From positions 31,428 through 95,427 of the forward strand of contig CAYRUB010000008.1 of the NCBI GenBank assembly GCA_964427405.1: a DNA stretch of 64,000 bases. Reading direction: 5' to 3'. This DNA comes from an uncultured Planctomycetales bacterium. GTDB taxonomy: Bacteria > Omnitrophota > Gorgyraeia > Gygaellales > Profunditerraquicolaceae. A program made the translations under genes and the position numbers. A model generated the notes under the pieces. It was not told where the DNA came from. It did no database searches and saw only the letters and a program-made list of their open reading frames with translations. This document shows, piece after piece, positions 1 through 64,000 of the stretch (within the stretch, counting starts at the first letter, position 1; each line of letters opens with the position of its first letter).

Positions 1-1656
1 GCTAGCAAGGCTTTGCACCGCTTTAAACCCTATTGCGCGAATTATAAATTTTAACTCCGGGATTACCTGCGGAGGAACGCTAAACTCATCCAACCCCAAA
101 CCCAAAAGGATAAGCGCCAGCGACGGCTCGCCGGCCATCTCTCCGCACATCGCCACTTTAATATTTGCCTGATGCGCCGCGTCAATAACCTGCTTTATCA
201 TCCTTAAAACCGCCGGGTGAGCCGGCTCATACAGATAAGCTACTTTTTCATTGCCGCGGTCAACCGCTAAACAATATTGAATCAAGTCATTTGTCCCAAT
301 GCTGAAGAAATCCGCTTCTTTGGCTAAAATATCCGCGGTCATCGCCGCCGAAGGAACTTCAATCATTACGCCAACGGGAATCTTATCATTAAACTCTATT
401 CCCTTTTGACTCAACTCTTCTTTTGCCTCCCGAAGCAAACCATTGGCCTGGCGTAATTCCTCTATCCCGGAAATCATAGGATACATAAGCTTCAGGTTCC
501 CATGCACAGAAGCCCTAAGAATAGCACGCAGCTGTAATTTAAATATATCCGGACGAGCCAGACAAAACCTGATCGCCCTCCAACCCAAGAACGGCTGCAT
601 TTCATGAGGGATCTGGAATTGCGACAGGAATTTATCCCCGCCTAAATCCAGGGTGCGTATAACTACCGAGTGAGGGCTCATCTGCTCAGCGACATACTTA
701 TAAGCCTGATAATGCTCTTCTTCGCTGGGGGAATCTTTGCGGTTCATATAAAAAAACTCTGTGCGGTAAAGCCCAATCCCTTCGCTACCGTGCAGTTTGA
801 CTGAAGAAACCTCATCGGGAAATTCGATGTTAGCATTAATCAAGATCGAGCGGCCATCAGTAGTAACCGAGGGAAGCTCCTTAACCGATGAAAACCTCTC
901 GGCTATATCTTTTAATTTTACCAGTTCCTGCTGATAATTTCTAAGCGTCTCCTCATCGGGGTTAATGATTACCGTGCCGGTGTTTCCGTCAACAATAAGG
1001 ATATCTCCAGGATTAACTCTAGAGGTAACTCCCTCCAAACCCACCACTGCGGGTATCTCCAGAGACTTGGCCATGATCGCGGTATGCGAAGTCTTACCGC
1101 CCATGTCGGTAACAAAAGCAGCAACATTCCTGGTATGCATTGCTGCGGTATCCGAAGGAGAAAGGTCGTGCGAAACAATAATCGCTCTCTCCTTAAGATC
1201 CTCCATGCCTATTTTCTCTTTACCCAGAAGGTTTCTTAATATCCTTTTGCCGACATCGTTAATATCGGCGATACGTTCCTTAAGGTATTCATCTTCGATT
1301 TTCAAGAATACGCTGATATATTTCTTTAGAACTTCCGAAAAAATATAGGCAACATTTAGCTGCTCTTTTTTAAGCCGGGAGATGACCTCTTCAATAAGCA
1401 TGCGGTCTTCCAATACCAAAAGGTGCGCATCAAAAATCTGCGCTTCTTCCTGGCCCATATCAAAACTAATCCTTTTTTGCAGCTCGATAATCTCGCGGCG
1501 GGTTTTAATCAGGGCTTCCTCAAAAAGCTGGATCTGCACGGGGATATCTTCCCAGGCGATTTTCTCAGGCAATACAACAAACTCCTCCTTACCGAGTTTG
1601 TAAGCTGCGCCGATACTTATTCCGCCTGCCGCTGCGATACCTTTTAATTGAATCAT
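1..1656 (-). CDS. ptsI: PEP-protein phosphotransferase Enzyme I (PtsI), C-terminally truncated by the window edge
   Basis: Minus-strand frame is open from the ATG at 1656 to position 1 (552 codons). The N-terminus reads [16 protein letters not shown]. The revcomp of 60-240 translates to ...[25 protein letters not shown]..., the classic EI C-terminal motif. The ATG overlaps the ptsH stop (ATGA). The ORF track omits it because it runs off the window. Confidence 0.85.
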
Positions 1657-1922
1657 AAAGCTTCCTCGCTATTAATAATCTTTTCCAGTTCCGCCAAGGC
1701 CTGCTCTGCGTCAGAGCCGTCCGCTTCAACAATAACTAAACTGCCCTTTTCTGCGCCAAGCATAAGAATACCCATAATGGACTTACCATTAACCTCTTCG
1801 TCATCGTGGCGCACGGTAATGCGCGAATCAAATTTATTGGCTACCTGCACGAATAAAGCAGCAGGCCGGGCGTGTAACCCCTGTTCATTTTTTACGATTA
1901 ATTCTTTTTTAATTAAGGGCAT
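1653..1922 (-). CDS. ptsH: Phosphocarrier protein HPr
   Basis: 89 aa with a GLHARPA active-site His15 context and a GKSIMGIL Ser46 region. The stop overlaps the ptsI start. Confidence 0.9.
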
Positions 1923-1924
1923 CT

Positions 1925-3178
1925 TTAAATCTCTTCGATAAAACTTAAAATAATTTTTGCTAATTTTTCCGCGTCGTGGCGGATCACACCATCCTGAATC
2001 ATGATAAAATCTTCTTCAATCACCCGGTAACCCAGATTCTCAATATTTTTACGATCATTAACCACAAGAAGTGAATTCTCCCCGGAATAACGCGTCAAAA
2101 CCTCCCTGGGAACCTCTCCGTTATTCACAACACAATAATCCAGGATACGCTCAGAACTATGGCTAAGCAGGGCCTTGATATGATCAGAAACACTATAACC
2201 GTCTGTTTCTCCCGGTTGAGTCATTACATTGCAGACATAAATCTTGATTGCTTCAGACTCCGCGATCTCCCGGGAGATCTCATCAATTAGAAGATTAGGA
2301 ATAATGCTCGTATATAAAGAACCCGGGCCCAAAACAATAATCTGCGCCTCTCTAATCGCCTTTATCGCATCCGGAGTAGCCAGCGGCTGCTCAGGAGCAA
2401 GACTGACTCTATTAATCGCTTTTCTTGCTTTGGGGATCTGCCCTTCTCCGGCGACCATTGTGCCATCCTTATAATGCGCCACAAGCGTCACATCGCCTAA
2501 TGTGGAAGGAATAACCTGTCCCCTCAAGGCTAAAACCTTGCTGGTTTCCTTAATTGCCTTTTCAAAATCACCGGTTAAACGGGTCATTACCGTAAGAAAA
2601 AGGTTGCCAAATGAATGCCCGGAAAACTCAGAATTTTTATCAAAACGGAACTGAAAAAGATCACGCATCAACGCCGGAGCGTCAGCTAAAGCTACCAGGC
2701 AATTGCGTATATCACCGGGAGGCAAGACATCAAACTGCTGCCGGAGCCGGCCGCTTGAGCCTCCATCATCAGCCATCGTAACTATAGCGGAAATGTTTGA
2801 AGAGTAACTTTTTAACCCGCTTAAAAGAACGGATAAACCTGTTCCGCCGCCTACAGCAACTATCCGCGGGCCACGGCTTAAATGTTTCTTCTGATACAAA
2901 AGATCAACCAACTCCGTGCCTCTGGATGACGGAACGAATATGGCGATAAAAGAACGCATCATCCGTTTTATACCCAGGATCAAAATTATGATCCCGGAAA
3001 TTACAACCAGGGCATCTAAAAACTGAATCAGCCAAAATTGGCCGGATTTAAGGTTGGCTGTTCCTATAATTAAAAGCACCACCCCAAAAGCGCTTAAACC
3101 CACCCAACGCTTAATACCTATGCCAGGATAAAACCATTTTAAGATAACGCTAGAGGCTGTTTTCATTTTACGAAACAA
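1925..3178 (-). CDS. YvcK/CofD-like gluconeogenesis-factor family protein with an N-terminal ~95-aa two-TM extension
   Basis: IVAVGGGTGLSVLLSGLK glycine-rich motif and downstream UPF0052-like core. The N-terminus has two hydrophobic helices (LSAFGVVLLIIGTANL, LVVISGIIILILGI). Confidence 0.75.
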   Translation of the reverse strand: MFRKMKTASSVILKWFYPGIGIKRWVGLSAFGVVLLIIGTANLKSGQFWLIQFLDALVVISGIIILILGIKRMMRSFIAIFVPSSRGTELVDLLYQKKHLSRGPRIVAVGGGTGLSVLLSGLKSYSSNISAIVTMADDGGSSGRLRQQFDVLPPGDIRNCLVALADAPALMRDLFQFRFDKNSEFSGHSFGNLFLTVMTRLTGDFEKAIKETSKVLALRGQVIPSTLGDVTLVAHYKDGTMVAGEGQIPKARKAINRVSLAPEQPLATPDAIKAIREAQIIVLGPGSLYTSIIPNLLIDEISREIAESEAIKIYVCNVMTQPGETDGYSVSDHIKALLSHSSERILDYCVVNNGEVPREVLTRYSGENSLLVVNDRKNIENLGYRVIEEDFIMIQDGVIRHDAEKLAKIILSFIEEI

Positions 3179-3259
3179 TCTGTTAATTATGTGATTAACT
3201 TACAGGATATCCTGCACGATTATCCGGCAGGGATCTTATAAAAATAAAAACAAAATAGA

Positions 3260-3730
3260 CTAGATTTTTTTCTCGTCTTCCTGAGTGATAATCTTAATTA
3301 CAGATTTTTCGTCCATGCAGGTACGCAGGGTATCGCGAAAATATTTATCTTTTAAGAGGCGCGATATCCTAGCTAATGCCTTAAGGTGCGGTCCGGCGGA
3401 ATCCTGCGGAGCAACAAGCAAAAAGAAAATATAAGCTAATTCTCCGTCGAGAGAATCAAAATCTACGCCTTTTTTAGAAAGCCCAAAGGCGGCTACCAAT
3501 TTATCCACGCAGTCGCATTTTGCATGCGGTATGGCAATGCCCTGGCCGATTGCGGTTGAACCCAAGGCCTCTCTTGACATAAGGGCTTCAATGAGTTTGT
3601 TACGGTTGCGTTTCTCCACATCACCGGCTTCGATCAAAAGATCCACCATCTCCTTAATCACATCTTCCTTGCGGGTAGATTTTATGTCGGTGAGAATCGC
3701 TTTCTTAGAAAGAAAATCCATTATCTGCAT
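3260..3730 (-). CDS. ptsN: PTS IIA-Ntr-like nitrogen regulatory protein (fructose-type EIIA)
   Basis: 156 aa with a GQGIAIPHAK active-site His motif, in a ptsN-yvcK-ptsH-ptsI arrangement. Confidence 0.8.
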   Translation of the reverse strand: MQIMDFLSKKAILTDIKSTRKEDVIKEMVDLLIEAGDVEKRNRNKLIEALMSREALGSTAIGQGIAIPHAKCDCVDKLVAAFGLSKKGVDFDSLDGELAYIFFLLVAPQDSAGPHLKALARISRLLKDKYFRDTLRTCMDEKSVIKIITQEDEKKI

Positions 3731-3768
3731 TTGTTTTCTCCTTTCGAATAATCAATACAAAAATAAAA

Positions 3769-3842
<74 letters not shown>

Positions 3843-3922
3843 ATACCAATTGCGCACCGGCGCAACTCCAATAAGCGCCGGGTGCTGCATCGCTCGCTAT
3901 TATCAACTGTAAAATTTCATTT

Positions 3923-4004
3923 TGGGCGGAAGAGGATTTGAACCTCCAAGGGTTACCCCAATAGCTCCTAAGGCTATCGCGTATGCCAATTCCGCCATCC
4001 GCCC
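3923..4004 (-). tRNA. tRNA-Leu (anticodon TAG), long variable arm
   Basis: Revcomp reads GGGCGGATGGCGGAATTGGCATACGCGATAGCCTTAGGAGCTATTGGGGTAACCCTTGGAGGTTCAAATCCTCTTCCGCCCA. Anticodon loop CTTAGGA; acceptor GGGCGGA/TCCGCCC. Confidence 0.8.
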
Positions 4005-4034
4005 GGAATGTTCCTCTTTCCACCTACTAATAAC

Positions 4035-4200
4035 TTTGATAGCCTGTGGTATTGCGGAGCGCGCATTAGAAAACTTTCGGCAAATGAGTGCGAGGAATTA
4101 CGATGAGCGAAGGCCGACGCAGTGTATGGTCGGCCGAAAACGAATCGTAAACCGAAGCACTCGGCGAAAGTTTTCAGCGCGCGGAACAATACCACAGGAT
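4035..4200. repeat. R1 intergenic repeat, copy 1 (diverged), between tRNA-Leu and tRNA-Lys; imperfect ~40-nt terminal inverted repeats
   Basis: Shares aaactttcggcaaatgagtgcgaggaattacg with copy 2 (9220-9255) and cgtaaaccgaagcactcggcgaaa with copy 3 (11770-11800). Ends cctgtggtattgcggagcgcgc / gcgcgcggaacaataccacagg are inverted repeats. Confidence 0.6.
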
Positions 4201-4211
4201 ATCAAATTATT

Positions 4212-4283
4212 CTGAGCCTCCCGCGACTCGAACGCGGCACAACCACATTAAAAGTGTGGTGCTCTACCTGATGAGCTAGAGGC
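4212..4283 (-). tRNA. tRNA-Lys (anticodon TTT)
   Basis: Revcomp reads GGGCCTCTAGCTCATCAGGTAGAGCACCACACTTTTAATGTGGTTGTGCCGCGTTCGAGTCGCGGGAGGCTCA. Anticodon loop CTTTTAA. Confidence 0.75.
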
Positions 4284-4289
4284 CCGAAT

Positions 4290-4850
4290 TTAAAACTCCA
4301 ATACTTCCTTTTCCTTATTCTTTAAAAGTTCATCAATCTTGGCGATATATTTATCAACCACTTTCTGCAATTCTTCAATACCGCGGAACTTTTCATCTTC
4401 AGAAACAATCTTGTCTTTTTCCAGCTTCTCTAGGGTTTCCTTGGCATCTCTTCTAATTGTACGCATAGACACACGGCCATCTTCAGACATCTTATGGATC
4501 TGCTTAGCCAACTCTAGCCGCCTCTCTTTAGATAGCTGAGGAACAGCAAGTCTGATTACTTTTCCGTCGTTAGAAGGATTGATCCCGAGGTTAGATTTCA
4601 TAATCGCCTTTTCGATCTCAACAATCACCGTAGGATCCCAAGGCTGGATAACAATCAAATGTGCGTCAGGAGCCGATATTGCCGCCAACTGCTTGAGCAT
4701 AGTCAGAGTCCCGTAATAATCAATATGCATGCCTTCAACCAAACTGGGAGATGCCCTTCCAGTCCTTACTTCATGGAACTCACGGTTCATCGACTCAAAA
4801 GCCTTTTTCATCTTCTCTTCTGTATTATGTAATATTTCCTTAACAGTCAT
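4290..4850 (-). CDS. frr: Ribosome recycling factor
   Basis: 186 aa, RRF-like throughout (…VRTGRASPSLVEGMHIDYYGT…). Confidence 0.9.
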   Translation of the reverse strand: MTVKEILHNTEEKMKKAFESMNREFHEVRTGRASPSLVEGMHIDYYGTLTMLKQLAAISAPDAHLIVIQPWDPTVIVEIEKAIMKSNLGINPSNDGKVIRLAVPQLSKERRLELAKQIHKMSEDGRVSMRTIRRDAKETLEKLEKDKIVSEDEKFRGIEELQKVVDKYIAKIDELLKNKEKEVLEF

Positions 4851-4867
4851 ATTTTCCCGCCTTTCGC

Positions 4868-5590
4868 TTATCTTACAACCGTGCCAATCTTCTCACCTAA
4901 AATTACACGCTTAATATTCCCCTGGCGATTAAGATTAAAGACAACGATGGGTAATTTATTATCCATACATAAGCTGATTGCTGTTGCGTCCATTACTTTT
5001 AAGCCCTTCTTAAGCACGTCTATATATTTTAACTGGCTGAACCTTTTGGCGCCTTTTACTTTCATGGGATCGGCGGCATAAACCCCATCAACTTTAGTAG
5101 CCTTTAAAATAGCATCCGCATTAATCTCCATAGCACGCAAGGCCGCGGCTGTATCGGTAGTAAAATAGGGGTTGCCGGTCCCGGCGACGAAGATAACCAC
5201 CCTACCCTTCTCTAAATGCCGTATAGCCCTTCTTCTAATATAAGGTTCAGCTATCCTTTGCATCTCAATAGCTGTCATTACTCTTGTGGGTACGCCTGAT
5301 TTCTCCAGTGCATCCTGCAGGGAAAGCCCGTTAATTACAGTAGCCAGCATCCCCATATAATCGGCAACGCTACGATCTAAATCCAACCCGCGCGAAGCGG
5401 TATTCTCCTGGCCGCGTAAGATATTGCCTGCGCCTAAAACAACAGCCACATCTACGCCTAAATCCATAATTTCTTTAATCTGGCGCGATATGGTCTTAAG
5501 CACTTCCGGGTCTATACCATGCGTATTTTTGCCCTGAAGCGCCTCACCACTAAGTTTAAGGACAATTCTCTTATAAACCGGTTTGAGCAT
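4868..5590 (-). CDS. pyrH: Uridylate kinase
   Basis: 240 aa, [13 protein letters not shown] amino-acid-kinase fold, in the rpsB-tsf-pyrH-frr synteny. Confidence 0.9.
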
Positions 5591-6115
5591 TTATTCGCCG
5601 ATCTTATAGCGGATAAACCTGCGGATAACAATATTCTCGCCAATCTTTGCCACAATACTACCCAAACAATCTTTAATCGTTAAACTCGGGTCTTTGACAA
5701 AAACCTGCTCCAATAAACAATTATTCTTGTAATAATCTTCTTTGCTTTTTTCATGCTGCAGGACATCCTCCGGCACATCTTCCTTCTTTATATATGACGG
5801 GCTGCTCGCAGCTATATGCATAGCCAGGTCTTTGGTGAATTTTACAAACTCTTCATTCTTGGCTGCAAAGTCAGATTCACAGTTTACTTCCAGCAAAACA
5901 CCAATTTTATTTCCATGATGTATATAACAATCGATCCTGCCTTCTTTAGCAGCACGGCTTTGTTTTTTAGCGGAAATTTCCAGGCCTTGTTTACGCAACA
6001 ATATTACTGCCTGTTTTATGTCCCCTTTAGCCTCTTCCAAAGCCTTCCTGCAATGCGCGATGCTTGAGCAGGTCATATCCCTTAGTTCTTTAATAGCGCT
6101 CAGTGAATTTTTCAT
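5591..6115 (-). CDS. tsf: Elongation factor Ts (short form)
   Basis: 174 aa with an N-terminal UBA-like MTCSSIAHCRKALEEAKGDIKQAV segment, located between rpsB and pyrH. Confidence 0.8.
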   Translation of the reverse strand: MKNSLSAIKELRDMTCSSIAHCRKALEEAKGDIKQAVILLRKQGLEISAKKQSRAAKEGRIDCYIHHGNKIGVLLEVNCESDFAAKNEEFVKFTKDLAMHIAASSPSYIKKEDVPEDVLQHEKSKEDYYKNNCLLEQVFVKDPSLTIKDCLGSIVAKIGENIVIRRFIRYKIGE

Positions 6116-6116
6116 T

Positions 6117-7067
6117 TTAAAACGACCCCTTCTTTCTCGATTTCAGTTTTGTATCCGCTGCCGGCTTAATGTGCGCCCTTTTTGCTGCCCCAGCCTCATC
6201 AATAGGCGGTTGGCTTTCCTCAACAATCTCCTCAATTTCTTTAATCTTAATTTCCTCTTCCGGAAGGACTTCTGGCGAGATATCCTGTTTTGGCTCCTCT
6301 ACCTTAACAACCCCTTCCTGAGAAAGATAAGATAAGAATTTCTTCCTTCCCTCAATGATCGTATCCGAGATAATTGTAGCAACTGTACGAATAGACTTAG
6401 TAGCATCATCATTACCCGGAATAGGATAATCCACCAAATCAGGATTGGAATTAGTATCAATTAACCCGATTATCGGGATCCCCAGCCTGCGCGCTTCCAG
6501 TACCGCGGTCTCCTCTTTTTTGGTATCAACAACAAACGCCGCCTTGGGCATACGCTCCATAGTGACTATACCGGAGAAGTTTTTATTCAACTTGGCCAGC
6601 TCTTTTTCCAAACCGGCAACTTCTTTCTTGGTTAATTTCTCAAATGTCCCGTCAGTACGCATCTTTTCAATATCTTTCAAACGGTTAATACTCTTTTTAA
6701 TGGTGGCAAAATTAGTAAGCATCCCGCCCGGCCAACGGTCGGTAACGTAATACATTCCGCAGCGGATTGCCTCCTGCTTGATCACATCCTGAGCCTGTTT
6801 TTTGGTCCCTACAAAAAGGACAAACTCGCCCTTAGAAGTTATATCCATTAAGAAATCCCGGGCAGCGTTAATACACTCCTCGGTCTTTTCCAGGTCAATA
6901 ATGTAAATACCGCTTCTTGAGCCAAAAATAAACTTCTTCATTTTGGGATTCCAGCGCTTAGTCTGATGACCAAAATGTACCCCTGCTTCTAAAAGCTGTT
7001 TGATTAATTCTGACGGCACGTTTTTATTCCCCCTCTTTCTTTGTGGCTTTGGCTGTTCGCTCGCCAA
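6117..7067 (-). CDS. rpsB: 30S ribosomal protein S2 with an acidic C-terminal extension
   Basis: [20 protein letters not shown]2 signature. 316 aa, with an EE/K-rich tail. Confidence 0.9.
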
Positions 7068-7154
7068 ACCATGGTTATCTAACCAGTTAATATACTTCCT
7101 TGCCTTCCCTGCTTCAAATAAGCCGGAAAATTAAGGCAAAAAGTTAATTTGGTA

Positions 7155-7182
7155 ATTATAGCAAATTTTTGCCTATTTGCAA
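7155..7182 (-). promoter_or_regulatory. Sigma70-like promoter for the rpsB operon (TTGCAA-N16-TATAAT)
   Basis: On the minus strand, TTGCAA at 7182..7177 and TATAAT at 7160..7155, with a 16-nt spacer, about 85 nt upstream of the rpsB ATG. Confidence 0.45.
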
Positions 7183-7185
7183 CTA

Positions 7186-8973
7186 TTATTGTATCTCTTG
7201 AGCATCATAAAGCCGCTTGTATAAACCCTTCTTTTCCAGCAACTGGCTATGCGTCCCCTGCTCAACGATTACTCCTTTATCTAAGACTACAATCCTATCG
7301 GCATTCCTTACCGTGGAAAGCCGGTGAGCGACCACAAAAACCGTTCTGCCGGTAACCAGGCTGTCTAAAGCCTCCTGAACAATACGTTCAGATGTAGAAT
7401 CCAACTGTGAGGTAGCTTCGTCCAGGATTAATATCGGGGCATTCTTTAAAAGTGCGCGGGCAATAGCAATACGCTGACGCTCTCCTCCGGAGATCTTTAC
7501 TCCTCTATCACCAATTATTGTACCATAACCTTGCGGGCATTTGGATATAAAATCATGCGCATGCGCCCTCCTGGCTGCCTCTTCTATTTCCTTATCAGAG
7601 GCATCCAGCTTACCATAAGCAATATTAGCCCGGATCGTATCATTAAAAAGCATGGTTTCCTGATTAACTATACCTATCTGGTTACGCAATGATTTTAAAT
7701 CAAACTCCCGCACATCCACTCCATCAATAAGAACGCTTCCTTTTTGAGGGTCGTAAAAACGCGGAATTAAATCCACCAGCGTGCTTTTTCCCGTGCCGCT
7801 GGGGCCGACAATTGCCAGCATCTGACCGTAACCAACCTCTAAATTAATCCCTTTCAGGATTTGCGTATCGGCATAACTGAACCAAACATCATTAAATCTG
7901 ATATTCTGTTTAAAACCAGTTAAGGTTTTAGGCACAAGCGGTTCTTTTACGCTCGGCTCTGTCTCCAATACTTCATGTATGCGTTCGCTGGCCGCCATAG
8001 CCTGTTGGTTTAAAGCATTTACCTGGCTTAATTTCTTTAATGGTCGGATTAAAGATAAAAGCGAACCCAGAAACAGGCCAAAAACTCCAAAAGATATTTT
8101 ACCGGCGATAACTTCACGGCCGCCCCAGAAAAATACCAACACACCGGCAATACACCCTAAGTACTCCGTAGCAGGATTAAGCAGCAGCGTACGCTTAATT
8201 GACTTCATGGAAAGTTTATAATAATCCATATTTACCTTATTAAACTTACTAATCTCATGCTCTTCCATATTAAAGGCTTTAACAATGCGCGCACCCATAA
8301 TCGTCTCATAAAGCAGAGAATTAGTATCAGCGGCATTCTCCTGAGTGCGTTTGGAAAGTTTTCTTAAAACCTTACCGACCTTTATAATCGGTAAACTGAT
8401 TAAAGGCACGAATATAATCGAAACTAAAGCCATTTTAAAATAGATAAAGAAAATAACTATGGCAAAAATAACCACCTGCAAGCTCTGATAAATCAGGTCA
8501 GTTGAACCGTATGATACCGCATTCTCCACAAGCCTGACGTCATTATTGATACGTGACATGAGTTCTCCGCCGCGCTTATGGGTAAAATAGCTAAGCGATA
8601 AAGACTGTATCTTACCATAGAGTTTAGACTTAATATCCCTGACCACACGTTGACCAATATCCGACATAAGATAGCTCTGGAAGAATTCAAAAATCCCTTT
8701 TAATAAGAAAAGCACCAGTACAGTAACAACCATATAGCTCAAAAGCACTTCCGGAGAGGTATTATTTATTTTATCCACAAAATTAGCCAGAAAATCCGGT
8801 AATTTAGCCGGGATAATGATCTTTTTGTTGGTCAAAACCTTATCTGCTAAAGGCACTATCATTGCCAGAGATACACCGTCAAATATCGCAGAAAACCCCA
8901 TACAAACTATGGCTATAGCGAATAAACCATAATAAGGCCGCACGAATTTTAGTAACTTAAGATAGTCCTTCAT
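7186..8973 (-). CDS. ABC transporter permease/ATP-binding protein, MsbA-like exporter
   Basis: 595 aa. N-terminal 6-TM domain plus Walker A GPSGTGKST, signature LSGGERQR and Walker B ILILDEAT. Confidence 0.8.
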   Translation of the reverse strand: MKDYLKLLKFVRPYYGLFAIAIVCMGFSAIFDGVSLAMIVPLADKVLTNKKIIIPAKLPDFLANFVDKINNTSPEVLLSYMVVTVLVLFLLKGIFEFFQSYLMSDIGQRVVRDIKSKLYGKIQSLSLSYFTHKRGGELMSRINNDVRLVENAVSYGSTDLIYQSLQVVIFAIVIFFIYFKMALVSIIFVPLISLPIIKVGKVLRKLSKRTQENAADTNSLLYETIMGARIVKAFNMEEHEISKFNKVNMDYYKLSMKSIKRTLLLNPATEYLGCIAGVLVFFWGGREVIAGKISFGVFGLFLGSLLSLIRPLKKLSQVNALNQQAMAASERIHEVLETEPSVKEPLVPKTLTGFKQNIRFNDVWFSYADTQILKGINLEVGYGQMLAIVGPSGTGKSTLVDLIPRFYDPQKGSVLIDGVDVREFDLKSLRNQIGIVNQETMLFNDTIRANIAYGKLDASDKEIEEAARRAHAHDFISKCPQGYGTIIGDRGVKISGGERQRIAIARALLKNAPILILDEATSQLDSTSERIVQEALDSLVTGRTVFVVAHRLSTVRNADRIVVLDKGVIVEQGTHSQLLEKKGLYKRLYDAQEIQ

Positions 8974-9059
8974 CTTTTACCTTTCCTAAAGAAGGTTTAT
9001 TTTAACATATCCGCCTAAGCATGGCAAACCTTTTTATTGCATTATTTTGCGTGTCTGGC

Positions 9060-9312
9060 TTGATTTGTCCCTTCCCCTATTACGCTCGGGGTCCTGCCGC
9101 TGAAGATGCCCCTCTTCAGCGTCACCCCTCGGAAGGCAACGCGAAAGAAACCAAACTATACGTTTATGATATTACTAATATAAGATTTCCGGCTTTTGCT
9201 GAAGGCACAATCAGAAGATTTTCGGCAGATGTGTGCGAGGAATTACGTCAAGCGTAGGCAGAATCTTAATAGCGTAAGAATACTGCAGCCGAAGCGAAAG
9301 ACGGAAAGCTTA
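9060..9312. repeat. R1 repeat copy 2 (9181-9312) with an upstream GC-rich hairpin module (9085-9150)
   Basis: taagatttccggcttttgctgaaggcacaatcagaagattttcggca ... gccgaagcgaaagacggaaagctta is nearly identical to copy 3 at 11641-11830. Perfect hairpin GCTGAAGA-tgcccc-TCTTCAGC. Confidence 0.65.
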
Positions 9313-9357
9313 TAAAATCAGTTGCAAACAGGCTTTCAGTCTGCTATGATTTTCAGC

Positions 9358-10275
9358 ATGGATAAACTTAAAGTAGCGGTAATCGGAGCGGGCCATTTAG
9401 GCAGCATTCATGCAAAAATATACAAACAAATCCCATCCTGCACCCTGGTAGGCGTCTGCGATACCAATCCCACAAACCTCAAAGCCGTTTCAGGATCGCT
9501 GCGCTTACCCGGATACAGCAATTATCATGAACTCTTTGGTAAAATTGACGCTGCCAGCATTGCCGTACCTACGCTTCTGCATCATCAGGTAGCGCATGAT
9601 TTTCTTGAGAATAACGTACATCTTCTGGTCGAAAAACCATTTACCGTAGATCTTAAGCAAGCAGACGATCTTATTGAGATTGCCAAAGAAAAAAACCTCA
9701 TCTTGCAAGTAGGCCACATTGAAAGGTTTAACTCCGCTTTTTGCGCCACACAGAAAATAATCAAAAATCCGAAGTTTATCGAATGCCACCGCCTTTCCAG
9801 CTTTCCTAACCGCTCGCTTGATGTCGGAGCTGTTCTGGACATTATGATTCACGACATTGATATTGTTTTAGGGCTGGTGGATTCACCAATAGAACGCATA
9901 GAATCCGTAGGCGTAAATGTACTTACCCAATTCGAAGATATTGCTAATGCCCGCCTGACTTTTAAAAATGGCTGTATCGCCAATCTTACCGCCAGCCGGG
10001 TCTCCGATGAAGTAATGCGCAAAATCCGCATATTCCAGGAAGATACCTATATTTCCCTGGATTATAAAAATGCCGAGGCCTCTGTATACCGCAGGATCCA
10101 GGGCAAGATTACCAAAGAACGCCTGCCTATTGAAAAAGAGCAGCCTTTGCAGAAAGAGCTGGCTTCATTTGTCGATTGCGTAATCAATAAAAAAACCCCG
10201 CTGGTTTCCGGGCCTGTCGCCAGGGAGGCTTTAGCGGTAGCTTTAGAAATTCAAAATCAGATATGGCACAAATAA
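9358..10275 (+). CDS. Gfo/Idh/MocA-family NAD-dependent oxidoreductase; candidate UDP-GlcNAc 3-dehydrogenase (GnnA-like)
   Basis: Rossmann motif MDKLKVAVIGAGHLGSIHA, then the EKP motif and the GHIERFN region. The ORF track begins at 9322 (MQTGF...) but the MDKL start fits the family. The 3' end overlaps the lpxB start by 13 nt. Confidence 0.7.
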   Translation: MDKLKVAVIGAGHLGSIHAKIYKQIPSCTLVGVCDTNPTNLKAVSGSLRLPGYSNYHELFGKIDAASIAVPTLLHHQVAHDFLENNVHLLVEKPFTVDLKQADDLIEIAKEKNLILQVGHIERFNSAFCATQKIIKNPKFIECHRLSSFPNRSLDVGAVLDIMIHDIDIVLGLVDSPIERIESVGVNVLTQFEDIANARLTFKNGCIANLTASRVSDEVMRKIRIFQEDTYISLDYKNAEASVYRRIQGKITKERLPIEKEQPLQKELASFVDCVINKKTPLVSGPVAREALAVALEIQNQIWHK

Positions 10276-11402
10276 AAAAAATATTTATTGTTTGTGGCGA
10301 ACCTTCCGGAGACCTGCTCGCCGGATCTCTTGTCCAGGCAATAACTAAACTTGAACCGGCAATCAAATTCGCAGGAGTAGGCGGGGCATACCTAGAAAAA
10401 GCCGGCGCAGAGATCTTTTGTAATATTAAAGAGTTATCCGTAATGGGTTTTTTTGATGTCTTAAAGAAACTACCAAAATTCCTTAAGCTAAAACAATTAA
10501 TTCTTGAAAAAATAAATACGTATAAGCCCGACGCTATAATTTTCGTTGATTTCTCCGGCTTTAACCTGCGCCTGGCAAAGGCGATCAACAAACACATCCC
10601 AACCATTTACTATGTAAGCCCGCAGGTTTGGGCCTCAAGAGAAGGCAGGGTAAATTGCATAAGAGATTTTATCTCTGAAATGATTGTGCTTTTTAAGTTT
10701 GAAGAAGAGTTTTACAAACAACGCGGAATCAAAGCGCACTGCGTGGGCCATCCTTTAATAAACCTGGTACGCCCGACCTTAGGAAAACAGGAGCTGCTTG
10801 GCAATCTCCAGATTAACTCATCCCAAAAGGTTATTGCTCTTCTTCCCGGTTCTCGTAAACAGGAAATCAGAATGGTCCTGCCATTAATGCTTAAAACTGC
10901 CCAGCTTATCAACAAAGAAATCCCCAATACGCAATTTATCATCGCTAAAGCCCCTAACCTCGATGCACAGATATACCAAAAAGAATGCGGAAAATATACC
11001 CTGAATTTAAAGATTATCGAAGGTAAAACTTACGATTGCCTGAATATCGCCGACTTTTGCCTCGTATGCTCAGGCACGGCAACACTGGAAACAACAATCA
11101 TGCAAAAACCATTTGTGATTGTTTACAAAATGAATTTATTGAATTACTTGCTTTATCGTCCGCAAGTAAAGATTCCTTACATAGGAATGGTCAATATTGT
11201 GGCAGGAAGAAAAATAGTCCCGGAGTACATCCAGTTTAATGCCAAGCCTAAAATGATTGCCCGCGCAGCCCTGGGATTCCTGCAAAGACCTGAACAAACC
11301 AAGCAGATGCTTGAAGATTTGGCTTACGTAAAATCCAGCCTCGGTTCGCCAGGCGCAGCTGAACGCGCCGCCAAACTCATTCTAGACTTCCTCAAGAAAT
11401 AA
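10263..11402 (+). CDS. lpxB: Lipid-A-disaccharide synthase
   Basis: 379 aa; MAQIKKIFIVCGEPSGDLLAGSLV is the LpxB N-terminal signature, and the length fits. Confidence 0.85.
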   Translation: MAQIKKIFIVCGEPSGDLLAGSLVQAITKLEPAIKFAGVGGAYLEKAGAEIFCNIKELSVMGFFDVLKKLPKFLKLKQLILEKINTYKPDAIIFVDFSGFNLRLAKAINKHIPTIYYVSPQVWASREGRVNCIRDFISEMIVLFKFEEEFYKQRGIKAHCVGHPLINLVRPTLGKQELLGNLQINSSQKVIALLPGSRKQEIRMVLPLMLKTAQLINKEIPNTQFIIAKAPNLDAQIYQKECGKYTLNLKIIEGKTYDCLNIADFCLVCSGTATLETTIMQKPFVIVYKMNLLNYLLYRPQVKIPYIGMVNIVAGRKIVPEYIQFNAKPKMIARAALGFLQRPEQTKQMLEDLAYVKSSLGSPGAAERAAKLILDFLKK

Positions 11403-11419
11403 TCAATTAACCCGTCTGC

Positions 11420-11830
11420 CTTGGTTTTATTCTTCACAGGGACGCTTGTTACGGCCCAGCGTGCCGTAACTGCGCTCGGGTCGGCTGACGTCGCTCTCAC
11501 TAGTCTCTGCATAGCCGGTGAACCTTGCCCGCTCCTTGCCTCCACGCCCTGCTCAGAATCAAACCAAGCCATCCGCTAAAGTATATTCAGTAAAAATGAA
11601 CCTGGTAAGTTTCGAGTGAATGTCGATTTTAACCACCCGCTAAGATTTACGGCTTTTGCTAGAGGCACAATTAAAAGATTTTCGGCATCGCTATCGTAAA
11701 TATGTGTGCAAGGTTTTACGGCGAGTGCAGGCAACACCTGATGCGTAAGGCTCCTTGCGCTGCCTGAGCGAGCCGTAAACCGTAGCACACGGCGAAAATC
11801 TTTGTGCCGAAGCAAAAAACGGAAAGCTTA
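11420..11830. repeat. Composite intergenic element: GC-rich structured module (11420-11580) plus R1 repeat copy 3 (11641-11830)
   Basis: About 60% GC in a 40% GC genome. Perfect hairpin GTTACGGC-ccagcgt-GCCGTAAC. Closing helix gccttggtttt...aaaccaagcc. R1 ends taagatttacggcttttgct... / ...gccgaagcaaaaaacggaaagctta. No ORF with coding character. Confidence 0.6.
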
Positions 11831-11875
11831 GCGCACGCGAACAATCTGCCGAAGAGCAAAATATCGCTGTTAGAC

Positions 11876-12964
11876 TTAATATGATTTTGCTATTTTTATA
11901 CGTTCGTCAATCGGCGGGTGGTCAAAAAAGAAAAACTTGATTAGCGGGTGCGGATTTCTATCGGCGAGATTTTGGCTGGCAAGTTTATCCATTAAAGAAA
12001 TAAACGCTTCTTTGTTCTGGGTTGTTTTAAGCGCAAGAGCGTCTGCCTCCCTTTCAAACCTACGGCTCACATATGCCTCTATGGGCTGCATGATAATACC
12101 AAAAAGCAGGAAATAAAGAAAAACCAACGGCAGGCTGGCCAATTGCGTAAGAGAGCTTAATTTGAATACCCCCAGGAAAGAAGAATTAGTCCTAAAAATA
12201 AAATAGAACAACCCTAAAGTTAACAGGGAGTTTATAGCAATCAGTTTTAAAATATGCTTGAGCTGAAAGTGCGCGAATTCATGCGCCAGTATTGCCTCAA
12301 CCTCATCATGGCTATATTTATCTTTTAAAGTATCAGCTAAAATCACGCGCTTAGTTTTTCCCATCCCGGTAAAGGCCGCATTAGCCTTAAGCGTTTTTTT
12401 ACTGAAATCTATTTCAAAAACATCCAACAGCTTAATCTGCATTTTCTGGGCCAAGTTAAATATCCTCTGGCGTAAAACTTCATCTTCCAGTTTCTTATAT
12501 TTAAAAAATAACGGAATAATCAAGACCGGGGTTAACTTGGCTAAAACCACGCTAAATACTATCCAGAAAATTGAGACAACCAGCCACCATTGGTCAAACT
12601 TTATCAAAATCCAGTAGAAACCCAAAATCAATATTAATAAGATTATATACCCCAGTATCCCTGATTTTAGCTGATCCAAACACCAGGAGCCTATTTTCTG
12701 TTTAGACAAGTTAAACTTGTGCTCCAGAGTATAACCAGAGTAGAAATTAAGCGGGAGACTTAATAAATAATAAAAAACCAAAATAATCAGAAGAAAAACG
12801 GCAATTGATAAATATCCCGGCAGGTAAAAATTCTTAATGAGATTCTCTAGAGAAAGGCATAGCCCTGATCCTAAAAAAACCAGAAGCAGGGCTATGTTAT
12901 AAAACGTATCAGTAATGCTTAATACATACTTTTGGTGAGAGTAACTTTTGGCTAAATTAGCCAT
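11876..12964 (-). CDS. M48-family zinc metalloprotease (HtpX/Ste24-like), multi-TM
   Basis: HEFAHFQLKH HExxH motif with flanking TM helices; 362 aa. Confidence 0.7.
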   Translation of the reverse strand: MANLAKSYSHQKYVLSITDTFYNIALLLVFLGSGLCLSLENLIKNFYLPGYLSIAVFLLIILVFYYLLSLPLNFYSGYTLEHKFNLSKQKIGSWCLDQLKSGILGYIILLILILGFYWILIKFDQWWLVVSIFWIVFSVVLAKLTPVLIIPLFFKYKKLEDEVLRQRIFNLAQKMQIKLLDVFEIDFSKKTLKANAAFTGMGKTKRVILADTLKDKYSHDEVEAILAHEFAHFQLKHILKLIAINSLLTLGLFYFIFRTNSSFLGVFKLSSLTQLASLPLVFLYFLLFGIIMQPIEAYVSRRFEREADALALKTTQNKEAFISLMDKLASQNLADRNPHPLIKFFFFDHPPIDERIKIAKSY

Positions 12965-12966
12965 AT

Positions 12967-13218
12967 CTATTTCTTAGCTTCTTTTTTCACTAAAGGCGCG
13001 ACATTGATAAATGTACGCAGGCCACCGTGGCTGGTCTTCTTACGGGTAAAATAAACCTTGCCCGGATAAGCAGCGAATAAAGTGCCTAAACCACGGACCC
13101 CTACCCCTGCTTTATAGGCATCGCGACCGCGCACCAGTATCTCTCCGGTCTTAACCAGCTTTCCACCGCTTGATTTAACTGCTTTATCTTTCTTGGGAGT
13201 CGAAAAACCACCGATCAT
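12967..13218 (-). CDS. rpmA: 50S ribosomal protein L27
   Basis: …GEILVRGRDAYKAGVGVRGLGTLFAAYPGKVYF… matches the L27 core (IVRQRGTKxHAGxNVGxGxDHTLFAxxDGxVxF). AAGGAGG RBS 7 nt upstream. No rplU adjacent. Confidence 0.55.
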   Translation of the reverse strand: MIGGFSTPKKDKAVKSSGGKLVKTGEILVRGRDAYKAGVGVRGLGTLFAAYPGKVYFTRKKTSHGGLRTFINVAPLVKKEAKK

Positions 13219-13272
13219 TTTAATTTTCCTCCTTTAACGTTTTATTTAAGAAATAAGCTTACCACAAATCAA

Positions 13273-14667
13273 TTAATTAAGCAAGACCTCTTCATCTTTA
13301 TCCGGAATATGTACCTCTAATCCTTTTTGCACCAACAAATCCGAAAGGGTTTGCGATTGTTCAAGCTCTCCGTGCACCAGGAAAATACGCTTGAGCGGCA
13401 GGCATCCGGAAACAAAATCCAATAATTCCGTCTGGTCTGCATGCCCGGAAAAGGCGTTAATCACCACCACTTCGGCATTAAGCTCATACTCAACTCCGAA
13501 TATTTTCACAAAAGGGGTTTTCTCGACTATTCTTCTTCCCAGGGTATCCTGGGCCATATATCCGACAACTAAAATCATATTGCGCGAATCCTCAATATTA
13601 TTCTGCAAGTGATGCAGCATCCTCCCGGACTCGCACATACCGCTACCGGCAATAATAATCATCGGACGCTTATCGGTATTTAAAGCCTTGGACTCTCTTT
13701 GTTCGCGGATAAAACGCAAATTTAATAATTCAAAGGGATTATCACCTTTACTAAACGCTTGGCGAGTCTTTTCATTTAAAAAATCCAGATGAAAATTGAA
13801 AAGGTCAGTGATATTCGTAGCTAACGGGCTATCCACATAAATAGGCACCGGAGGTATAAGTTTGTCTTTAAGCAATTCACTTAAAAAGTAAATTACCTCT
13901 TGTGTACGTTCGAGAGTAAAAGAAGGAATAAGCACTTTCCCCCCTCTTTTAACTGCCCGGGAAATCGCCTCCCTTAACCTTGACTGCGCTTCATCAATCG
14001 GCCGGTGCAGCCTGCCGCCATAGGTAGACTCCATAATCAAATAATCCAAACCCTTGGGGATCACCGGATCACTTAATAAAGGCAGGTTCTTTCTTCCTAA
14101 ATCTACCGCATAACCTAAGCGCAAAAAACGCTGGCCATCTTTAATATCCAAGACAATAACCCCTGAACCCAGGATATGCCCGGCATCAAGAATAGTAGCA
14201 AAAACATCTTTAGCAATACAAAACTTTTGGTTATAAGAAATGGAGCGGAAAATTTTGGTGGCCCTGGATGCCTCCTTCGCCGTATACAAAGCTTTGCGTA
14301 AAGGCAAATTCATGCGCCGGTTAATTTTATTTACGTAACGCACATCTTCTTCCTGGATCTTTCCTGAATCCACCAACATAAGATCTGCCAAATCTTTGGT
14401 TGCCGAAGTAGTATAGATCTTGCAGCGCAACCCCTGCTTAATTAAATTGGGGATATTGCCGCAATGGTCGATGTGCGCATGCGATAAGACCATGGCATTG
14501 ATCGTGCGCGGGTTAAAATGGAAGGTGGTGTTGATTGCATAAAAGGCGTCACGGTGCCCCTGGAAGAGCCCTGCATCAAGAAGTATCTCCGTATTCCCAG
14601 CCGTAATCAAATGGCTTGAGCCGGTAACAGTCTTTGCGCCTCCAAGGAATTTTATTTTAACTGACAT
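13273..14667 (-). CDS. MBL-fold beta-CASP ribonuclease (RNase J/CPSF-like)
   Basis: HAHIDHCG (HxHxDH) motif, beta-CASP region and an RNA-metabolising MBL C-terminus; 464 aa. Confidence 0.65.
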   Translation of the reverse strand: MSVKIKFLGGAKTVTGSSHLITAGNTEILLDAGLFQGHRDAFYAINTTFHFNPRTINAMVLSHAHIDHCGNIPNLIKQGLRCKIYTTSATKDLADLMLVDSGKIQEEDVRYVNKINRRMNLPLRKALYTAKEASRATKIFRSISYNQKFCIAKDVFATILDAGHILGSGVIVLDIKDGQRFLRLGYAVDLGRKNLPLLSDPVIPKGLDYLIMESTYGGRLHRPIDEAQSRLREAISRAVKRGGKVLIPSFTLERTQEVIYFLSELLKDKLIPPVPIYVDSPLATNITDLFNFHLDFLNEKTRQAFSKGDNPFELLNLRFIREQRESKALNTDKRPMIIIAGSGMCESGRMLHHLQNNIEDSRNMILVVGYMAQDTLGRRIVEKTPFVKIFGVEYELNAEVVVINAFSGHADQTELLDFVSGCLPLKRIFLVHGELEQSQTLSDLLVQKGLEVHIPDKDEEVLLN

Positions 14668-14669
14668 AT

Positions 14670-16196
14670 TTAGGTTACAAAAAGGTTACGGGAAGAGAAT
14701 TTACCATCGGTAGTAAGATTTACTCCCAGCCGCTTTAATCCTACTTCATCCCCGGGAGTAGGGATATGCGTCATATGCACTTCACACCACTTAAGCTCGC
14801 CCAGCTTATTCATCGCCAACTCTGCGGTATGGTTTGTGGTCGCGCTTATCGCCAGAGCGATTAGGCATTCCTCTAAATCCAAACTCTCTGAATCCTGGCC
14901 TAAAATCCCTTCTTTTAGCTTGGCGATCTGGCTTATAATATGCGGGCTTAAAAGTAAAATCTCATCAGGAATATGCGCTAAAATTTTTACCGCGTTCAAA
15001 ATCAAACTCGAGGCGGCATGCATAAGTTTGGAATTTTTACCCGTGACAATCTGGCCATCGCTTAGCTCAATCGACGCCCCGCAGCATATACCCTCATTAC
15101 CCTGGCCTTTTTTCTCCGCTTCTTCCGCGGTTTTTCTGGCCACTTCAACAACTAAACGGTCGGTAACTTTTACCCCCAATTCTTCCATAAGCAAAATTAC
15201 CCTGTCTACGGTTTCTTTTTTCTCAATACCCAAGGCGTATTCGCTGTTATACCTGAAATACCTACGGATAAGCTCCTGCTTTGCCGCTTCCTGCACTGCT
15301 TTATCTTCAACAATCCCGAAGCCCGCGCGGTTGACGCCCATATCAGTAGGAGAATTATATGTAGGGAGGTTGTAATCTTTGGCGTATATCCTGCTTAAAA
15401 TAAGCTTAAGTATAGGGAAACTCTCTACGTCGCGGTTGTAGTTAATAGAAGTCTTGTTATATTTATTCAAATGGAACGGGTCAACCAGGTTAAAATCCTG
15501 GATATCAGCTGTGGCTGCTTCATAGGCAACATTCACCGGATGCTTAAGCGGCAAATTCCATATAGGGAAGGTTTCAAATTTTGCGTAGCCGGCGTTGATG
15601 CCGCGTTTATGCTCTTGAAATAACTGAGAAAGACAAGTGGCCAATTTTCCGCTATTCGGACCCGGGGCAGTGACCACAACAATAGGATTTTTAGTTTCAA
15701 TGTAATCGTTTTTACCAAAACCCTTATCACTGACAATAGCGTCAATATCCGCAGGATAGCCATCAATAGGATAATGCAGATAAACCTTTACCCCGCGATG
15801 CTCCAGTTTATTTTTGAATATAACTGCCGATGACTGATTGGCAAAACGCGTAATTACTACCGCCAGGATATCCAATCCCCACTTCCTTAAATCGTCGATT
15901 AATTTCAAGGTAGCTGCGTCATAAGTAATCCCGAAATCTCCACGCACCCTGCCCTTTTCAATATCGCCGGCGTATATGGAAAGCACAATATCAATCTTGT
16001 CTTTTAAGGATTGCAAGAGCCTTATTTTTACATTAGGATCGTAACCCGGCAGGACACGCGCAGCATGATAGTCATAACAAAGCTTGCCTCCAAACTCCAG
16101 GTAAAGCTTATTATCAAACTTTTTTACTCTCTCAAGAATAAAAGCGGTTTGTTCCTTAAGATATTTTTCGTTATCAAAACCTGTTTTTTTAATCAT
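14670..16196 (-). CDS. DUF1846/UPF0371-family protein
   Basis: 508 aa. The N-terminus KTGFDNEKYLKEQTAFILERV…LYLEFGGKL…HAARVLPG is recalled as the UPF0371 signature. Assignment from memory. Confidence 0.5.
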   Translation of the reverse strand: MIKKTGFDNEKYLKEQTAFILERVKKFDNKLYLEFGGKLCYDYHAARVLPGYDPNVKIRLLQSLKDKIDIVLSIYAGDIEKGRVRGDFGITYDAATLKLIDDLRKWGLDILAVVITRFANQSSAVIFKNKLEHRGVKVYLHYPIDGYPADIDAIVSDKGFGKNDYIETKNPIVVVTAPGPNSGKLATCLSQLFQEHKRGINAGYAKFETFPIWNLPLKHPVNVAYEAATADIQDFNLVDPFHLNKYNKTSINYNRDVESFPILKLILSRIYAKDYNLPTYNSPTDMGVNRAGFGIVEDKAVQEAAKQELIRRYFRYNSEYALGIEKKETVDRVILLMEELGVKVTDRLVVEVARKTAEEAEKKGQGNEGICCGASIELSDGQIVTGKNSKLMHAASSLILNAVKILAHIPDEILLLSPHIISQIAKLKEGILGQDSESLDLEECLIALAISATTNHTAELAMNKLGELKWCEVHMTHIPTPGDEVGLKRLGVNLTTDGKFSSRNLFVT

Positions 16197-16201
16197 CTTT
16201 T

Positions 16202-16247
16202 GCCTAATTATTAGGCATATTATAATACAAACTTATTCTTTTGTAAA
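16202..16247 (-). promoter_or_regulatory. Sigma70-like promoter (TTTACA-N17-TATAAT) with a perfect 15-nt palindrome GCCTAATTATTAGGC over the predicted +1, upstream of the DUF1846 gene
   Basis: Minus strand: TTTACA at 16247..16242, TATAAT at 16224..16219, palindrome at 16202-16216. The ATG is at 16196. Confidence 0.4.
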
Positions 16248-16262
16248 TAGATCCACCCACAA

Positions 16263-17924
16263 TTACTTATCATACGTAGAATAAAAATATGGGGTGTGCG
16301 CCATGAATTCCGCGGCGCAGGTATCAACCAGCTTGAAATCCGGAAGAATATTCATGGACTTTCTTAAAGCATAGACCTCAGCCTGGCTCATAGATAAAAG
16401 TTTGGCCAGCTGTATATCGCTAAAGCCATACTCTTTGGCCTTCTTAAGTAATTCTCCGGAAAGATTACCTTTATTTTTAAGCAGCTCTTTTTCACAATCA
16501 ACAATCTCTTTGATGTTATATAAAAACCAGCGGTCAATCTTGGTTAATTCATGGATCTTTTCAATATCCAGATTAGCGCGGAAGGCATCACCAATATAAA
16601 AAATCCTTTCCGCATTAGGCTGCCTTAATTTCTGATAAATCTTGTCTAAAAGGCCATTTTCAATTTTAATATCTTCTAAGTTATAGAAAATAATGCTTTC
16701 CAGTCCGGATTTCTTAATCTCCAGCGAACGCAAACCTTTCTGCAACGCCTCTTTAAAAGTACGGCCAATAGCCATGGCCTCGCCAACTGACTTCATGGAT
16801 ATTCCCAGGGTACTGTCAGCCAAAGCAAATTTCTCGAAAGTAAACCGCGGGATCTTTACTACGCAATAATCAATAGCCGGCTCAAAGCAAGCAGGAGTTG
16901 AGCGGGTAATATCATTAGATATTTCATCCAGGGTGTAGCCAACAGCAAGCTTAGCTGCAATTTTTGCAATAGGAAAACCTGTGGCTTTTGAGGATAGCGC
17001 TGAACTGCGCGAAACCCGCGGATTCATCTCGATAACCACCATTCTGCCGGTCTCCGGATGCACCGCAAACTGTATGTTTGAACCGCCGGTTTCAACGCCA
17101 ATCTCACGGATACAAGCAATAGCGGCATCACGCATCAACTGATATTGTTTATCGGTTAGTGTCTGGATAGGCGCCACGGTAATACTATCTCCGGTATGCA
17201 CGCCCATAGGGTCAAGATTTTCGATAGTACAAATGACCACTACATTATCTTTTAAATCCCGCATCACCTCCAGTTCAAATTCCTTCCAACCCAACACAGA
17301 TTCTTCAACCAGAATCTCGCTGATCATACTTGACTCAAGGCCGCGCTTAGCCAAAACCTTGAACTCTTCAATATTATAAGCGATTGACCCGCCCCCGCCC
17401 CCTAAAGTAAAACTGGGCCGGATGATCAAAGGAAAACCTACTTTTTCCGTCACAGCAACCGCTTCATCCAAATTATAAGCCCGGCCGCTTTTAGGCAAAT
17501 CCAGCCCGATCTTTTCCATCGCCGCTTTAAATAACTGGCGATCCTCGCCTTTTTTAATCGCTTTTATATTAGCTCCGATAGTTTCAACCTTATACTTTTT
17601 TAACACTCCTTTTTCCGCCAACTCTACGGTAGTATTCAAAGCAGTCTGGCCGCCAAGAGTAGGCAGGAGCGCATCCGGCCTTTCTTTGGCAATAATCTTC
17701 TCTACCGTCTCGGCGTTAATCGGCTCGATATAAGTCTGATCGGCAATTTCAGGATCAGTCATAATTGTCGCCGGGTTAGAATTCACCAGGACAATTTTAA
17801 ACCCCTCCTGTTTTAAGACCTTACATGCCTGGGTGCCGGAATAATCAAACTCGCAGGCTTGGCCGATAACAATGGGCCCGGAACCAATAATCAATATTTT
17901 TCTAATATCTTTTCTCTTAGGCAT
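16263..17924 (-). CDS. carB: Carbamoyl-phosphate synthase large subunit, N-terminal half only (split carB)
   Basis: 553 aa. [27 protein letters not shown]-grasp signature. Ends ...[25 protein letters not shown], exactly where the second synthetase half begins in full-length CarB. The next gene downstream is unrelated. Confidence 0.85.
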
Positions 17925-17927
17925 AGC

Positions 17928-19040
17928 TTAATACTTTCGCTTCTTTGACTTCTGCATTAATTTTGTAAACTCGGCAAATAAATATTCTGCGTCGTGCGGC
18001 CCTGGAGAAGCTTCAGGATGAAATTGCACGCAAAATAACGGCAGCTTCTTATGGCGAAACCCTTCTGAGGTACCGTCATTTAAATTTACATGAGTCAGTT
18101 CAATATCTTTCTTGTCCAGTGAATCTATGTCCACGCAAAAACCATGATTCTGGCTGGTTATAGAAACCTTCCCTGTCTTTAAATCCTTTACCGGATGATT
18201 TGCTCCGTGGTGGCCGAACTTAAGTTTATAAGTTTTGCCCCCTAAAGCAAGCCCGAGCATCTGATGCCCCAGGCAGATTCCAAAGATTGGCAGTTTACCG
18301 ATAAGTTTGGTTACTGTTTTAACCACATAATCTACGGCCGCCGGATCTCCTGGCCCGTTAGAAAGCAACAAGCCATCAGGCTTGATTGCAAGTATTTCCT
18401 CAGAAGTTGCCTGCGCGGGTAATACTGCTACATTACAATTATTGCGCGTCAATTCTCTCAATATATTGTATTTTACCCCGCAGTCTAAAACTACAACCTT
18501 ATATTTAGCATCTTTAGACCAGGCATAATTATATTTTTTGGAAATACTGACCTCTTTAACTAAATCTATGCCGATCAGCCCGCGGCAGTTTTGGGCCTTT
18601 TTGATTAGGCTGGCCTCGTCAGAATCCTGTGTAGAGAGAACCGCTTTCATCGCCCCTTTTTCCCTTATATGCAAAGTAAGCTTACGGGTATCAATACCCT
18701 CAATACCTAAAATATTGTTTTCTTTTAAATACTCACCTAAAGACTGTTCATTTTTCCAGTTACTGGCGATCTTACTATACTCTTTTACCACAAGACCTTC
18801 CAGAAAAGGACTGCGGCTCTCCGCATCCTCCTTATTAATTCCATAATTTCCCATCAGGGGATAAGTCATCACTATAATCTGCCCCTTATAAGAAGGATCA
18901 GTAATAATCTCCTGATATCCGGCCATGCTGGTATTAAAAACTACCTCGCCGGTCCGCTCACCGCTTACGCCAAATGAGCTGCCTTTAAACACCTTCCCGT
19001 CTTCTAAAACAAGAAAAGCTTGCATATTTATCATCCTCAC
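17928..19040 (-). CDS. carA: Carbamoyl-phosphate synthase small subunit (glutamine amidotransferase)
   Basis: 370 aa. CarA N-domain plus class-I GATase (ICLGHQ catalytic Cys; HGANHPV region). Confidence 0.9.
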   Translation of the reverse strand: MRMINMQAFLVLEDGKVFKGSSFGVSGERTGEVVFNTSMAGYQEIITDPSYKGQIIVMTYPLMGNYGINKEDAESRSPFLEGLVVKEYSKIASNWKNEQSLGEYLKENNILGIEGIDTRKLTLHIREKGAMKAVLSTQDSDEASLIKKAQNCRGLIGIDLVKEVSISKKYNYAWSKDAKYKVVVLDCGVKYNILRELTRNNCNVAVLPAQATSEEILAIKPDGLLLSNGPGDPAAVDYVVKTVTKLIGKLPIFGICLGHQMLGLALGGKTYKLKFGHHGANHPVKDLKTGKVSITSQNHGFCVDIDSLDKKDIELTHVNLNDGTSEGFRHKKLPLFCVQFHPEASPGPHDAEYLFAEFTKLMQKSKKRKY

Positions 19041-19044
19041 ATAA

Positions 19045-19121
19045 AAAGGCGTTTAGTGCCGATAGCTCGGCTGCTAAACGCCTTTGTTTACTTATTTTAA
19101 CACCATAAAACAAATTGTCAA
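19045..19121 (-). promoter_or_regulatory. carA promoter (TTGACA-N16-TAAAAT) followed at once by a perfect 12-bp stem-loop plus U-tract in the leader (attenuator/terminator-like)
   Basis: Minus strand: TTGACA at 19121..19116, TAAAAT at 19099..19094. Hairpin AAAGGCGTTTAG-(17 nt)-CTAAACGCCTTT at 19085..19045, then TTTTAT and GAGGATGA ATG. Confidence 0.45.
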
Positions 19122-19136
19122 TTTCTTTCTTTAAAA

Positions 19137-20471
19137 CTACTGGCCAAGAGCCAAATACTCCTTGCCTTCCTTCCAGGGATTAAGATAACGTTCAATACTC
19201 AAACTGTTATCTTGAACCAAATCAACCAGGCGTTTTTTGTCAACAGGCGAGACTATCTCTATTTTTGGCCGGCGGATATCAGATTCATTCTCATCCCTGA
19301 CTAACGCGATACTGCCGTCATTTAACGCCACTACCGAGCCAATTGGCCAAAAACCCATAAATCTAAAGAATTTGTCCAGTAACTCCGGATCAAAGGCGCT
19401 TCCCCTGTCTTTGTTCATAATATTATAAACTACATCGGGGGAATAATCCTGCTTGTAGCCTCTCCTTTGCGAAAGGGCATCATAAACATCACAGATAGCG
19501 ACAATCGAAGAAACTATATGCTGTTTTCTCAATAAAGGCAGGCGGGGATATCCGGATGAGTCATATTTTAAATGGTGTTCGAAACTAACTACCACCGGCA
19601 GAATCCCCAGGCTATCGACATATTCAAACATAAACTCAGCGCCCAAAACCGTATGGCTCTTAATACGGTTAAACTCCTGCTCGCTAAGCTTATCCGGCTT
19701 ATGTAATGTCTTACGTGAAATATACAACTTGCCGATGTCATGGAAAAGGGCGGCCACGCCGATATCCAATATATCATTCTTTTCAAACCCCAGGCGCGAG
19801 GAAAAATACATGGCAAAAATGGAAACATTAAGCATGTGCACATAAATCTCAGCATCATATCTTTTTACCGTTGCTAATTTTAGCAACTCTTGACGCTGCG
19901 TGCCCAAACTATCGATAATGCTATTTAAGGAAAATTTAAGCCCTAGCGGATCAATCTTTTCAGAATTAAGCACGCTAGATAAAACCTGGCTAACCCTATC
20001 CACAGAAGAATTATAAAGCTCAAGCTGATTATCCGCTAAAAGATCCTTGTCCTTGCTGTCACCAACTTTCAGCTTACCTATGCTTATGTTTTTGACTCCA
20101 ATATGAGCCAACAACATCTGGGGATCTGTTTTAAAATCTTCTTTCGGGCCGGCAAGAAGACCCACGAATTTACTCAGTTCTTCTTTGTTTAATCCACGAT
20201 AAAAAGCAAGCCTTTCAATATTTCTCTCTTTTAAATACAGGATCGCCGATCTTAAAAGCTTACCTAAGTCAAAAAGAATCTCTTTTTCAAAAGCCAGTTC
20301 ATCCCCCACGATACCGATGACCATCTCCTGACGCTGTGCTAAAACATCCTCAAAAGCCACATACGCCTTATCCAGGGATTTCTGAAACATAGGATGTATT
20401 ATGCCGTACATCTTGGCAGTCTGAAGACAAGTGAGCAATTCTTTAAAAGCTTTTTCAACTTTAGCGAGCAT
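19137..20471 (-). CDS. HD-GYP-domain phosphodiesterase with an uncharacterised ~240-aa N-terminal domain
   Basis: HD motif AALFHDIGKL, and HHLKYDSSGYP matching the HD-GYP signature (HHExxDGxGYP). The start overlaps the upstream ORF stop by 11 nt. Confidence 0.75.
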   Translation of the reverse strand: MLAKVEKAFKELLTCLQTAKMYGIIHPMFQKSLDKAYVAFEDVLAQRQEMVIGIVGDELAFEKEILFDLGKLLRSAILYLKERNIERLAFYRGLNKEELSKFVGLLAGPKEDFKTDPQMLLAHIGVKNISIGKLKVGDSKDKDLLADNQLELYNSSVDRVSQVLSSVLNSEKIDPLGLKFSLNSIIDSLGTQRQELLKLATVKRYDAEIYVHMLNVSIFAMYFSSRLGFEKNDILDIGVAALFHDIGKLYISRKTLHKPDKLSEQEFNRIKSHTVLGAEFMFEYVDSLGILPVVVSFEHHLKYDSSGYPRLPLLRKQHIVSSIVAICDVYDALSQRRGYKQDYSPDVVYNIMNKDRGSAFDPELLDKFFRFMGFWPIGSVVALNDGSIALVRDENESDIRRPKIEIVSPVDKKRLVDLVQDNSLSIERYLNPWKEGKEYLALGQ

Positions 20472-22389
20472 TCCACTCCTTTAATATTCCAGCCGCCTTA
20501 TTACGTAATTCCCTATTCCAGAAGAATTTCCTGCGGCTTAGTTGCCCGATATAACTAACTGCCTCAATAAACCGTAAATCAAAAGCAATCTGCATATTTT
20601 CAATAAGGAGCTTATTCTTGTTTCCTAAAAAGCTGTGGATTCCAAAGAGCAGATCTAAGGCATATTTTTTTGCCTGTGCGTCCAATATCAAAACAGAAAG
20701 CAGCCCATTTCTGAGTAACAACGAATTCGTATTGAACTGATGCGTAAGAAATGCAATATCCACTTTCTTTAATCTGCGCATGGCTTTTAATGCTTCAGAC
20801 TTAACCAATTCATTAGCGGAAAGATATATGTATTCTAACATGCTCAAAGTTACGGGCGTATCAATTTGGCCTAACGCATCGGTTAAGCTGCCAAGAAACT
20901 CTGTATCCTGAATTTTTTGATTCAATTTTTCATAAAAAGCTTTCAAGGCCCCCTGAAACAATCTTAAAAATAAACCTAAAACCTGCTTATTTACTTTTTC
21001 GGCGGTAAATATTTTATCCAGGTACAGGCCCGGCTCCTTGCTGGGAGAAGAAACCATCTCCAAAAGAAATTCCTGCTCAGAAGTAAGGAAACCGTTTAAA
21101 ACAATATTTTCAACAAAAGAAGAATAACTCCTTTCAAGATCAATACATGCTTTTATACCCTCTCCCTTTCTTTTGGCTAACACTCCCCAGAGATCTTTTA
21201 AGAAAACAACATTATTCTCCTCAAATACGCCAGCTAACTCTTTCTCTAAAATCTCTGCTGCCATTGTCAGGGTACCTGGGTTTTGATCGGTTGCAAATAC
21301 GCCTAAAACTATATAACGGTAATTTTCCCTGAGCATCTTATGGTCAAAAATAAGCTTGCCGGAAAAAGTGATCCCCTTGATCAAAGATTCAAGCGTATTA
21401 CGGTATACCGCAGAGAGAGGATCATCCTGAGCGGTACTTAATAAATTCCTAATTTTCTTTACTACCCCAGGGTTATCCCTTAAGTCCTGCGTTTCATTTA
21501 TTTTATTGAAAAATTTCTCGGTGATCTTGAGGGAATTTTTCTGTTCGGAAATCTTGGAAAAAAGCTGCAGGCTCAAAGTATCAAAATTATCCTCCTGCAT
21601 AAACCCTTCCTGGAGGAGGGCGCTAAAATCCTCCTGGCTTAAACCATTAAAAACCGGTTTGAGCCTTACCAATTTTTCCTGACTAAGGGTTTTTTTATTG
21701 CGCAGAAGCCAAAGAAAAACATCTTGCGTACATTTATCAAACTTTTCTTTATTTTTACCTCTTAAACAATCTAAAAACTCATTGACTTCGGAAGAAATGC
21801 CTTCGGCATCAAGAAGTTCTTTTTCACTGACCCGATTAATAAACGAGCCAAAATCATCCGCCAACTGCCCCAGCTTAACCGCATCATTGCTATGCACGGC
21901 ATATTTAAGCATATAGCCCCAGACATCGGCACACTCCTGGCCTTCCCCATGCAAAAATGCAGAATAATCCAGCTCATCTACCGTAAAATTAGTAAGTTGC
22001 TTTTTCTCTAAAAGCGCATTAATCCCGCCGTTTTTAAAAATATCCTTTTGTGGCAACGAAATTACAGAAAGAAGCTGAATTAACTCCTGAAGGATTACCC
22101 CATTCCTGATTTCTATATTTTTTATTTTACGCTGATGCAATAGACGGGCTAATTCGTCATAGAAACCGACTCTCGTAAGGATCTTTCCATCAACTACAAG
22201 TCCTGAATTAGTTACCCCGATTTTAAGCGGATTTAGAACAGCGAGGATAAGTTCAAGCTTAAGCTTAAGGTTCTCTACGGATTTAATAAAATAAGGATGG
22301 TCCTTGGGGTAAGAAAAAGCGTTGGTAAGCGCAACTTTTAAGCTGCGGAAAAAATCTTCAATTATTTGATCTTTATTCACAGAAGACAT
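20461..22389 (-). CDS. Uncharacterised 642-aa protein; its N-terminal ~120 aa is homologous to the N-terminal domain of the adjacent HD-GYP protein
   Basis: Long ORF with coding-like composition and no motif I recognise. Ungapped alignment of residues ~24-110 to HD-GYP residues ~18-105 shares a YxxHPxFxKS…IGV…G…L pattern (about 23% identity). Confidence 0.5.
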   Translation of the reverse strand: MSSVNKDQIIEDFFRSLKVALTNAFSYPKDHPYFIKSVENLKLKLELILAVLNPLKIGVTNSGLVVDGKILTRVGFYDELARLLHQRKIKNIEIRNGVILQELIQLLSVISLPQKDIFKNGGINALLEKKQLTNFTVDELDYSAFLHGEGQECADVWGYMLKYAVHSNDAVKLGQLADDFGSFINRVSEKELLDAEGISSEVNEFLDCLRGKNKEKFDKCTQDVFLWLLRNKKTLSQEKLVRLKPVFNGLSQEDFSALLQEGFMQEDNFDTLSLQLFSKISEQKNSLKITEKFFNKINETQDLRDNPGVVKKIRNLLSTAQDDPLSAVYRNTLESLIKGITFSGKLIFDHKMLRENYRYIVLGVFATDQNPGTLTMAAEILEKELAGVFEENNVVFLKDLWGVLAKRKGEGIKACIDLERSYSSFVENIVLNGFLTSEQEFLLEMVSSPSKEPGLYLDKIFTAEKVNKQVLGLFLRLFQGALKAFYEKLNQKIQDTEFLGSLTDALGQIDTPVTLSMLEYIYLSANELVKSEALKAMRRLKKVDIAFLTHQFNTNSLLLRNGLLSVLILDAQAKKYALDLLFGIHSFLGNKNKLLIENMQIAFDLRFIEAVSYIGQLSRRKFFWNRELRNKAAGILKEWNAR

Positions 22390-22423
22390 TTTACAACTTT
22401 AATATTCAGCTTGCAACTAATTT

Positions 22424-22476
22424 AATAGGGACAGCGACCATTTATTAAAGCTGACTAAATGTTCACTGTCCCTATT
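22424..22476 (-). promoter_or_regulatory. Hairpin with TAGGGACAG/CTGTCCCTA arms in the 5' region of the 642-aa gene
   Basis: aatagggacag-(31 nt)-ctgtccctatt. The same 9-mer arms recur at 30408-30435. Confidence 0.35.
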
Positions 22477-22506
22477 TAACAGGCAATTTCTGAGCTATTC
22501 TCTTAC

Positions 22507-23865
22507 TTATACCAAGCCCTGATCAAGCATGGCATCGGCTACCTTAACAAACCCGGCAATATTTGCTCCATTAACATAATTAACATGCCCGGCTTCCTTG
22601 CCATATTTAACACACTGCTCATGTATAGCAATCATTATATCATGCAACCTTTTATCCACTTCTTCGCGTGTCCAAGATAACCTGGCACTATTCTGGCTCA
22701 TTTCAAGGCCGGAAGTAGCTACGCCGCCGGCATTTGAAGCCTTGCCAGGGGCATAAAGGATCTTAGCCTTCTGGAATACTTCAACCCCTTCCGGAGTTGT
22801 GGGCATATTCGCACCCTCAGCAACAGCGATACAACCATTTTTCACTAAAGCCTTGGCATCATTCTCATCTATTTCATTCTGAGTAGCAGAAGGAAAGGCA
22901 ACATCGCATTTTACATTCCATGGCCTCTGTTTCTCAAAATATTTACAATTAAACTCTTTGGCGCATTCCTTAATCCTGCCGCGCTTAACGTTCTTCAATT
23001 GCAAAACGCAATTAAGTTCTTTCTTGTCAATACCATCTTTATCGTAAATATAACCGTCGGAATCAGACAGGGTTACCACTTTAGCCCCCATCTGTATAAG
23101 CTTCTCTACGGTATATTGAGCCACATTACCCGAACCAGATACCGCGCAGGTTTTTCCTTTTAAGGAATCGCCTTTAGTCTTAAGCATCTCTTCCGCGAAA
23201 TATACGCAGCCATAGCCGGTAGCTTCCGGTCTGATCAAACTGCCGCCCCAGTTAAGGCCTTTACCTGTAAGCACACCTGAGAATTCATTACGTAATCTCT
23301 TATATTGCCCGAATAGATAACCAATCTCGCGGCCGCCGGTGCCGATATCTCCGGCAGGCACATCAGTATTAGGTCCGATATGGCGGAAAAGCTCGGTCAT
23401 AAAACTCTGACAGAACTTCATTACTTCATTATCCGACTTACCCTTAGGATCAAAATCTGATCCGCCTTTTGCCCCGCCCATTGGTAAAGTGGTAAGCGCG
23501 TTCTTAAAAACCTGTTCAAAAGCCAGGAATTTCAATATCCCTATATTCACGCTCGGATGTAAACGTATTCCGCCTTTATAAGGGCCGATGGCGCTGTTCA
23601 TCTGGATACGAAAACCGCGGTTAATCTGAAACTCTCCCTGATCATCAAGCCAGGGAACGCGGAATATAATTGTCCTTTCCGGTTCAATCATTCTTTCCAA
23701 TATCTTGGCTTTCTGATATTTAGGGTTTTTCTCAATAAAAGGCATTACCGATTCCACAACCTCCCGCACCGCCTGATGAAACTCTGTTTCACCGGGGTTC
23801 CTCTTTGCAACTAAATCCATAAACTCTTCAGTCTTCTTTGACATTATTATTCTCCTTTCCCGCAA
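22507..23865 (-). CDS. gdhA: NADP-specific glutamate dehydrogenase
   Basis: 452 aa. KGGIRLHPSVNIGILKFLAFEQVFKNAL…PMGGAKGGSDFDPKG and GxGNVA Rossmann; hexameric GDH family. Confidence 0.9.
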   Translation of the reverse strand: MRERRIIMSKKTEEFMDLVAKRNPGETEFHQAVREVVESVMPFIEKNPKYQKAKILERMIEPERTIIFRVPWLDDQGEFQINRGFRIQMNSAIGPYKGGIRLHPSVNIGILKFLAFEQVFKNALTTLPMGGAKGGSDFDPKGKSDNEVMKFCQSFMTELFRHIGPNTDVPAGDIGTGGREIGYLFGQYKRLRNEFSGVLTGKGLNWGGSLIRPEATGYGCVYFAEEMLKTKGDSLKGKTCAVSGSGNVAQYTVEKLIQMGAKVVTLSDSDGYIYDKDGIDKKELNCVLQLKNVKRGRIKECAKEFNCKYFEKQRPWNVKCDVAFPSATQNEIDENDAKALVKNGCIAVAEGANMPTTPEGVEVFQKAKILYAPGKASNAGGVATSGLEMSQNSARLSWTREEVDKRLHDIMIAIHEQCVKYGKEAGHVNYVNGANIAGFVKVADAMLDQGLV

Positions 23866-23868
23866 GGG

Positions 23869-23947
23869 AACACCCGCGCAATTGCGCTACCTAGCGCACA
23901 CCGACGCAATACCTATTGGCGTCGAGTGATTGTCAGCGCGGGGTGTT
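23869..23947 (-). promoter_or_regulatory. Stop-codon-anchored structured element (UAACACCCCGCGC…GCGCGGGUGUU on the transcript) between nfnB and the gdhA RBS
   Basis: 11-12-bp outer stem aacacccgcgc/gcgcggggtgtt, inner GCGCAATTGCGC palindrome and cgacgc/gcgtcg hairpin. Its 5' arm includes the nfnB TAA. An AGGAGA RBS follows. A paralogous copy is at 53723-53756. Confidence 0.5.
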
Positions 23948-25364
23948 ATTTAGAAAGCTCATCTATTATTGCCCTGGAGGCTTTCTTAGCCATTCCCATG
24001 GCCTCAATAACAGTACCCTCCCCGCCAACAATATCTCCGCCGGCAAAAACACCTTTAATGGAACTTTCCATGCTTTCAGAGTCCACGATGACATCTGAAT
24101 ATTTATCGGTCTTTAGTTCCGGCGTAGCGTTGATCAGGATCTGGTTTGCTTTCAAGCCTACTGCTATCACGCATAAATCACAATCAAGTTCAAACTCGCT
24201 TCCTTCAATAATAACCGGCCTTCTCCTGCCCGAGCTATCCGGCTCGCCTAATTTTGACCTCAGGCAAATCAATTTCTTGACAAATCCCTGCTCGTCCCCG
24301 ATAAATTCTTTTGGCTGGACCAGAAATTCAAATTTTATCCCCTCTTCCCTGGCATGCTCTATTTCCAGCCGCCGGGCAGGCATTTCAATCTCCGTGCGCC
24401 GATAGATAACCGTAGTATTAAGCGCAAAGCCTTTTATCTTCTGCAGCCTTAGAGCAACCCTGGCAGAATCCATAGCGGTATTTCCACCGCCAACAATCAA
24501 AACATTCTTGCCTATATTAACCGGCGTGTGAAATTCTGGGAATTTATACGCAGACATTAAGTTTACCCGAGTAAGAAATTCATTTACCGAATAAATATTA
24601 CAAAGGTTTTCGCCGCCGATCCCCAAAAAAGAAGGCACTCCGGCTCCCAACCCCAGGAATACTTTTGAGTAACCCTGAGCAAACAATTCCTTAATCGTCC
24701 TGGCTTTTCCCACAAGGAAATTAGTAATAAAATTTACCCCTAATTTCTTCAGGTAATTTATTTCAAAATCCAGGACATCCCAGGGCAGCCTGAATGGCGG
24801 AATACCATATCTTAAGACGCCGCCGGTTTTGTGCAGGCTTTCAAAGATATCAACTTTTATGCCTTTACGGGCTAATTCTCCGGCGCAGCATAATCCTGCA
24901 GGGCCTGACCCAACCACCGCTACTTTAAATTTAGAAAACTTTTCCTCTTTCTCCACCGGAACATCCAAATTATTATTTTTACCGTAATCTCCCGCAAAAC
25001 GCTCCAGGAAATGAATATTGATTGCCTGCTCCGATGCAAAAGGCGAGCCTTTTTTAGTAAGAATGCAGGCCTTGCGACACTGATATTCAGCAGGGCAAAC
25101 CCTACCGCAAATAGAAGGGAAATTACTCTTCTCTCTGATGGCAAAATAGGCAGAACGGTAATCTTTTTGAGTAATATGGTAAATGAATTTCTTTATATCA
25201 ATACCCACCGGGCAGCCGCTGCTGCAAAGAGGATTCTTGCACTGCAGGCACCTTGAGGCTTCCAATAAAGCCTCTTCTTCAGAGTAGCCTTTAACTACCT
25301 CCTCAAAATTACCTACCCTTATTTCTGCGCTTGCCTCTCTAACTTTTACCGGTTCTTTTTTCAT
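23946..25364 (-). CDS. NfnB-like / glutamate-synthase small-subunit-like FAD/NAD(P) oxidoreductase with N-terminal 2x[4Fe-4S]
   Basis: CLQCKNPLCSSGCP ferredoxin motif and VAVVGSGPAGLCCAGELARKG FAD-binding GxGxxG. Start assigned to MKKEPVK (ATG 25364) rather than 25484, to avoid a 116-nt overlap with nfnA; 4-nt gap. Confidence 0.75.
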   Translation of the reverse strand: MKKEPVKVREASAEIRVGNFEEVVKGYSEEEALLEASRCLQCKNPLCSSGCPVGIDIKKFIYHITQKDYRSAYFAIREKSNFPSICGRVCPAEYQCRKACILTKKGSPFASEQAINIHFLERFAGDYGKNNNLDVPVEKEEKFSKFKVAVVGSGPAGLCCAGELARKGIKVDIFESLHKTGGVLRYGIPPFRLPWDVLDFEINYLKKLGVNFITNFLVGKARTIKELFAQGYSKVFLGLGAGVPSFLGIGGENLCNIYSVNEFLTRVNLMSAYKFPEFHTPVNIGKNVLIVGGGNTAMDSARVALRLQKIKGFALNTTVIYRRTEIEMPARRLEIEHAREEGIKFEFLVQPKEFIGDEQGFVKKLICLRSKLGEPDSSGRRRPVIIEGSEFELDCDLCVIAVGLKANQILINATPELKTDKYSDVIVDSESMESSIKGVFAGGDIVGGEGTVIEAMGMAKKASRAIIDELSK

Positions 25365-25368
25365 AAAT

Positions 25369-26199
25369 TTAAGATGCTGGAAAAAGGTTACAGATATGTT
25401 TTTCCTGAAGGCTATAAACTTTATTTCTCTTCTCCAGTTCTTCCCAATCAACTCCGTGGCCGTCAAAATCCGGGCCGTCAACACAACTGAATTTTACCTT
25501 ACCCGATACACTCACCCGGCAGCAGCCGCACATACCGGTAGCATCAACCATCAGCGCGTTGAGCGAAACTAAAGTTTTAGTATTATATTCTTTACTAACC
25601 AGCGCCACTCTTTTCATCATAGGAATAGGCCCGACAGAATAAATCAAATCATATTTATCTTTACTCAAAAGCTCCTTTAGCATATCAGTGGTAAAACCTT
25701 TCCTCCCGTAAGAACCATCATCAGTCATAATATAAATCTGATCCGATGCGCTTTTAAGTTCAGCTTCCAGTATAAGCAGGTCTTTATTCCTGGAACCAAG
25801 AATAGTTGTAATATGATTGCCCGCCTCTTTTAATGCGCGGGCAACCGGCAGAATTTCGGCAATCCCTACGCCTCCGCCGACTAAGATTACTTTCCCAAAC
25901 TTTTTTATTTCCGTAGGATGCCCCAAAGGCCCGACCAAAGAGTAAAGTGTATCACCGGGATTTAATTTGCCCAAGCTCTTAGTAGTAAAACCTGCCTCTT
26001 GAAAAATAAGACTCACGACCCCTTTAGTTTTATCGGTATTTACCAAAGTTAAAGGGATTCTCTCGCCTTTTTCGCTAGCCATTAACATCACAAATTGGCC
26101 CGGCAAAGCTTTAGAGGCAATATCACTGGATGCGATATCCAGCTGGGTAATCTTTACGCCGCCAACATCATTAATAACCTTCTTATTGATTATTTTCAT
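25369..26199 (-). CDS. NfnA/PyrK-like ferredoxin-NADP reductase subunit (FAD plus [2Fe-2S])
   Basis: 276 aa. FNR-like fold, and C-terminal CGCCRVSVSGKVKFSCVDGPDFDGH cysteine cluster as in PyrK/SudB. Confidence 0.75.
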   Translation of the reverse strand: MKIINKKVINDVGGVKITQLDIASSDIASKALPGQFVMLMASEKGERIPLTLVNTDKTKGVVSLIFQEAGFTTKSLGKLNPGDTLYSLVGPLGHPTEIKKFGKVILVGGGVGIAEILPVARALKEAGNHITTILGSRNKDLLILEAELKSASDQIYIMTDDGSYGRKGFTTDMLKELLSKDKYDLIYSVGPIPMMKRVALVSKEYNTKTLVSLNALMVDATGMCGCCRVSVSGKVKFSCVDGPDFDGHGVDWEELEKRNKVYSLQEKHICNLFPAS

Positions 26200-26235
26200 A
26201 TCTGATTCTGCCTAATTATTATGCAGTAGTAGTGA

Positions 26236-26278
26236 TAAAAAAAGACGCCCCAAACAACTGTCTGGACGTCTCTGTCCC
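26236..26278 (-). terminator. Possible intrinsic terminator after hydF
   Basis: Minus strand: GC-rich imperfect hairpin gacgtccagacagttgtttggggcgtc followed by TTTTTTT. Confidence 0.3.
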
Positions 26279-26317
26279 CCGTTGAACCAAATCTCCGTTA
26301 TATTATTACCTATCAGC

Positions 26318-27538
26318 TTATTTGTCAAGATTTATCTTAACCAGGCCGCCTTTAAACGGTTCGATTACCCGCTCAAGGATACCGGAAAGATAGGCCATCA
26401 GCACGCCATAATTAGTAATCGGCACACCTGCGGCTTTGGCCTTTTCAATACGGTGCATAATTTCCCTGCGGTTAACCATACAGCCTCCGCAGGAAATAAT
26501 CAGTTTATACCTGCTTAGCCCTTCAGGAAAATCCCCTCCTGCAGTAACTTCATAATGCAAATCTTTCTTGGTATAATTCAATAGCCAGGTAGGGATCTTG
26601 GTGCGTCCAATATCCTCCGGCTGCACGTGATGCGTACAGGCCTCGGCAATTAAAATCTCATCGCCATCTTTTAATTCTTCCAAAGCATAAACACCCTGGA
26701 TATAAGCGTTGAGGTCACCCTTATGCCTGGCAAAAACCGTGGAGAAAGAGGTTAAAGGTATATCTTGAGGCAGCATATCGCGCACATCCTCAAAAACCTG
26801 TGAATCAGTAATTACTAATCGCGGCTTTTCTTTTAGCGCTTTAAGACAATCCAATAATTCCGTCTCTTTTGTAACCAGGGCTGTAGCGTTATTATCCAGG
26901 CAATCGCGCATAACCTGCACTTGAGGAAGAATTAACCTGCCCTGAGGCATAGCGTTGTCTATGGGACAGACCAAAACAACCACATCCTTAGGCTTAATTA
27001 TATCTCCTACCAGAGGGATAGGCGACCAATGCCCGGGAGCCAACTCCATAATTTTTGCCTTTAACTCTTTAATCCCTTGCCCTGTCTTAGAACTTACTTT
27101 TATAAAAGCAAGCTTGTTATTTTCTAAATAATCCTGCGCTGCTTTTCCGGCTAATTCAGATTTATTAATTATAAACAAAAACGGCAGCTTTTTGCCCTGA
27201 AAAGTCTTAATCAAATCTTCTTCAAAATTATCAATCAACGTATCCGGCTGGACAACAATCAAACCTACATCGGTTTTCCTTAATACCACTAGCGTTCTTT
27301 TGACTCTTTCCTCTCCCAGAACCCCCTGATCGTCAATGCCGGCAGTATCAATTAACATGCATGGGCCGATAGGCAGAATTTCCATTGCCTTATAAACCGG
27401 ATCCGTGGTTGTTCCGGCAACATCAGAAACAATTGCCGTATCCTGGCCGGTGAACGCATTAATCAAACTGGATTTTCCTGTGTTTCTTTTGCCGAATATG
27501 CCTATATGCAACCTGTTGCTTGCCGGTGTCCTATACAT
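26318..27538 (-). CDS. hydF: [FeFe]-hydrogenase maturation GTPase HydF
   Basis: G1 motif GKRNTGKSSLINAF; C-terminal EACTHH…CGGC FeS-binding motif (CxHx~45HCxxC). Confidence 0.8.
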   Translation of the reverse strand: MYRTPASNRLHIGIFGKRNTGKSSLINAFTGQDTAIVSDVAGTTTDPVYKAMEILPIGPCMLIDTAGIDDQGVLGEERVKRTLVVLRKTDVGLIVVQPDTLIDNFEEDLIKTFQGKKLPFLFIINKSELAGKAAQDYLENNKLAFIKVSSKTGQGIKELKAKIMELAPGHWSPIPLVGDIIKPKDVVVLVCPIDNAMPQGRLILPQVQVMRDCLDNNATALVTKETELLDCLKALKEKPRLVITDSQVFEDVRDMLPQDIPLTSFSTVFARHKGDLNAYIQGVYALEELKDGDEILIAEACTHHVQPEDIGRTKIPTWLLNYTKKDLHYEVTAGGDFPEGLSRYKLIISCGGCMVNRREIMHRIEKAKAAGVPITNYGVLMAYLSGILERVIEPFKGGLVKINLDK

Positions 27539-28601
27539 TCGAATCCACCCTTCCTTGTTTTAAAGAATCAGCTTTTGAATAATCAATAAACCTGCCCAAA
27601 TCTTTAGCCATACCATCCATACAAAAATTACACGCACCTACCGGTTCATTAACGCATTTTTTCTGTGGATATATCTCATAAAGTTTACGATATGGCTGCG
27701 GAGTAAAACTCGGCATTAAAACATTTGCCCCGCATCTTAAACCATCTACCCTGTAATCTTTATCCAGGCTCCCCAAGGCGGTAGTAGCAGGAATATGTGC
27801 ATTTTTAGTGACTATGCGGGTTAAGGCAATAGTTTTTAAACTAAGCAGCGCATCACCTTTTTGCTGACCGGCAAACTGAGTATCCTGATGTGGGATAAAC
27901 GGGCCTATGCCGATCATATCAAAATCACCACGCTTAAAAAATATAATATCCTGCGCAATCGTTTTTAAAGTTTGCCCGGGGAGGCCGATAATATTACCCG
28001 AACCAACCTGATAGCCTAATTTTTTTAAAACCCGCAGGCAATCTAGGCGCTGTTTGAAATCCATTTGCGGATGCATAGATGAATATAAGGCTCCATCGGA
28101 GGTTTCTATTTTTAATAAATACCGGTCAGCCCCGGCCTCCCTCCAGACCTTGTAATCAAGCGCGCTTCTTTCGCCGACGGCAAGGGTGATTGCTATATCA
28201 AAACTGGATTTTATTTCCCGGATAATATCTCTTAACCACGGGATATCCAGGCCGCTATCTTCTCCAGACTGTAAAACTACAGTCTTAATATTACACAAGG
28301 CAAGATACCCAACCGCCTTAAGTAGTTCATCCTTATTCATCCGGTAACGCTCCAATTTACGGTTATTTTTATTCAAGCCGCAATAGAAACACTCCCGGAA
28401 ACAAAAGTTAGAAAATTCTATTATCCCCCGCAAAACAATGCCATCGCCGCAAAACTTTTTTCTTATGTTATCGGCAAAGAAAAATAGTTCATTTAACTCA
28501 TCCTTGCCGCTTAAAGATAAAATCTGCCCTAAATCTTCAAGGTCAGGTAAAGGAGCGTTATGAACTCTATTTAAACACTCATTTAGCTTAGACATACTCA
28601 T
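27531..28601 (-). CDS. hydE: [FeFe]-hydrogenase maturase HydE (radical SAM)
   Basis: CFRECFYCG CxxxCxxC motif near residue 65. 356 aa BioB-like. Overlaps hydG and hydF. Confidence 0.8.
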   Translation of the reverse strand: MSMSKLNECLNRVHNAPLPDLEDLGQILSLSGKDELNELFFFADNIRKKFCGDGIVLRGIIEFSNFCFRECFYCGLNKNNRKLERYRMNKDELLKAVGYLALCNIKTVVLQSGEDSGLDIPWLRDIIREIKSSFDIAITLAVGERSALDYKVWREAGADRYLLKIETSDGALYSSMHPQMDFKQRLDCLRVLKKLGYQVGSGNIIGLPGQTLKTIAQDIIFFKRGDFDMIGIGPFIPHQDTQFAGQQKGDALLSLKTIALTRIVTKNAHIPATTALGSLDKDYRVDGLRCGANVLMPSFTPQPYRKLYEIYPQKKCVNEPVGACNFCMDGMAKDLGRFIDYSKADSLKQGRVDSNV

Positions 28602-30039
28602 CTCTTAAACCAGAATCAACGTGCGCAAAGAAAAGCTTGAGCATCTCCTGTTCAGCAGGCTCTAACTGTTTAGAGTAATGCGCGATCATTTTATAACCCG
28701 TATCTTTAACCAGAGTTGACGCAAAATCATCAAGATATTCTTTAAGCGTAATCAAGGCATTCATGCTGCACTTACCTTTGATTGTCCCGGGCTTAGCCAG
28801 TTTCATAAAAGCCTTGCCGGTTCTTTCTTTGCGGTAACAAGCGGCGCAAAAAGAAGGAATATAGTCGTGGTTGATCAAAGAAGCAACAATTTCTTCAATA
28901 GTACGATTATCACCAAGAGAAAATTGGCTTCCGGCCTTTTCGGAAGCCATGCCGGCTTTTTCGGCAGTTATGCCTGCCTGCCGGTCAGACAGGCCGGCGC
29001 TAGCTTCCCTGTTATCAGAATAGCCGCCGGGCGAAGTAGAAGATTCTGCGCTGACTTGCGAAACTCCCAGACTAAGCAGCGCATCGCGCATCGCGGCAGA
29101 TTCGCGGGTAGACATAATAATACCGGTGTACGGCACAGATAGCCTTAAAACAGCAACCACCTTTTTAAAATCTTCATCGGAAATTTTATACGGCGGATTA
29201 AAAGAAAGTTCCGCCCCCTCTGCCGGTTCAATACGCGGCACGGATATTGTATGCGGCCCGACATTAAACTCCTTCTCCATATGCTCTATATGAGAAAGTA
29301 ACCCTAATGTCTCAAACTTCCAATCATATAAACCATAAAGCGCACCAATACCTATATCATCAATTCCTGCCTCAAATGCCCTATCCGGTGCGCTAATCCG
29401 GTTATCCGGATCACTCTTTGGACCACTGACGTGCATCGCTCGATAGGTTTGATCATGGTAAGTTTCCTGAAAGATTTGAAAAGTTCCAATACCAGAGGCT
29501 TTTAATTTCTTAAAATCAACAACACTTAAAGGCGCACAGTTAACATTTACCCTTTTAATTCTATGTTTACCTACTTGTACAGAATAAATGGCCTTAACCG
29601 CCTGGACATAATAATCAATGTTTGATAAACCTGCGGGAGCTGCTTCACCGCAAACCGCCAATATCCTCTTATGCCCGCGCCTTAAGAGCCACTGAATCTG
29701 CTGGGTAATTTCAGAGGTAGTAAGCGCCTTACGCTTAATACCGGAGTTATTTGATTTAAAACCGCAGTATTGACAGTTATTTACACAGAGATTACTGATA
29801 TAAAGCGGCGCAAAAAGCACCACCCTCCTGCCGTAAATAGCATCTTTAACAAAGCTTGCCGCCTTAAATATTCTCTGGATATATTCCGGATCCTTAACCG
29901 AAAGCAAAACCGCAGACTCTTCCAACGTTAAACGTTGAAGTGATTTTGCCTTTTCCAGGATAGCATCAAGCTTACGGCTATCAAACTTAGCCGCATCAGC
30001 AAGCAAATTATTTATTCTTTCTTCATTGATGTATTTCAT
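28588..30039 (-). CDS. hydG: [FeFe]-hydrogenase maturase HydG (radical SAM, ThiH-like)
   Basis: CVNNCQYCGF radical-SAM motif; C-terminal CAACYRKERTGKAFMKLAKPGTIKGKC (CxxC…C). Contains an A/E/K/G-rich low-complexity insert (AGITAEKAGMASEKAG). Confidence 0.8.
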   Translation of the reverse strand: MKYINEERINNLLADAAKFDSRKLDAILEKAKSLQRLTLEESAVLLSVKDPEYIQRIFKAASFVKDAIYGRRVVLFAPLYISNLCVNNCQYCGFKSNNSGIKRKALTTSEITQQIQWLLRRGHKRILAVCGEAAPAGLSNIDYYVQAVKAIYSVQVGKHRIKRVNVNCAPLSVVDFKKLKASGIGTFQIFQETYHDQTYRAMHVSGPKSDPDNRISAPDRAFEAGIDDIGIGALYGLYDWKFETLGLLSHIEHMEKEFNVGPHTISVPRIEPAEGAELSFNPPYKISDEDFKKVVAVLRLSVPYTGIIMSTRESAAMRDALLSLGVSQVSAESSTSPGGYSDNREASAGLSDRQAGITAEKAGMASEKAGSQFSLGDNRTIEEIVASLINHDYIPSFCAACYRKERTGKAFMKLAKPGTIKGKCSMNALITLKEYLDDFASTLVKDTGYKMIAHYSKQLEPAEQEMLKLFFAHVDSGLRDEYV

Positions 30040-30056
30040 AAAATTACCTCGTTCGA

Positions 30057-30128
30057 TAGCGGGTGACGATGGATGGACTTGAGTACGCTACCTGCGGCCG
30101 AAAGACAGACATCGGCAGGACCCGCTAA
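30057..30128 (-). repeat. AGCGGGT…ACCCGCT long-stem intergenic element, copy 1 (between the TM1266-like stop and the hydG RBS)
   Basis: Terminal arms tagcgggtg / caggacccgcta, internally homologous (tctttcggccgca…tcaagtcca) to the copy at 55959-56028. Confidence 0.5.
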
Positions 30129-30380
30129 TTATTCAGATTTACTTAATCCTGATTTCACCGACACCCCGTTGATCTTGCCCAGCTTGCCGGTTAAGGCGCC
30201 CAAATCATCAGTAGTCGCATTTACAATCAACACGATTACGCTTAATTCTCTCTTTACATGGGGAATGCCCATGCGGCCGATAACTAAATCGCCGAATTCC
30301 GTCAAAATATTGTTAACCAGCGGCGCAGCCTTTTTACGGTTATGAATAATTATCCCCACAAATCCTAAACGCTTTTCCAT
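30129..30380 (-). CDS. Small ACT-like protein of the TM1266 family (putative iron-only hydrogenase system regulator)
   Basis: 83 aa, FVGIIIHNRKKAAPLVNNILTEFGDLVIGRMGIPH. Sits directly upstream of hydG-hydE-hydF, as recalled for TM1266. AAGGAGG RBS. Confidence 0.45.
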   Translation of the reverse strand: MEKRLGFVGIIIHNRKKAAPLVNNILTEFGDLVIGRMGIPHVKRELSVIVLIVNATTDDLGALTGKLGKINGVSVKSGLSKSE

Positions 30381-30407
30381 TTTTTCCTCCTTCAGCTTAG
30401 GGACAGT

Positions 30408-30435
30408 TCTGCTTTGAGTTGAGAACCGTCCCTAC
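30408..30435 (-). promoter_or_regulatory. Hairpin with TAGGGAC(A/G)G arms in the 5' UTR of the TM1266-like gene
   Basis: ttagggacagttct-(loop)-agaaccgtccctac; 13-bp stem with one G-U on the minus-strand RNA. About 25 nt before AAGGAGG-ATG. Confidence 0.35.
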
Positions 30436-30440
30436 TAATA

Positions 30441-30490
30441 AAATCCCAACCCGTCAGCAATATAATCCTGCAGAAAGGTTGGGATTTTGT
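30441..30490 (-). terminator. Probable intrinsic terminator after hndD
   Basis: Perfect 12-bp stem AAAATCCCAACC…GGTTGGGATTTT followed by ATT on the minus strand, directly after the hndD stop. Confidence 0.4.
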
Positions 30491-30556
30491 CTTTATCCTC
30501 CCTTGGGTATAGAGTCGTTTACACGATCCTTACCGCAGGATTTATAATCTTATTTC

Positions 30557-32308
30557 TTATTTTGCGTAAATCGGCCTCGCCTTATAATGCACATGCAGAA
30601 GTTTTTCCGACTTCTCGCTCAAAGGCTTGCCTAAAAATTCCTTATAAATTCTTTTTATGTAAGGGTTCTGATGGCTGCAACGAATCTGCTTTTGCTCATC
30701 GTCTTGATACAAAGCCTGCGCCCTTTTAATCCTTAATTCATCGGTAACCATATAAGGCTGTCCGCCGCCGCCCACGCAGCCTCCCGGACAAGCCATAACC
30801 TCAATAAAATGATACGGCATTTCTTTATTATTAAGCTTGGCATCGCGTACCTTATTTAAAATATATTCCACATTACCCAGACCGTGAGCAATAGCAATCC
30901 TAAGCTTCTTGCCGCCAACTTCAATCTCAGTTTCCTTAACACCCTTTAAGCCGCGGACACTAACAAACTCCACATTCTTTAATTCTTTACCAGTAACAAA
31001 ATAATGCGCAGTCCTTAAAGCTGCTTCCATTACACCGCCGGTAGAACCAAAAATAACCCCTGCTCCGGCATACTCGCCTAAAATACTATCGCACTCCTCA
31101 TCGGACAGAGTATCAAAATCTATGCCTGCCTGTTTAATCATGCGCACCAACTCCCTGGTACAGAGAACTGTATCTATATCCTGAAAGCCTGAAGCAGACA
31201 TCTCGGCATTCCTGGTAATCTCATATTTTTTGGAAGTACAAGGCATAATTGAAACCATAAAAATCTTGGCAGGGTCAATTTTATTCTTCTCTGCATAGTA
31301 CGTCTTGGAGAGTACCCCTAAAATTTCATGCGGGGATTTACAGGAAGAAAAATGTTCAATCATATCCGGATAGAACTTTTCCATAAAATCTACCCAGGAA
31401 GGACAGCAGGAAGTAATTAAAGGCAGCGGCCTATTTCCATGCAAAAGCCTCTCCTCAAATTCACTCGCCTCCTCCATAATCGTAACATCAGCAGCAAAAG
31501 ATGTATCGAAAACCGCATGAAACCCTAAACGCCTTAATAAAGCGTAAAGTTTCTTGGTGAAATTCTTGCCTACATAACCAAATGCTTCTCCTATAGAGAC
31601 CCTCACTGCGGGAGCAATCTGCACCACGCAATATTTATCCGGATCCATCAGCCCCTTCCAGACTTGAGCTGTATGGTCCTGCTCAACAAATGCACCCGTG
31701 GGGCAATGCGCTGAGCACTGGCCGCACTTAACGCATGGAGAATCAGCTAATTGGATATCTCCTGCAGGAGATATCCGGGTTTTCATCCCTCTTTCCAAGA
31801 ATGACAAAGCCCAGACATCCTGTAATTCTTGACATACATGCACGCATCGGCCGCAAAGGATACATTTTTTAGGATCAAGATCAACAGCCTTGGTCGAGGT
31901 ATCTATCGGCAAATCTCTTAAATACTGCGGGAATGATTCATCTTTAATTCCGAAATCCGCGGTAAGCTTTTGCAACTCACACTGGTTATTCCTGGCACAC
32001 TTAAGACAATCATTGGGATGATTTGATAAAATAAGCTCGATTACCGTCCTGCGTATTTCAACTATTTCCGGGTCATGCGTAATAATATCCATCCCTTCAT
32101 CCAGCGGCGTACAACAGGAACGCAACATCTTATGCGAACCTTTATTCTTAACAATACAAATACCGCAGGATGCCGAAGGAGGCAGGTCCGGATGCTTGCA
32201 AAGAGTGGGTATTTTTATCTGCACTCTCTTAGCTGCCTCTAAAATAGTTGTGCCCTCTTCCACTCTTAACAAAATTCCGTTAATTTTTGCCTTAATTATT
32301 TTTGCCAT
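30557..32308 (-). CDS. hndD: [FeFe]-hydrogenase catalytic subunit (HndD/HydA type, N-terminal [2Fe-2S] plus [4Fe-4S] domains)
   Basis: All three H-cluster motifs are present: L1 TSCCPSW, L2 MPCTSKKYE, L3 EVMACPGGCVGGGGQP. N-terminal 2Fe-2S ferredoxin-like domain plus CxxCxxCxxxCP ferredoxin motifs. Confidence 0.85.
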   Translation of the reverse strand: MAKIIKAKINGILLRVEEGTTILEAAKRVQIKIPTLCKHPDLPPSASCGICIVKNKGSHKMLRSCCTPLDEGMDIITHDPEIVEIRRTVIELILSNHPNDCLKCARNNQCELQKLTADFGIKDESFPQYLRDLPIDTSTKAVDLDPKKCILCGRCVHVCQELQDVWALSFLERGMKTRISPAGDIQLADSPCVKCGQCSAHCPTGAFVEQDHTAQVWKGLMDPDKYCVVQIAPAVRVSIGEAFGYVGKNFTKKLYALLRRLGFHAVFDTSFAADVTIMEEASEFEERLLHGNRPLPLITSCCPSWVDFMEKFYPDMIEHFSSCKSPHEILGVLSKTYYAEKNKIDPAKIFMVSIMPCTSKKYEITRNAEMSASGFQDIDTVLCTRELVRMIKQAGIDFDTLSDEECDSILGEYAGAGVIFGSTGGVMEAALRTAHYFVTGKELKNVEFVSVRGLKGVKETEIEVGGKKLRIAIAHGLGNVEYILNKVRDAKLNNKEMPYHFIEVMACPGGCVGGGGQPYMVTDELRIKRAQALYQDDEQKQIRCSHQNPYIKRIYKEFLGKPLSEKSEKLLHVHYKARPIYAK

Positions 32309-32310
32309 AT

Positions 32311-34053
32311 TTACTTTTTATTGATTGCCTTAAATTTACAAACATCAAAACATCGTCCGCACTTTACACATTTATCCTGAATTACGGAATAACCTTCTTC
32401 TTTGCCGCCGATGATTGCCTTTACCGGGCAATTATTAAAACAAATCCCGCAACGTTTACACTTATCCTCGATTATACTATAAGTTACCAGGCTGCTGCAC
32501 TTTCCCGCCGGGCATCTCTTATTTAAAATATGCTCATTATATTCCTGCTCAAAATATTTTAAAGTCGAAAGCACTGGATTTGAAGCAGTCTGGCCTAACC
32601 CGCATAAAGATGCCTTCTGCATAGCCTGAGAAATCCTGCGTAACTGCCCCAGGTCCTCCGGTATACCCTTGCCTTCGGAAATTTTCTTCAGGTAACCAAG
32701 CATCTGGAAGCCACCGATACGGCAGGGAGCGCACTTTCCGCAGGATTCCTCCACGCAGAAACCCAGGTAAAACTTAGGAATATCTACCATACAATCATCA
32801 TCATCCATAACAATCATCCCACCTGAACCCATAATCGAACCTAACTTTTGCAGGTTCTCATAATCCACCGGCGTATCTAAAAGCTCCTCGGGAATAACCC
32901 CTCCGGAAGGCCCGCCTGTCTGCACCGCTTTTATTGGCTTACCAGAGAGCGTGCCTCCACAGATATCCATTACAATCTCTCTTAAGGTTGCCCCCATAGC
33001 AATTTCTACCAACCCTGAATTTTTAACTTTCCCGGTTACCGCAAAGACCTTTGTTCCTTTCGAAGTTTGAGTACCTATTTGCGCAAAATATTTTCCGCCC
33101 TTAATAATAATTACAGGTATATTAGCCAGGGTCTCAACATTATTAATAACCGTAGGCTTACCCCACAATCCTCTTACCGAAGGATACGGCGGACGGGGAT
33201 GCGGAGTCCCTCTCTTGCCCTCTATAGATGAAATCAAAGCGGTTTCTTCACCGCAAACAAATGCGCCGGCACCCAATCTTATATCTATGTCCAAGCTGAA
33301 AGAGCTACCCAGAATATTCTTTCCCAATAGCCCATAATCATAGGCCTGTTTAATTGCTTTCTCAATTCTTTCTACTGCCAGCGGATATTCCGCGCGGATA
33401 TAAAAATACCCTTTAGAAGCCCCGATAGCAAAAGCAGCAATGATCAAACCTTCAATAACCGAATGCGGGTCGCCCTCCAGGATACTCCTATCCATATATG
33501 CTCCGGGATCTCCTTCATCAGCATTACAGATAACAAATTTCTCAGTTGATGCAACCTCACGGGCAAAATTCCATTTCATCCAAGTAGGATAGCCGGCACC
33601 GCCTCTTCCTCTTATACCGCTGATCTTTAACTCTTCAATCAACTTTTGCTGGCCTAATTCACCAAGTACTTTTTTTAAAGCCAGATAACCGCCGCAAGCG
33701 ATATATTCCTCAATACTCTCCGGGTTAATCTTGCCGCAATTGCGCAAAACAATCCGGTGCTGTTTGGCTTTAGGTTTAAAAACCAAATCCTGAATAACTT
33801 CATTTTCCTTTAAAACAGCGTCAATTATTCTTTTAATATCTGCATCTGCAACATTAACATAAGTAATTTTATCCGGGAGGACCTTAATCACCATTCCCTG
33901 ATCATACACACCGATATCCGCAACTCTAACCACCTGGATCTGATCAAGTAAATTAGTCTGGCGAAGATAATCCAACAAGCGGGTATAAAAATCCCGCGTT
34001 TTATCTTCTCCCTTTGAATCCGTATCTTTTACTAAAATAACTTTGGTGTACAT
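32311..34053 (-). CDS. hndC: NuoF-like NAD(P)H-binding flavoprotein subunit (HndC/HydB) with C-terminal 2x[4Fe-4S]
   Basis: GRGGAGYPTWMKW FMN/NADH motif; C-terminal CKRCGICFNNCP and CVKCGRCFDVC. Confidence 0.8.
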   Translation of the reverse strand: MYTKVILVKDTDSKGEDKTRDFYTRLLDYLRQTNLLDQIQVVRVADIGVYDQGMVIKVLPDKITYVNVADADIKRIIDAVLKENEVIQDLVFKPKAKQHRIVLRNCGKINPESIEEYIACGGYLALKKVLGELGQQKLIEELKISGIRGRGGAGYPTWMKWNFAREVASTEKFVICNADEGDPGAYMDRSILEGDPHSVIEGLIIAAFAIGASKGYFYIRAEYPLAVERIEKAIKQAYDYGLLGKNILGSSFSLDIDIRLGAGAFVCGEETALISSIEGKRGTPHPRPPYPSVRGLWGKPTVINNVETLANIPVIIIKGGKYFAQIGTQTSKGTKVFAVTGKVKNSGLVEIAMGATLREIVMDICGGTLSGKPIKAVQTGGPSGGVIPEELLDTPVDYENLQKLGSIMGSGGMIVMDDDDCMVDIPKFYLGFCVEESCGKCAPCRIGGFQMLGYLKKISEGKGIPEDLGQLRRISQAMQKASLCGLGQTASNPVLSTLKYFEQEYNEHILNKRCPAGKCSSLVTYSIIEDKCKRCGICFNNCPVKAIIGGKEEGYSVIQDKCVKCGRCFDVCKFKAINKK

Positions 34054-34070
34054 AAATTACCCCTTAGCCC

Positions 34071-34418
34071 TTAAGCTAAAACCTCAAAAATAAAATCATT
34101 AACCAACCTTTTAGAGATGACATGCTTTTCCAATATCTTGGTTGCCACATCCTTATTTACCGAACCATAAATTACCGACGGTAGCCCTTCCACGTTCACC
34201 TCGACTAACGGTTCAGCATAACAGGCTCCGGCGCAACCGCATTTTTTAATTTCAATCTGCAGGTTCCTCTTTTTAACTTCTTCCGCAAAAAAATTAAAAA
34301 CTTCCTCTGCCCCGGCAGCGATACCACAGCTGCTCATTCCCACTTTAATCCAATCCTTGGGCTTATCGCTGGAAGCCTGGCTCATTTTATCTAAATCATC
34401 GGGAGTCAATTTATTCAT
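34071..34418 (-). CDS. Thioredoxin-like [2Fe-2S] ferredoxin subunit (HndB-like)
   Basis: 115 aa, GMSSCGIAAGAEEV…CGCAGACYAEPLV four-Cys pattern. The same domain is fused at the N-terminus of the 36771-39917 protein. Confidence 0.55.
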   Translation of the reverse strand: MNKLTPDDLDKMSQASSDKPKDWIKVGMSSCGIAAGAEEVFNFFAEEVKKRNLQIEIKKCGCAGACYAEPLVEVNVEGLPSVIYGSVNKDVATKILEKHVISKRLVNDFIFEVLA

Positions 34419-34424
34419 CTTAAG

Positions 34425-34898
34425 CTATTCCTCTTTAATATACTTAGACAAGATATCCGCAACCTCATTCTTCTTCACCTTGCCGTACACTTTATTATCA
34501 ATCATCATTACCGGAGCTAACCCGCAGCAACCTAAACACCTGACGACATCCAGATAGAAGAGCCCATCCTTAGTCGTCTGACCTTCCTTAATACCTAAGA
34601 TGTTCTTTATTTCATTCAGGATTACCTCTGCACCCCGCAGATAACAAGCTGTACCCATACACAAAGCAATCCGGTGCTTGCCGGGAGGAGTTAACTTGAA
34701 AAAATTATAAAAAGTAATTACCTCGTAGATCCTGGCCAAAGGGATATCTAACATTCTGGATAATTCCAGAGACAGCTCCCGCGGCACATAACCATGATGA
34801 TTCTGAATCTCATGCAGGATCATGATTAGGTTACCTTCTTTACCCTTCCATTGCTGGACAAGGCTGACTAATTCCGGATTAAGCTTTTGATGTTCCAT
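34425..34898 (-). CDS. hndA: NuoE-like [2Fe-2S] subunit (HndA/HydC)
   Basis: 157 aa, CMGTACYLRGAE…VRCLGCCGLAPVMMI NuoE cysteine pattern. Confidence 0.75.
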   Translation of the reverse strand: MEHQKLNPELVSLVQQWKGKEGNLIMILHEIQNHHGYVPRELSLELSRMLDIPLARIYEVITFYNFFKLTPPGKHRIALCMGTACYLRGAEVILNEIKNILGIKEGQTTKDGLFYLDVVRCLGCCGLAPVMMIDNKVYGKVKKNEVADILSKYIKEE

Positions 34899-34991
34899 GT
34901 GTAAATAATTATAGGGTATTTTCTTGCTGGGTTTACCTTGATTAGAGTAAGAATTTTACCACAATTTTTCTAAAAGGCAAGAAAAATTTTA

Positions 34992-36770
34992 CTAAAACGC
35001 TCCTTCTTTTTGTTTATAATGCGTATGCAATAGATGATGCGACTTTTCTCCCAGGGGCTGGCCCAGGAACTCCTTATACAATGCCTGCACCGCCGGGTTT
35101 TCATGTGATTTCCTAAGAGGCTTATTTTTATCCTCGCGATAAATCGCTTCCATTCTTTTTAACCTGATTTCGTTATTTGTAGGAATCGGCTGACCCGCTC
35201 CTCCTAGGCATCCTCCGGGGCAAGTCATAATTTCGATAAAGGCATAAGGAGAACTGCCAAGTTTTACCTCCTCTAATAATACACGCGCCTTACTTAAACT
35301 GCTTGCCACCGCAACCTTTAGTTTTAATCCATCAATATCCACCTCAGCAACCTTAATCCCATCAAGGCCTCTTAACCCAAAAAAATCGAGTTTCTCCAGT
35401 TGCCTGCCAGTAAGCACCTCATAAGCTGTCCTTAAGGCAGCCTCCATTACTCCTCCGGTTGCCCCGAATATTACCGCTGCTCCCGTAGAGATACCTAAAG
35501 GCTCATCAAAATCCTCTCCCTCAAGATTAACAAAATTTACCCCTGCTTCTTTGATCAGGCGGCTGGCCTCCCGGGTGGTCAAAACAAAATCCACGTCATA
35601 AAATGCTTCGCTCTCCTTAAGGCTCAATTCGTCTTTCCAATAATTAAACGCGCTTTTCATCTCCGGGCGTAGCGCTTCAAATTTCTTAGCGGTACATGGC
35701 ATAATTGAAACAACCACTATATTTCTTGGGTCAATATTGAACTTCTTGGCGTAATAAGTCTTGGCAACTGCCCCAAACATCTGCTGGGGAGATTTACAAC
35801 TGGAGATATGCCCTAATATCTCTGGGTAAAAATGCTCGGCGAATTTTATCCATCCCGGAGAACAAGAGGTAATTAACGGAAGGGAACCCTTATTCTTAAT
35901 CCTATCAATTAGCTCATGGCCTTCCTCCATAATCGTCAGGTCTGCGGAGAACTGCGTATCAAAAACTTTGTCAAAACCTAACTTACGTAAACTTTGAGCT
36001 AACTTTCCCGTAACCAAACTGCCTGCGGGCATACCAAACTCTTCGCCAATCGCTGCCCTTACCGCCGGAGCTACTTCCACAACCACAAATTTATTAGGAT
36101 CAGCTAATGCGCGCCAAACTTCTTCCGTAGCATTCTTTTCAGTGATTGCTCCGGTAGGACAGACTAAAAGACACTGGCCGCAGTTAACGCATACGCTATT
36201 TGCTAAACCCTGATCAAAAAATGTAGCTATCTTGCTAGACTTGCCGCGTCCGGAAAAATCAATCGCTTTAACACTTTGGATGGTGGAACAAACGGAAACG
36301 CAGCGGCCGCATAAAATACATTTGTTGGGATCCCGGGATAAAGATACGGAAGTGGTATCCAAAGGCAACTCTATTTTTGCTGTCTTGGGGAATCTCACTT
36401 CTCTTACCCCCATATCAAAAGCCAGTTTTCTCAACTCGCAAGACTGATTTCTGTCGCAGACAAGGCAATCTTTGGGATGCCCTGCCAAAAGCAGCTCTAA
36501 ATTCAACCTTCTGGCATTCCTTACGCGCGGGGTATTAGTAAAAATCTCCATGTCTTCTCTTATAGAAGTAACGCATGAACGCAGCAGGGTTTTAGCTCCC
36601 TTAACTTCCACTAAACAAATTGAACAGGCAGCCTCCTGGTTGATATCTTTTAAATAACAAAGCGTGGGGATATCGATTGCGGCTTTTGCGCAAGCCTCCA
36701 AAATAGTCAGGCCGGCATCACATTCATAAACCTTGCCGTCAATTTTTAAAGAAACTTTTTTTTCTTCCAT
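34992..36770 (-). CDS. Second [FeFe]-hydrogenase large subunit (HydA2) with a Cys-to-Ser change in H-cluster motif L1
   Basis: L1 reads TSCSPGW (codon TCT where the paralog has TGY Cys); L2 MPCTAKKFE and L3 EIMTCPGGCLGGAGQP are intact. Same N-terminal FeS domains as hndD. Confidence 0.8.
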   Translation of the reverse strand: MEEKKVSLKIDGKVYECDAGLTILEACAKAAIDIPTLCYLKDINQEAACSICLVEVKGAKTLLRSCVTSIREDMEIFTNTPRVRNARRLNLELLLAGHPKDCLVCDRNQSCELRKLAFDMGVREVRFPKTAKIELPLDTTSVSLSRDPNKCILCGRCVSVCSTIQSVKAIDFSGRGKSSKIATFFDQGLANSVCVNCGQCLLVCPTGAITEKNATEEVWRALADPNKFVVVEVAPAVRAAIGEEFGMPAGSLVTGKLAQSLRKLGFDKVFDTQFSADLTIMEEGHELIDRIKNKGSLPLITSCSPGWIKFAEHFYPEILGHISSCKSPQQMFGAVAKTYYAKKFNIDPRNIVVVSIMPCTAKKFEALRPEMKSAFNYWKDELSLKESEAFYDVDFVLTTREASRLIKEAGVNFVNLEGEDFDEPLGISTGAAVIFGATGGVMEAALRTAYEVLTGRQLEKLDFFGLRGLDGIKVAEVDIDGLKLKVAVASSLSKARVLLEEVKLGSSPYAFIEIMTCPGGCLGGAGQPIPTNNEIRLKRMEAIYREDKNKPLRKSHENPAVQALYKEFLGQPLGEKSHHLLHTHYKQKEGAF

Positions 36771-39700
36771 TTATTTGCCTTCTTTAACATCACACCTTAA
36801 GCATCTGCTTGCTTCAAAGCGGGCTTGTTTTAGTGATAACCCTAAAGAAACTTCCTTAAAATTATTCCGCCGTTTATTTATTTCCAGCTTTTCGCCATCT
36901 AATTTCTTTGACACCTTTGGTTCTAAGGGAACTTCAGATTTATAAGTAAATTGACGGAATAATTCGGAAAATCTTTCTCTTGAGCTTAACGCCAGGTCAA
37001 TTATCCTGGCAGCTTTCTTACCGTCAGACATTGCCTCAACTGCAGTCGCCGGCCCCATAGCTAAATCGCCGCCGGCATAAACCTTATCCAAGTTGGTTTT
37101 TAAATCAAACCTGCCTGCCTTAACTGTCCCATTCTGGTTAATCAGAATGCCACAACTCTTAATAAATCCTGCGTCTACCTTTTCTCCGATTGCTAGAATT
37201 ACAGTATCGCAAGGAATTTCAAAAACCTCATCAGTAGCTACAGGCCTTCTCCTTCCGGAAAGATCATAATCTCCTAATGTCATCCTGGTTACGATTAAAC
37301 CTTCCAATCTGCCGCGGGAATCCCCCTGTATGGTTTTAGGGCTGGCTAAAAATATAAACTTAACACCTTCAGATTCGGCCCCTTTAATCTCATCTTTATT
37401 TGCCGGCATATCTGCTTTTTCCCGCCGGTAAACAATGGTCACCTCGCTGCCGAACCTCAAGGCTGTGCGTGCGGCATCCACTGCGACATTACCGGCGCCA
37501 ATAACTACTGTCCTTTTACCGATAAGCGGATCCCTGCCGACTGCCACATCCCCCAGAAAAGCAGTGCCTGATAATACTCCTTTTAAACTTTCTCCCGGAA
37601 TACCCAAACCCATATTTTTATACGCCCCGGTTGCCAACAATACCGCATCCGACTCTTTAATCTTTTTATCTAATTCCTGTGCGCTGATTTTTTTGTTGCA
37701 TAAAATCTTTGCCCCCATCTTTTGCACAAAAGCAATTTCTTTTCTTAATACTGCCTTGGGAAGACGATATTCGGGAATACCATAACGCAAAACCCCGCCG
37801 GCTTCAGGATTAGCTTCATACACGCTCACATCATGGCCAAGCCGGCTAAGATAAAATGCCGCGGTTAAACCGCAGGGGCCTGCACCGATAATAGAAATCT
37901 TCTTGCCGGTCTTTGGCAGCCTTTCTTTGGCTAAGCGCTCAATAATCTTTGCATCTTTGCCGCCTTTATATACCTGATCCGCAATATATCTATGAATTTC
38001 GCCTTGCGAAACCGGATAATCAATATCCTCTCTGCGGCAGCGCATCTTACAATGAAAATGACAAATCCTTCCGCTCGAAGACGGAAAAGGATTATCCCGG
38101 ATAACGCAATCAAAGGCTTCGGCCAATTTGCTTTCTTTAAATAATTCCAGGAATCCCGGGATATTCATATGTAATGGGCAACTATTTTCACAAGGAGAAA
38201 CAAAAAGACCCACACATACCCCGCCGTCACAACGCTGCTCTTTGATATGTTCTTCATATTCGTGCTTAAAATATTTAAGAGTAGTCAGCACGGGATTTGG
38301 ACTGGTTTGCCCTAACCCGCAAAGGGCAGTATCTTTAATCACCGTCCCTAAATCTTCTAAACCCTGAATATCGCCTTGACTGGCTTTACCCTTTGTAATA
38401 TTAGTCAAGATATTTAAGCTTTGGGTCAGGCCTTCCCGGCAAGGCGTACATTTACCACAGGATTCGCTGGTGGTAAACTCCGTAAAATAGCGCGCCACAT
38501 CAACCATGCAATTATCATCATCCATTACCACCATTCCACCAGACCCCATGATCGCCCCCAAAGAGGCCAAGGTTTCATAATCAATCGGAGTATTAAATAA
38601 TGAAGCGGGGATACACCCTCCGGAAGGGCCGCCGCTCTGCACAGCCTTAATTTTTTTATTTGTGCCAGTTCCTGAGCCAATATTATAAATAAGTGTCTGT
38701 AAAGAAGCTCCTAAAGGTAACTCCACCAACCCGGTATTCTTGATCTTACCTACCAGGGAAAAAACTTTAGTTCCAGAGCTATTTTGAGTACCGGTCTGCG
38801 TAAACCAATCAGCGCCTTTTACCATAATAACCGGAATGTTACTCCAGGTTTCCACATTATTAATATTAGTAGGTTTATCCAGATATCCTTTTTGCGCAGG
38901 AAACGGCGGACGGGGATGCGGCCTTCCTGATTTACCCTCAAGCGAAGAAATTAATGCTGTTTCTTCTCCGCAGACAAATGCTCCCGCACCTTCTACCAAT
39001 TTAAGGTCAAAAGAAAAACCGCTATTAAATATATTACCGCCTAATAGGCCAAGCTCGCGGGCATCAGAAATTGCCTTTTTTATCCGCTCTACCGCCAAAG
39101 GATATTCTGCGCGTACATAAATAACACCGCTAGAAGCGCCCATCGCATAAGCGCCGATAATCATCCCCTCTAAAAGCATATGCGGGTCGCTCTCGCTTTC
39201 ATTACGGTTCATATACGCACCGGGATCGCCTTCATCGGCATTACAGATAATATATTTCTCCTCAGCATTCTCTTTGCGCATTAATTCCCATTTTATCCCT
39301 GTAGGAAAACCTGCTCCTCCCCTACCTCTTAGTTTTGATTTCTTCACCTCTGCAATTACAGCTTCCGGTTTAAGATCTGTTAAAACATTCAGCAAGGCCT
39401 GGTATCCGCCTACAGCAATATACTCTTCTATATCTTCGGGGTTAATCAAACCGCAATCCCTTAAAACAATTTTTTTCTGCCATTTAAAAAACGGGATTTC
39501 ATCCCAAGCGGGTATCTGTTCAAACCCCTTACCGTAAGAAACATGTCCAGTAAGATGATCCCATGTCTCAATTTTACATAAAGCCCTTTTAGGATTAATA
39601 TTACTGCTGGATATCTCCCTAACTATAGAATCTGCGTCTTTAGGCAAGACGCGGCTTAAAATAACTAACGGTTTGCCGGGCAAAGTAATATTAACTAAGG

Positions 39701-39917
39701 GCTCCTGAGCGCAAAAACCAAAACAACCTACTTTAGTTAAGACCGCCGGTACTTTTCGTTTTGCAAGCGCAACTTTAAAAGCCTGGAATAATTCCCGCGC
39801 ACCATTTCCAATACCACAAGTCCCCATGCCGACGGCGATACGCACGCATTTAGATAATAACTTCGCTGATCCTTTTTCTTTAATCAGTCGTAAGTCTTCG
39901 GCATTCCTAATAATCAT
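36771..39917 (-). CDS. Fusion protein: thioredoxin-like [2Fe-2S] domain + NuoF-like flavoprotein (HydB) + GltD/NfnB-like FAD/NAD(P) oxidoreductase
   Basis: 1048 aa. N-terminus [14 protein letters not shown]…[25 protein letters not shown] NuoF motif; 2x[4Fe-4S]; C-terminal half [49 protein letters not shown], aligning to nfnB (23946-25364). Confidence 0.75.
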   Translation of the reverse strand: [1048 protein letters not shown]

Positions 39918-40462
39918 TTCTTGATTCTCCGGGAGTTGATGCCTTTTATAATCTTGCGTATTTTCTCCGTAGTCATGCGGCTATAAATATTTCCGTCTAC
40001 CTCAATTACGGGAGCCAGCGCGCACTGGCCAAAACAGGCTACAGTTTTAATCGTGAACTTATTATCTTTGGTAGTCAGGAACGATTTACCATCCTGGCTA
40101 AAATCATCTTCTTTAAAACCGAATAAGTTGATTAAGAAATCCAGCAGGTTTTTTGATCCCCGGGTGTGACAGGCCGTGCCCCGACAGACAATAATTGAAT
40201 GCTCGCCCTGCGGCCTAAGGTTAAAGAAGGCATAGAAAGTAATAATGTTATATATTCTGGATAAAGGTACCTTGGCTTTCCGGGCTATATATTCTAAATC
40301 GCCCTGAGCAAGATATTTATGCTTATTTAATTTCTGGGCATCCTCTAGTATTCCCAGGAGCCTGCCCGGCCTATCTACGTAAAGAGAGATAATTTTATCC
40401 AACTCTACCCTATCCAAACAAGATTTTGTAATATCTTTTTCTTTTAACGCAACCTTACTCAT
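39914..40462 (-). CDS. NuoE-like [2Fe-2S] subunit of the second hydrogenase/Stn-like module
   Basis: 182 aa, CRGTACHTRGS…VACFGQCALAPVIEV. Confidence 0.7.
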   Translation of the reverse strand: MSKVALKEKDITKSCLDRVELDKIISLYVDRPGRLLGILEDAQKLNKHKYLAQGDLEYIARKAKVPLSRIYNIITFYAFFNLRPQGEHSIIVCRGTACHTRGSKNLLDFLINLFGFKEDDFSQDGKSFLTTKDNKFTIKTVACFGQCALAPVIEVDGNIYSRMTTEKIRKIIKGINSRRIKK

Positions 40463-40480
40463 CGTTTCCTTAAAATTATA

Positions 40481-41107
40481 TTATTTAGTCTTCTCCGTTA
40501 CATTAACAAAATAAATAAGATTTTCTAATTCAATCTCCAAATTAACATTATTAATAATACAACCTTCGGCGGCTTTAAGCCTTAGCGGCGCAAAATTAAG
40601 TATGCCTTTAATTCCCGAAGTACAGATTAAATCAACAGCCTGCTGGGCAGCTATATCCGGAACAACTAAAATAGCTATACGTATGCCATTAGATTTTATA
40701 AAAGACTTGACCTCCTCTAAAGGCAGGACCGGAACAGGATTAGAACGATTGATCTTAGCCGGGTCAATATCGAAACCGGCAACAATTTTTATGCCTTCTT
40801 TCTCAAATCCCCGATAGCGCATAAGCGCGCTGCCGATATGTCCGGCACCGACAACAATAACCTTCTGTAACTGATCCTTCCCGAGGATGCTGTTTAATTT
40901 CTCAAGCAGCGAATCAATCTGGTAACCTCCTTTTTTATTTCCGGAGATACCAAAAATTGAAAAATCTTTCCTTACCTGGGAAGCGGTGCCCCCTACGGCG
41001 TCTGCCAGGTTATCTGAGAAAACTTTCACAAAACCCAAGGCTTGTAATCTGTAAAGAGCGTTTTTATATCGGGAAAGCCGAATGATGCAGTTTTTATTAG
41101 TAATCAT
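40481..41107 (-). CDS. rex: Redox-sensing transcriptional repressor Rex
   Basis: 208 aa. N-terminal winged-helix RLSRYKNALYRL and Rossmann VIVVGAGHIGSAL NADH-binding domain. Confidence 0.8.
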   Translation of the reverse strand: MITNKNCIIRLSRYKNALYRLQALGFVKVFSDNLADAVGGTASQVRKDFSIFGISGNKKGGYQIDSLLEKLNSILGKDQLQKVIVVGAGHIGSALMRYRGFEKEGIKIVAGFDIDPAKINRSNPVPVLPLEEVKSFIKSNGIRIAILVVPDIAAQQAVDLICTSGIKGILNFAPLRLKAAEGCIINNVNLEIELENLIYFVNVTEKTK

Positions 41108-41109
41108 AT

Positions 41110-41127
41110 TGTTCTATTTTTCACAAT
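41110..41127. promoter_or_regulatory. Candidate Rex operator (TTGTTCTATTTTTCACAA) directly upstream of the rex ATG
   Basis: 14/18 match to the TTGTGAAatatTTCACAA consensus, with a perfect TTCACAA right half-site. Confidence 0.4.
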
Positions 41128-41187
41128 AACAAGACCAATATAACATTTCTGGTTTATTTGTCAAGAATATTTTTTAATTAAGTGATA

Positions 41188-42459
41188 TTATTTACTCCAA
41201 ACAAACCAAACAAATAAATACGCGGCAAATACTGCGGCAAAAGTAAAAGGAATTCCAATCTTCATAAAATCTTTAAGCCTGACTTCATATCCCTCTTTTT
41301 TAAGCAAGCCGCAAGTAACAATATTAGCCGAAGCGCCAATTGGCGTAATATTGCCTCCTAAACTTGCGCCGATAAGTATGCCAAAAAGAAACAATGGAGG
41401 GTTTACATTCAATTTATTAGCCATCTGGATTGCAACAGGTAACATAGCTGCTAAAAAAGGAACATTGTCCACAAACGCAGAGATAATGACTGAAATAAAT
41501 ACAAGTAACGTATAACCAAAGAAAATATTCCCCCCAATTACATTAGATAAGCATTGGGCGATGCTATCTACCCATCCGGTTAAAACAAGGCTTCCAACCA
41601 GAATAAATATTCCCATAAGAAATAACGTTGTATCCCAATCCAGCGATTTTATCAGTTCAAATACGCTCCTCTTATTCGCCATCTTCTCCCATATTGCTGA
41701 GATAACCCCCATAACCATACAAATAATCCCAGCCGCAGATGTGAAACCAGTATCAAAAAATGAGGAAACAGCAAGCAAAATTATCAATAGAACAAGCAAA
41801 ACAGTTGGGGTCCATGATTGCACCTTTTCTACAGGAACAACTTTAACCTTATGCCTCTCTTTCCGGAACAAAAACATCAAAACAAAAAATGAAGCAAGGG
41901 CGCCCAATTCAACCGCGAAAAATATGCTCGGTTTCCCTCTATAAAGAAAAAAATCACCGAAATTCATTTTCGTAAAACCTGCTAAAAGCATACTGGGAGG
42001 ATCTCCGATTAAAGTTGCCATACCTTGCAGATTACTTGATATTGCAATTGCAATCATCATTTTCATTGGATTAAGATTTATTTTACGGGCAAGCATTAAA
42101 GCAATAGGGGCAATGATAAGAACCGTTGCTACATTCTCCACAAAAGCAGAGATAAAACCAGTAAGGGCGCACAAAAGTAAAATTGCCCAAGCAGTATTCT
42201 TGGATTTATCAACAATAATCTCAGCAATAACCGCAGGCACTTTACTCCTCATAAAAACATCCGCCACGGCTAATGTCCCCACAAAAATCCCCATCACGTT
42301 CCAATTCACGGAGCCAAAAGCCTCAGGAAATGACAACACCCGGGTCATCAAAAGCAGGCCGGTTGCAATTATCGCAAACAGGGACCTTTTTCCAGGGAAC
42401 GCCACGAACAAAATATAGGCCAAAACAAAAAAGATAAACGCAATAATACTTCTATCCAT
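41188..42459 (-). CDS. ArsB/NhaD (CitMHS)-superfamily anion permease, ~12 TM
   Basis: 423 aa, highly hydrophobic, with internal duplication typical of ArsB/NhaD permeases. Its start is 2 nt after the stop of small ORF a. Confidence 0.65.
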   Translation of the reverse strand: MDRSIIAFIFFVLAYILFVAFPGKRSLFAIIATGLLLMTRVLSFPEAFGSVNWNVMGIFVGTLAVADVFMRSKVPAVIAEIIVDKSKNTAWAILLLCALTGFISAFVENVATVLIIAPIALMLARKINLNPMKMMIAIAISSNLQGMATLIGDPPSMLLAGFTKMNFGDFFLYRGKPSIFFAVELGALASFFVLMFLFRKERHKVKVVPVEKVQSWTPTVLLVLLIILLAVSSFFDTGFTSAAGIICMVMGVISAIWEKMANKRSVFELIKSLDWDTTLFLMGIFILVGSLVLTGWVDSIAQCLSNVIGGNIFFGYTLLVFISVIISAFVDNVPFLAAMLPVAIQMANKLNVNPPLFLFGILIGASLGGNITPIGASANIVTCGLLKKEGYEVRLKDFMKIGIPFTFAAVFAAYLFVWFVWSK

Positions 42460-42461
42460 TC

Positions 42462-42605
42462 CTATTTATTAACTTTATCCGAAGATTGAGTTTTATTTTC
42501 TTCTTTTCCGCCTTGATTACTTTTAACGATCATAAAAATGAAAAAAAATATTACTGCTGCCCCGAGAACATACACGGGCCAATCCTGCGCTAGATTACCT
42601 GTCAT
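42462..42605 (-). CDS. Small membrane peptide a (47 aa: MTGNLAQDWPVYVLGAAVIFFFIFMIVKSNQGGKEENKTQSSDKVNK), translationally coupled to the permease
   Basis: AGGGAGGA RBS 8 nt upstream. Single TM segment. TAG stop 2 nt before the permease ATG. Paralogous to peptide b. Confidence 0.5.
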   Translation of the reverse strand: MTGNLAQDWPVYVLGAAVIFFFIFMIVKSNQGGKEENKTQSSDKVNK

Positions 42606-42651
42606 CTTAGAATCCTCCCTTTCTTATTTTATCAACGATTCCATTCCCTAA

Positions 42652-42726
42652 TCAAATAAATAATACAAAATATGCCTACGCCTAAAAACACATAAATGGT
42701 CCAACCCTGCCATACGCTTCCGGTCA
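42652..42726 (-). CDS. Small membrane peptide b (24 aa: MTGSVWQGWTIYVFLGVGIFCIFI)
   Basis: AAGGAAGGGGA RBS. Shares the MTGxxxxxWxxYV(L/F)G motif with peptide a. Coordinates ±1. Confidence 0.4.
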
Positions 42727-42755
42727 TTCCAACTCCCCTTCCTTCTTTACTTTAT

Positions 42756-42866
42756 TTAGTCTTGCTTCTTGATTTTGGCTTTTCTAGTATTTATAAAATA
42801 AAAAAACACCGAAAACAAAATTGCCAATAACAATACTCCCAGATTTTGCAATACATGAAGCCACAT
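42756..42866 (-). CDS. Small membrane peptide c (36 aa: MWLHVLQNLGVLLLAILFSVFFYFINTRKAKIKKQD)
   Basis: Perfect AGGAGG RBS 5 nt upstream. One TM helix plus a basic tail. Confidence 0.45.
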   Translation of the reverse strand: MWLHVLQNLGVLLLAILFSVFFYFINTRKAKIKKQD

Positions 42867-42874
42867 GAAGCCTC

Positions 42875-42985
42875 CTATTTTTTAAGCCGTTTTAATACCT
42901 GAGAATCACCGCTTATGCCTTCTTTAAATATCCTGCTATAACAAAAAACTAGCATGCTCAAGATAAACGTCCAGGAAATTATCAT
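42875..42985 (-). CDS. Possible small peptide e (36 aa: MIISWTFILSMLVFCYSRIFKEGISGDSQVLKRLKK)
   Basis: The ORF ends in the TAG that forms part of the RBS of peptide c. Weak RBS of its own. Confidence 0.25.
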   Translation of the reverse strand: MIISWTFILSMLVFCYSRIFKEGISGDSQVLKRLKK

Positions 42986-43019
42986 AAATATCCAGCCGCT
43001 CAACCTCAATCCACACCCC

Positions 43020-43118
43020 TTATCTAATGTTATGAGTAATCGCAAAAATCACACACAAAACCCCTACCAAAATACAAACTCCGAATATAATAAATATAAT
43101 CCGCATTCCTTTATCCAT
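43020..43118 (-). CDS. Small membrane peptide d (32 aa: MDKGMRIIFIIFGVCILVGVLCVIFAITHNIR)
   Basis: AGGAGG RBS 4 nt upstream of the ATG. One TM helix. Confidence 0.45.
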   Translation of the reverse strand: MDKGMRIIFIIFGVCILVGVLCVIFAITHNIR

Positions 43119-43133
43119 TCTTCCTCCTGGCAA

Positions 43134-43192
43134 TAAAAAAACCATCTCGCATTAACATGCAAGATGGCGGCCCGACCATCTGAATCCTCCGG
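43134..43192 (-). terminator. Conserved double-hairpin plus U-tract motif (copy 1) after treT and upstream of peptide d
   Basis: Minus strand: AGATGG-tcgggccg-CCATCT hairpin, TGCAT-gtta-ATGCA hairpin, then GATGGTTTTTTT. Core catgcaagatggcggcccgaccatct is identical to the copy at 48171-48236. Confidence 0.4.
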
Positions 43193-43229
43193 AAATGCAC
43201 CCGCAGTTCCGAACCCTTATCCTAATAAA

Positions 43230-44444
43230 TTAACAGAGATGAACGATATCTTCGGGATAATATAACGAAAGAAATAATAACATATAATCCCGAAGATGGC
43301 GCGTAATCAGAAAGTTATTTTTTATATGCTCCCTTCCATTTGCTCCTAATTTCTTGGCGTATTCCGGACTGCTTAAGAGCTGTTTTATAGCAAAACTGGC
43401 TCCTTCGATTGAATAACAAAGCAAACCTGAATATTTGTGTTTTATTTGCAAAGGAATACCCCCGACATTTGAAGCTACAACAGGCTTTGCTTTCCATAAG
43501 GCCTCTGCGACCGTTAATCCGAATCCTTCCTTAAGGGACTTCTGGACAATTATATCTGCTGCCCTTTGTAAGGCATTGACCTCTATATCATTCTGGGGCA
43601 ATAGTAGAATATGAATATCCTGATCGTTCTTAGCTTTTTCTTGAACTTCCGATAAGACCTTGAATCCTTCCGGATCATCTTCGGCAGTGCCACCGGCCAG
43701 TATCAACTGACAATCAATATATTTTTTCACCTGCAGGTAGGCGTCAATTACACCTAACGGGTCTTTTAAACGATCAAAGCGGGATATTTGAATAAGGATT
43801 GGTTTATCTTTTTTTATATTGTATTTTCTTAAGACCAAGTTTATCGTTTCCTCCGGTAATTCCCTGTTTTTATCGCTTAATGGATCAATGGAAGGAGGAA
43901 TTAAAAATTGCCTAATGGGTAATTTCCGGGAAAAAGCTGGCGCAGAAAATACCGCTGAATCGTACTGAGTGATAAAATCCATAAGAAATCCCCAAACCTT
44001 TTCATTGGGGTCAGATACGTCAACATGACAACGCCAAAGCCATTTATTAATAGTCTTCTTTTTTATCAGTGCTATTGGCTGCGGATCGTGAACAAAGACT
44101 ATGTCTCCATAGGTATCAATATTTTCGATATTCTGCTGGCTTGTTTCCATAAATATCTCAAAATCCCTTTGAGTTATTTCTTCCGCTCTGCCATGCAAAG
44201 CATTATGAAACTTTTTAGTCACTTCAAAAAACTGTTCTCCGCCCTTTATTACGTCCCATTTGGTATCTACTCCCAATTCCCTCAATAGCGGAACCATCCG
44301 GTTTAATATCTCAGCGACTCCGCCACCCACCGGGGTAGAATTTATGTGTTGGACGACCTTGCCTTTTAACCGTTCGCCGAGTAATTTTAAATCATCAATA
44401 ACCGCCTGCCCTACCAAGGGAATATATTCTTCTATTTTTGCCAT
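43230..44444 (-). CDS. treT: Trehalose glycosyltransferring synthase TreT (GT4)
   Basis: 404 aa. VNSTPVGGGVAEILNRMVPLLRELGVDTKWDVIKGGEQFFEVTKKFHNALHG aligns closely to my recollection of archaeal/Thermotoga TreT (VNSTSFGGGVAEILHSLVPLL…FHNALQG). …PPSIDPLS… and …EGFGLTV… are also shared. Confidence 0.75.
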   Translation of the reverse strand: MAKIEEYIPLVGQAVIDDLKLLGERLKGKVVQHINSTPVGGGVAEILNRMVPLLRELGVDTKWDVIKGGEQFFEVTKKFHNALHGRAEEITQRDFEIFMETSQQNIENIDTYGDIVFVHDPQPIALIKKKTINKWLWRCHVDVSDPNEKVWGFLMDFITQYDSAVFSAPAFSRKLPIRQFLIPPSIDPLSDKNRELPEETINLVLRKYNIKKDKPILIQISRFDRLKDPLGVIDAYLQVKKYIDCQLILAGGTAEDDPEGFKVLSEVQEKAKNDQDIHILLLPQNDIEVNALQRAADIIVQKSLKEGFGLTVAEALWKAKPVVASNVGGIPLQIKHKYSGLLCYSIEGASFAIKQLLSSPEYAKKLGANGREHIKNNFLITRHLRDYMLLFLSLYYPEDIVHLC

Positions 44445-45116
44445 TTAATCAGCTATCCTTCTTGCCACTATTTGGATAATCGTATTTCTTAAATCCTCTA
44501 AAGTACGGGTATAAGGATCAAAACCGGAGATTTCACCGGCTAATTCTTTATCGCCTAAAGAGTTCTCTATCCAATATGAGAAATCATTAGTCGGCTTTTC
44601 AAGACGAAGCCGCGCTTCAAAAATATGAAAATAAATAGAATCAAGGGTAATCTTTTTCAAAACCTCAATAAACTCCTTTAAATCATAAGCAATATAGTTT
44701 GTCGGCAGGATAAAACTGACTGATTTAATAAAATGAAACTCTTCTCCGGGCCTGGCAAATTTCAACTTGGCAAACGGGCTATCCCTTAAATAGTCCTCAA
44801 TGGTTAAAGAAATTTTCTCTCGTAAATCACGAATGGTTGAATATTGCATGGTATCAATACTAACCAATTTTTCCCCAAGTTCATCTTCTCCAAGAACTTC
44901 CATAACCCAATAAGAGAAGTCATTGGGAGGCTCGGGAGAAAGATACTGATGCTGCTGCAGGAATCTATGGGTATGGTGATAAATGCAGGAACCGGGGACT
45001 TCCTTAATCAGAGCCAAAAGCTGGCCTAAGGTGGTGGCCCGCAATCCGGTCAACTCCGATAAGTGCAATCTCGTACAAAATTTAAATGGCTCTTTTGCTT
45101 TTGCTAATTTAATCAT
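44445..45116 (-). CDS. Uncharacterised protein with two tandem ~40-aa NDFSYW…LGxxELG repeats, embedded in the trehalose operon
   Basis: 223 aa. PPNDFSYWVMEVLGEDELGEKL… and KPTNDFSYWIENSLGDKELAGEI… repeats. The stop abuts the treT start and the start lies 6 nt after the otsB stop. Confidence 0.5.
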   Translation of the reverse strand: MIKLAKAKEPFKFCTRLHLSELTGLRATTLGQLLALIKEVPGSCIYHHTHRFLQQHQYLSPEPPNDFSYWVMEVLGEDELGEKLVSIDTMQYSTIRDLREKISLTIEDYLRDSPFAKLKFARPGEEFHFIKSVSFILPTNYIAYDLKEFIEVLKKITLDSIYFHIFEARLRLEKPTNDFSYWIENSLGDKELAGEISGFDPYTRTLEDLRNTIIQIVARRIAD

Positions 45117-45122
45117 GGCTAT

Positions 45123-45917
45123 CTATTTTTTGAATTCAGATATCAAACGTAAAAATTTAATTACCTCTCTGGGGTTCTTTAAATAGTAATTCGCCGCAGA
45201 ATTGCCGGGCTTCCCCACAAAAACAGTCAACCCTCTTCTTTTTAAAACCCTAAAAGCGTCTTCATCAGTTACGTCGTCTCCGATATAAATGGGTAAGACA
45301 TTTCTTTTTCCAAAAATGAATTGCTGTTTTTCTAGAAACCATAAAACAACTCTCCCTTTATCCCATTTAACTGGAGGTTTTATCTCATAAACTTTTTTAC
45401 CGGAATTAACTTTTATTTTGTCGCTCATCATATAGGGATTAGTAACTTCGTAAACAATCTTATCGAATACAGGCATATCCTTTTTACTAACTAAACGGTA
45501 GTGAATACTTAGGGTTAACCCCTTATCTTCAATTAGCGCGCCTTTGATGCCAAAGAACCGCTTCTGTATATTTGTAGCGATGTTTCGTAAAATTGATCTC
45601 AATCGCGGTGAAACCTGGCTTTCAAATTTAATCTTCGGGCCTTCAATCTCTAAGCCGTGATTACCTGCATAAATAATACCATCTACCCCTACTATATTTC
45701 TTATGTCTACCAGCTTCCTACCGCTGATAATACCTATTTTACAATAAAGACTTCCGGACAATTTCTGTAATAATCCTTTTGCATCCTTACGGATAATTGC
45801 CTTACTAGGAGTCTCTACAATAGGCGTTAATGTCCCATCGTAATCCAGCAAAAGTAAAATAAATTTATTGCTCAATAGTTCTTTTATCTTACTAAATTGC
45901 GGGAATAAATATTCCAT
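45123..45917 (-). CDS. otsB: Trehalose-6-phosphate phosphatase (HAD-IIB)
   Basis: LLLLDYDGTLTP DxDGT motif. 264 aa. 2 nt after the otsA stop. Confidence 0.8.
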   Translation of the reverse strand: MEYLFPQFSKIKELLSNKFILLLLDYDGTLTPIVETPSKAIIRKDAKGLLQKLSGSLYCKIGIISGRKLVDIRNIVGVDGIIYAGNHGLEIEGPKIKFESQVSPRLRSILRNIATNIQKRFFGIKGALIEDKGLTLSIHYRLVSKKDMPVFDKIVYEVTNPYMMSDKIKVNSGKKVYEIKPPVKWDKGRVVLWFLEKQQFIFGKRNVLPIYIGDDVTDEDAFRVLKRRGLTVFVGKPGNSAANYYLKNPREVIKFLRLISEFKK

Positions 45918-45919
45918 AT

Positions 45920-48157
45920 CTAAACCTTCCCCAATGATGTCAATTCTGTAATAATATTCCCTGCCCAGCGATAAATATTGTTCTCCGAAATAACTTTGCG
46001 CATTTTTCCCATGCGTCTTGTTTTCTCGTCCTGGGGCATCTGGAGAGCTAATTTTATACTGTCGGCAAATTCCTCTATTGAATAGGGATTTACCTGAATA
46101 GCATCGGGAAGCTCTCTGACTGCGCCGGTAAATTGACTTAATATAAGAGCTCCGGAGAAGTCACTTTTTGTTGCTACGTATTCTTTAGCCACAAGGTTCA
46201 TGCCATCATGAAGCGAGCTTACAATGCAAAGATCAGCCATTTTATAAAAAGGCTCGATTTCATCTAAAGAAAAATGCCTCTTAAGGTAAATAATTGGCTT
46301 CCAGCTGGAATCGGAATACTTCCAGTTAGTTTTCTCGATTAATTCGTCAATTTCTGCCATAAGATCATGATAACGCTTTATATGTACACGGCTTGGAGCG
46401 GCAAGCTGAACAAAAACAAATTTTTTCTTATATTCTGGATATTTTTCTAAAAATCTGTCTATAGCTTGCACTCTTTCAACAATGCCCTTTGTATAATCGA
46501 TCCTGTCAACTCCCAAACCTATGATTTTACCTTCCAGGTCAAACTCTTTTTTAATTTTATCTATCTCTAGTTTTATATCCGCGTCTTTCTCAGCTTTATT
46601 TAAATTCACGCTAACACTAATCGGAAACGCCCGCACAAAAGTTTCTTTTTCAGAACGAACAATGCTGAATTTTTCTATATCAACCCTTGATTCAAGAAGC
46701 CTGTTGACTGTATCTAAGAAATTATTACAATGATTCTGAACATGAAAACCTATTAAATCACATCCAAGCATTCCTTCCAGAATCTCTTTACGGTAAGGAC
46801 AAATGGAAAATGCATCTGGAGTAGGCCAGGGAATATGCCAAAAAAGTGCAATTACCGCATCCGGACGTTTTTCCTTAATCATCTTCCCGAGCAAAGTGAA
46901 ATGGTAATCTTGAATAAATACAAAAGGATGTTTAGCGGGAAGTTCCTCCAAAACAGAATCCGCAAACTTCTGATTTACTTTTTTGTAAGCTTGCCAATCT
47001 GACTCACGAAAAACCGGCCTCGTATGCGTATTGTGACACAGCGGCCATAACCCCTCATTGGAAAAACCATAATAGTAGCCATCTTCCTCTTCTTTATTCA
47101 ACCAAACCCTCTTAAGAATATACCGTATATCTTTAGGCGGAACACCTAATTTGTCCTTTGAATTTACGAACTTCTTATCCGCATTACCGCCACCATGAGC
47201 AATCCATGTACCGCCGCAAGCGCATAGAACCGGATGAATCGCAGTAACCACGCCGCTTGCAGGCCTGATGTATTTTTCTAAACCAGTTGCTTCATCAACA
47301 ACATGCATATAGGGCTCACGGTTAGATACTACAAATAAAGCTTTTTCTCCTAATTTCGCTCGAATAAGATCTTTTAATTTTGATTCTGTCCATGTCTCTT
47401 CTTTTTCTAGGCGGGCAGACGCTTCATCAGAAATTGTCCTACGGGCAACGCGCAAACTCAATGCCGCCTGCTCAACTTCACTGGCAAGCTTACCCAGATC
47501 CCCTTTTTCTCTAATAGGGTGCGCTTCGTCAGTTTCGCCTCTCTGGAAGAACTTAAACCAATCTGTTAAACGTTGTATTGGCAGAGCAAAAATCTGCCTG
47601 TGCAGAAGAATAGATAAAACAAAAATAACCACAACTAAAATTATTAACGTTGAACTGATACGTCTCCAAATCTCAGTTAACCTTGCGAAGACATAGGAAG
47701 TATCATGTATAACCTCAACCATTCCCAAAAGCTGCCCTTCATCATCAACTATGGGTAGAACATAGCTATAGACTTGATAGTCTTTGAATTTCTCTAATTC
47801 TCCCCGCGGAATTTTATTCGCTATAACATCCTTAATATAAGGCTTGCCTTTTTCTTTCCAATCGGCGAATCTTTTAGTAAGCGCGATGATGTTTCCATCT
47901 TTATCGTAAATAACGCAACCCTGTAATCTTTCGCGAGTCTCAAATTTCTCCGCAAGATAATTTGCATTTTTTAAATCATTGGCTAAAAGCACATGCTTCA
48001 CCGATAACTCCATGCTTTCGGCAACGATCCTGGCTTTTCGCTTTAAGTCGTCAGTAAGCTTCTCTTCTTCTAAACGCGTCTGAAAGAAACCAAAGAGCGT
48101 AAAGGCCACGGAAACAATAATTAAAATGGGTAAAATAAATAAAAGAACTCTTCTCAT
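45920..48157 (-). CDS. otsA: Trehalose-6-phosphate synthase (GT20) fused to an N-terminal membrane sensor module (TM - ~140-aa extracytoplasmic domain - TM - HAMP-like linker)
   Basis: 745 aa. TM1 LLFILPILIIVSVAFTLFGFF, TM2 LIILVVVIFVLSILL, amphipathic linker LPIQRLTDWF…LASEVEQAALSL. From ~res 260, the GT20 core FVVSNREPY…, WIAHGGG, …NEGLWPL… and …LFWHIPWPT…. Confidence 0.8.
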   Translation of the reverse strand: MRRVLLFILPILIIVSVAFTLFGFFQTRLEEEKLTDDLKRKARIVAESMELSVKHVLLANDLKNANYLAEKFETRERLQGCVIYDKDGNIIALTKRFADWKEKGKPYIKDVIANKIPRGELEKFKDYQVYSYVLPIVDDEGQLLGMVEVIHDTSYVFARLTEIWRRISSTLIILVVVIFVLSILLHRQIFALPIQRLTDWFKFFQRGETDEAHPIREKGDLGKLASEVEQAALSLRVARRTISDEASARLEKEETWTESKLKDLIRAKLGEKALFVVSNREPYMHVVDEATGLEKYIRPASGVVTAIHPVLCACGGTWIAHGGGNADKKFVNSKDKLGVPPKDIRYILKRVWLNKEEEDGYYYGFSNEGLWPLCHNTHTRPVFRESDWQAYKKVNQKFADSVLEELPAKHPFVFIQDYHFTLLGKMIKEKRPDAVIALFWHIPWPTPDAFSICPYRKEILEGMLGCDLIGFHVQNHCNNFLDTVNRLLESRVDIEKFSIVRSEKETFVRAFPISVSVNLNKAEKDADIKLEIDKIKKEFDLEGKIIGLGVDRIDYTKGIVERVQAIDRFLEKYPEYKKKFVFVQLAAPSRVHIKRYHDLMAEIDELIEKTNWKYSDSSWKPIIYLKRHFSLDEIEPFYKMADLCIVSSLHDGMNLVAKEYVATKSDFSGALILSQFTGAVRELPDAIQVNPYSIEEFADSIKLALQMPQDEKTRRMGKMRKVISENNIYRWAGNIITELTSLGKV

Positions 48158-48170
48158 TTTTCACCTCAAC

Positions 48171-48236
48171 AAAACAAAAATCGCCACCCTGCATTCCCAT
48201 GCAAGATGGCGGCCCGACCATCTAACGATCCTCTGG
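48171..48236 (-). terminator. Conserved double-hairpin plus U-rich motif (copy 2) between atpC and otsA
   Basis: Same AGATGG-tcgggccg-CCATCT and TGCAT-ggga-ATGCA hairpins, then GGGTGGCGATTTTTGTTTTGTT, about 15 nt before the otsA ATG. Confidence 0.4.
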
Positions 48237-48342
48237 GAATATTTACTTATTCCCAAACCACTTATACTAAATTATATAATGCAATATACCACGATTAGAT
48301 AGAAATTCAACAAATTAATAGAGTAATATTTTATATTTATAC

Positions 48343-48594
48343 TTATAAAAGGAGGGTTGCCTGATTTCTAAGAACTTCGATAAACCCGCCCGGGCAAGAG
48401 TCTATTATGCTGGTTTTACCTGACGGGGTGCGTAAGGTAATCTTACCACAAGTAAGCCTGGCCACCAAAGGAGCATGTTCGGCCAAAACACCCAGATAGC
48501 CTGATTCTGATGGCGCAATCAGGGAAACTGCCTCTCCCTCATATATCGTTTTATTGCTAGAATAGATTCCTACTTTAAAAACTTTAGCAGCCAT
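48343..48594 (-). CDS. atpC: F1 ATP synthase epsilon subunit (short form, beta-sandwich only)
   Basis: 83 aa, epsilon N-domain-like, last gene of the atp operon. Confidence 0.75.
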   Translation of the reverse strand: MAAKVFKVGIYSSNKTIYEGEAVSLIAPSESGYLGVLAEHAPLVARLTCGKITLRTPSGKTSIIDSCPGGFIEVLRNQATLLL

Positions 48595-48599
48595 TTTCC

Positions 48600-50859
<2,260 letters not shown>

Positions 50860-50863
50860 ATTA

Positions 50864-52387
50864 TTAGGATTGGCTCAGGAACTCTTTCTTAGAATCAGCG
50901 ATCAATTTGTCCAGTTTACCCCTTAAATCTGAATCTAAATCATTCTTTAACTCTATCTCCTGCGTAATCCCGGGATAATTTTTCTCGATGAATTTATAAA
51001 GATATGCCTCGAATTTCTTAACCGCGCCAACCGGCAAATCATCAAGGCAACCATTGGTGCCGGCGTAAATAATGATTATCTGCCTGGCTGTTTCAAGCGG
51101 CTCATACTGCACCTGCTTTAGAATTTCAACCATCCTCTCACCGCGGGTAAGCTGCGCACGTGTCGTCTTATCCAGGTCTGTACCGAATTGCGTAAAAGTT
51201 ACCAGCTCGCGGTATTGCGCAAGATCCAGCCTTAGTTTTGAAGCAACCTGGCGCATAGCTTTGCTTTGCGCCTTACCTCCTACGCGGGAAACTGATAAAC
51301 CTACATTTACCGCAGGCCGCACCCCGGCATAAAATAAATCGCTTTCCAAATAGATCTGGCCATCGGTAATAGAGATTACATTAGTAGGAATGTAGCTTGA
51401 TATATCCCCAGCTTGAGTTTCAACAATGGGAATAGCGGTTATGGAACCTGCGCCTAATTCATCATTTAATTTAGCGGAACGCTCCAGAAGCCTTGAATGC
51501 AAATAAAAAATATCTCCCGGGTATGCCTCTCTTCCCGGAGGACGCCTTAAAAGTAAAGATAACTGCCGGTATGCCTGGGCATGCTTGGATAGATCATCGT
51601 AAATTACCAGGACATGCTTTCCTGAATACATAAACTCTTCCGCCATGGCTGTCGCCGCGTAAGGCGCAAGATATTGCAAGCTTGCCGAAGCGCGAGAAGA
51701 AGCGCTGACAATTGTGGTATACTCCATTGCCCCGTGCTTTTTGAGCACCTCGTTTACCGCTACTACGCTGGATAATTTTTGCCCGATTGCGCAATAAATG
51801 CAGTAAACATCTTTTCCTTTTTGATTAATGATTGTATCTATGGCAATGGCGGTTTTACCGGTCTGACGGTCCCCGATAATCAATTCACGCTGTCCGCGGC
51901 CAATAGGAGTCATGGCATCTATGGCTTTTACCCCGGTCTGCAATGGTTGGTTTACCGGCTGCCTCTCTACTACATTAGGAGCACTGGATTCTATCGGCCT
52001 GGACTTTTGCGTATTCACCTTACCCTTGCCGTCGATTGGCCGGCCCAAACCATTAACTACCCTGCCAACAAGCGCCTCTCCTACCGGAACCTGCACAATC
52101 TTACCGGTACGCTTAACAATATCCCCCTCCCTGATACTCTGATCGGGATTATCCGTACCAAAGATTACCACCCCTGCGCTGTCCTCTTCCAGATTCAAAA
52201 CCATACCCATGATATTATCTGAAAACTGTACCAACTCACCCATCATCACGTCATCTAATCCGTAAATACGCGCAATGGTATCCCCAACCTGGATAACCGT
52301 TCCTATAGACTCGGTGCGCAACCGGGTTTTATATTTTTCCAGTTCTTTCTTAATTATGGAAGTAACTTCTTCCGGTTTTAAAACCAT
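50864..52387 (-). CDS. atpA: F1 ATP synthase alpha subunit
   Basis: GDRQTGKT Walker A, 507 aa. Confidence 0.95.
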
Positions 52388-52403
52388 TTTACCCCTTCCT
52401 TAG

Positions 52404-52952
52404 CTATTCCATGCTTACCATAGTAAGCTTTTCTTTCAAATCGTTAAGCCGTTTTATTACCGAACCGTCAATAATAGTATTGCCGATAACTACCTGCACT
52501 CCTCCCAGGAGGCTGCCATCTAAATCAATATAAAATTTTAAGTCCTGCTTAAGCCTCTTTTTTAAAACAACCTCTATCTTTTTTATCAAATCCAGCTCCA
52601 GCGGAAAGGCAGTCCTGAGCAATACATCCACCTGGCCAAGGTGGGCGTATTTTGCGCGCAGGTATTCCGCCGCATCCAGAAAAATATCAAAACGTTTCTT
52701 TTCAATAAGAAGTTTCAAGAAATTACGTATTTCATCCGAAAGGCCGTCCCTGATTGCCTCATCGATAATTACGCATTTTTCAGTATATGAAATCTCCGGA
52801 TTATGCATCAATTCGCCAAACCCGGGATTATCGCGAATAATATTCTTTACAACTACCAGATCCCCTAAAGCCTTCTCCAGCCCGCAATTTTCCCGCGCTA
52901 AACTTATAAAGGCTTCGGCATACCTGCTCACAATTACCTTGTTCTTTATCAT
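52404..52952 (-). CDS. atpH: F1 ATP synthase delta subunit (OSCP)
   Basis: 182 aa, positioned between atpF and atpA. Confidence 0.8.
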   Translation of the reverse strand: MIKNKVIVSRYAEAFISLARENCGLEKALGDLVVVKNIIRDNPGFGELMHNPEISYTEKCVIIDEAIRDGLSDEIRNFLKLLIEKKRFDIFLDAAEYLRAKYAHLGQVDVLLRTAFPLELDLIKKIEVVLKKRLKQDLKFYIDLDGSLLGGVQVVIGNTIIDGSVIKRLNDLKEKLTMVSME

Positions 52953-53446
52953 TCCGCGCTTTCCATCTCCTTAATAAAACTTTCCACTATCCTGCGGTCT
53001 CCATCCTCAGTAAGCTTCTCCTGGATCACGCTACTGGCAGCGCCCAAGGCGATATCCACAATCCTTTCCTTAAGCTGCTCCTGAACCTTAGAAACCTCAT
53101 ATTTTACCTGCTTGCGCGCATCAATAATAATATCCTGCGCGTCTTCATGGGCTTGTTTACGCATCTGGGCGTTTATCTTCCTGCCCTCTTCAATGGCCTC
53201 TTTGATTTTTACTTCGGCCTGCTCCTGGATAGCCGCCATCTTAAATTCATAATCCGTTTTCAACCTGCCAATTTCAAGTTTAGCACTTTCAATCCTCTCA
53301 AATTCAGAGCGGATTTTTTCTTTACGCTGATCCAAAAGTCCAAGGATCTTCTTCCAAGCAAATAGCCTTAGCAAAAATAAAAGCAGAAAGAAACTTAAAA
53401 CCTGCGCGAATATTTCGCTTGCGCTAAGCATTTTTAAAAGTTCCAC
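52949..53446 (-). CDS. atpF: Fo ATP synthase subunit b
   Basis: 165 aa. N-terminal TM, then a long charged helix. Confidence 0.8.
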   Translation of the reverse strand: MELLKMLSASEIFAQVLSFFLLLFLLRLFAWKKILGLLDQRKEKIRSEFERIESAKLEIGRLKTDYEFKMAAIQEQAEVKIKEAIEEGRKINAQMRKQAHEDAQDIIIDARKQVKYEVSKVQEQLKERIVDIALGAASSVIQEKLTEDGDRRIVESFIKEMESAE

Positions 53447-53467
53447 GCTATTTTTCTCCTCTTAGGC

Positions 53468-53695
53468 TTATTTGCCGGCGTACATAAAAGCAAATACCAA
53501 AACGTAAATAGTAATGGCTTCAATAAAAGCACAGCCGATAATCATACTGGTCATTATTTTATTAGATGCCTCCGGCTGCCTGCCGATTGCACCCATAGCC
53601 GAAGCTACCGCAACACCTAAAGCAATTGCCGAACCAAATGCCGCCGTGGCTAAAGCTATTGCTACACCTAAATCCAATACTACTTTTGCGTCCAT
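53468..53695 (-). CDS. atpE: Fo ATP synthase subunit c
   Basis: 75 aa, two-TM hairpin with GRQPE loop and conserved carboxylate (IEAITIY). Confidence 0.9.
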   Translation of the reverse strand: MDAKVVLDLGVAIALATAAFGSAIALGVAVASAMGAIGRQPEASNKIMTSMIIGCAFIEAITIYVLVFAFMYAGK

Positions 53696-53722
53696 ATTAT
53701 CCTCCTAGCCCACAAGGGGGGC

Positions 53723-53756
53723 ACACCCGCGCAAATCCTTATAAGCGCGGGGTGTT
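53723..53756 (-). promoter_or_regulatory. Stop-codon-anchored hairpin (UAACACCCCGCGC-loop-GCGCGGGUGU) between atpB and the atpE RBS
   Basis: acacccgcgc-(12 nt)-gcgcggggtgtt. Its 5' arm on the transcript includes the atpB TAA. AGGAGGA RBS follows. Paralog of 23869-23947. Confidence 0.5.
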
Positions 53757-54513
53757 ACTCTATAACTTCTTCTTCGTGATTTAAAACAAGCGCCAGATAA
53801 ATCGTGGTTAACAGACAAAAGACCGAAGCCTGTACAACCGACGCCAAGACCCCCATCAACATATTGAAAAATAACAACGGTAAACCTTTAATCCCAAAAC
53901 CGGCAAGCAGGGCAATTAGAACTTCATCCCCCCACATATTACCACGTAAACGTAAGGATAAACTGATTGGCCGGATTAATTCAGTAAGAATATGCAGGAT
54001 TAACATAAACAGAGGCATAATAATCGTAAAGGCTAAAGCCCCTCTCTGCTGACCTGCCAAGTGGTCTAAATAACCCAGGAAACCCAATTCCTTGATAGCC
54101 GTATACTGTACGTAAAAGAATACGCAGAGCGCCAAAGCTAAAGTTGTCGACCAGCTAGCGGTAGAGGACTTCATAAACGGGATCAAACCTGAGAGGTTCA
54201 TACAAAGGATATAAATAAACAGTGTCCCGATAAAAGGCGTGTATTTGGTTCCCTTTGGCCCCATAATTCCACAGACAAAATCATTCAATCCCTCAACAAT
54301 AATTTCAACCGCTGCCTGCAGCCGGTTGCCGGGGATCAAACCCTTTCTTCTGCAGGCAAGAAAGGCCAAAATACCCAAAACTAAAACAATAAACAGGGAA
54401 AAACTGATATTCTCCCAAAGGTAAATGAATTTAAGAAAAACATTTCCGGGAAATTTTTCTGCTAAGATTGAAAAAATGTTCGGCAACTCAGGTATTGCGG
54501 TATTTTCGCTCAT
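53755..54513 (-). CDS. atpB: Fo ATP synthase subunit a
   Basis: 252 aa, multi-TM, with LSLRLRGNMWGDE-type conserved Arg region. Confidence 0.85.
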   Translation of the reverse strand: MSENTAIPELPNIFSILAEKFPGNVFLKFIYLWENISFSLFIVLVLGILAFLACRRKGLIPGNRLQAAVEIIVEGLNDFVCGIMGPKGTKYTPFIGTLFIYILCMNLSGLIPFMKSSTASWSTTLALALCVFFYVQYTAIKELGFLGYLDHLAGQQRGALAFTIIMPLFMLILHILTELIRPISLSLRLRGNMWGDEVLIALLAGFGIKGLPLLFFNMLMGVLASVVQASVFCLLTTIYLALVLNHEEEVIE

Positions 54514-54776
54514 TTTTTATTCACCCTGCTAATAGCTTTTAGGATCTTGACTATTTCCATAATTGCAGCCAGAAAACCAAAAACAATGCCGGACAGCACT
54601 ACCCAATGCGACAAATTAAACTTCTTTTGCAGAAAATCACCTACAAAATAACCTGAAAGCGGCCCGGCAGCCAGCATAAAAGGGATAAAAGAAACAAAAC
54701 CTACGGTTTTTATCCCCTTATATAAATCTTCTTTCTGCATAAAGTGCCTATAAAAAAATTGACGCCTTCTATCCAA
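54510..54776 (-). CDS. atpI: AtpZ/AtpI-like small membrane protein
   Basis: 88 aa, two TM segments, overlaps the atpB start. Confidence 0.6.
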   Translation of the reverse strand: MDRRRQFFYRHFMQKEDLYKGIKTVGFVSFIPFMLAAGPLSGYFVGDFLQKKFNLSHWVVLSGIVFGFLAAIMEIVKILKAISRVNKK

Positions 54777-54834
54777 TATCGGATTTAAGACGTCTGTTAA
54801 CTTAATAACTGCTCTACTCTTTTGTAAGCAAATA

Positions 54835-54864
54835 TTACTGTACCATAAATTCTAAGCTTGTCAA
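54835..54864 (-). promoter_or_regulatory. Possible atp operon promoter (perfect TTGACA -35; weak -10)
   Basis: TTGACA at 54864..54859 on the minus strand, about 85 nt upstream of atpI. Downstream candidates for -10 are TACAGT/TAATAT. Confidence 0.3.
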
Positions 54865-54888
54865 TTATAATTAGAATCTAATTAAGGC

Positions 54889-55293
54889 TTATTCCGTTTT
54901 AGTGGCGATATTTAAATTCTTTATGCCCAGTTCATTCAGAATATCCAGCAGGCCGACAATATCTTTAAACCTAACCATTTTATCTGAGAACAAAATAACT
55001 TCAAGCCCCGGATCATCCTGATGGAGTTTAGCGACCTCAGCTTTAAGTGCTTTTCTCGAGATAAGCTTATTATCAAGATACACCATGCCTTCATTAGTTG
55101 CCATGATACTAATTTGCCTGGCATCATTCATTGGCTTGCCGGTTGTAGAGCCCGGAAGATTAACCCGGATATTCGACTGAAGGATTAAAGGGGTAGTAAC
55201 CATAAAAATGATTAAGAGCACCAAAATAACATCAGTAAAAGGAGTAATGTTTATCTCAGCAATTGGCTTTTGTTTTCTGCTAAAAGTCATCAT
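54889..55293 (-). CDS. ExbD/TolR-family biopolymer transport protein
   Basis: 134 aa. INITPFTDVILVLLIIFMV N-terminal TM plus periplasmic domain. Confidence 0.75.
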   Translation of the reverse strand: MMTFSRKQKPIAEINITPFTDVILVLLIIFMVTTPLILQSNIRVNLPGSTTGKPMNDARQISIMATNEGMVYLDNKLISRKALKAEVAKLHQDDPGLEVILFSDKMVRFKDIVGLLDILNELGIKNLNIATKTE

Positions 55294-55907
55294 TTCTTTA
55301 TCGCGCTGATCAAATCCATGGTCTCGGAGGCAGCCAGCTCCATATCTTTAATAAAATCATCTATCTTCTTCATAAAATAATTATAGGCAACTACCGCCGG
55401 CACAGCAACACAAAGCCCTGCGGCAGTACATGCCAAGGCCTCGGATATGCCGCTAATAACCACACTTATCCCTCCGGAACCGCTTACCGATATATCATGA
55501 AAAGCCCGGATTATCCCTAAAACCGTACCAAAAAGGCCTATGTAAACCGAAACACTTCCAATAGTTCCGATTATCGAAGTAAAACGTTCAAGAACCACAG
55601 TCTCAATAATAACCTGACGTTCCATATTGTTAGATATCTCTTTTTCACTACAGTCAAAAAAGCTTAAACCCGCATAAACTACCTGGGCAAAAGGGGCATT
55701 ACTGTCTTTACATATTCTCATTGCCGGGTTTACCCCGCCCTTCTTAAGTTCATGGCGGACTCTCGACATAAGGTCTTTACGCTTCAACCTTGACTTACTG
55801 TAATAAAAAATAACTCTTTCCAGGATAATCGCAACAGATACTACTGATACGGCTAAAAGCGCAATCATGGTAACGCCGCCGGCCTTAACAAGCTGCAAAA
55901 TATTCAT
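55290..55907 (-). CDS. MotA/TolQ/ExbB-family proton channel
   Basis: 205 aa, 3 TM. GTIGSVSVYIGLFGTVLGIIRAF conserved region. Confidence 0.75.
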   Translation of the reverse strand: MNILQLVKAGGVTMIALLAVSVVSVAIILERVIFYYSKSRLKRKDLMSRVRHELKKGGVNPAMRICKDSNAPFAQVVYAGLSFFDCSEKEISNNMERQVIIETVVLERFTSIIGTIGSVSVYIGLFGTVLGIIRAFHDISVSGSGGISVVISGISEALACTAAGLCVAVPAVVAYNYFMKKIDDFIKDMELAASETMDLISAIKK

Positions 55908-55958
55908 AATTCCTCCAGATTCTTAAAAAGTTTTCCCTCTTACCCGTTTAAAATAATT

Positions 55959-56028
55959 TAGCGGGTGGCTTGGACTGGATTCGAGCCGCGGTGTGCGGCG
56001 AGAAACAGTCCAAGACAGGACCCGCTAA
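55959..56028 (-). repeat. AGCGGGT…ACCCGCT long-stem element copy 2; plausible glnN terminator
   Basis: Minus strand: tttagcgggtcctgtcttggactg…cagtccaagccacccgctaaa long imperfect stem, then TTATTTT. Begins 3 nt after the glnN TAG. Confidence 0.5.
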
Positions 56029-56031
56029 ATA

Positions 56032-58227
56032 CTATTTTATAAACAGCATCTCACGATACTTAGGCAGATCCCAGGTATCATCAGGAACTACACATTCAAG
56101 CTGATCCGCATGCTTACGGATATGCTCCATCAAAGGCTTAAGTTCCTTAAAATAAACCTTTGCGCGTTTTTCATCGCTTAATTTCTTAGCCTTCTCAAGC
56201 AGTTTCACCATTTCAACAACATTCTTACGCACATAGTAAATCTTTAAAATCACTTCGTTTAAATGATTTTTCTTATCTTTCAATGCCGCAACATCCGTTT
56301 TTAAACCTGCGGTCTTCTGTAATCTTGCTATTTTATCCAGAGTGGAAGCCAATAGTTTCTCATATTTATAACCTGCCGGAACTACTGAGGCATTTACCAT
56401 TTCATTTAAGGTATTCGCTTCAATTTCCAGGGTAAGATTATACATGTGTACCCAAATATGGTAGCGCGCGATCAATTCTTCTTTAGAGAAAACCCTGTAT
56501 TCTTCAAAGAGGGCGATATTCTCTTTCCTAGTCAGAGCTTCCAGTGCTTCATAAGTTGCGGCAATATTCGCCAGGCCCCGCTTCTTTGCTTCCCTGACCC
56601 AATCTTGCGCGTAATTATTTCCTTCAAAACGGATATGTTTGGTTTCTTTAACAATCTTAGAGATAACCTGCAATACACTGGCATTAAAATCTTTACCGGT
56701 TGAACTGGCGCGTTTAATCTGGCCAGCCACATAATCTAAACTTTCGGCGATGATAGTATTGATTACCGCAATCGGTGTTGAGATATTCTGCGAAGAACCG
56801 ACAGCGCGAAATTCAAACTTAACTCCGGTAAAAGCAAAAGGTGAAGTGCGGTTCCTGTCGGTTGAATCTTTGTTGAATTTAGGCAGGCGGCCTATTCCTA
56901 AATCCATAATATCAGATTTAGAAACTTTTGACTTGACCCCTTTTTCAATCATATTCAGGATATTAGTTAGCTGCTCGCCCAGAAACACACTGATAATCGC
57001 AGGCGGGGCTTCATTGGCGCCTAAACGATGTTCGTTGCCTGCTAAGGCAACTGAAGCACGCAAGAGATCCGCATGCAGATAAACCGCTCTTAAAACTACC
57101 GCCAAAACTGCCAGGAATTGCAAGTTATCTTCCGGGGTCTGGCCAGGGTTGAGCAAATTATTACCTTTATTATCTGACAGCGACCAATTCAGATGTTTAC
57201 CGCTACCATTTATTCCGGCAAAAGGTTTTTCATGCAAAAGGCATACTAGATTATGGCGTAAAGCTACCTTTTTCATTAACTCCATAAGCAGTTGGTTGTG
57301 GTCTGCTGCAATATTTGATTCCTCAAACACCGGGGCAAATTCATATTGATGCGGAGCAACCTCATTATGACGGGTCATAACCGGCACTCCCAATTTATAA
57401 GCCTCTTCCGCTACTTCAAACATGAAATTGACTACCCGCTCTTTGATCGTACCAAAATACTGGTCTTCCAGCTGCTGCCCTTTAGAGCTAGGCGCACCAA
57501 TCAAAGTGCGGCCAGCCATAATTAAATCCTGGCGCAGATTATAATAGTTCTTATCGATTAGAAAATACTCCTGCTCCGGCCCACAGGTGGAGAATACTTT
57601 CTTTACATCTTTGCGGCCAAAAAGTTTAAGCAGGCCCACAGCAGCTTTATTCAATGCCTCCTCGGAACGCAAAAGAGGAAGTTTCTTATCCAGGGCCTCA
57701 CCATGGTAAGAAATAAATATACTGGGAATACATAATGTCTTGCCAAGTTTACTTTCAACGATAAAGGCCGGGCTTGAAGGATCCCAGGCAGTGTAACCAC
57801 GGGCCTCAAATGTAGCCCTGATACCACCAGAAGGAAAACTTGAGGCGTCAGGTTCACCCTGGATTAGCTTGTTGCCGGAGAACTTTTCAATTACTTTGCC
57901 TGGTCCGCTAATAGTGATAAAGCTATCATGCTTTTCAGCGGTAAGCCCGGTCATCGGCTGGAACCAATGCGTATAGTATGTGGCGCCTTTAGCAATCGCC
58001 CAATTCTTCATCGCATTGGCAATCTCATTTGCCTGCGCCAAGGTTATGGTTTTACCCTTAGACATCCAGAGTTTAAACGCCTCGAATGTATTCTTGGAAA
58101 TGTGCTTTTGCATAGTTTCCAGCTTAAAAGTATTCTCGCCAAAGTAAGTAGAGACTTTCTTCGGCGCAGTGATTTTATCTAATTCTATGCTTTTAATCTT
58201 AAATAAAACTTTTTGCCTTATACTCAT
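56032..58227 (-). CDS. glnN: Glutamine synthetase type III
   Basis: 731 aa. N-terminal GSIII-specific domain, catalytic HEKPFAGINGSGKHLNWSL and NRTSPFAFTG regions. Confidence 0.85.
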   Translation of the reverse strand: MSIRQKVLFKIKSIELDKITAPKKVSTYFGENTFKLETMQKHISKNTFEAFKLWMSKGKTITLAQANEIANAMKNWAIAKGATYYTHWFQPMTGLTAEKHDSFITISGPGKVIEKFSGNKLIQGEPDASSFPSGGIRATFEARGYTAWDPSSPAFIVESKLGKTLCIPSIFISYHGEALDKKLPLLRSEEALNKAAVGLLKLFGRKDVKKVFSTCGPEQEYFLIDKNYYNLRQDLIMAGRTLIGAPSSKGQQLEDQYFGTIKERVVNFMFEVAEEAYKLGVPVMTRHNEVAPHQYEFAPVFEESNIAADHNQLLMELMKKVALRHNLVCLLHEKPFAGINGSGKHLNWSLSDNKGNNLLNPGQTPEDNLQFLAVLAVVLRAVYLHADLLRASVALAGNEHRLGANEAPPAIISVFLGEQLTNILNMIEKGVKSKVSKSDIMDLGIGRLPKFNKDSTDRNRTSPFAFTGVKFEFRAVGSSQNISTPIAVINTIIAESLDYVAGQIKRASSTGKDFNASVLQVISKIVKETKHIRFEGNNYAQDWVREAKKRGLANIAATYEALEALTRKENIALFEEYRVFSKEELIARYHIWVHMYNLTLEIEANTLNEMVNASVVPAGYKYEKLLASTLDKIARLQKTAGLKTDVAALKDKKNHLNEVILKIYYVRKNVVEMVKLLEKAKKLSDEKRAKVYFKELKPLMEHIRKHADQLECVVPDDTWDLPKYREMLFIK

Positions 58228-58263
58228 CTCTTCCCCCTTTTACGTATTTTAAGGAATATCAAG

Positions 58264-58989
58264 TTAATCTTTCCGGGTCTTTATATCTTTTGCCAGGATA
58301 ATCGCCTCTGCCACTTCGCGCATAGATTTACGCATATTCATACTCTGCTTCTGAATTAAGCGATATGCCTCAGAAGGCGCAATATTTGCATCCTGAGAAA
58401 GAATGTCTTTTGCCCGCTCAACCAGTTTACGCGTTGTTAATGCTTCTTCGGCAGAACGCGCGCGCAGATCCAACTCCGCGTTTTCAATGGCAATCGCTGC
58501 CTGATTAGCAAGAGCCGCCAAAAGATCTAATTCGCTTTTGGAAAATTTATGCTTTTTAGAGGTATAACAGTTAAGTACCCCGATAACCCTTCCCTTTACT
58601 GCCAGCGGCACACAAGCCAAAGAAAACAACCCTTCTTTTTTAGCCACATCCTGGTTTAGATACCTCGCATCTTCCTTGACATCCAAAACACAAATTGGCT
58701 TGTTATCTTTAGCAACTACACCGGCTATACCTTCACCAAAAAGGATATTCGGTTTTTTATTGTAAGCCTCGGATATTGATTGAGTAGCTTTGACCACCAG
58801 CTCTTTCTTATCAGGGTCAAGCAGCATCAAAGAAGAAATCTTGGAATTCATCACCTCAGCGGTAACCTGAACCAACAGGCGCAGCAACTCCTCTAAGTAC
58901 ATCCCGGAGGTAATCAGATTAGCAACTTTAGAAATTGCCTCAATCTGTTTTACATAAATTTGGAAATTATCTTTTTTCTTAGCAGCCAC
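58264..58989 (-). CDS. GAF + ANTAR domain RNA-binding antitermination regulator
   Basis: 241 aa. N-terminal GAF-like fold. C-terminal ANTAR helix pattern (RKLVERAKDILSQDANIAPSEAYRLIQKQSMNMRKSMREVAEAIILA). Confidence 0.6.
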   Translation of the reverse strand: MAAKKKDNFQIYVKQIEAISKVANLITSGMYLEELLRLLVQVTAEVMNSKISSLMLLDPDKKELVVKATQSISEAYNKKPNILFGEGIAGVVAKDNKPICVLDVKEDARYLNQDVAKKEGLFSLACVPLAVKGRVIGVLNCYTSKKHKFSKSELDLLAALANQAAIAIENAELDLRARSAEEALTTRKLVERAKDILSQDANIAPSEAYRLIQKQSMNMRKSMREVAEAIILAKDIKTRKD

Positions 58990-60140
58990 TATCTTCTCTT
59001 TTCCAAAAACCTTTTAATCCTACTTAAGGCTTCTTTTAAGTTGTCCAAACTAGAAGCGTAAGAAATCCTGATATACCCCTCACAGCAAGAGCCAAAAGCT
59101 GTACCCGGCACAACCGCCACTTTTTCCTCATCCAATAATTTGCGCGAAAAATCCATAGAAGACAAACCTGTATTTTTTATCGAAGGGAAAATATAAAAAG
59201 CTCCCTGCGGACGCGAACACTTTAACCCCAAAGAATTTAACTCCGTAGTCATAAGCTGGCGCCTACGGTTGTATTCACGCTTCATCTGCTCAACTGAACG
59301 CTTGCCGCTGACTAATGCTTCCGCAGCAGCCATCTGGCTGGTAATTGGCACGCACATAATCGTATACTGGTGGATTTTAGTCATGGCCGCGATAATTTCT
59401 TTCGGACCACAGACATAACCCACGCGCCAGCCGGTCATAGCAAAAGATTTAGAAAAACCGTTGAAATAAACCGTATTTTTCTTGGCACCCGGCAATGAGG
59501 GAAAAGAGGTGTGCCCAAAATCATAAGTCAGGTCGCCGTAAACTTCATCGCTAATACAAAGTATTTTATGTTTTAATAAAACCTTATTTATTTCCTCAAG
59601 TTCCTTGCGACGGTAAGAAACACCTGTGGGATTAGTCGGATAGTTAAGCACAATCGCTTTGACTTTCTTATCTATATGCTTTTTTATAAGTTCAGGCGTA
59701 ACTTTAAAACCGTCTTTTGAAGTATCGATATAAACCGGCACTCCTCCTGCCAACTCGGTAACCGGACCATATGAAACATAACTCGGCACTGGAACCAATA
59801 CCTTATCCCCGGGATTAATAAGCGCCCTTAATACTAAATCAATTCCCTCGCTTACCCCCACGGTAATTAATATCTCTTCATCGGGACAATAATCCAAACC
59901 AAATTTATTTTTTAGATAACGATGCAGTCCTAAGCGCAATTTATAAAGCCCTTTATTAGAAGTATAACTGGTAAATCCCTGCTCCAGGGAATAAATCCCC
60001 GCCTCACGGATCTGCCAAGGGGTAACAAAATCCGGCTCACCTACCCCTAAAGATATAACATCCTTCATCCCCAGCACTAAATCAAAGAATGCCCGGATTC
60101 CGGATGGCTGCATTTTTTCTACTACTCTTGATATTTCCAT
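58989..60140 (-). CDS. Class I/II PLP-dependent aminotransferase (aspartate aminotransferase-like)
   Basis: 383 aa. SKSFAMTGWRVGY PLP-Lys motif. Confidence 0.75.
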   Translation of the reverse strand: MEISRVVEKMQPSGIRAFFDLVLGMKDVISLGVGEPDFVTPWQIREAGIYSLEQGFTSYTSNKGLYKLRLGLHRYLKNKFGLDYCPDEEILITVGVSEGIDLVLRALINPGDKVLVPVPSYVSYGPVTELAGGVPVYIDTSKDGFKVTPELIKKHIDKKVKAIVLNYPTNPTGVSYRRKELEEINKVLLKHKILCISDEVYGDLTYDFGHTSFPSLPGAKKNTVYFNGFSKSFAMTGWRVGYVCGPKEIIAAMTKIHQYTIMCVPITSQMAAAEALVSGKRSVEQMKREYNRRRQLMTTELNSLGLKCSRPQGAFYIFPSIKNTGLSSMDFSRKLLDEEKVAVVPGTAFGSCCEGYIRISYASSLDNLKEALSRIKRFLEKRR

Positions 60141-60146
60141 TTTAAT

Positions 60147-60635
60147 TTAATATGATATTGCGATCCTTTTATTCTCGTCTGACTTGTGTTTTAAAATCAC
60201 CCCATCCTCTTTGTACTTCTTCAACAGGAAATGCGTCGCGGTACCGCGCACATGCTCCATACAGGAAAGCTTCTCGGCTACAAAGTTAGAAACCGTATGC
60301 AGGTTCCTGCCTTCCACAACAACCAATAAATCGTATGTCCCGCTGATTAAATAACAGCTGGTTACCTCAGGGAATGAATAAATGCGCTCGGCAATTTTAT
60401 CAAAACCTAAGTCTTTCTGGGGAACGATGTTTACCTCAATTAAAGCCCTGACCTCAGACTCATTATCCTTAATCAAATCCTTGTTGATTACTGCTTTATA
60501 TTTTAAGATCGCACCTTCTTTTTCATATTTCCTGATTAATTTTTTTACCTCATCCGGCTTCTTGCGGATCATTTTTGCGATATCTTCTACGCTTGCCCGG
60601 CCGTCTTTCTCTAAAATTTCCAATATCTCATCCAT
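60147..60635 (-). CDS. Lrp/AsnC-family transcriptional regulator
   Basis: 162 aa. N-terminal HTH (ILEILEKDGRASVEDIAKMI) plus RAM domain. Confidence 0.8.
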   Translation of the reverse strand: MDEILEILEKDGRASVEDIAKMIRKKPDEVKKLIRKYEKEGAILKYKAVINKDLIKDNESEVRALIEVNIVPQKDLGFDKIAERIYSFPEVTSCYLISGTYDLLVVVEGRNLHTVSNFVAEKLSCMEHVRGTATHFLLKKYKEDGVILKHKSDENKRIAISY

Positions 60636-60645
60636 TTTTCCCCCC

Positions 60646-61365
60646 TTATTGAATGCGGCAAATTTCGGCGCCTTTTCTTTTATGCTCCGAACTCTTATAC
60701 ATTTTCTTTATTTTAATAACCTTGGCACTGGCAGATGCCTGCTTTTTTTTATTGCAAAATTTATCTAAAATATCATCCAGCTCATTATAAGTTATACCCA
60801 TCTCACCTTCATCAGTCTGACCCTGCCAAAGCCCGGCAGTGGGAGGTTTGATAATAATGCCCTGCGGTATTTTTAATTCCTGCGCCAGTTTACGCACCTG
60901 GCGTTTGAATAAATCCGCAATCGGCAGGATATCTACTCCGCCATCCCCATATTTGGTAAAGTAACCCACCAAGAGCTCGGATTTATTCCCTGTGCCGCAG
61001 ACCAGGTAATTCAGCTTATTGGCAAAATAATAAAGCGTACTCATACGCAGGCGGGGTTTCAGATTCCCTAAAGCTAAACCTCCGGCAGGCGGCAAAACTT
61101 TTAAGAAATTATTATACAAGCTGGAAAGATCTACAAGTTCTGACCTAAGTTTAAGCTTTGCAGCAACCAGTTTGGCATCCTTTAAATCCTGAGGGTTACT
61201 ATTACATGGCATAAAAAGCACGATCAGCTTATCTTTGCCTACTGCCTCTTTGCATAAAGCAGCGACCACGGCAGAATCTATCCCTCCGGAGAGCCCCAAA
61301 ACAATACCCTTGGCCCCGGAAAGCTTAACCTGCCCCTTAATCCAGGAAACAATCTTATTTTTCAT
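60646..61365 (-). CDS. nadE: NH3-dependent NAD+ synthetase
   Basis: 239 aa. GLSGGIDSAV PP-loop (SGGxDS). Confidence 0.8.
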   Translation of the reverse strand: MKNKIVSWIKGQVKLSGAKGIVLGLSGGIDSAVVAALCKEAVGKDKLIVLFMPCNSNPQDLKDAKLVAAKLKLRSELVDLSSLYNNFLKVLPPAGGLALGNLKPRLRMSTLYYFANKLNYLVCGTGNKSELLVGYFTKYGDGGVDILPIADLFKRQVRKLAQELKIPQGIIIKPPTAGLWQGQTDEGEMGITYNELDDILDKFCNKKKQASASAKVIKIKKMYKSSEHKRKGAEICRIQ

Positions 61366-61418
61366 CTCTTTAAACTCTTAAAAAACACTTTTTGCCTAAT
61401 ACGGGGAATAATGAAGAG

Positions 61419-61463
61419 ATTATATACCACTAAATAGCGAGGGTCAAGGATATTAAATATCCT
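61419..61463 (-). promoter_or_regulatory. Sigma70-like promoter TTGACC-N17-TATAAT for nadE-lrp-aat-ANTAR-glnN, with a perfect 17-bp palindrome AGGATATTAAATATCCT abutting the -35
   Basis: Minus strand: TTGACC at 61447..61442, TATAAT at 61424..61419. Palindrome 61447-61463, perfect 8-bp arms. Confidence 0.45.
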
Positions 61464-61467
61464 TAAA

Positions 61468-62124
61468 TCAGAATGAAAGCTTTAATTTGGTTCCTAAAAC
61501 ATTAATCCCGGTCCACTGACCGGAATTTTTTGTATCCTGCAGCATATAATAAATCTCTGCCTTCAAATTCCTGGTGATACTCATACCCAGGCCGGCATAA
61601 AGCCTGTTTTGGTTTATCCTCTGGCCGTCATCAAAAAGGATAAATATTTCATCCGATAAATAGGGCTGTATTTCAAACCTGGTGAACTTCCAGGGTAGTT
61701 TTACGGTAATTTTATTACGATACCTCCAGGTATCATCTTTATAATCAAAATGATTATATTCCAGCCGGGATCGGTCATTAAATTGAAACCCCTTAATATC
61801 CCACGACAATATCGCAGCGATATAGGGTTCATTCTCTACCTGGAATTTACCCTCGGACTTATAAAGCACATGGCGGTATCCTGCCCCAACATCAAGATAT
61901 TTCTGCAGCCTATAGAAAAATCCCAAATCATAGTGCTGATAATAAAACTCCTTGGCGCTTCCTCCCCAGCGAAATTCTTCCTCAAGGACCACCCTGGTTT
62001 CTTTATTAACCCTGAATTCCTCTATCTCCGTGTTCCAAAACTGAAAATCGTCATCCTCGTAAGCATAAAGTTCAGCTGCCGATAACAAAATCAATACGGC
62101 AACAGCTATGCTTAACTTTTGCAT
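61468..62124 (-). CDS. Putative outer-membrane beta-barrel protein
   Basis: 218 aa. Signal peptide MQKLSIAVAVLILLSAAELYA; alternating aromatic/polar strands; C-terminal …LKLSF ending in Phe. Confidence 0.5.
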   Translation of the reverse strand: MQKLSIAVAVLILLSAAELYAYEDDDFQFWNTEIEEFRVNKETRVVLEEEFRWGGSAKEFYYQHYDLGFFYRLQKYLDVGAGYRHVLYKSEGKFQVENEPYIAAILSWDIKGFQFNDRSRLEYNHFDYKDDTWRYRNKITVKLPWKFTRFEIQPYLSDEIFILFDDGQRINQNRLYAGLGMSITRNLKAEIYYMLQDTKNSGQWTGINVLGTKLKLSF

Positions 62125-62127
62125 TCC

Positions 62128-62796
62128 TTATTTAGACTTAATTGCCAAAACCTTGATAAAATCAGCGCAATCTTCTATTTTATCAGTTACGCCTTCCAGG
62201 TATTCCGCCAACTGATAAGTCAACAACAGGCTTACCGGCTCAAGCTTAGCGTGGATAATAGCCTCAATCATCGCCTTTTTCTGGTCATCTGCCTGATGCT
62301 CCAATTTGTCGATCTCAGCGCTAAGGATCATGGCATTCTTAAGTTCATTTTTAGACAATGCCGCTATCGCCTCTTTTAGCTTAGAAATAGAGCTAACAAT
62401 CAAATCTGTTCCCAAAGAAATGTTCTTTAATACGCTCTCGGGAATCTTGCCTTCAATAAAACCCAGAAGCCTGGCCGCACCATTAGTCCAATCCGCTATC
62501 TTATCCAGCGTCTTTACAAAATGCATCATATCTTCCCTGTCAGGAGGAAGAAGCATGCCCTCGGAAAGCTGATCAATCATTTTAGAGCGCAAGACATCAG
62601 CCTGATGCTCGCTCTGCCTGACGCTCTCAATAGCTTGCGTCTTAGCGTCAAGGTCACCATTAATAAAGGATTTTACCGCTTCGGCAAAGAAAGTAACCGT
62701 TTTATAAGTCTCCTCCACGTGCTTCTTGGCATCCTGCAATATTGATTGCTCTTCAGCCATACCCAACCAACCTAAAATATTACGTATCTCTCTCAT
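62128..62796 (-). CDS. DUF47 (PhoU-like, TIGR00153) phosphate-transport-associated protein
   Basis: 222 aa, all-helical, two PhoU-like repeats, adjacent to a PiT transporter. Confidence 0.7.
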   Translation of the reverse strand: MREIRNILGWLGMAEEQSILQDAKKHVEETYKTVTFFAEAVKSFINGDLDAKTQAIESVRQSEHQADVLRSKMIDQLSEGMLLPPDREDMMHFVKTLDKIADWTNGAARLLGFIEGKIPESVLKNISLGTDLIVSSISKLKEAIAALSKNELKNAMILSAEIDKLEHQADDQKKAMIEAIIHAKLEPVSLLLTYQLAEYLEGVTDKIEDCADFIKVLAIKSK

Positions 62797-62902
62797 TCTT
62801 ACCCCCTTTGCCTACAAAGGCATACCCGCGTAATTTTCGCCACGTGGCGAACACTGGCCAATTCCTACAAAGGCCAGGTGGCTAGTTAACGTGGGATCTT
62901 GG

Positions 62903-63880
62903 TTAAAATTTTACAAATATTCTGATTATCTGCAATACTATGTAACTTATCAATCCGGAAATAAAAGGAGTGGCCATCCAACAAAGAACCATATCCTTCA
63001 TTATCCGGAAATTAAGTACCCTGATCCCCCTGACTAACCCCACTCCGCAAATTGCGCCTACTATAGAATGGCTGGTAGAAACCGGAATACCAAAAACAGT
63101 ATAGAGATGCACATTAACCGCACTAGCTAGCTGTGCGGAAAGTGCCATGATCGGAAGCAGACGGGTAATTTCAGAACCAACAGTCTCAATAACCTTATAC
63201 CCCCAGGTCATTATTCCTATAACTATAGCGAAACCTCCAAAAATAACGCTCATCTTTGGAGTAAGCACGCCAACGCCAGAGATAACCCCGACTGAATTAG
63301 CCACGTCATTTGCCCCCCAGGTATATGCCACATAACAACCGCTGGCGATAACCAGGAAAAATACAATTGGTTTTATGAATTTACGGGGGAGAAAACGATA
63401 AAATAAATTTTGCAGAACCCTAAAGAATATGTAGCCTAAAACTGCCGCCCCTATCGGAGTAAAAATCCAGCAGATAAATATATCCAGCAGCATTTTCCAT
63501 TTAACCTGAGCGCCGACTGCCAGGCCCGCACCGGCAACTGCTCCCACAATAGAATGGCTTGTAGAAATAGGCATCTTCCAATAAGTAGCCAAGACCACCC
63601 ATGCGCAAGCAGCAAACGAAGCTACCAAAGCCACGTACATAGCAATCTGCTTATCCAATTGATCCAAAGGAACAATCCCCTTACCAATGGTTTTGGTTAC
63701 ATATTCACCCTGTAGATATGCTCCTAAGAAACCAAAGATTACAATCAGAATAATTGCCTGCCGTAAAGCTAAAACCTTTGAACCTACTGCCGTGCCTAAA
63801 GAATTGGCTGCGTCATTAGCGCCAATTGACCAACCAACTCCTAAACCCATAAGCAAAACTAAAACAACAAGCAATAACAT
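62903..63880 (-). CDS. pitA: Inorganic phosphate transporter, PiT family
   Basis: 325 aa, duplicated GANDAANS / GANDVANS PiT signature. AAGGAG RBS. Confidence 0.85.
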   Translation of the reverse strand: MLLLVVLVLLMGLGVGWSIGANDAANSLGTAVGSKVLALRQAIILIVIFGFLGAYLQGEYVTKTIGKGIVPLDQLDKQIAMYVALVASFAACAWVVLATYWKMPISTSHSIVGAVAGAGLAVGAQVKWKMLLDIFICWIFTPIGAAVLGYIFFRVLQNLFYRFLPRKFIKPIVFFLVIASGCYVAYTWGANDVANSVGVISGVGVLTPKMSVIFGGFAIVIGIMTWGYKVIETVGSEITRLLPIMALSAQLASAVNVHLYTVFGIPVSTSHSIVGAICGVGLVRGIRVLNFRIMKDMVLCWMATPFISGLISYIVLQIIRIFVKF

Positions 63881-64000
63881 CTTCTAATTACTCCTTTTTA
63901 TTGCCCTTACACACATTCACACAAATACCACAAACATAAGAATCCACCTGGCGCTGCTTCTGAAACTCTCTTAATTTTTCAAAACACTTGGCATGTTCAA

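Follow-up and report, generated by a model that had tools for sequence, protein, structure and literature searches.

A conserved cassette of membrane micro-protein genes in a trehalose and ion-transport locus of Omnitrophota, under predicted control of a cation riboswitch

Results

Five micro-ORFs lie between treT and a predicted ion transporter

The window, i.e., the whole stretch of 64,000 nucleotides that was analyzed, carries on its minus strand a set of trehalose genes, an array of five micro-ORFs (d, e, c, b and a, in this order) and a permease gene (Table 1). The otsA-otsB-DUF5752-treT order was also found in the loci L001, L089, L093 and L097. The sequence-only reading had described the interval between treT and the permease as a 760-nt region devoid of large ORFs; the absence of a large ORF stood, but the measured gap was 770 nt (43229-42460), and its first ~100 nt, which had been overlooked, are occupied by a riboswitch and a terminator. 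The array itself spans 657 nt, 585 nt of which are coding, and the region is AT-rich (35% GC). All five ORFs previously placed on the minus strand behind Shine-Dalgarno (SD) sequences were found again at the same coordinates, with sizes of 31-47 aa rather than the 24-47 aa first reported. As had also been noted, the stop codon of e is embedded in the SD of c (TAGGAGG). The e gene uses a TTG start, and its homologues have ATG at this codon (MKLSGW...). Each peptide showed one hydrophobic window of 19 residues (Kyte-Doolittle 2.1-3.4), in agreement with the single transmembrane (TM) helix predicted earlier for each of them. The plus-strand ORF at 42954-43136 had been considered not credible, and we concur: it is not preceded by a SD, and most of it is lost in close relatives that carry a clean deletion of d.

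Table 1. Features of the locus, in the order in which they are read on the minus strand
Feature	Position	Strand	Description	Basis
Promoter-like site	48310-48283	minus	ahead of the otsA-like gene	promoter scan
nhaA-I riboswitch copy 2	48204-48260	minus	heads the trehalose operon	Rfam RF03057, 48.7 bits
Terminator of riboswitch copy 2	48211-48182	minus		terminator scan
otsA-like	45920-48157	minus	N-terminal membrane/sensor part	Pfam, ORF list
otsB	45123-45917	minus		Pfam, ORF list
DUF5752	44445-45116	minus		Pfam, ORF list
treT	43230-44444	minus		Pfam, ORF list
nhaA-I riboswitch aptamer copy 1	43162-43216	minus		Rfam RF03057, 48.9 bits
Intrinsic terminator	43131-43168	minus	12-bp stem (43168-43141), then U-tract; directly upstream of d
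d	43020-43118	minus	32 aa, MDKGMRIIFIIFGVCILVGVLCVIFAITHNIR; ATG start, SD AGGAGG 4 nt ahead; single TM helix (predicted)
e	42875-43009	minus	44 aa, M-RLSGWIFMIISWTFILSMLVFCYSRIFKEGISGDSQVLKRLKK; TTG start, SD AAGGGG 6 nt ahead; single TM helix (predicted) and basic C-terminal tail
c	42756-42866	minus	36 aa, MWLHVLQNLGVLLLAILFSVFFYFINTRKAKIKKQD
b	42632-42727	minus	31 aa, MTGSVWQGWTIYVFLGVGIFCIIYLIREWNR; short paralogue of a
a	42462-42605	minus	47 aa, MTGNLAQDWPVYVLGAAVIFFFIFMIVKSNQGGKEENKTQSSDKVNK; SD GGAGG 8 nt ahead; single TM helix and Lys/Glu-rich tail (predicted cytoplasmic)
Permease	41188-42459	minus	423 aa; CitMHS/ArsB/NhaD/DASS-like ion-transporter superfamily

The micro-ORFs are under frame-specific purifying selection

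In 1000 dinucleotide shuffles, hydrophobic ORFs of 24 aa or more behind a SD arose with a mean of 0.03 and a maximum of 1, compared with the five observed; the opposite strand contained none. The in-frame pN/pS of the five ORFs was 0.13-0.35 (d, 0.23; e, 0.13-0.26; c, 0.33; b, 0.35; a, 0.29), vs 0.55-2.2 in the other two frames (0.81 and 1.84 for d) and 0.14 for the permease, in a comparison that pools non-independent pairs from a narrow clade. Furthermore, an excess of changes at third codon positions was observed in the ORFs, and purifying selection on the amino acid sequences spanned their full length. The sequence-only reading had named a lack of conservation of the ORFs and their ribosome-binding sites in related genomes as the outcome that would speak against it; frames, SDs and start codons were kept in close relatives. 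The d gene and its SD were cleanly absent as a whole unit in L001-type relatives, and d was present in L003, L011, L013, L015 and L097. The alignment of the e family had 18 invariant columns. Judged by these patterns of substitution and conservation, the five ORFs are real, conserved genes for predicted single-helix membrane proteins, and the earlier proposal of a genuine polycistronic set of membrane micro-proteins is borne out.

The peptides belong to undescribed small-protein families

Homologues of the peptides were abundant in the protein database: the a/b family comprised 105 clusters when grouped at 90% identity, and 138 representatives when grouped at 50%, the e family 84 clusters, and the c family, in a search headed by a 47-aa member, 26 clusters. 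The families are conserved at 30-60% identity over more than 100 clusters. The paralogy of a and b that had been proposed from their sequences was confirmed by BLASTP (E=1e-7, 39% identity), and both matched one HMM (E=6.5e-15 for b against the a/b model). When families were compared with hhalign, c gave 80% probability (E 1.4e-5) against a/b and is possibly a distant relative of this family, and e was unrelated.

A search against small-protein family profiles, as the sequence-only reading had suggested, reached no Pfam or NCBIfam family: none of the five peptides matched at the cut-off, and all matches of 19 close a/b and 120 distant a-family members were below threshold. The sub-threshold matches (MHJ_0274, SA1362, YxzE, YajC, OadG and FixQ) reflect the generic pattern of a TM helix followed by a charged tail. 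The label YajC, which one source applies to c, was rejected (TIGR00739, 13.3 bits vs a cut-off of 44.2; PF02699, 12.5 vs 28.2), as was assignment to the NCBIfam 'symporter small accessory protein' NF045580, for which the best score was 15.8 bits (b, E=0.012) vs a cut-off of 35. This model gave marginal matches in 3 of the 19 close a/b members and was not among the top families for the 120 distant ones. Beyond the riboswitch, an Rfam scan of the ORF region gave nothing credible. Nothing on these peptides was found in the literature on small proteins, the 'Na+-II riboswitch' or Omnitrophota/trehalose. The small-protein families are new, whereas the riboswitch class under which they stand is known. 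In current annotations they are unnamed or mis-named YajC, BetT-like or 'TrbL', and some gene calls fuse the peptide to a translated riboswitch.

Two nhaA-I riboswitches with overlapping terminators precede the trehalose genes and the array

Aptamer copy 1 begins 14 nt past the treT stop codon and is a full-length match to the nhaA-I model (positions 1-55 of 55; the Rfam gathering score is 37). P1, P2, the 5′ GGGU, the AGG linker and the CGGGCC loop of the model are all present, and across nine related copies 26 columns were invariant, whereas the sequence of P1 varied with its pairing kept. Orthologous aptamers were found in L009, L010, L011, L013, L015, L018 and L070. The 5′ arm of the terminator that follows, GCCAUCU, is also the 3′ strand of the aptamer helix P2, and in the minimum-free-energy fold of 43220-43125 the terminator hairpin was formed in place of P2. 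In the second copy, the terminator likewise overlaps the aptamer.

The nhaA-I motif (RF03057) corresponds to the Na+-II/Li+-I riboswitches (White et al. 2022, Sci Rep, PMC9646797). The published terminator-type variants, which come from Deltaproteobacteria only and have C at position 54, are Na+-activated ON switches in vitro, and the D. propionicus variant works in vitro on the same kind of terminator platform (PMC9646797). As in that Na+-II variant, the intrinsic terminator described here shares the 3′ arm of P2. In contrast to the published terminator-type variants, the host belongs to Omnitrophota, two copies stand in series in one operon, and the equivalent of C54, i.e., the last base of the 5′ strand of P2 before the CGGGCC loop, is U, as in the Li+-I consensus (GGU-CGGGCC here and in all nine aligned relatives; AGC-CGGGCC in D. 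propionicus). This is the only known specificity position of the Na+-II class, and the C was not found here; in the published work, changing C54 to U gave an RNA with responses to Li+, Na+ and NH4+ (PMC9646797). Since U rather than C occupies the specificity position, the ligand of the aptamer could be Li+, Na+ or both. The reported gene associations of nhaA-I (otsA, 16; 'putative citrate transporter', 5; mscS; oadG; and 171 'hypothetical' genes; PMC9646797) fit this locus; a further difference is that the small-protein genes found downstream here are new to the literature.

Between treT and riboswitch 1 no promoter-like site was detected with a scan that was not tuned to Omnitrophota, so that a promoter internal to treT may exist. 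The otsA-like gene, otsB, DUF5752 and treT probably form one transcription unit with the array, which would be reached by read-through from treT. When scored with a custom model, the aptamer was found upstream in 31 of 80 metagenome loci, so that more than half of the cassettes lack an aptamer directly upstream; control of these by a riboswitch in the operon leader is assumed, the otsA leader lying outside the available sequence in most such loci. Several database ORFs start with 'MVGPPS...', a translation of the aptamer that runs on in frame into an a or e peptide; hence, in several lineages, the aptamer is followed by one of the peptides as its first gene.

The permease is placed for translational coupling to a

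The permease scored 199.9 bits with Pfam CitMHS (PF03600; gathering 31.9), with weaker matches to ArsB, Na_sulph_symp and DctM, and its nearest solved structures were VcINDY/NadC (E 1e-12) and ArsB (E 4e-7). It stayed below the cut-offs of both the NhaD antiporter (NCBIfam NhaD_1, NF038006, 25.1 bits vs a cut-off of 80) and the ArsB models (54-64 bits vs cut-offs of 415-760). No properly spaced SD precedes its ATG at 42459, the preceding sequence being AATAAATAGGA-ATG. The stop codon of a lies 2 nt before this ATG, as had been pointed out, and the spacing was kept in 9 of 10 orthologous loci. By this geometry the permease is predicted to be translationally coupled to a. The broader claim that the whole peptide set is co-translated with the transporter held for a alone, the only peptide for which coupling is predicted.

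The order of the cassette is kept next to different transporters

Synteny was analyzed in a set of 80 metagenomic loci seeded with e, which came from samples such as Hainich groundwater and JGI sediment, and the order [d]-e-[c]-a/b was kept across them. Among the 68 loci with enough downstream sequence, a/b followed e in 61; of these 68, 42 had c in the position separating e from a/b, and 24 had d. The upstream gene was treT in 44 of 59 loci. Among 35 loci, the downstream gene was CitMHS in 15, the Na+/Ca2+ exchanger Na_Ca_ex in 10, and another gene or none in 10. In addition, the cassette occurred with ClC and DUF1646 in L101, and in L089 it followed a Na/Pi cotransporter, with the a family directly preceding Na_Ca_ex. 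No transporter accompanied the cassette in L093, where d and e stood alone, or in L096 and L099, where the a family ended the operon. Conversely, about 70 loci of paralogous permeases had neither cassette nor riboswitch. The two paralogous permease loci that had an a-type peptide directly upstream were L024 and L070; L070 also had the riboswitch, and in L024 only ~258 nt of upstream sequence could be examined. The occurrence of the peptides upstream of the permease, proposed as a check by the sequence-only reading, was thus seen in the orthologues but is not limited to such permeases. From these comparisons, the gene order [d]-e-[c]-[b]-a appears conserved.

Discussion

The genes observed here, with their conservation, riboswitch match, terminator, coupling geometry and synteny, are best explained by a genuine micro-protein cassette in a riboswitch-controlled salt/osmotic-stress operon, whose products are not subunits dedicated to the permease; we give this reading a probability of about 0.78. 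Transcription would enter from the trehalose operon, starting at the promoter-like site and passing riboswitch 2, the otsA-like gene, otsB, DUF5752 and treT. At low Na+/Li+ the leader would fold into the 12-bp terminator and transcription would end before d; with the cation bound, P2 would retain the GCCAUCU arm, the terminator would be blocked and the polymerase would read on, i.e., the element would act as an ON switch. Each micro-ORF would be translated from its own strong SD, and the permease, which has none, would be started by ribosomes terminating at the stop codon 2 nt upstream. The micro-proteins would then insert in the cytoplasmic membrane, probably with the short N-terminus outside and the basic tail inside, and act as a set under Na+ or osmotic stress. 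That they work with each other is suggested because the composition and order of the cassette stay constant from one neighbouring transporter to another, and also where there is none. Their co-occurrence points to a small hetero-oligomer, which they probably form, and to a stress-response module that serves the membrane or ion homeostasis in general.

The sequence-only reading had offered two functions for the peptides, accessory subunits of the ArsB/NhaD-type permease or toxin/bacteriocin-like peptides. In the former case the micro-proteins, especially a and b, would be dedicated accessory or regulatory subunits, kept in fixed proportion by coupling, as with KdpF, MetS or AcrZ. The 2-nt junction of a with a SD-less permease and its conservation in the orthologues, the rank of CitMHS as the commonest downstream gene, the a-type peptides directly upstream of the permeases of L024 and L070, and the weak match of b to NF045580 all speak for such subunits. 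They were nevertheless judged distinctly unlikely: the a family also stands directly before Na_Ca_ex (L089 and 10 metagenome loci) and ClC (L101), or ends operons that have no transporter, d and e can occur alone, the many paralogous permeases do without any peptide, and NF045580 neither reached its cut-off nor recurred in the 120 family members. Constant co-occurrence with one transporter family, in short, was not what we found. In this one lineage, the tight a-permease coupling remains compatible with a functional link. The toxin proposal, which would make the peptides secreted or membrane-active toxins, bacteriocins or type I toxin-like peptides, has in its favour the tandem arrangement of small hydrophobic peptides and matches to the YxzE-like 'putative bacteriocin' (PF25184; E=0.014 for a, and sub-threshold in 29 of 120 family members). 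These matches stayed at 16.9 vs 40 bits and reflect the helix-plus-tail pattern. Moreover, the peptides lack a leader of the double-glycine or signal type, genes for ABC export, immunity or modification were not seen in any of ~100 loci, and the peptide genes are embedded in a housekeeping cation-riboswitch/trehalose stress operon at a fixed position after treT, which makes a toxin function barely credible.

Two further explanations dispense with a function for the products. The ORFs occupy a long leader that runs from the riboswitch to the SD-less permease, and regulatory uORFs or leader peptides for which translation alone matters (Rho protection, ribosome delivery to the permease) would fit the geometry of reinitiation where a meets the permease. 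Against functionless products stand purifying selection along the whole length (in-frame pN/pS far below the ~1 seen off frame), the many invariant residues kept at the identities given above, and cassettes with no downstream gene to regulate (L093, L096 and L099); we consider such leaders highly improbable, less so than toxins. The other view, that the region does not code for protein or is what remains of a larger, decayed membrane-protein gene, so that the ORFs are chance or relics, could draw on its AT-richness and on the JGI name 'choline-glycine betaine transporter' carried by several e-family entries. No Pfam match to BCCT was obtained, however, even at E<=10, and the selection, shuffle and synteny results, together with the conserved SDs and starts, effectively refute this view. 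The array is best taken as a predicted salt-stress micro-protein cassette of Omnitrophota, neither a permease-specific subunit set nor a toxin or bacteriocin locus.

Among known small membrane proteins, KdpF (of KdpFABC), MetS (of the NSS transporter MetPS), NF045580 and OadG resemble the peptides in having 30-50 aa, one TM helix and a basic tail, and in sharing an operon with a transporter, here with a coupled to the permease. They differ in that the cassette comprises three to five different families and is tied to no single transporter family; by sequence the peptides belong to neither NF045580 nor OadG, and the oadG_fam and OAD_gamma matches were only marginal. The products of psbEFLJ (photosystem II), petG/L/M/N (cytochrome b6f) and CydX/CydH (cytochrome bd) are one-helix subunits that decorate a known large complex. 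As in psbEFLJ-type operons, adjacent genes in a conserved order encode different single-TM micro-proteins, an arrangement suggestive of co-assembly; in contrast to these operons, the neighbourhood has no gene for a large partner that is always present, and treT is the gene that recurs there most often. Small hydrophobic proteins induced by ionic stress are also known, e.g., the Pmp3/YqaE proteolipids (salt stress), MgtS and similar proteins. Pmp3 has two TM helices, whereas the peptides described here have one, match no Pfam family and are predicted to be induced via a riboswitch.

A bolder reading, which we hold only tentatively and regard as rather doubtful, is that e, (c) and a form the core, with d and b optional, of a new hetero-oligomeric complex that consists of one-helix micro-proteins alone and is the main effector of a Na+/Li+ riboswitch regulon. 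Such a complex may be a minimal pore for cation leak or efflux, or may serve as a universal adaptor by which unrelated Na+-linked transporters (CitMHS, CaCA, ClC and DUF1646) are tuned under salt stress, and would account for a good part of the 171 'hypothetical' nhaA-I genes.

The cassette described here adds four or five small-protein families that had not been described (a/b, c, d and e, with a sixth as a possibility) and that travel as an ordered unit in a stress island of trehalose and ion-transport genes. It provides a concrete identity for part of the nameless genes behind Li+/Na+ riboswitches, and the terminator-type nhaA-I switches are extended from Deltaproteobacteria to Omnitrophota. 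Small membrane proteins are systematically under-annotated, and a cassette with a built-in, chemically defined inducer, as predicted here, would offer a tractable entry to multi-peptide membrane modules in ion stress; since the hosts are uncultivated, their function would be accessible through heterologous work.

Five SD-led micro-protein genes between treT and the permease gene

The 770-nt interval between treT and the permease gene, which has no large ORF on the minus strand, carries five mini-ORFs (in 5′ to 3′ order d, e, c, b and a; see the table), separated by gaps of 10, 8, 28 and 26 nt. Their coordinates agree with the sequence-only reading, and the sole correction to that observation concerns their size, which is 31-47 aa and not 24-47 aa. 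As had been noted, the stop codon of a is located 2 nt before the permease ATG, and the stop codon of e lies inside the SD of c. The permease start lacks a spaced SD (...AATAAATAGGA-ATG). Each peptide contains a single strongly hydrophobic segment of 19 residues (Kyte-Doolittle 2.1-3.4), and the Lys and Arg residues are mostly C-terminal to it, suggestive of an N-out/C-in topology. With 1000 dinucleotide shuffles as the null, a count was made of hydrophobic, SD-led ORFs of 24 aa or longer. The real sequence contained 5, the shuffles 0.03 on average and 1 at most, and the opposite strand, under the same criteria, none, so that the five-ORF array was confirmed.

The d, c, b and a peptides are already annotated as 'hypothetical' in Candidatus Omnitrophota MAGs (exact look-up). 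ORFs, frames, SDs and start codons are retained in close relatives (L001-L008) and in orthologous loci reached via the permease (L009-L018, 81-93% permease identity). One lineage lacks exactly the d gene and its SD, which are found in other lineages, a clean pattern that would be expected of a gene unit, and the TTG start of e is aligned with ATG in most homologues (MKLSGW...). The pooled pairwise pN/pS values, which come from non-independent pairs and are indicative, were 0.23-0.35 in frame, and selection on the mini-ORFs is clearly frame-specific.

Features of the window and of related loci (L, database or metagenome loci; pN/pS, pooled pairwise estimates from non-independent pairs, indicative, in frame / other two frames)
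Feature	Position	Strand	Details	pN/pS
treT	43230-44444	-		
Permease	41188-42459	-	423 aa	0.14
d	43020-43118	-	32 aa, ATG, SD AGGAGG 4 nt upstream	0.23 / 0.81, 1.84
e	42875-43009	-	44 aa, TTG, SD AAGGGG 6 nt upstream	0.26 (0.13, more divergent set) / 0.55, 2.17
c	42756-42866	-	36 aa, ATG, SD TAGGAGG	0.33 / 1.02, 1.39
b	42632-42727	-	31 aa, ATG, purine-rich SD AAGGAAGGGGAG	0.35 / 0.75, 0.89
a	42462-42605	-	47 aa, ATG, SD GGAGG 8 nt upstream	0.29 / 0.93, 1.08
Riboswitch copy 1	43162-43216	-	48.9 bits, begins 14 nt past treT stop	
Terminator of copy 1	43168-43131	-	12-bp hairpin and U-run, directly after aptamer	
Riboswitch copy 2	48204-48260	-	48.7 bits	
Copy-2 leader	48182-48310	-	promoter-like site 48310-48283, overlapping terminator 48211-48182	
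otsA-like gene	45920-48157	-	745 aa, N-terminal hydrophobic/sensor-like extension before Glyco_transf_20 domain	
DUF5752 gene	44445-45116	-	225 bits	
Strong promoter-like site	40481-41164	-	TTGACA-16-TATATT, 11/12 matches, with TG, 24 nt past permease stop	
tRNA cluster	3768-4285	-	three tRNA genes	
MscS-type channel gene	L001:1746-2801; L093:1013-2068			
Aptamer fused to micro-protein	L001:5545-5739			
Cassette duplication	L164:1812-3040		d-e-a-e-a-d-e, aptamer inside	
Two tandem aptamers	L172:1311-1484		ahead of e	
Rnf-Nqr subunit gene	L012:1370-1978; L017:3212-3820; L016:34-516; L096:74-316		PF02508, 190 bits	
P-II-like gene	L013:2992-3282; L015:3010-3300; L099:3112-3393		93-96 aa, PF00543, E 6.5e-11	
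Possible sixth family	L099:4123-4239; L018, 150-39 nt upstream of permease		MRTTDLKNVVLGIATTIMYPVAMMLAAYLICLLVSGLR, VRLGSLKNAVLGIAVTILYPTVIIVAGFLICLLILR	
Two-helix ORF	L089:3082-3270; L092:4786-4974		62 aa, MGIFKTKTWSVVDIMLLKWSS...	

Two nhaA-I riboswitches precede the micro-protein genes

An Rfam scan revealed two nhaA-I RNAs (RF03057) in the window, both above the gathering score of 37 bits and both unnoticed in the sequence-only reading. In copy 1 the sequence GCCAUCU is at once the 5′ arm of the terminator hairpin and the 3′ strand of the aptamer helix P2; in the minimum-free-energy fold of the leader the terminator forms instead of P2, and the SD of d starts just past the U-run. The leader of copy 2 has the same layout, and the otsA-like gene, otsB, the DUF5752 gene and treT are all downstream of it. 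No promoter-like site was found between treT and copy 1, and the promoter rules of the phylum may differ; the simplest reading would be a single long transcription unit. On that reading, two switches of one class would stand in series ahead of the peptide and permease genes.

The nhaA-I RNAs are Li+-sensing ON switches, and Na+-II is the name given to rare intrinsic-terminator variants that are Na+-activated in vitro (White et al., PMC9646797). By analogy with the published homologue, a bound cation would stabilise P2 and block the terminator, leading to polymerase read-through. The window RNA matches the nhaA-I class in model, structure and terminator platform, but it differs from Na+-II at the single known specificity determinant, which in the D. 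propionicus RNA is a C at 'position 54' (PMC9646797) and, judged from the published oligonucleotide, would be the final base of the P2 5′ strand. The equivalent base is U in the window and in all relatives, and because a C54U mutant responds to Li+, Na+ and NH4+ (PMC9646797), the ligand could be Li+, Na+ or both. The trehalose context would favour Na+, or osmotic stress, as the signal, as the authors likewise suggest for otsA-linked copies (PMC9646797). The genes reported downstream of nhaA-I RNAs include otsA (16), 'putative citrate transporter' (5), mscS, oadG and 171 'hypothetical' genes (PMC9646797), and the present locus fits these associations. The 'MVGPPS...' starts of several database ORFs result from in-frame translation of the aptamer's conserved AUGGUCGGGCCGCCAUC into a or e, which is independent evidence that in several lineages a peptide gene comes first after the aptamer. 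Such gene-caller artefacts were seen in L001 and in proteins P0093, P0116, P0246, P0256 and P0325.

The otsA-like product would be a membrane-anchored trehalose-6-phosphate synthase, and its relatives show faint dCache/sCache matches. DUF5752 is constant in the trehalose module, always between otsB and treT (window, L001, L089, L093 and L101). An MscS-type mechanosensitive channel gene lies between the otsA-like gene and otsB in two relatives and is absent from the window, hence the content of the stress island is modular. The promoter-like site after the permease delimits the stress operon on its 3′ side, and genes for a Rex-type redox repressor and NuoE/NuoF-like hydrogenase proteins lie downstream of it. 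A tRNA cluster is found elsewhere in the window.

The cassette recurs in fixed order beside different transporters

The permease is of the CitMHS type within the ion-transporter superfamily; its earlier naming as an ArsB/NhaD permease holds at the superfamily level but not at the family level, as the NhaD and ArsB cut-offs were not reached. Permease homologues of 66-72% identity are paralogues, often from the same MAGs, and ~70 such loci had no peptides and no riboswitch; the two exceptions, with one a-type peptide each, were L024, which has only ~258 nt of upstream sequence, and L070, where the riboswitch was also found. In the loci reached through the peptides, the gene order was treT, Na/Pi cotransporter, e, c, a, Na+/Ca2+ exchanger (L089); treT, e, a, ClC, DUF1646 (L101); riboswitch, d, e, a, CitMHS permease (L097); riboswitch, P-II-like gene, e, c, a, sixth small ORF (L099); RnfA-like gene, e, a, c and nothing further (L096); and treT followed by d and e alone (L093).

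An e-seeded metagenome scan analysed with local HMMs gave 80 loci, 68 of them with enough downstream sequence, and the colinear order [d]-e-[c]-a/b(-a/b...) was retained across them: a/b was downstream of e in 61/68 loci, c between the two in 42/68, and d upstream of e in 24/68. When a covariance model built from validated aptamers was applied, 31 of the 80 loci had a riboswitch immediately before the cassette, one of them in tandem. The upstream large gene was treT in 44/59 loci. Among 35 loci, the large gene on the downstream side was CitMHS 15 times and Na_Ca_ex 10 times; a P-type cation ATPase and MscS each occurred once, and the remaining genes were unrelated. A local cassette duplication and a pair of tandem aptamers were also observed. 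A lone Rnf-Nqr membrane subunit gene, without further rnf or nqr genes in its vicinity, lies inside or just before the cassette in four loci, and in three a P-II-like gene separates riboswitch and cassette.

Profile searches yielded 105 clusters for a/b (at 90% identity), 84 clusters for e and 26 for c, and an exhaustive HMM scan 138 a/b representatives at 50% identity. The proposed paralogy of a and b was borne out (BLASTP E=1e-7), c is possibly related to them, though remotely (hhalign, 80% probability), and e was unrelated to the other families by profile comparison. No Pfam or NCBIfam cut-off was reached by the peptides, singly or across 120 diverse members, so the small-protein profile search suggested earlier returned sub-threshold matches alone. 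The peptides are like KdpF/MetS-type small partners in form, but differ from known small-subunit families in sequence and co-occurrence. The multi-peptide psbEFLJ operon has a layout resembling that of the cassette. A possible sixth micro-protein family follows a in two loci, a 30-aa ORF (MAKWQIIIVVWIFIWLFLYIMSRRQEKKNR) follows e in L089, and a conserved two-helix ORF stands directly after treT in aptamer-less cassettes. Annotation errors were found, with c named 'YajC' or 'TrbL component' and e 'choline-glycine betaine transporter'.

Possible role of the micro-proteins

The evidence best supports a set of single-pass membrane micro-proteins, encoded as a cassette in a cation-riboswitch/trehalose salt-stress island of Omnitrophota. 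Every micro-ORF has a strong SD to itself, and permease translation would rely on reinitiation after a, the geometry for which is present. Since the core of e and a, with c in ~60% of loci, keeps together in one order even where the neighbouring transporter is a different one or is missing, the peptides would most likely act with each other, as a module of the stress response with a general role at the membrane or in ion homeostasis.

The sequence-only reading had favored accessory subunits of the permease or toxin/bacteriocin-like peptides. The former is kept as the main rival because the tight a-permease coupling in the window lineage makes a local functional link conceivable, but it is improbable, as the same set recurs beside different transporters or without one and ~70 paralogous permease loci lack it; the peptides are thus unlikely to be subunits private to this permease. 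Toxins or bacteriocins are poorly supported, given that export, immunity and modification genes are absent in ~100 loci and that the family matches are below threshold. Regulatory uORFs are likewise poorly supported in view of the purifying selection along the whole length of each peptide, which, together with the shuffle test, also speaks against chance or relic ORFs.

We rate the families of stress-operon small membrane proteins as new and their riboswitch class as known; the one unusual feature is an ordered multi-family cassette that recurs beside different transporters. The locus, from uncultivated hosts, would offer a chemically inducible system for micro-protein assembly studies. Terminator-type nhaA-I switches are extended to another phylum, and part of the 'hypothetical' nhaA-I regulon is now identified.

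Follow-up and report, generated by a model that had tools for sequence, protein, structure and literature searches.

A kinase-type Cache–HAMP module fused to a predicted trehalose-6-phosphate synthase behind an nhaA-I riboswitch in Omnitrophota

Results

We identified, in a 64,000-nucleotide stretch of DNA from an uncultured Omnitrophota bacterium (hereafter the window), a gene encoding a predicted trehalose-6-phosphate (T6P) synthase preceded by a membrane sensor module resembling that of WalK-type histidine kinases. The gene, referred to here as sensor-otsA, belongs to an operon whose leader contains a candidate cation riboswitch. The best reading of this locus is a receptor-regulated T6P synthase in a salt/osmotic-stress operon, with regulation and ligand both presumptive; we give this reading a probability of roughly 0.6.

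A receptor module precedes the enzyme domain

sensor-otsA is a single ATG-started ORF of 745 aa (45920..48157, minus strand) with zero internal stops and a ribosome-binding site, GAGGTG, 6 nt 5′ of the start codon. It encodes, in order, a first transmembrane (TM) segment, a single-Cache/PDC periplasmic domain, a second TM segment, a HAMP domain, a helical junction and a GT20 domain (Table 1). The first-pass annotation of this DNA had described an N-terminal TM/sensor module ahead of GT20, i.e., the layout of a receptor with an enzyme replacing the kinase, and the ORF, domain and fold evidence all agreed with that description. It had placed the start of the GT20 core near residue 260, which the Pfam match moved to ~272-274.

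Table 1. Features of the sensor-otsA operon and its surroundings (window coordinates).
Feature	Coordinates	Strand	Evidence
Promoter-like site TTGAAT-16-TATATT, TG before -10, upstream of riboswitch leader	48283..48310	-	consensus scan
nhaA-I (RF03057) aptamer, sensor-otsA 5′ leader	48204..48260	-	Rfam cmscan
Intrinsic terminator, 13-bp stem, 7 GC, U-tract	48172..48211	-	5′ arm overlaps 3′ arm of aptamer P2 (expression platform)
TM1 / signal anchor, residues ~4-25, after MRR	48083..48148	-	hydropathy peak 2.98; family-conserved; AF2 helix 2-48
Single-Cache/PDC periplasmic sensor (predicted), residues 26-165	47663..48082	-	sub-threshold Pfam sCache_3_2, AF2, Foldseek
TM2, residues ~166-188	47594..47662	-	hydropathy peak 3.05; AF2 continuous helix 154-205 into HAMP AS1
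HAMP, residues 189-240: AS1 (P193, W200), G207, variable connector, AS2 (E227, L235)	47438..47593	-	hhalign, NCBIfam WalK, P0349
Helical extension and junction, residues 241-273; invariant W256-T257, L261	47339..47437	-	alignment columns; no counterpart in soluble OtsA
GT20 T6P synthase domain (predicted), residues 274-745	45923..47338	-	Pfam GT20, 5jij, invariant catalytic residues
otsB, trehalose-6-phosphate phosphatase	45123..45917	-	TIGR00685 174 bits vs cutoff 68
DUF5752 / OrfY-like gene	44445..45116	-	Pfam DUF5752 E 6e-67; PDB 4cso E 3e-21
TreT-type trehalose synthase (GT4)	43230..44444	-	Pfam TreT_GT1 and Glycos_transf_1; PDB 6zj4 E 5e-124, 2x6q E 2e-101
Second nhaA-I (43162-43216) and overlapping terminator (43141-43168)	43141..43216	-	48.9 bits; aligns with first copy
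CitMHS-family permease, downstream of second riboswitch	41188..42459	-	Pfam CitMHS E 7.8e-59

Hydropathy analysis (Kyte-Doolittle 19-residue mean >1.6) detected only two hydrophobic segments in the protein, at residues ~1-29 and 162-195. The two TM helices proposed at first pass were found family-wide, with a peak near residues 1-30 in 81/82 members and at the TM2 position in 82/82. The sole member without a TM1 peak, L044, has a translation cut at a contig edge. Peaks across the family mostly lay between 2.2 and 3.4, the TM1 of one member (P0226) reaching 1.95; this 913-aa variant carries a duplicated periplasmic module, and its TM2 therefore lies at ~325-352. About six members labelled Acidobacteriota showed weak extra peaks (1.67-1.88) within GT20.

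Residues 26-165, tentatively noted at first pass as Cache- or PAS-like, were predicted by AF2 and Foldseek to adopt a single-Cache/PDC fold. The AF2 model of the N-terminal module (pLDDT 85 overall, 85-93 across residues 30-160) placed between the TM helices a long N-terminal helix and an antiparallel sheet of five strands flanked by helices. Foldseek matched the periplasmic domain to the extracellular domain of WalK (4ywz/7dud, TM 0.76-0.78, rmsd 2.7-2.8 Å), to CitA (2j80, TM 0.75) and to DcuS (3by8, TM 0.72), and further best matches of the N-terminal model included KinD and DctB. Pfam sCache_3_2 was matched by 27/46 family members and dCache_1 by 19/46 (E<=0.01). On the strength of these models the sensor domain is assigned to the Cache/PDC class at the level of fold, the Pfam score of the window protein alone (sCache_3_2, residues 31-149, 24.8 bits) being below the gathering score of 28.4. 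No ligand pocket was identified in this domain, which is the least conserved folded part of the protein (mean pairwise identity 0.32).

The linker following TM2 (LPIQRLTDWFKFF...LASEVEQAALSL), called HAMP-like at first pass, proved to be a true HAMP homologue by profile-profile comparison. Family residues 186-262 aligned by hhalign with the HAMP domains of eight kinase relatives, which themselves score 31-58 bits with Pfam HAMP, at 97.7% probability and E 2.2e-12 over 67 gapless columns. Pfam HAMP (PF00672) gave no match at E<=0.1 in the window protein; it matched 7/46 family members (E<=0.01), of which P0349 passed the gathering score (26.5 vs 25). After TM2, AF2 predicted a helix-loop-helix (helix 154-205, loop 206-219, helix 220-251), the pLDDT of the HAMP region being only 58-69 in the full-length monomer model. 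Hydrophobic positions 190/194/197/201/204 and 221/224/228/231/235/238/242 fit the heptad pattern, and P193, G207 and E227 are kept in 81/82, 76/82 and 82/82 family proteins, respectively. An S-helix 'ERT' signature after HAMP was considered and dropped, only A238-R239 being conserved, and we make no claim for it.

The relatives of this module pointed to sensor kinases and cyclases. A phmmer search with residues 1-265 against 1.8 billion representatives returned 693 relatives; those that were full-length and lacked GT20, aligned over ~1-262, were TM-sensor-TM-HAMP-HisKA-HATPase kinases and GGDEF cyclases (P0255, P0260). The N-terminus of NCBIfam HK_WalK matched residues 4-245 (E 2.6e-11), and Foldseek aligned the whole N-terminal module with WalK (9a5d_A) over 260 columns (E 2.5e-10). 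HisKA/DHp and HATPase_c were absent from sensor-otsA in Pfam and NCBIfam scans, and the protein is not a kinase. Judged from these comparisons, the N-terminal module is homologous to those of WalK-type histidine kinases and diguanylate cyclases and differs from them in its output domain only.

The helical path from sensor to enzyme is fixed in length

Spacing along the path from TM2 to GT20 was compared in 82 proteins, whose sensors are as little as 26% identical by tblastn against the loci of origin. W164 and W200 (TM2 to AS1) are 36 residues apart in 82/82 proteins, AS2 and W256 are 29 apart in 77/82, and W256 and N279 are 23 apart in 82/82; the HAMP connector loop, 25 to 32 residues long, is the sole variable part of the path. 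W200, E227, W256, T257 and L261 are invariant, and mean pairwise identity is 0.48 in AS2 and 0.43 in the junction, higher than in the periplasmic domain. Alignments to solved OtsA structures begin at residue 268 or later. We take the strict length conservation of this helical route between TM2 and strand 1 of GT20 to be the strongest indirect evidence that sensor and GT20 are coupled.

These data bear on another explanation, namely that the N-terminus is a histidine-kinase leftover which anchors and dimerises OtsA at the inner membrane, for instance near MscS, transporters or envelope glycolipid synthesis, and does no signalling. The divergence of the periplasmic domain, where neither a ligand pocket nor a signal was identified, would fit a tether of this kind; frequent adjacency of MscS genes (see below) could likewise mean co-localisation, not sensing, and an active site contained within one protomer offers no established route for HAMP control. 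However, a plain anchor needs neither a 140-aa periplasmic fold nor a HAMP domain, and both are kept, including P193, G207, E227 and L235. Tethers normally tolerate length variation, whereas here the connector loop alone varies and the TM2-GT20 helical register is exactly fixed in all 82 proteins despite the divergence of their sensors. In addition, duplication of the periplasmic module in one lineage (P0226) is typical of evolving sensors. We consider a tether without signalling less likely, and favour a receptor that regulates the enzyme to which it is joined.

The GT20 domain is predicted to be a competent T6P synthase

Pfam GT20 (PF00982) matched residues 274-740 with 415.4 bits against a gathering score of 32.5 (E 3.8e-124), covering profile positions 3-472 of 473, and the best solved structure match to the domain was 5jij (E 1e-84). 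OtsA TIGR02400 was the best single-function model, its 432.7 bits lying under the equivalog cutoff of 564.85; the GgpS model scored 317 bits (cutoff 569) and PRK10117 267. The family has its own GT20 motifs, NREPY.H and WPLCH..H.RP, and invariant C453, C477 and C644. By sequence, the domain belongs to a divergent OtsA clade and falls outside the NCBI-defined equivalog.

Donor and acceptor residues of MtrOtsA are R18, Y90, D144, H199, R286, K291, R324, D385-L389 and E393 (PMC6879718). They align to R280, Y362, D417, H472, R552, K557, R590, D651-L655 and E659 of sensor-otsA, and the G6P- and NDP-glucose-binding residues of the domain are invariant across 46 sequences. The GT-B domain aligns over its full length with soluble OtsA/TPS enzymes (E. 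coli 1gz5, 1uqt; M. thermoresistibile 5jij), with which it shares these residues, and here too otsB is adjacent. Known OtsAs are soluble proteins of ~450-500 aa, whereas sensor-otsA has the clade-specific Cys/His motifs and adds 273 N-terminal residues comprising two TM segments, the periplasmic domain, HAMP and the junction helix. Known OtsAs are regulated by transcription or by allosteric effectors from the cytoplasm that act where the subunits of the tetramer meet (PMC6879718).

Intact residues and the adjacent otsB support the prediction of a catalytically competent T6P synthase. Scores below the NCBIfam cutoffs for both OtsA and GgpS, together with the motifs and cysteines peculiar to the clade, could instead indicate another activity, with either a different glucosyl-phosphate product (glucosylglycerol-phosphate) or a non-catalytic T6P/sugar-sensing role like that of plant class II TPS. 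Such a departure from T6P synthesis is very unlikely in our view: OtsA models outscore GgpS by far, every G6P/NDP-glucose residue of structurally characterised OtsA is invariant, a bona fide trehalose-phosphatase gene lies directly after the fusion here and in most related loci, and TreT is encoded within the same operon.

The fusion is genuine and widespread

The first-pass annotation had allowed that the N-terminal 250 aa might be a separate gene. That a sensor fragment and otsA are two genes joined by a sequencing error or missed stop has almost no chance of being correct: the N-terminal part has many short database records named 'hypothetical protein, partial', which at first sight look like a separate gene but are contig-end truncations, the ORF is continuous, 745-aa homologues form more than 100 independent clusters from different studies, sensor and GT20 share one uninterrupted reading frame in 80/80 related genomic loci from different MAGs and phyla, and the length of the junction does not vary. 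We thus reject a frameshift or missed stop, and the sensor-otsA fusion is not an artefact.

A search for other GT20 proteins with N-terminal TM extensions, suggested at first pass, recovered the fusion from no fewer than 80 species-representative MAGs, the majority of them from Omnitrophota. Others carry the label Acidobacteriota, Syntrophus, Elusimicrobia, Nitrospirales or Bacteroidales, this taxonomic breadth being drawn from a GTDB scan and one cluster name (Acidobacteriota). A profile search seeded with distant fusions mostly returned the close Omnitrophota family again and added little breadth, and an N-terminal word-index search returned truncated fragments of the sensor-otsA family only. 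We found no paper describing the fusion in a literature search combining sensor, HAMP or TM with TPS, OtsA or glycosyltransferase, and covering DUF5752; in one paper on Omnitrophota, 'trehalose synthesis' is all that is mentioned.

The operon begins with a candidate cation riboswitch

The operon runs in the order riboswitch, sensor-otsA, otsB, orfY-like, treT. otsB starts 2 nt past the otsA stop codon, and most related loci likewise have it downstream of the fusion; atpC is upstream of the fusion in the window. The structure matched by the OrfY-like protein, 4cso, is titled 'ORFY protein, transcription factor'. MscS genes are directly adjacent to the fusion in 25/80 related loci; tblastn for MscS gave no match of >150 aligned residues in the window.

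Rfam cmscan detected nhaA-I (RF03057) twice in the window, in the sensor-otsA leader (48.7 bits) and past TreT, ahead of small TM ORFs and the permease (48.9 bits), both above the gathering score of 37 and covering model positions 1-55 of 55. Homologous copies of nhaA-I precede the fusion in at least 34/76 related loci. RNAalifold on 35 copies recovered P1 and P2, with compensatory changes in 9/13 pairs, and the terminator-over-P2 design was found in 35/46 core-motif matches from related loci and the window. A terminator overlapping P2 is consistent with a cation-ON switch, of a predicted Na+ or Li+ class. The consensus scan for promoters was weak, giving as many sites as expected from shuffled sequence. 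An exact 13-mer flanking the operon, GCCATCTTGCATG, was considered as a mobile-element footprint and rejected, since the two riboswitch and terminator copies account for it.

nhaA-I motif RNAs comprise Li+-I riboswitches and Na+-II variants that bear a terminator. These terminator-platform variants respond to Na+, with Na+-dependent antitermination in Desulfobulbus propionicus, and the Li+/Na+ specificity determinant is C54 or U54 in construct numbering (PMC9646797). In the same study, otsA was an nhaA-I-associated gene in 16 of 944 cases, 'citrate transporter', nhaD and mscS were also among the associated genes (Suppl. Table I), and terminator-bearing variants were reported in Deltaproteobacteria only, upstream of unknown genes (PMC9646797). 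Both window copies share the Na+-II variant design, with the full model and a terminator platform over P2; unlike the reported variants, they occur in Omnitrophota-type genomes, ahead of the sensor-otsA operon and of a CitMHS permease. An nhaA-I riboswitch in the leader, together with MscS adjacency in related loci, provides independent support for osmotic/salt control.

Discussion

We propose that sensor-otsA is a one-component transmembrane receptor-enzyme, in which a WalK-like module with an N-in TM1 would continue as a helix into GT20. The protein would form a homodimer, as required for HAMP function. Its Cache domain may detect an envelope or extracytoplasmic cue, such as ionic strength, osmolarity or a small ligand, which would be relayed from TM2 through a HAMP four-helix bundle to the fixed-length helical junction. 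This junction appears to be joined directly to GT20 strand beta-1, whose C-terminal end bears the G6P-binding Arg280 (NREP motif); because of that direct attachment, we suggest that the relayed cue shifts acceptor binding, lobe closure or GT20-GT20 arrangement, and thereby the rate of T6P synthesis. Transcription of the operon would be gated by the nhaA-I class riboswitch through cation-ON antitermination. Trehalose output would then be controlled twice, at the RNA level by the cation inside the cell and at the protein level by the extracytoplasmic cue. Architecture, homologies, conservation, intact catalytic residues, the riboswitch with its platform design and the operon context are observed directly, whereas dimerisation, catalytic regulation and the nature of both the signal and the riboswitch ligand are inferred. 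How sensor and enzyme would be coupled is speculative, as the GT-B active site is contained in a single protomer and the re-registering of a dimeric catalytic unit, by which HAMP controls kinases, cyclases and GGDEF domains, is without obvious counterpart here.

The N-terminal 245-260 residues match WalK/YycG kinases in sequence and fold. Unlike these kinases, sensor-otsA lacks PAS, DHp/HisKA and HATPase domains on the cytoplasmic side and its output is a biosynthetic enzyme; without DHp and HATPase there is no phosphotransfer and a response regulator is not needed. The logic is that of HAMP-GGDEF cyclases (YfiN/DgcN type) and of HAMP-adenylyl cyclases such as mycobacterial Rv3645, in which a TM sensor and HAMP drive an enzyme in one polypeptide. 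The output domains of those cyclases produce second messengers and work only when the catalytic domains pair into dimers, which HAMP re-registers, whereas the output of sensor-otsA is a metabolite leading to an osmoprotectant, made in an intra-protomer active site, so that the coupling mechanism must differ.

A parallel at the operon level concerns Thermoproteus tenax, where the msc-gt-tpsp operon combines trehalose synthesis genes with genes for a mechanosensitive channel and for a GT4 glycosyltransferase, an osmotic role has been proposed, and a partner protein controls TPS activity post-translationally (PMC3634074). In T. tenax, TPS and TPP form one soluble fusion protein, which becomes active on binding the GT, whereas the window TPS is fused to a receptor and its TPP is separate. 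As in T. tenax, there is an OrfY homologue (the DUF5752 protein; 4cso) and a TreT homologue (the GT4; 6zj4). We take orfY to sit beside treT in T. tenax as well. No evidence for GT-mediated activation of TPS was found in the window operon.

In its broadest form, our proposal is that a Cache-HAMP receptor allosterically controls a GT-B biosynthetic OtsA, with no phosphorelay or second messenger and jointly with a leader cation riboswitch, as a minimal, self-contained circuit for osmostress with two independent sensors, common among uncultured Omnitrophota and present in several other phyla. We advance this tentatively, at slightly less than even odds.

Control of compatible solutes at the protein level by osmotic or ionic stimuli is known for the transporters ProP, BetP and OpuA. 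For compatible-solute biosynthetic enzymes, to our knowledge, protein-level osmotic control is hardly known. A receptor fused to OtsA would make such control directly testable, with T6P formation in proteoliposomes as a simple readout. If true, our proposal would add a GT-B metabolic enzyme to the list of HAMP outputs, which so far holds kinases, chemoreceptors, cyclases and phosphatases, and the intra-protomer active site would call for a new HAMP coupling mechanism. For nhaA-I RNAs, whose 16 associations with otsA were unexplained, there is now a concrete gene architecture and operon, and terminator-bearing nhaA-I variants now extend beyond Deltaproteobacteria. Finally, Omnitrophota are ultrasmall, largely uncultured bacteria, and this arrangement suggests that their stress physiology is hard-wired with few regulators.

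The fusion is a single gene found in many genomes

The sensor-otsA fusion was read in one frame from an ATG with a ribosome-binding site (GAGGTG) 6 nt 5′ of it. Database searches recovered more than 100 clusters that are likewise 745 aa long (75-95% identity), from NCBI, JGI, ENA and Logan assemblies. Named 745-aa clusters are labelled 'Candidatus Omnitrophota', and one relative is annotated in IMG as 'trehalose-6-phosphate synthase/HAMP domain-containing protein'. A junction motif specific to the clade, [LF][FIY]VV[SA]NREP[YV], was searched for in a single genome from each GTDB species; at least 600 stretches matched and, among the matches listed, there were 479 confirmed relatives. N-terminal coverage was inspected in the best 80 of these 479 and extended over residues 1-286 or nearly so. 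Sensor and GT20 were contiguous and in frame at 80/80 loci.

The first-pass annotation had raised the possibility that the N-terminal 250 aa are a separate gene. The uninterrupted reading frame, the equal-length clusters and the contiguity of all 80 loci rule against a frameshift or two joined genes, and an artefact is essentially excluded. GT20 proteins with an N-terminal transmembrane extension, for which that annotation suggested a search, are widespread.

All fusion genomes are MAGs and some of their labels may be unreliable (especially Planctomycetes and Actinomycetota bins, >60% identity); the labels, which come from the record titles, are mostly Omnitrophota, with others from Acidobacteriota/Acidiferrum/Terriglobales (e.g., protein PYV27934.1), Syntrophus/Syntrophaceae, Elusimicrobia, Nitrospirales, Gemmatimonadetes, Ignavibacteriaceae and Krumholzibacteriia. 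One locus lies on a 5.27-Mb chromosome labelled Bacteroidales.

The N-terminal module resembles membrane receptors

Kyte-Doolittle hydropathy detected only two strong stretches in the window protein, at residues ~1-29 (peak 2.98) and ~162-195 (peak 3.05). Among 82 family members, a peak was present at the TM2 position in 82 and near residues 1-30 in 81, the sole exception (locus L044) having a sequence that ends at a contig edge. Lys and Arg are commoner after TM2 than before it, and the N-terminus is MRR. These features fit an N-in/C-in topology, which is demanded by the cytoplasmic location of the GT20 substrates.

A phmmer search with residues 1-265 against 1.84 billion representatives returned 693 matches, 167 of them below 1e-10. 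Those long matches that aligned across all of residues 1-262 at 20-30% identity formed two groups. One consisted of additional GT20 fusions (proteins P0216, P0226, P0244, P0281, P0301, P0304 and P0349). The other consisted of receptors: TM-sensor-TM-HAMP-HisKA-HATPase kinases (e.g., P0285, P0314, P0335, P0338, P0353 and P0356; Pfam HAMP 31-58 bits), a PAS-GAF kinase (P0331) and GGDEF cyclases (P0255 and P0260). The N-terminal part of the NCBIfam WalK histidine-kinase model aligned to residues 4-245 (E 2.6e-11), with weaker matches to the N-termini of YfiN/DgcN, CreC and AtoS.

AlphaFold2 modelled residues 1-270 confidently (pLDDT 85.2, 42-sequence alignment). The model predicts a helix (2-48) formed by TM1 continuing into the periplasm, a five-stranded alpha/beta core (80-152), an unbroken helix (154-205) comprising a periplasmic segment, TM2 and the first HAMP helix (AS1), a loop (206-219), a helix (220-251) comprising the second HAMP helix (AS2) and its extension, and a last helix (258-269). 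The top Foldseek match in the PDB was the integrative model of Bacillus subtilis WalK (260 aligned columns, E 2.5e-10), followed by the Staphylococcus aureus WalK extracellular domain (4ywz, 7dud, 5is1; TM 0.67-0.78, rmsd 2.7-4.3 Å, 18-21% identity) and, further down, the sensor domains of CitA, DcuS, KinD and DctB. These matches identify the periplasmic domain as a single-Cache/PDC fold. The Pfam model sCache_3_2 scored below threshold on the window protein (residues 31-149, 24.8 bits vs 28.4).

Alignment by hhalign of family residues 186-262 with the HAMPs of the kinase relatives gave 97.7% probability (E 2.2e-12) over 67 gapless columns, superimposing the canonical pattern P-I..L / G / DE-[IL]-G-x-L-A. 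On 46 single family members, Pfam (E<=0.01) detected sCache_3_2 in 27, dCache_1 in 19 and HAMP in 7, and P0349 scored above the HAMP gathering threshold. Together, the hhalign and Pfam matches indicate that the segment after TM2 is a genuine, divergent HAMP. The architecture given by the first-pass annotation, i.e., a single ORF with two hydrophobic segments, an extracytoplasmic domain of possible Cache type, a HAMP-like linker and GT20, was accurate; only the start of the GT20 core, placed near residue 260, moves to ~272-274.

The register between membrane and enzyme is fixed

The alignment comprised 82 full-length fusions (70 taken from genomic loci, the other 12 from protein searches), with sensor identity to the window protein down to 26% (tblastn on the source loci). 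Spacing was constant in 82/82 from W164 to W200 (TM2 and AS1, 36 residues), from P193 to W200 (within AS1, 7 residues) and from W256 to N279 (junction helix and strand beta-1, 23 residues). From E227 to W256 (AS2 and extension) it was 29 in 77/82 and 28 in 5/82; only the HAMP connector loop, W200 to E227, varied (25-32). W200, E227, W256 and L261 were invariant in 82/82, as was T257 in a 46-sequence alignment. Mean pairwise identity among 35 representatives (<70% identity) was 0.29 for TM1, 0.32 for the periplasmic domain, 0.27 for TM2, 0.34 for AS1, 0.18 for the connector, 0.48 for AS2, 0.43 for the junction (residues 241-273) and 0.60 for GT20.

Constant helical spacing, together with conservation of AS2 and the junction, is expected of a rigid transmission element. 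The N-terminal module could instead be an anchor or dimeriser only; we consider this less likely, since neither the fixed register nor the conservation of AS2 and junction is predicted by a passive tether. P0226 (913 aa, Logan assembly) carries the periplasmic sensor module twice in tandem, which adds ~160 residues between TM1 and the second copy and places TM2 at ~325-352. Such duplication is typical of an evolving sensor.

The W256-T257...L261 helix has no equivalent in solved OtsAs, whose alignments to the window protein start at residue 268 or later. It attaches directly to beta-1, and Arg280, which binds G6P, sits in the NREP loop at the C-terminal end of that strand. On closure, alpha-1 and the loop adjacent to this site shift by up to 12 Å in known OtsA structures (PMC6879718). 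The attachment and this movement together suggest how HAMP could plausibly act mechanically on the acceptor site.

The GT20 domain is complete and belongs to a distinct clade

Pfam GT20 was complete (residues 274-740, E 3.8e-124), the best NCBIfam models were of the OtsA family (PRK14501, 489 bits; TIGR02400, 433 bits), and the closest solved structure was Mycobacterium thermoresistibile OtsA (5jij, E 1e-84). In that enzyme the acceptor is bound by R18, Y90, D144 and R324, and the donor by R286, K291, D385 and E393 with backbone contacts at G386-L389; H199 is a further listed residue (PMC6879718). The window equivalents are R280, Y362, D417 and R590 for the acceptor, R552, K557, D651, E659 and G652-L655 for the donor, and H472 for H199. 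All aligned acceptor and donor residues and H472 were invariant in the 46-sequence alignment (42-94% identity), and nothing in the GT20 sequence suggests loss of catalysis. Given these invariant residues and an otsB gene 2 nt after the stop codon, it is improbable that GT20 makes a different product or has no catalytic role.

The domain scored below the NCBI equivalog cutoff for OtsA. C453, C477 and C644 were invariant in the clade and C374 at least 90% conserved, within the motifs WPLCH..H.RP, ICP and HCNNF; unlike the clade, M. thermoresistibile OtsA aligns no cysteine with C374, C453 or C477. The score and the motifs mark a distinct OtsA clade, in which the four cysteines may form a clade-specific metal or redox site.

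The fusion lies in a riboswitch-associated trehalose operon

Features of the window around the fusion and elsewhere
Feature	Position	Strand	Description
tRNA genes	3768-4285		three, clustered (-), Rfam RF00005
1048-aa ORF	36771-39917	-	by eye, NuoF + pyridine-nucleotide oxidoreductase fusion-like
182-aa ORF		-	after Rex-like gene; by eye, NuoE-like
Rex-like regulator	40481-41107	-	CoA_binding + Put_DNA-bind_N; directly downstream of permease
CitMHS permease	41188-42459	-	after five tiny ORFs
Five tiny hydrophobic ORFs	42462-43145	-	41, 56, 36, 31, 47 aa
Terminator of copy 2	43141-43168	-	12 bp + U-tract
nhaA-I RF03057, copy 2	43162-43216	-	just after treT; 48.9 bits vs gathering 37, full-length
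TreT-type trehalose synthase	43230-44444	-	6zj4 E 5e-124; 2x6q E 2e-101
DUF5752 gene	44445-45116	-	homologous over full length to T. tenax OrfY, PDB 4cso, E 3e-21
otsB	starts 2 nt 3′ of sensor-otsA stop	-	TIGR00685, 174 bits
sensor-otsA	45920-48157	-	ATG start, 745 codons, no internal stop
Terminator of copy 1	48182-48211	-	13 bp + U-tract
nhaA-I RF03057, copy 1	48204-48260	-	sensor-otsA leader; Rfam 48.7 bits vs gathering 37, full-length
atpA/G/D/C	48343-52387		atp operon, directly upstream of fusion

In both nhaA-I copies, the P2 3′ arm (GCCAUCU) also forms the 5′ side of a strong intrinsic-terminator stem, so that aptamer folding and termination would be mutually exclusive; the arrangement is a predicted ON-switch design. 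nhaA-I RNAs are Li+ riboswitches (White et al., PMC9646797). A response to Na+ ('Na+-II') was shown for rare variants that carry terminator platforms, and these had been reported only from Deltaproteobacteria; genes associated with nhaA-I RNAs include otsA (16/944, unexplained), mscS (3), nhaD (6) and 'citrate transporter' (5) (PMC9646797). Here, by contrast, terminator-bearing variants occur in the sensor-otsA leader and ahead of the five tiny ORFs and then the CitMHS permease. Upstream sequence was long enough at 76 related loci, and in at least 34 of them the aptamer core, in coding-strand orientation, precedes the fusion or an msc-fusion pair; the terminator platform was present in 35 of 46 core-motif matches. 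From 35 copies RNAalifold recovered both P1 and P2, and 9/13 pairs show compensatory changes.

Downstream of the fusion, otsB, the DUF5752 gene and treT are tightly packed on the same strand, and most of the 80 loci, distant ones included, share this four-gene order. The operon therefore combines two trehalose routes, OtsAB and TreT, with an uncharacterised OrfY-like factor; a TreT-type synthase invariably accompanies DUF5752 here.

An MscS-family channel gene (Pfam MS_channel) adjoins the fusion in 25/80 loci, either directly 5′ of it or in the gap between the otsA and otsB genes (e.g., L008 7804-8850, L045 5009-5977, L042 4994-5992, L011 8307-9281); none was found within the window. Several loci have the riboswitch ahead of the msc-otsA pair, which puts it ~1.1 kb 5′ of otsA. 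This linkage recalls the Thermoproteus tenax msc-gt-tpsp operon, for which a stress model has been proposed in which trehalose is made on upshock and leaves through the channel on downshock; TPS was also proposed to be activated post-translationally (PMC3634074).

As to the surroundings, the five tiny ORFs had no Pfam match, and two share the pattern MTG..W..YV..G..IF. GC content is 0.378-0.393 over 40001-48000 (the trehalose operon and genes just downstream) and ~0.41-0.455 in most of the remaining window, dipping to 0.39-0.40 in two other 2-kb bins. At locus L028, atpC and atpD also lie near the fusion cluster but on the opposite strand.

A candidate receptor-enzyme for trehalose synthesis

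The simplest interpretation is that the fusion acts as a one-component receptor-enzyme inside a cation-riboswitch-controlled trehalose operon. Transcription of the operon would be set by intracellular Na+ or Li+, and enzyme activity by an extracytoplasmic cue relayed through Cache, TM2, HAMP and junction. We give sensor-regulated catalysis of GT20 a probability of roughly 0.6. To our knowledge, all characterised HAMP outputs work via dimeric catalytic units, and the GT-B active site is intra-protomer; the mechanism is therefore the weakest step of this reading.

Receptor-enzyme fusions via HAMP are of a known kind, and automated annotation has noticed this domain combination at least once. Our full-text searches on HAMP, sensor or TM modules with TPS, OtsA or glycosyltransferases turned up no published description of this combination. 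What is new is a GT20 compatible-solute synthase as HAMP output, alongside a cation riboswitch and, frequently, an adjoining MscS gene. At least 80 species, and possibly several hundred, carry the fusion, and most of these bacteria are uncultured.
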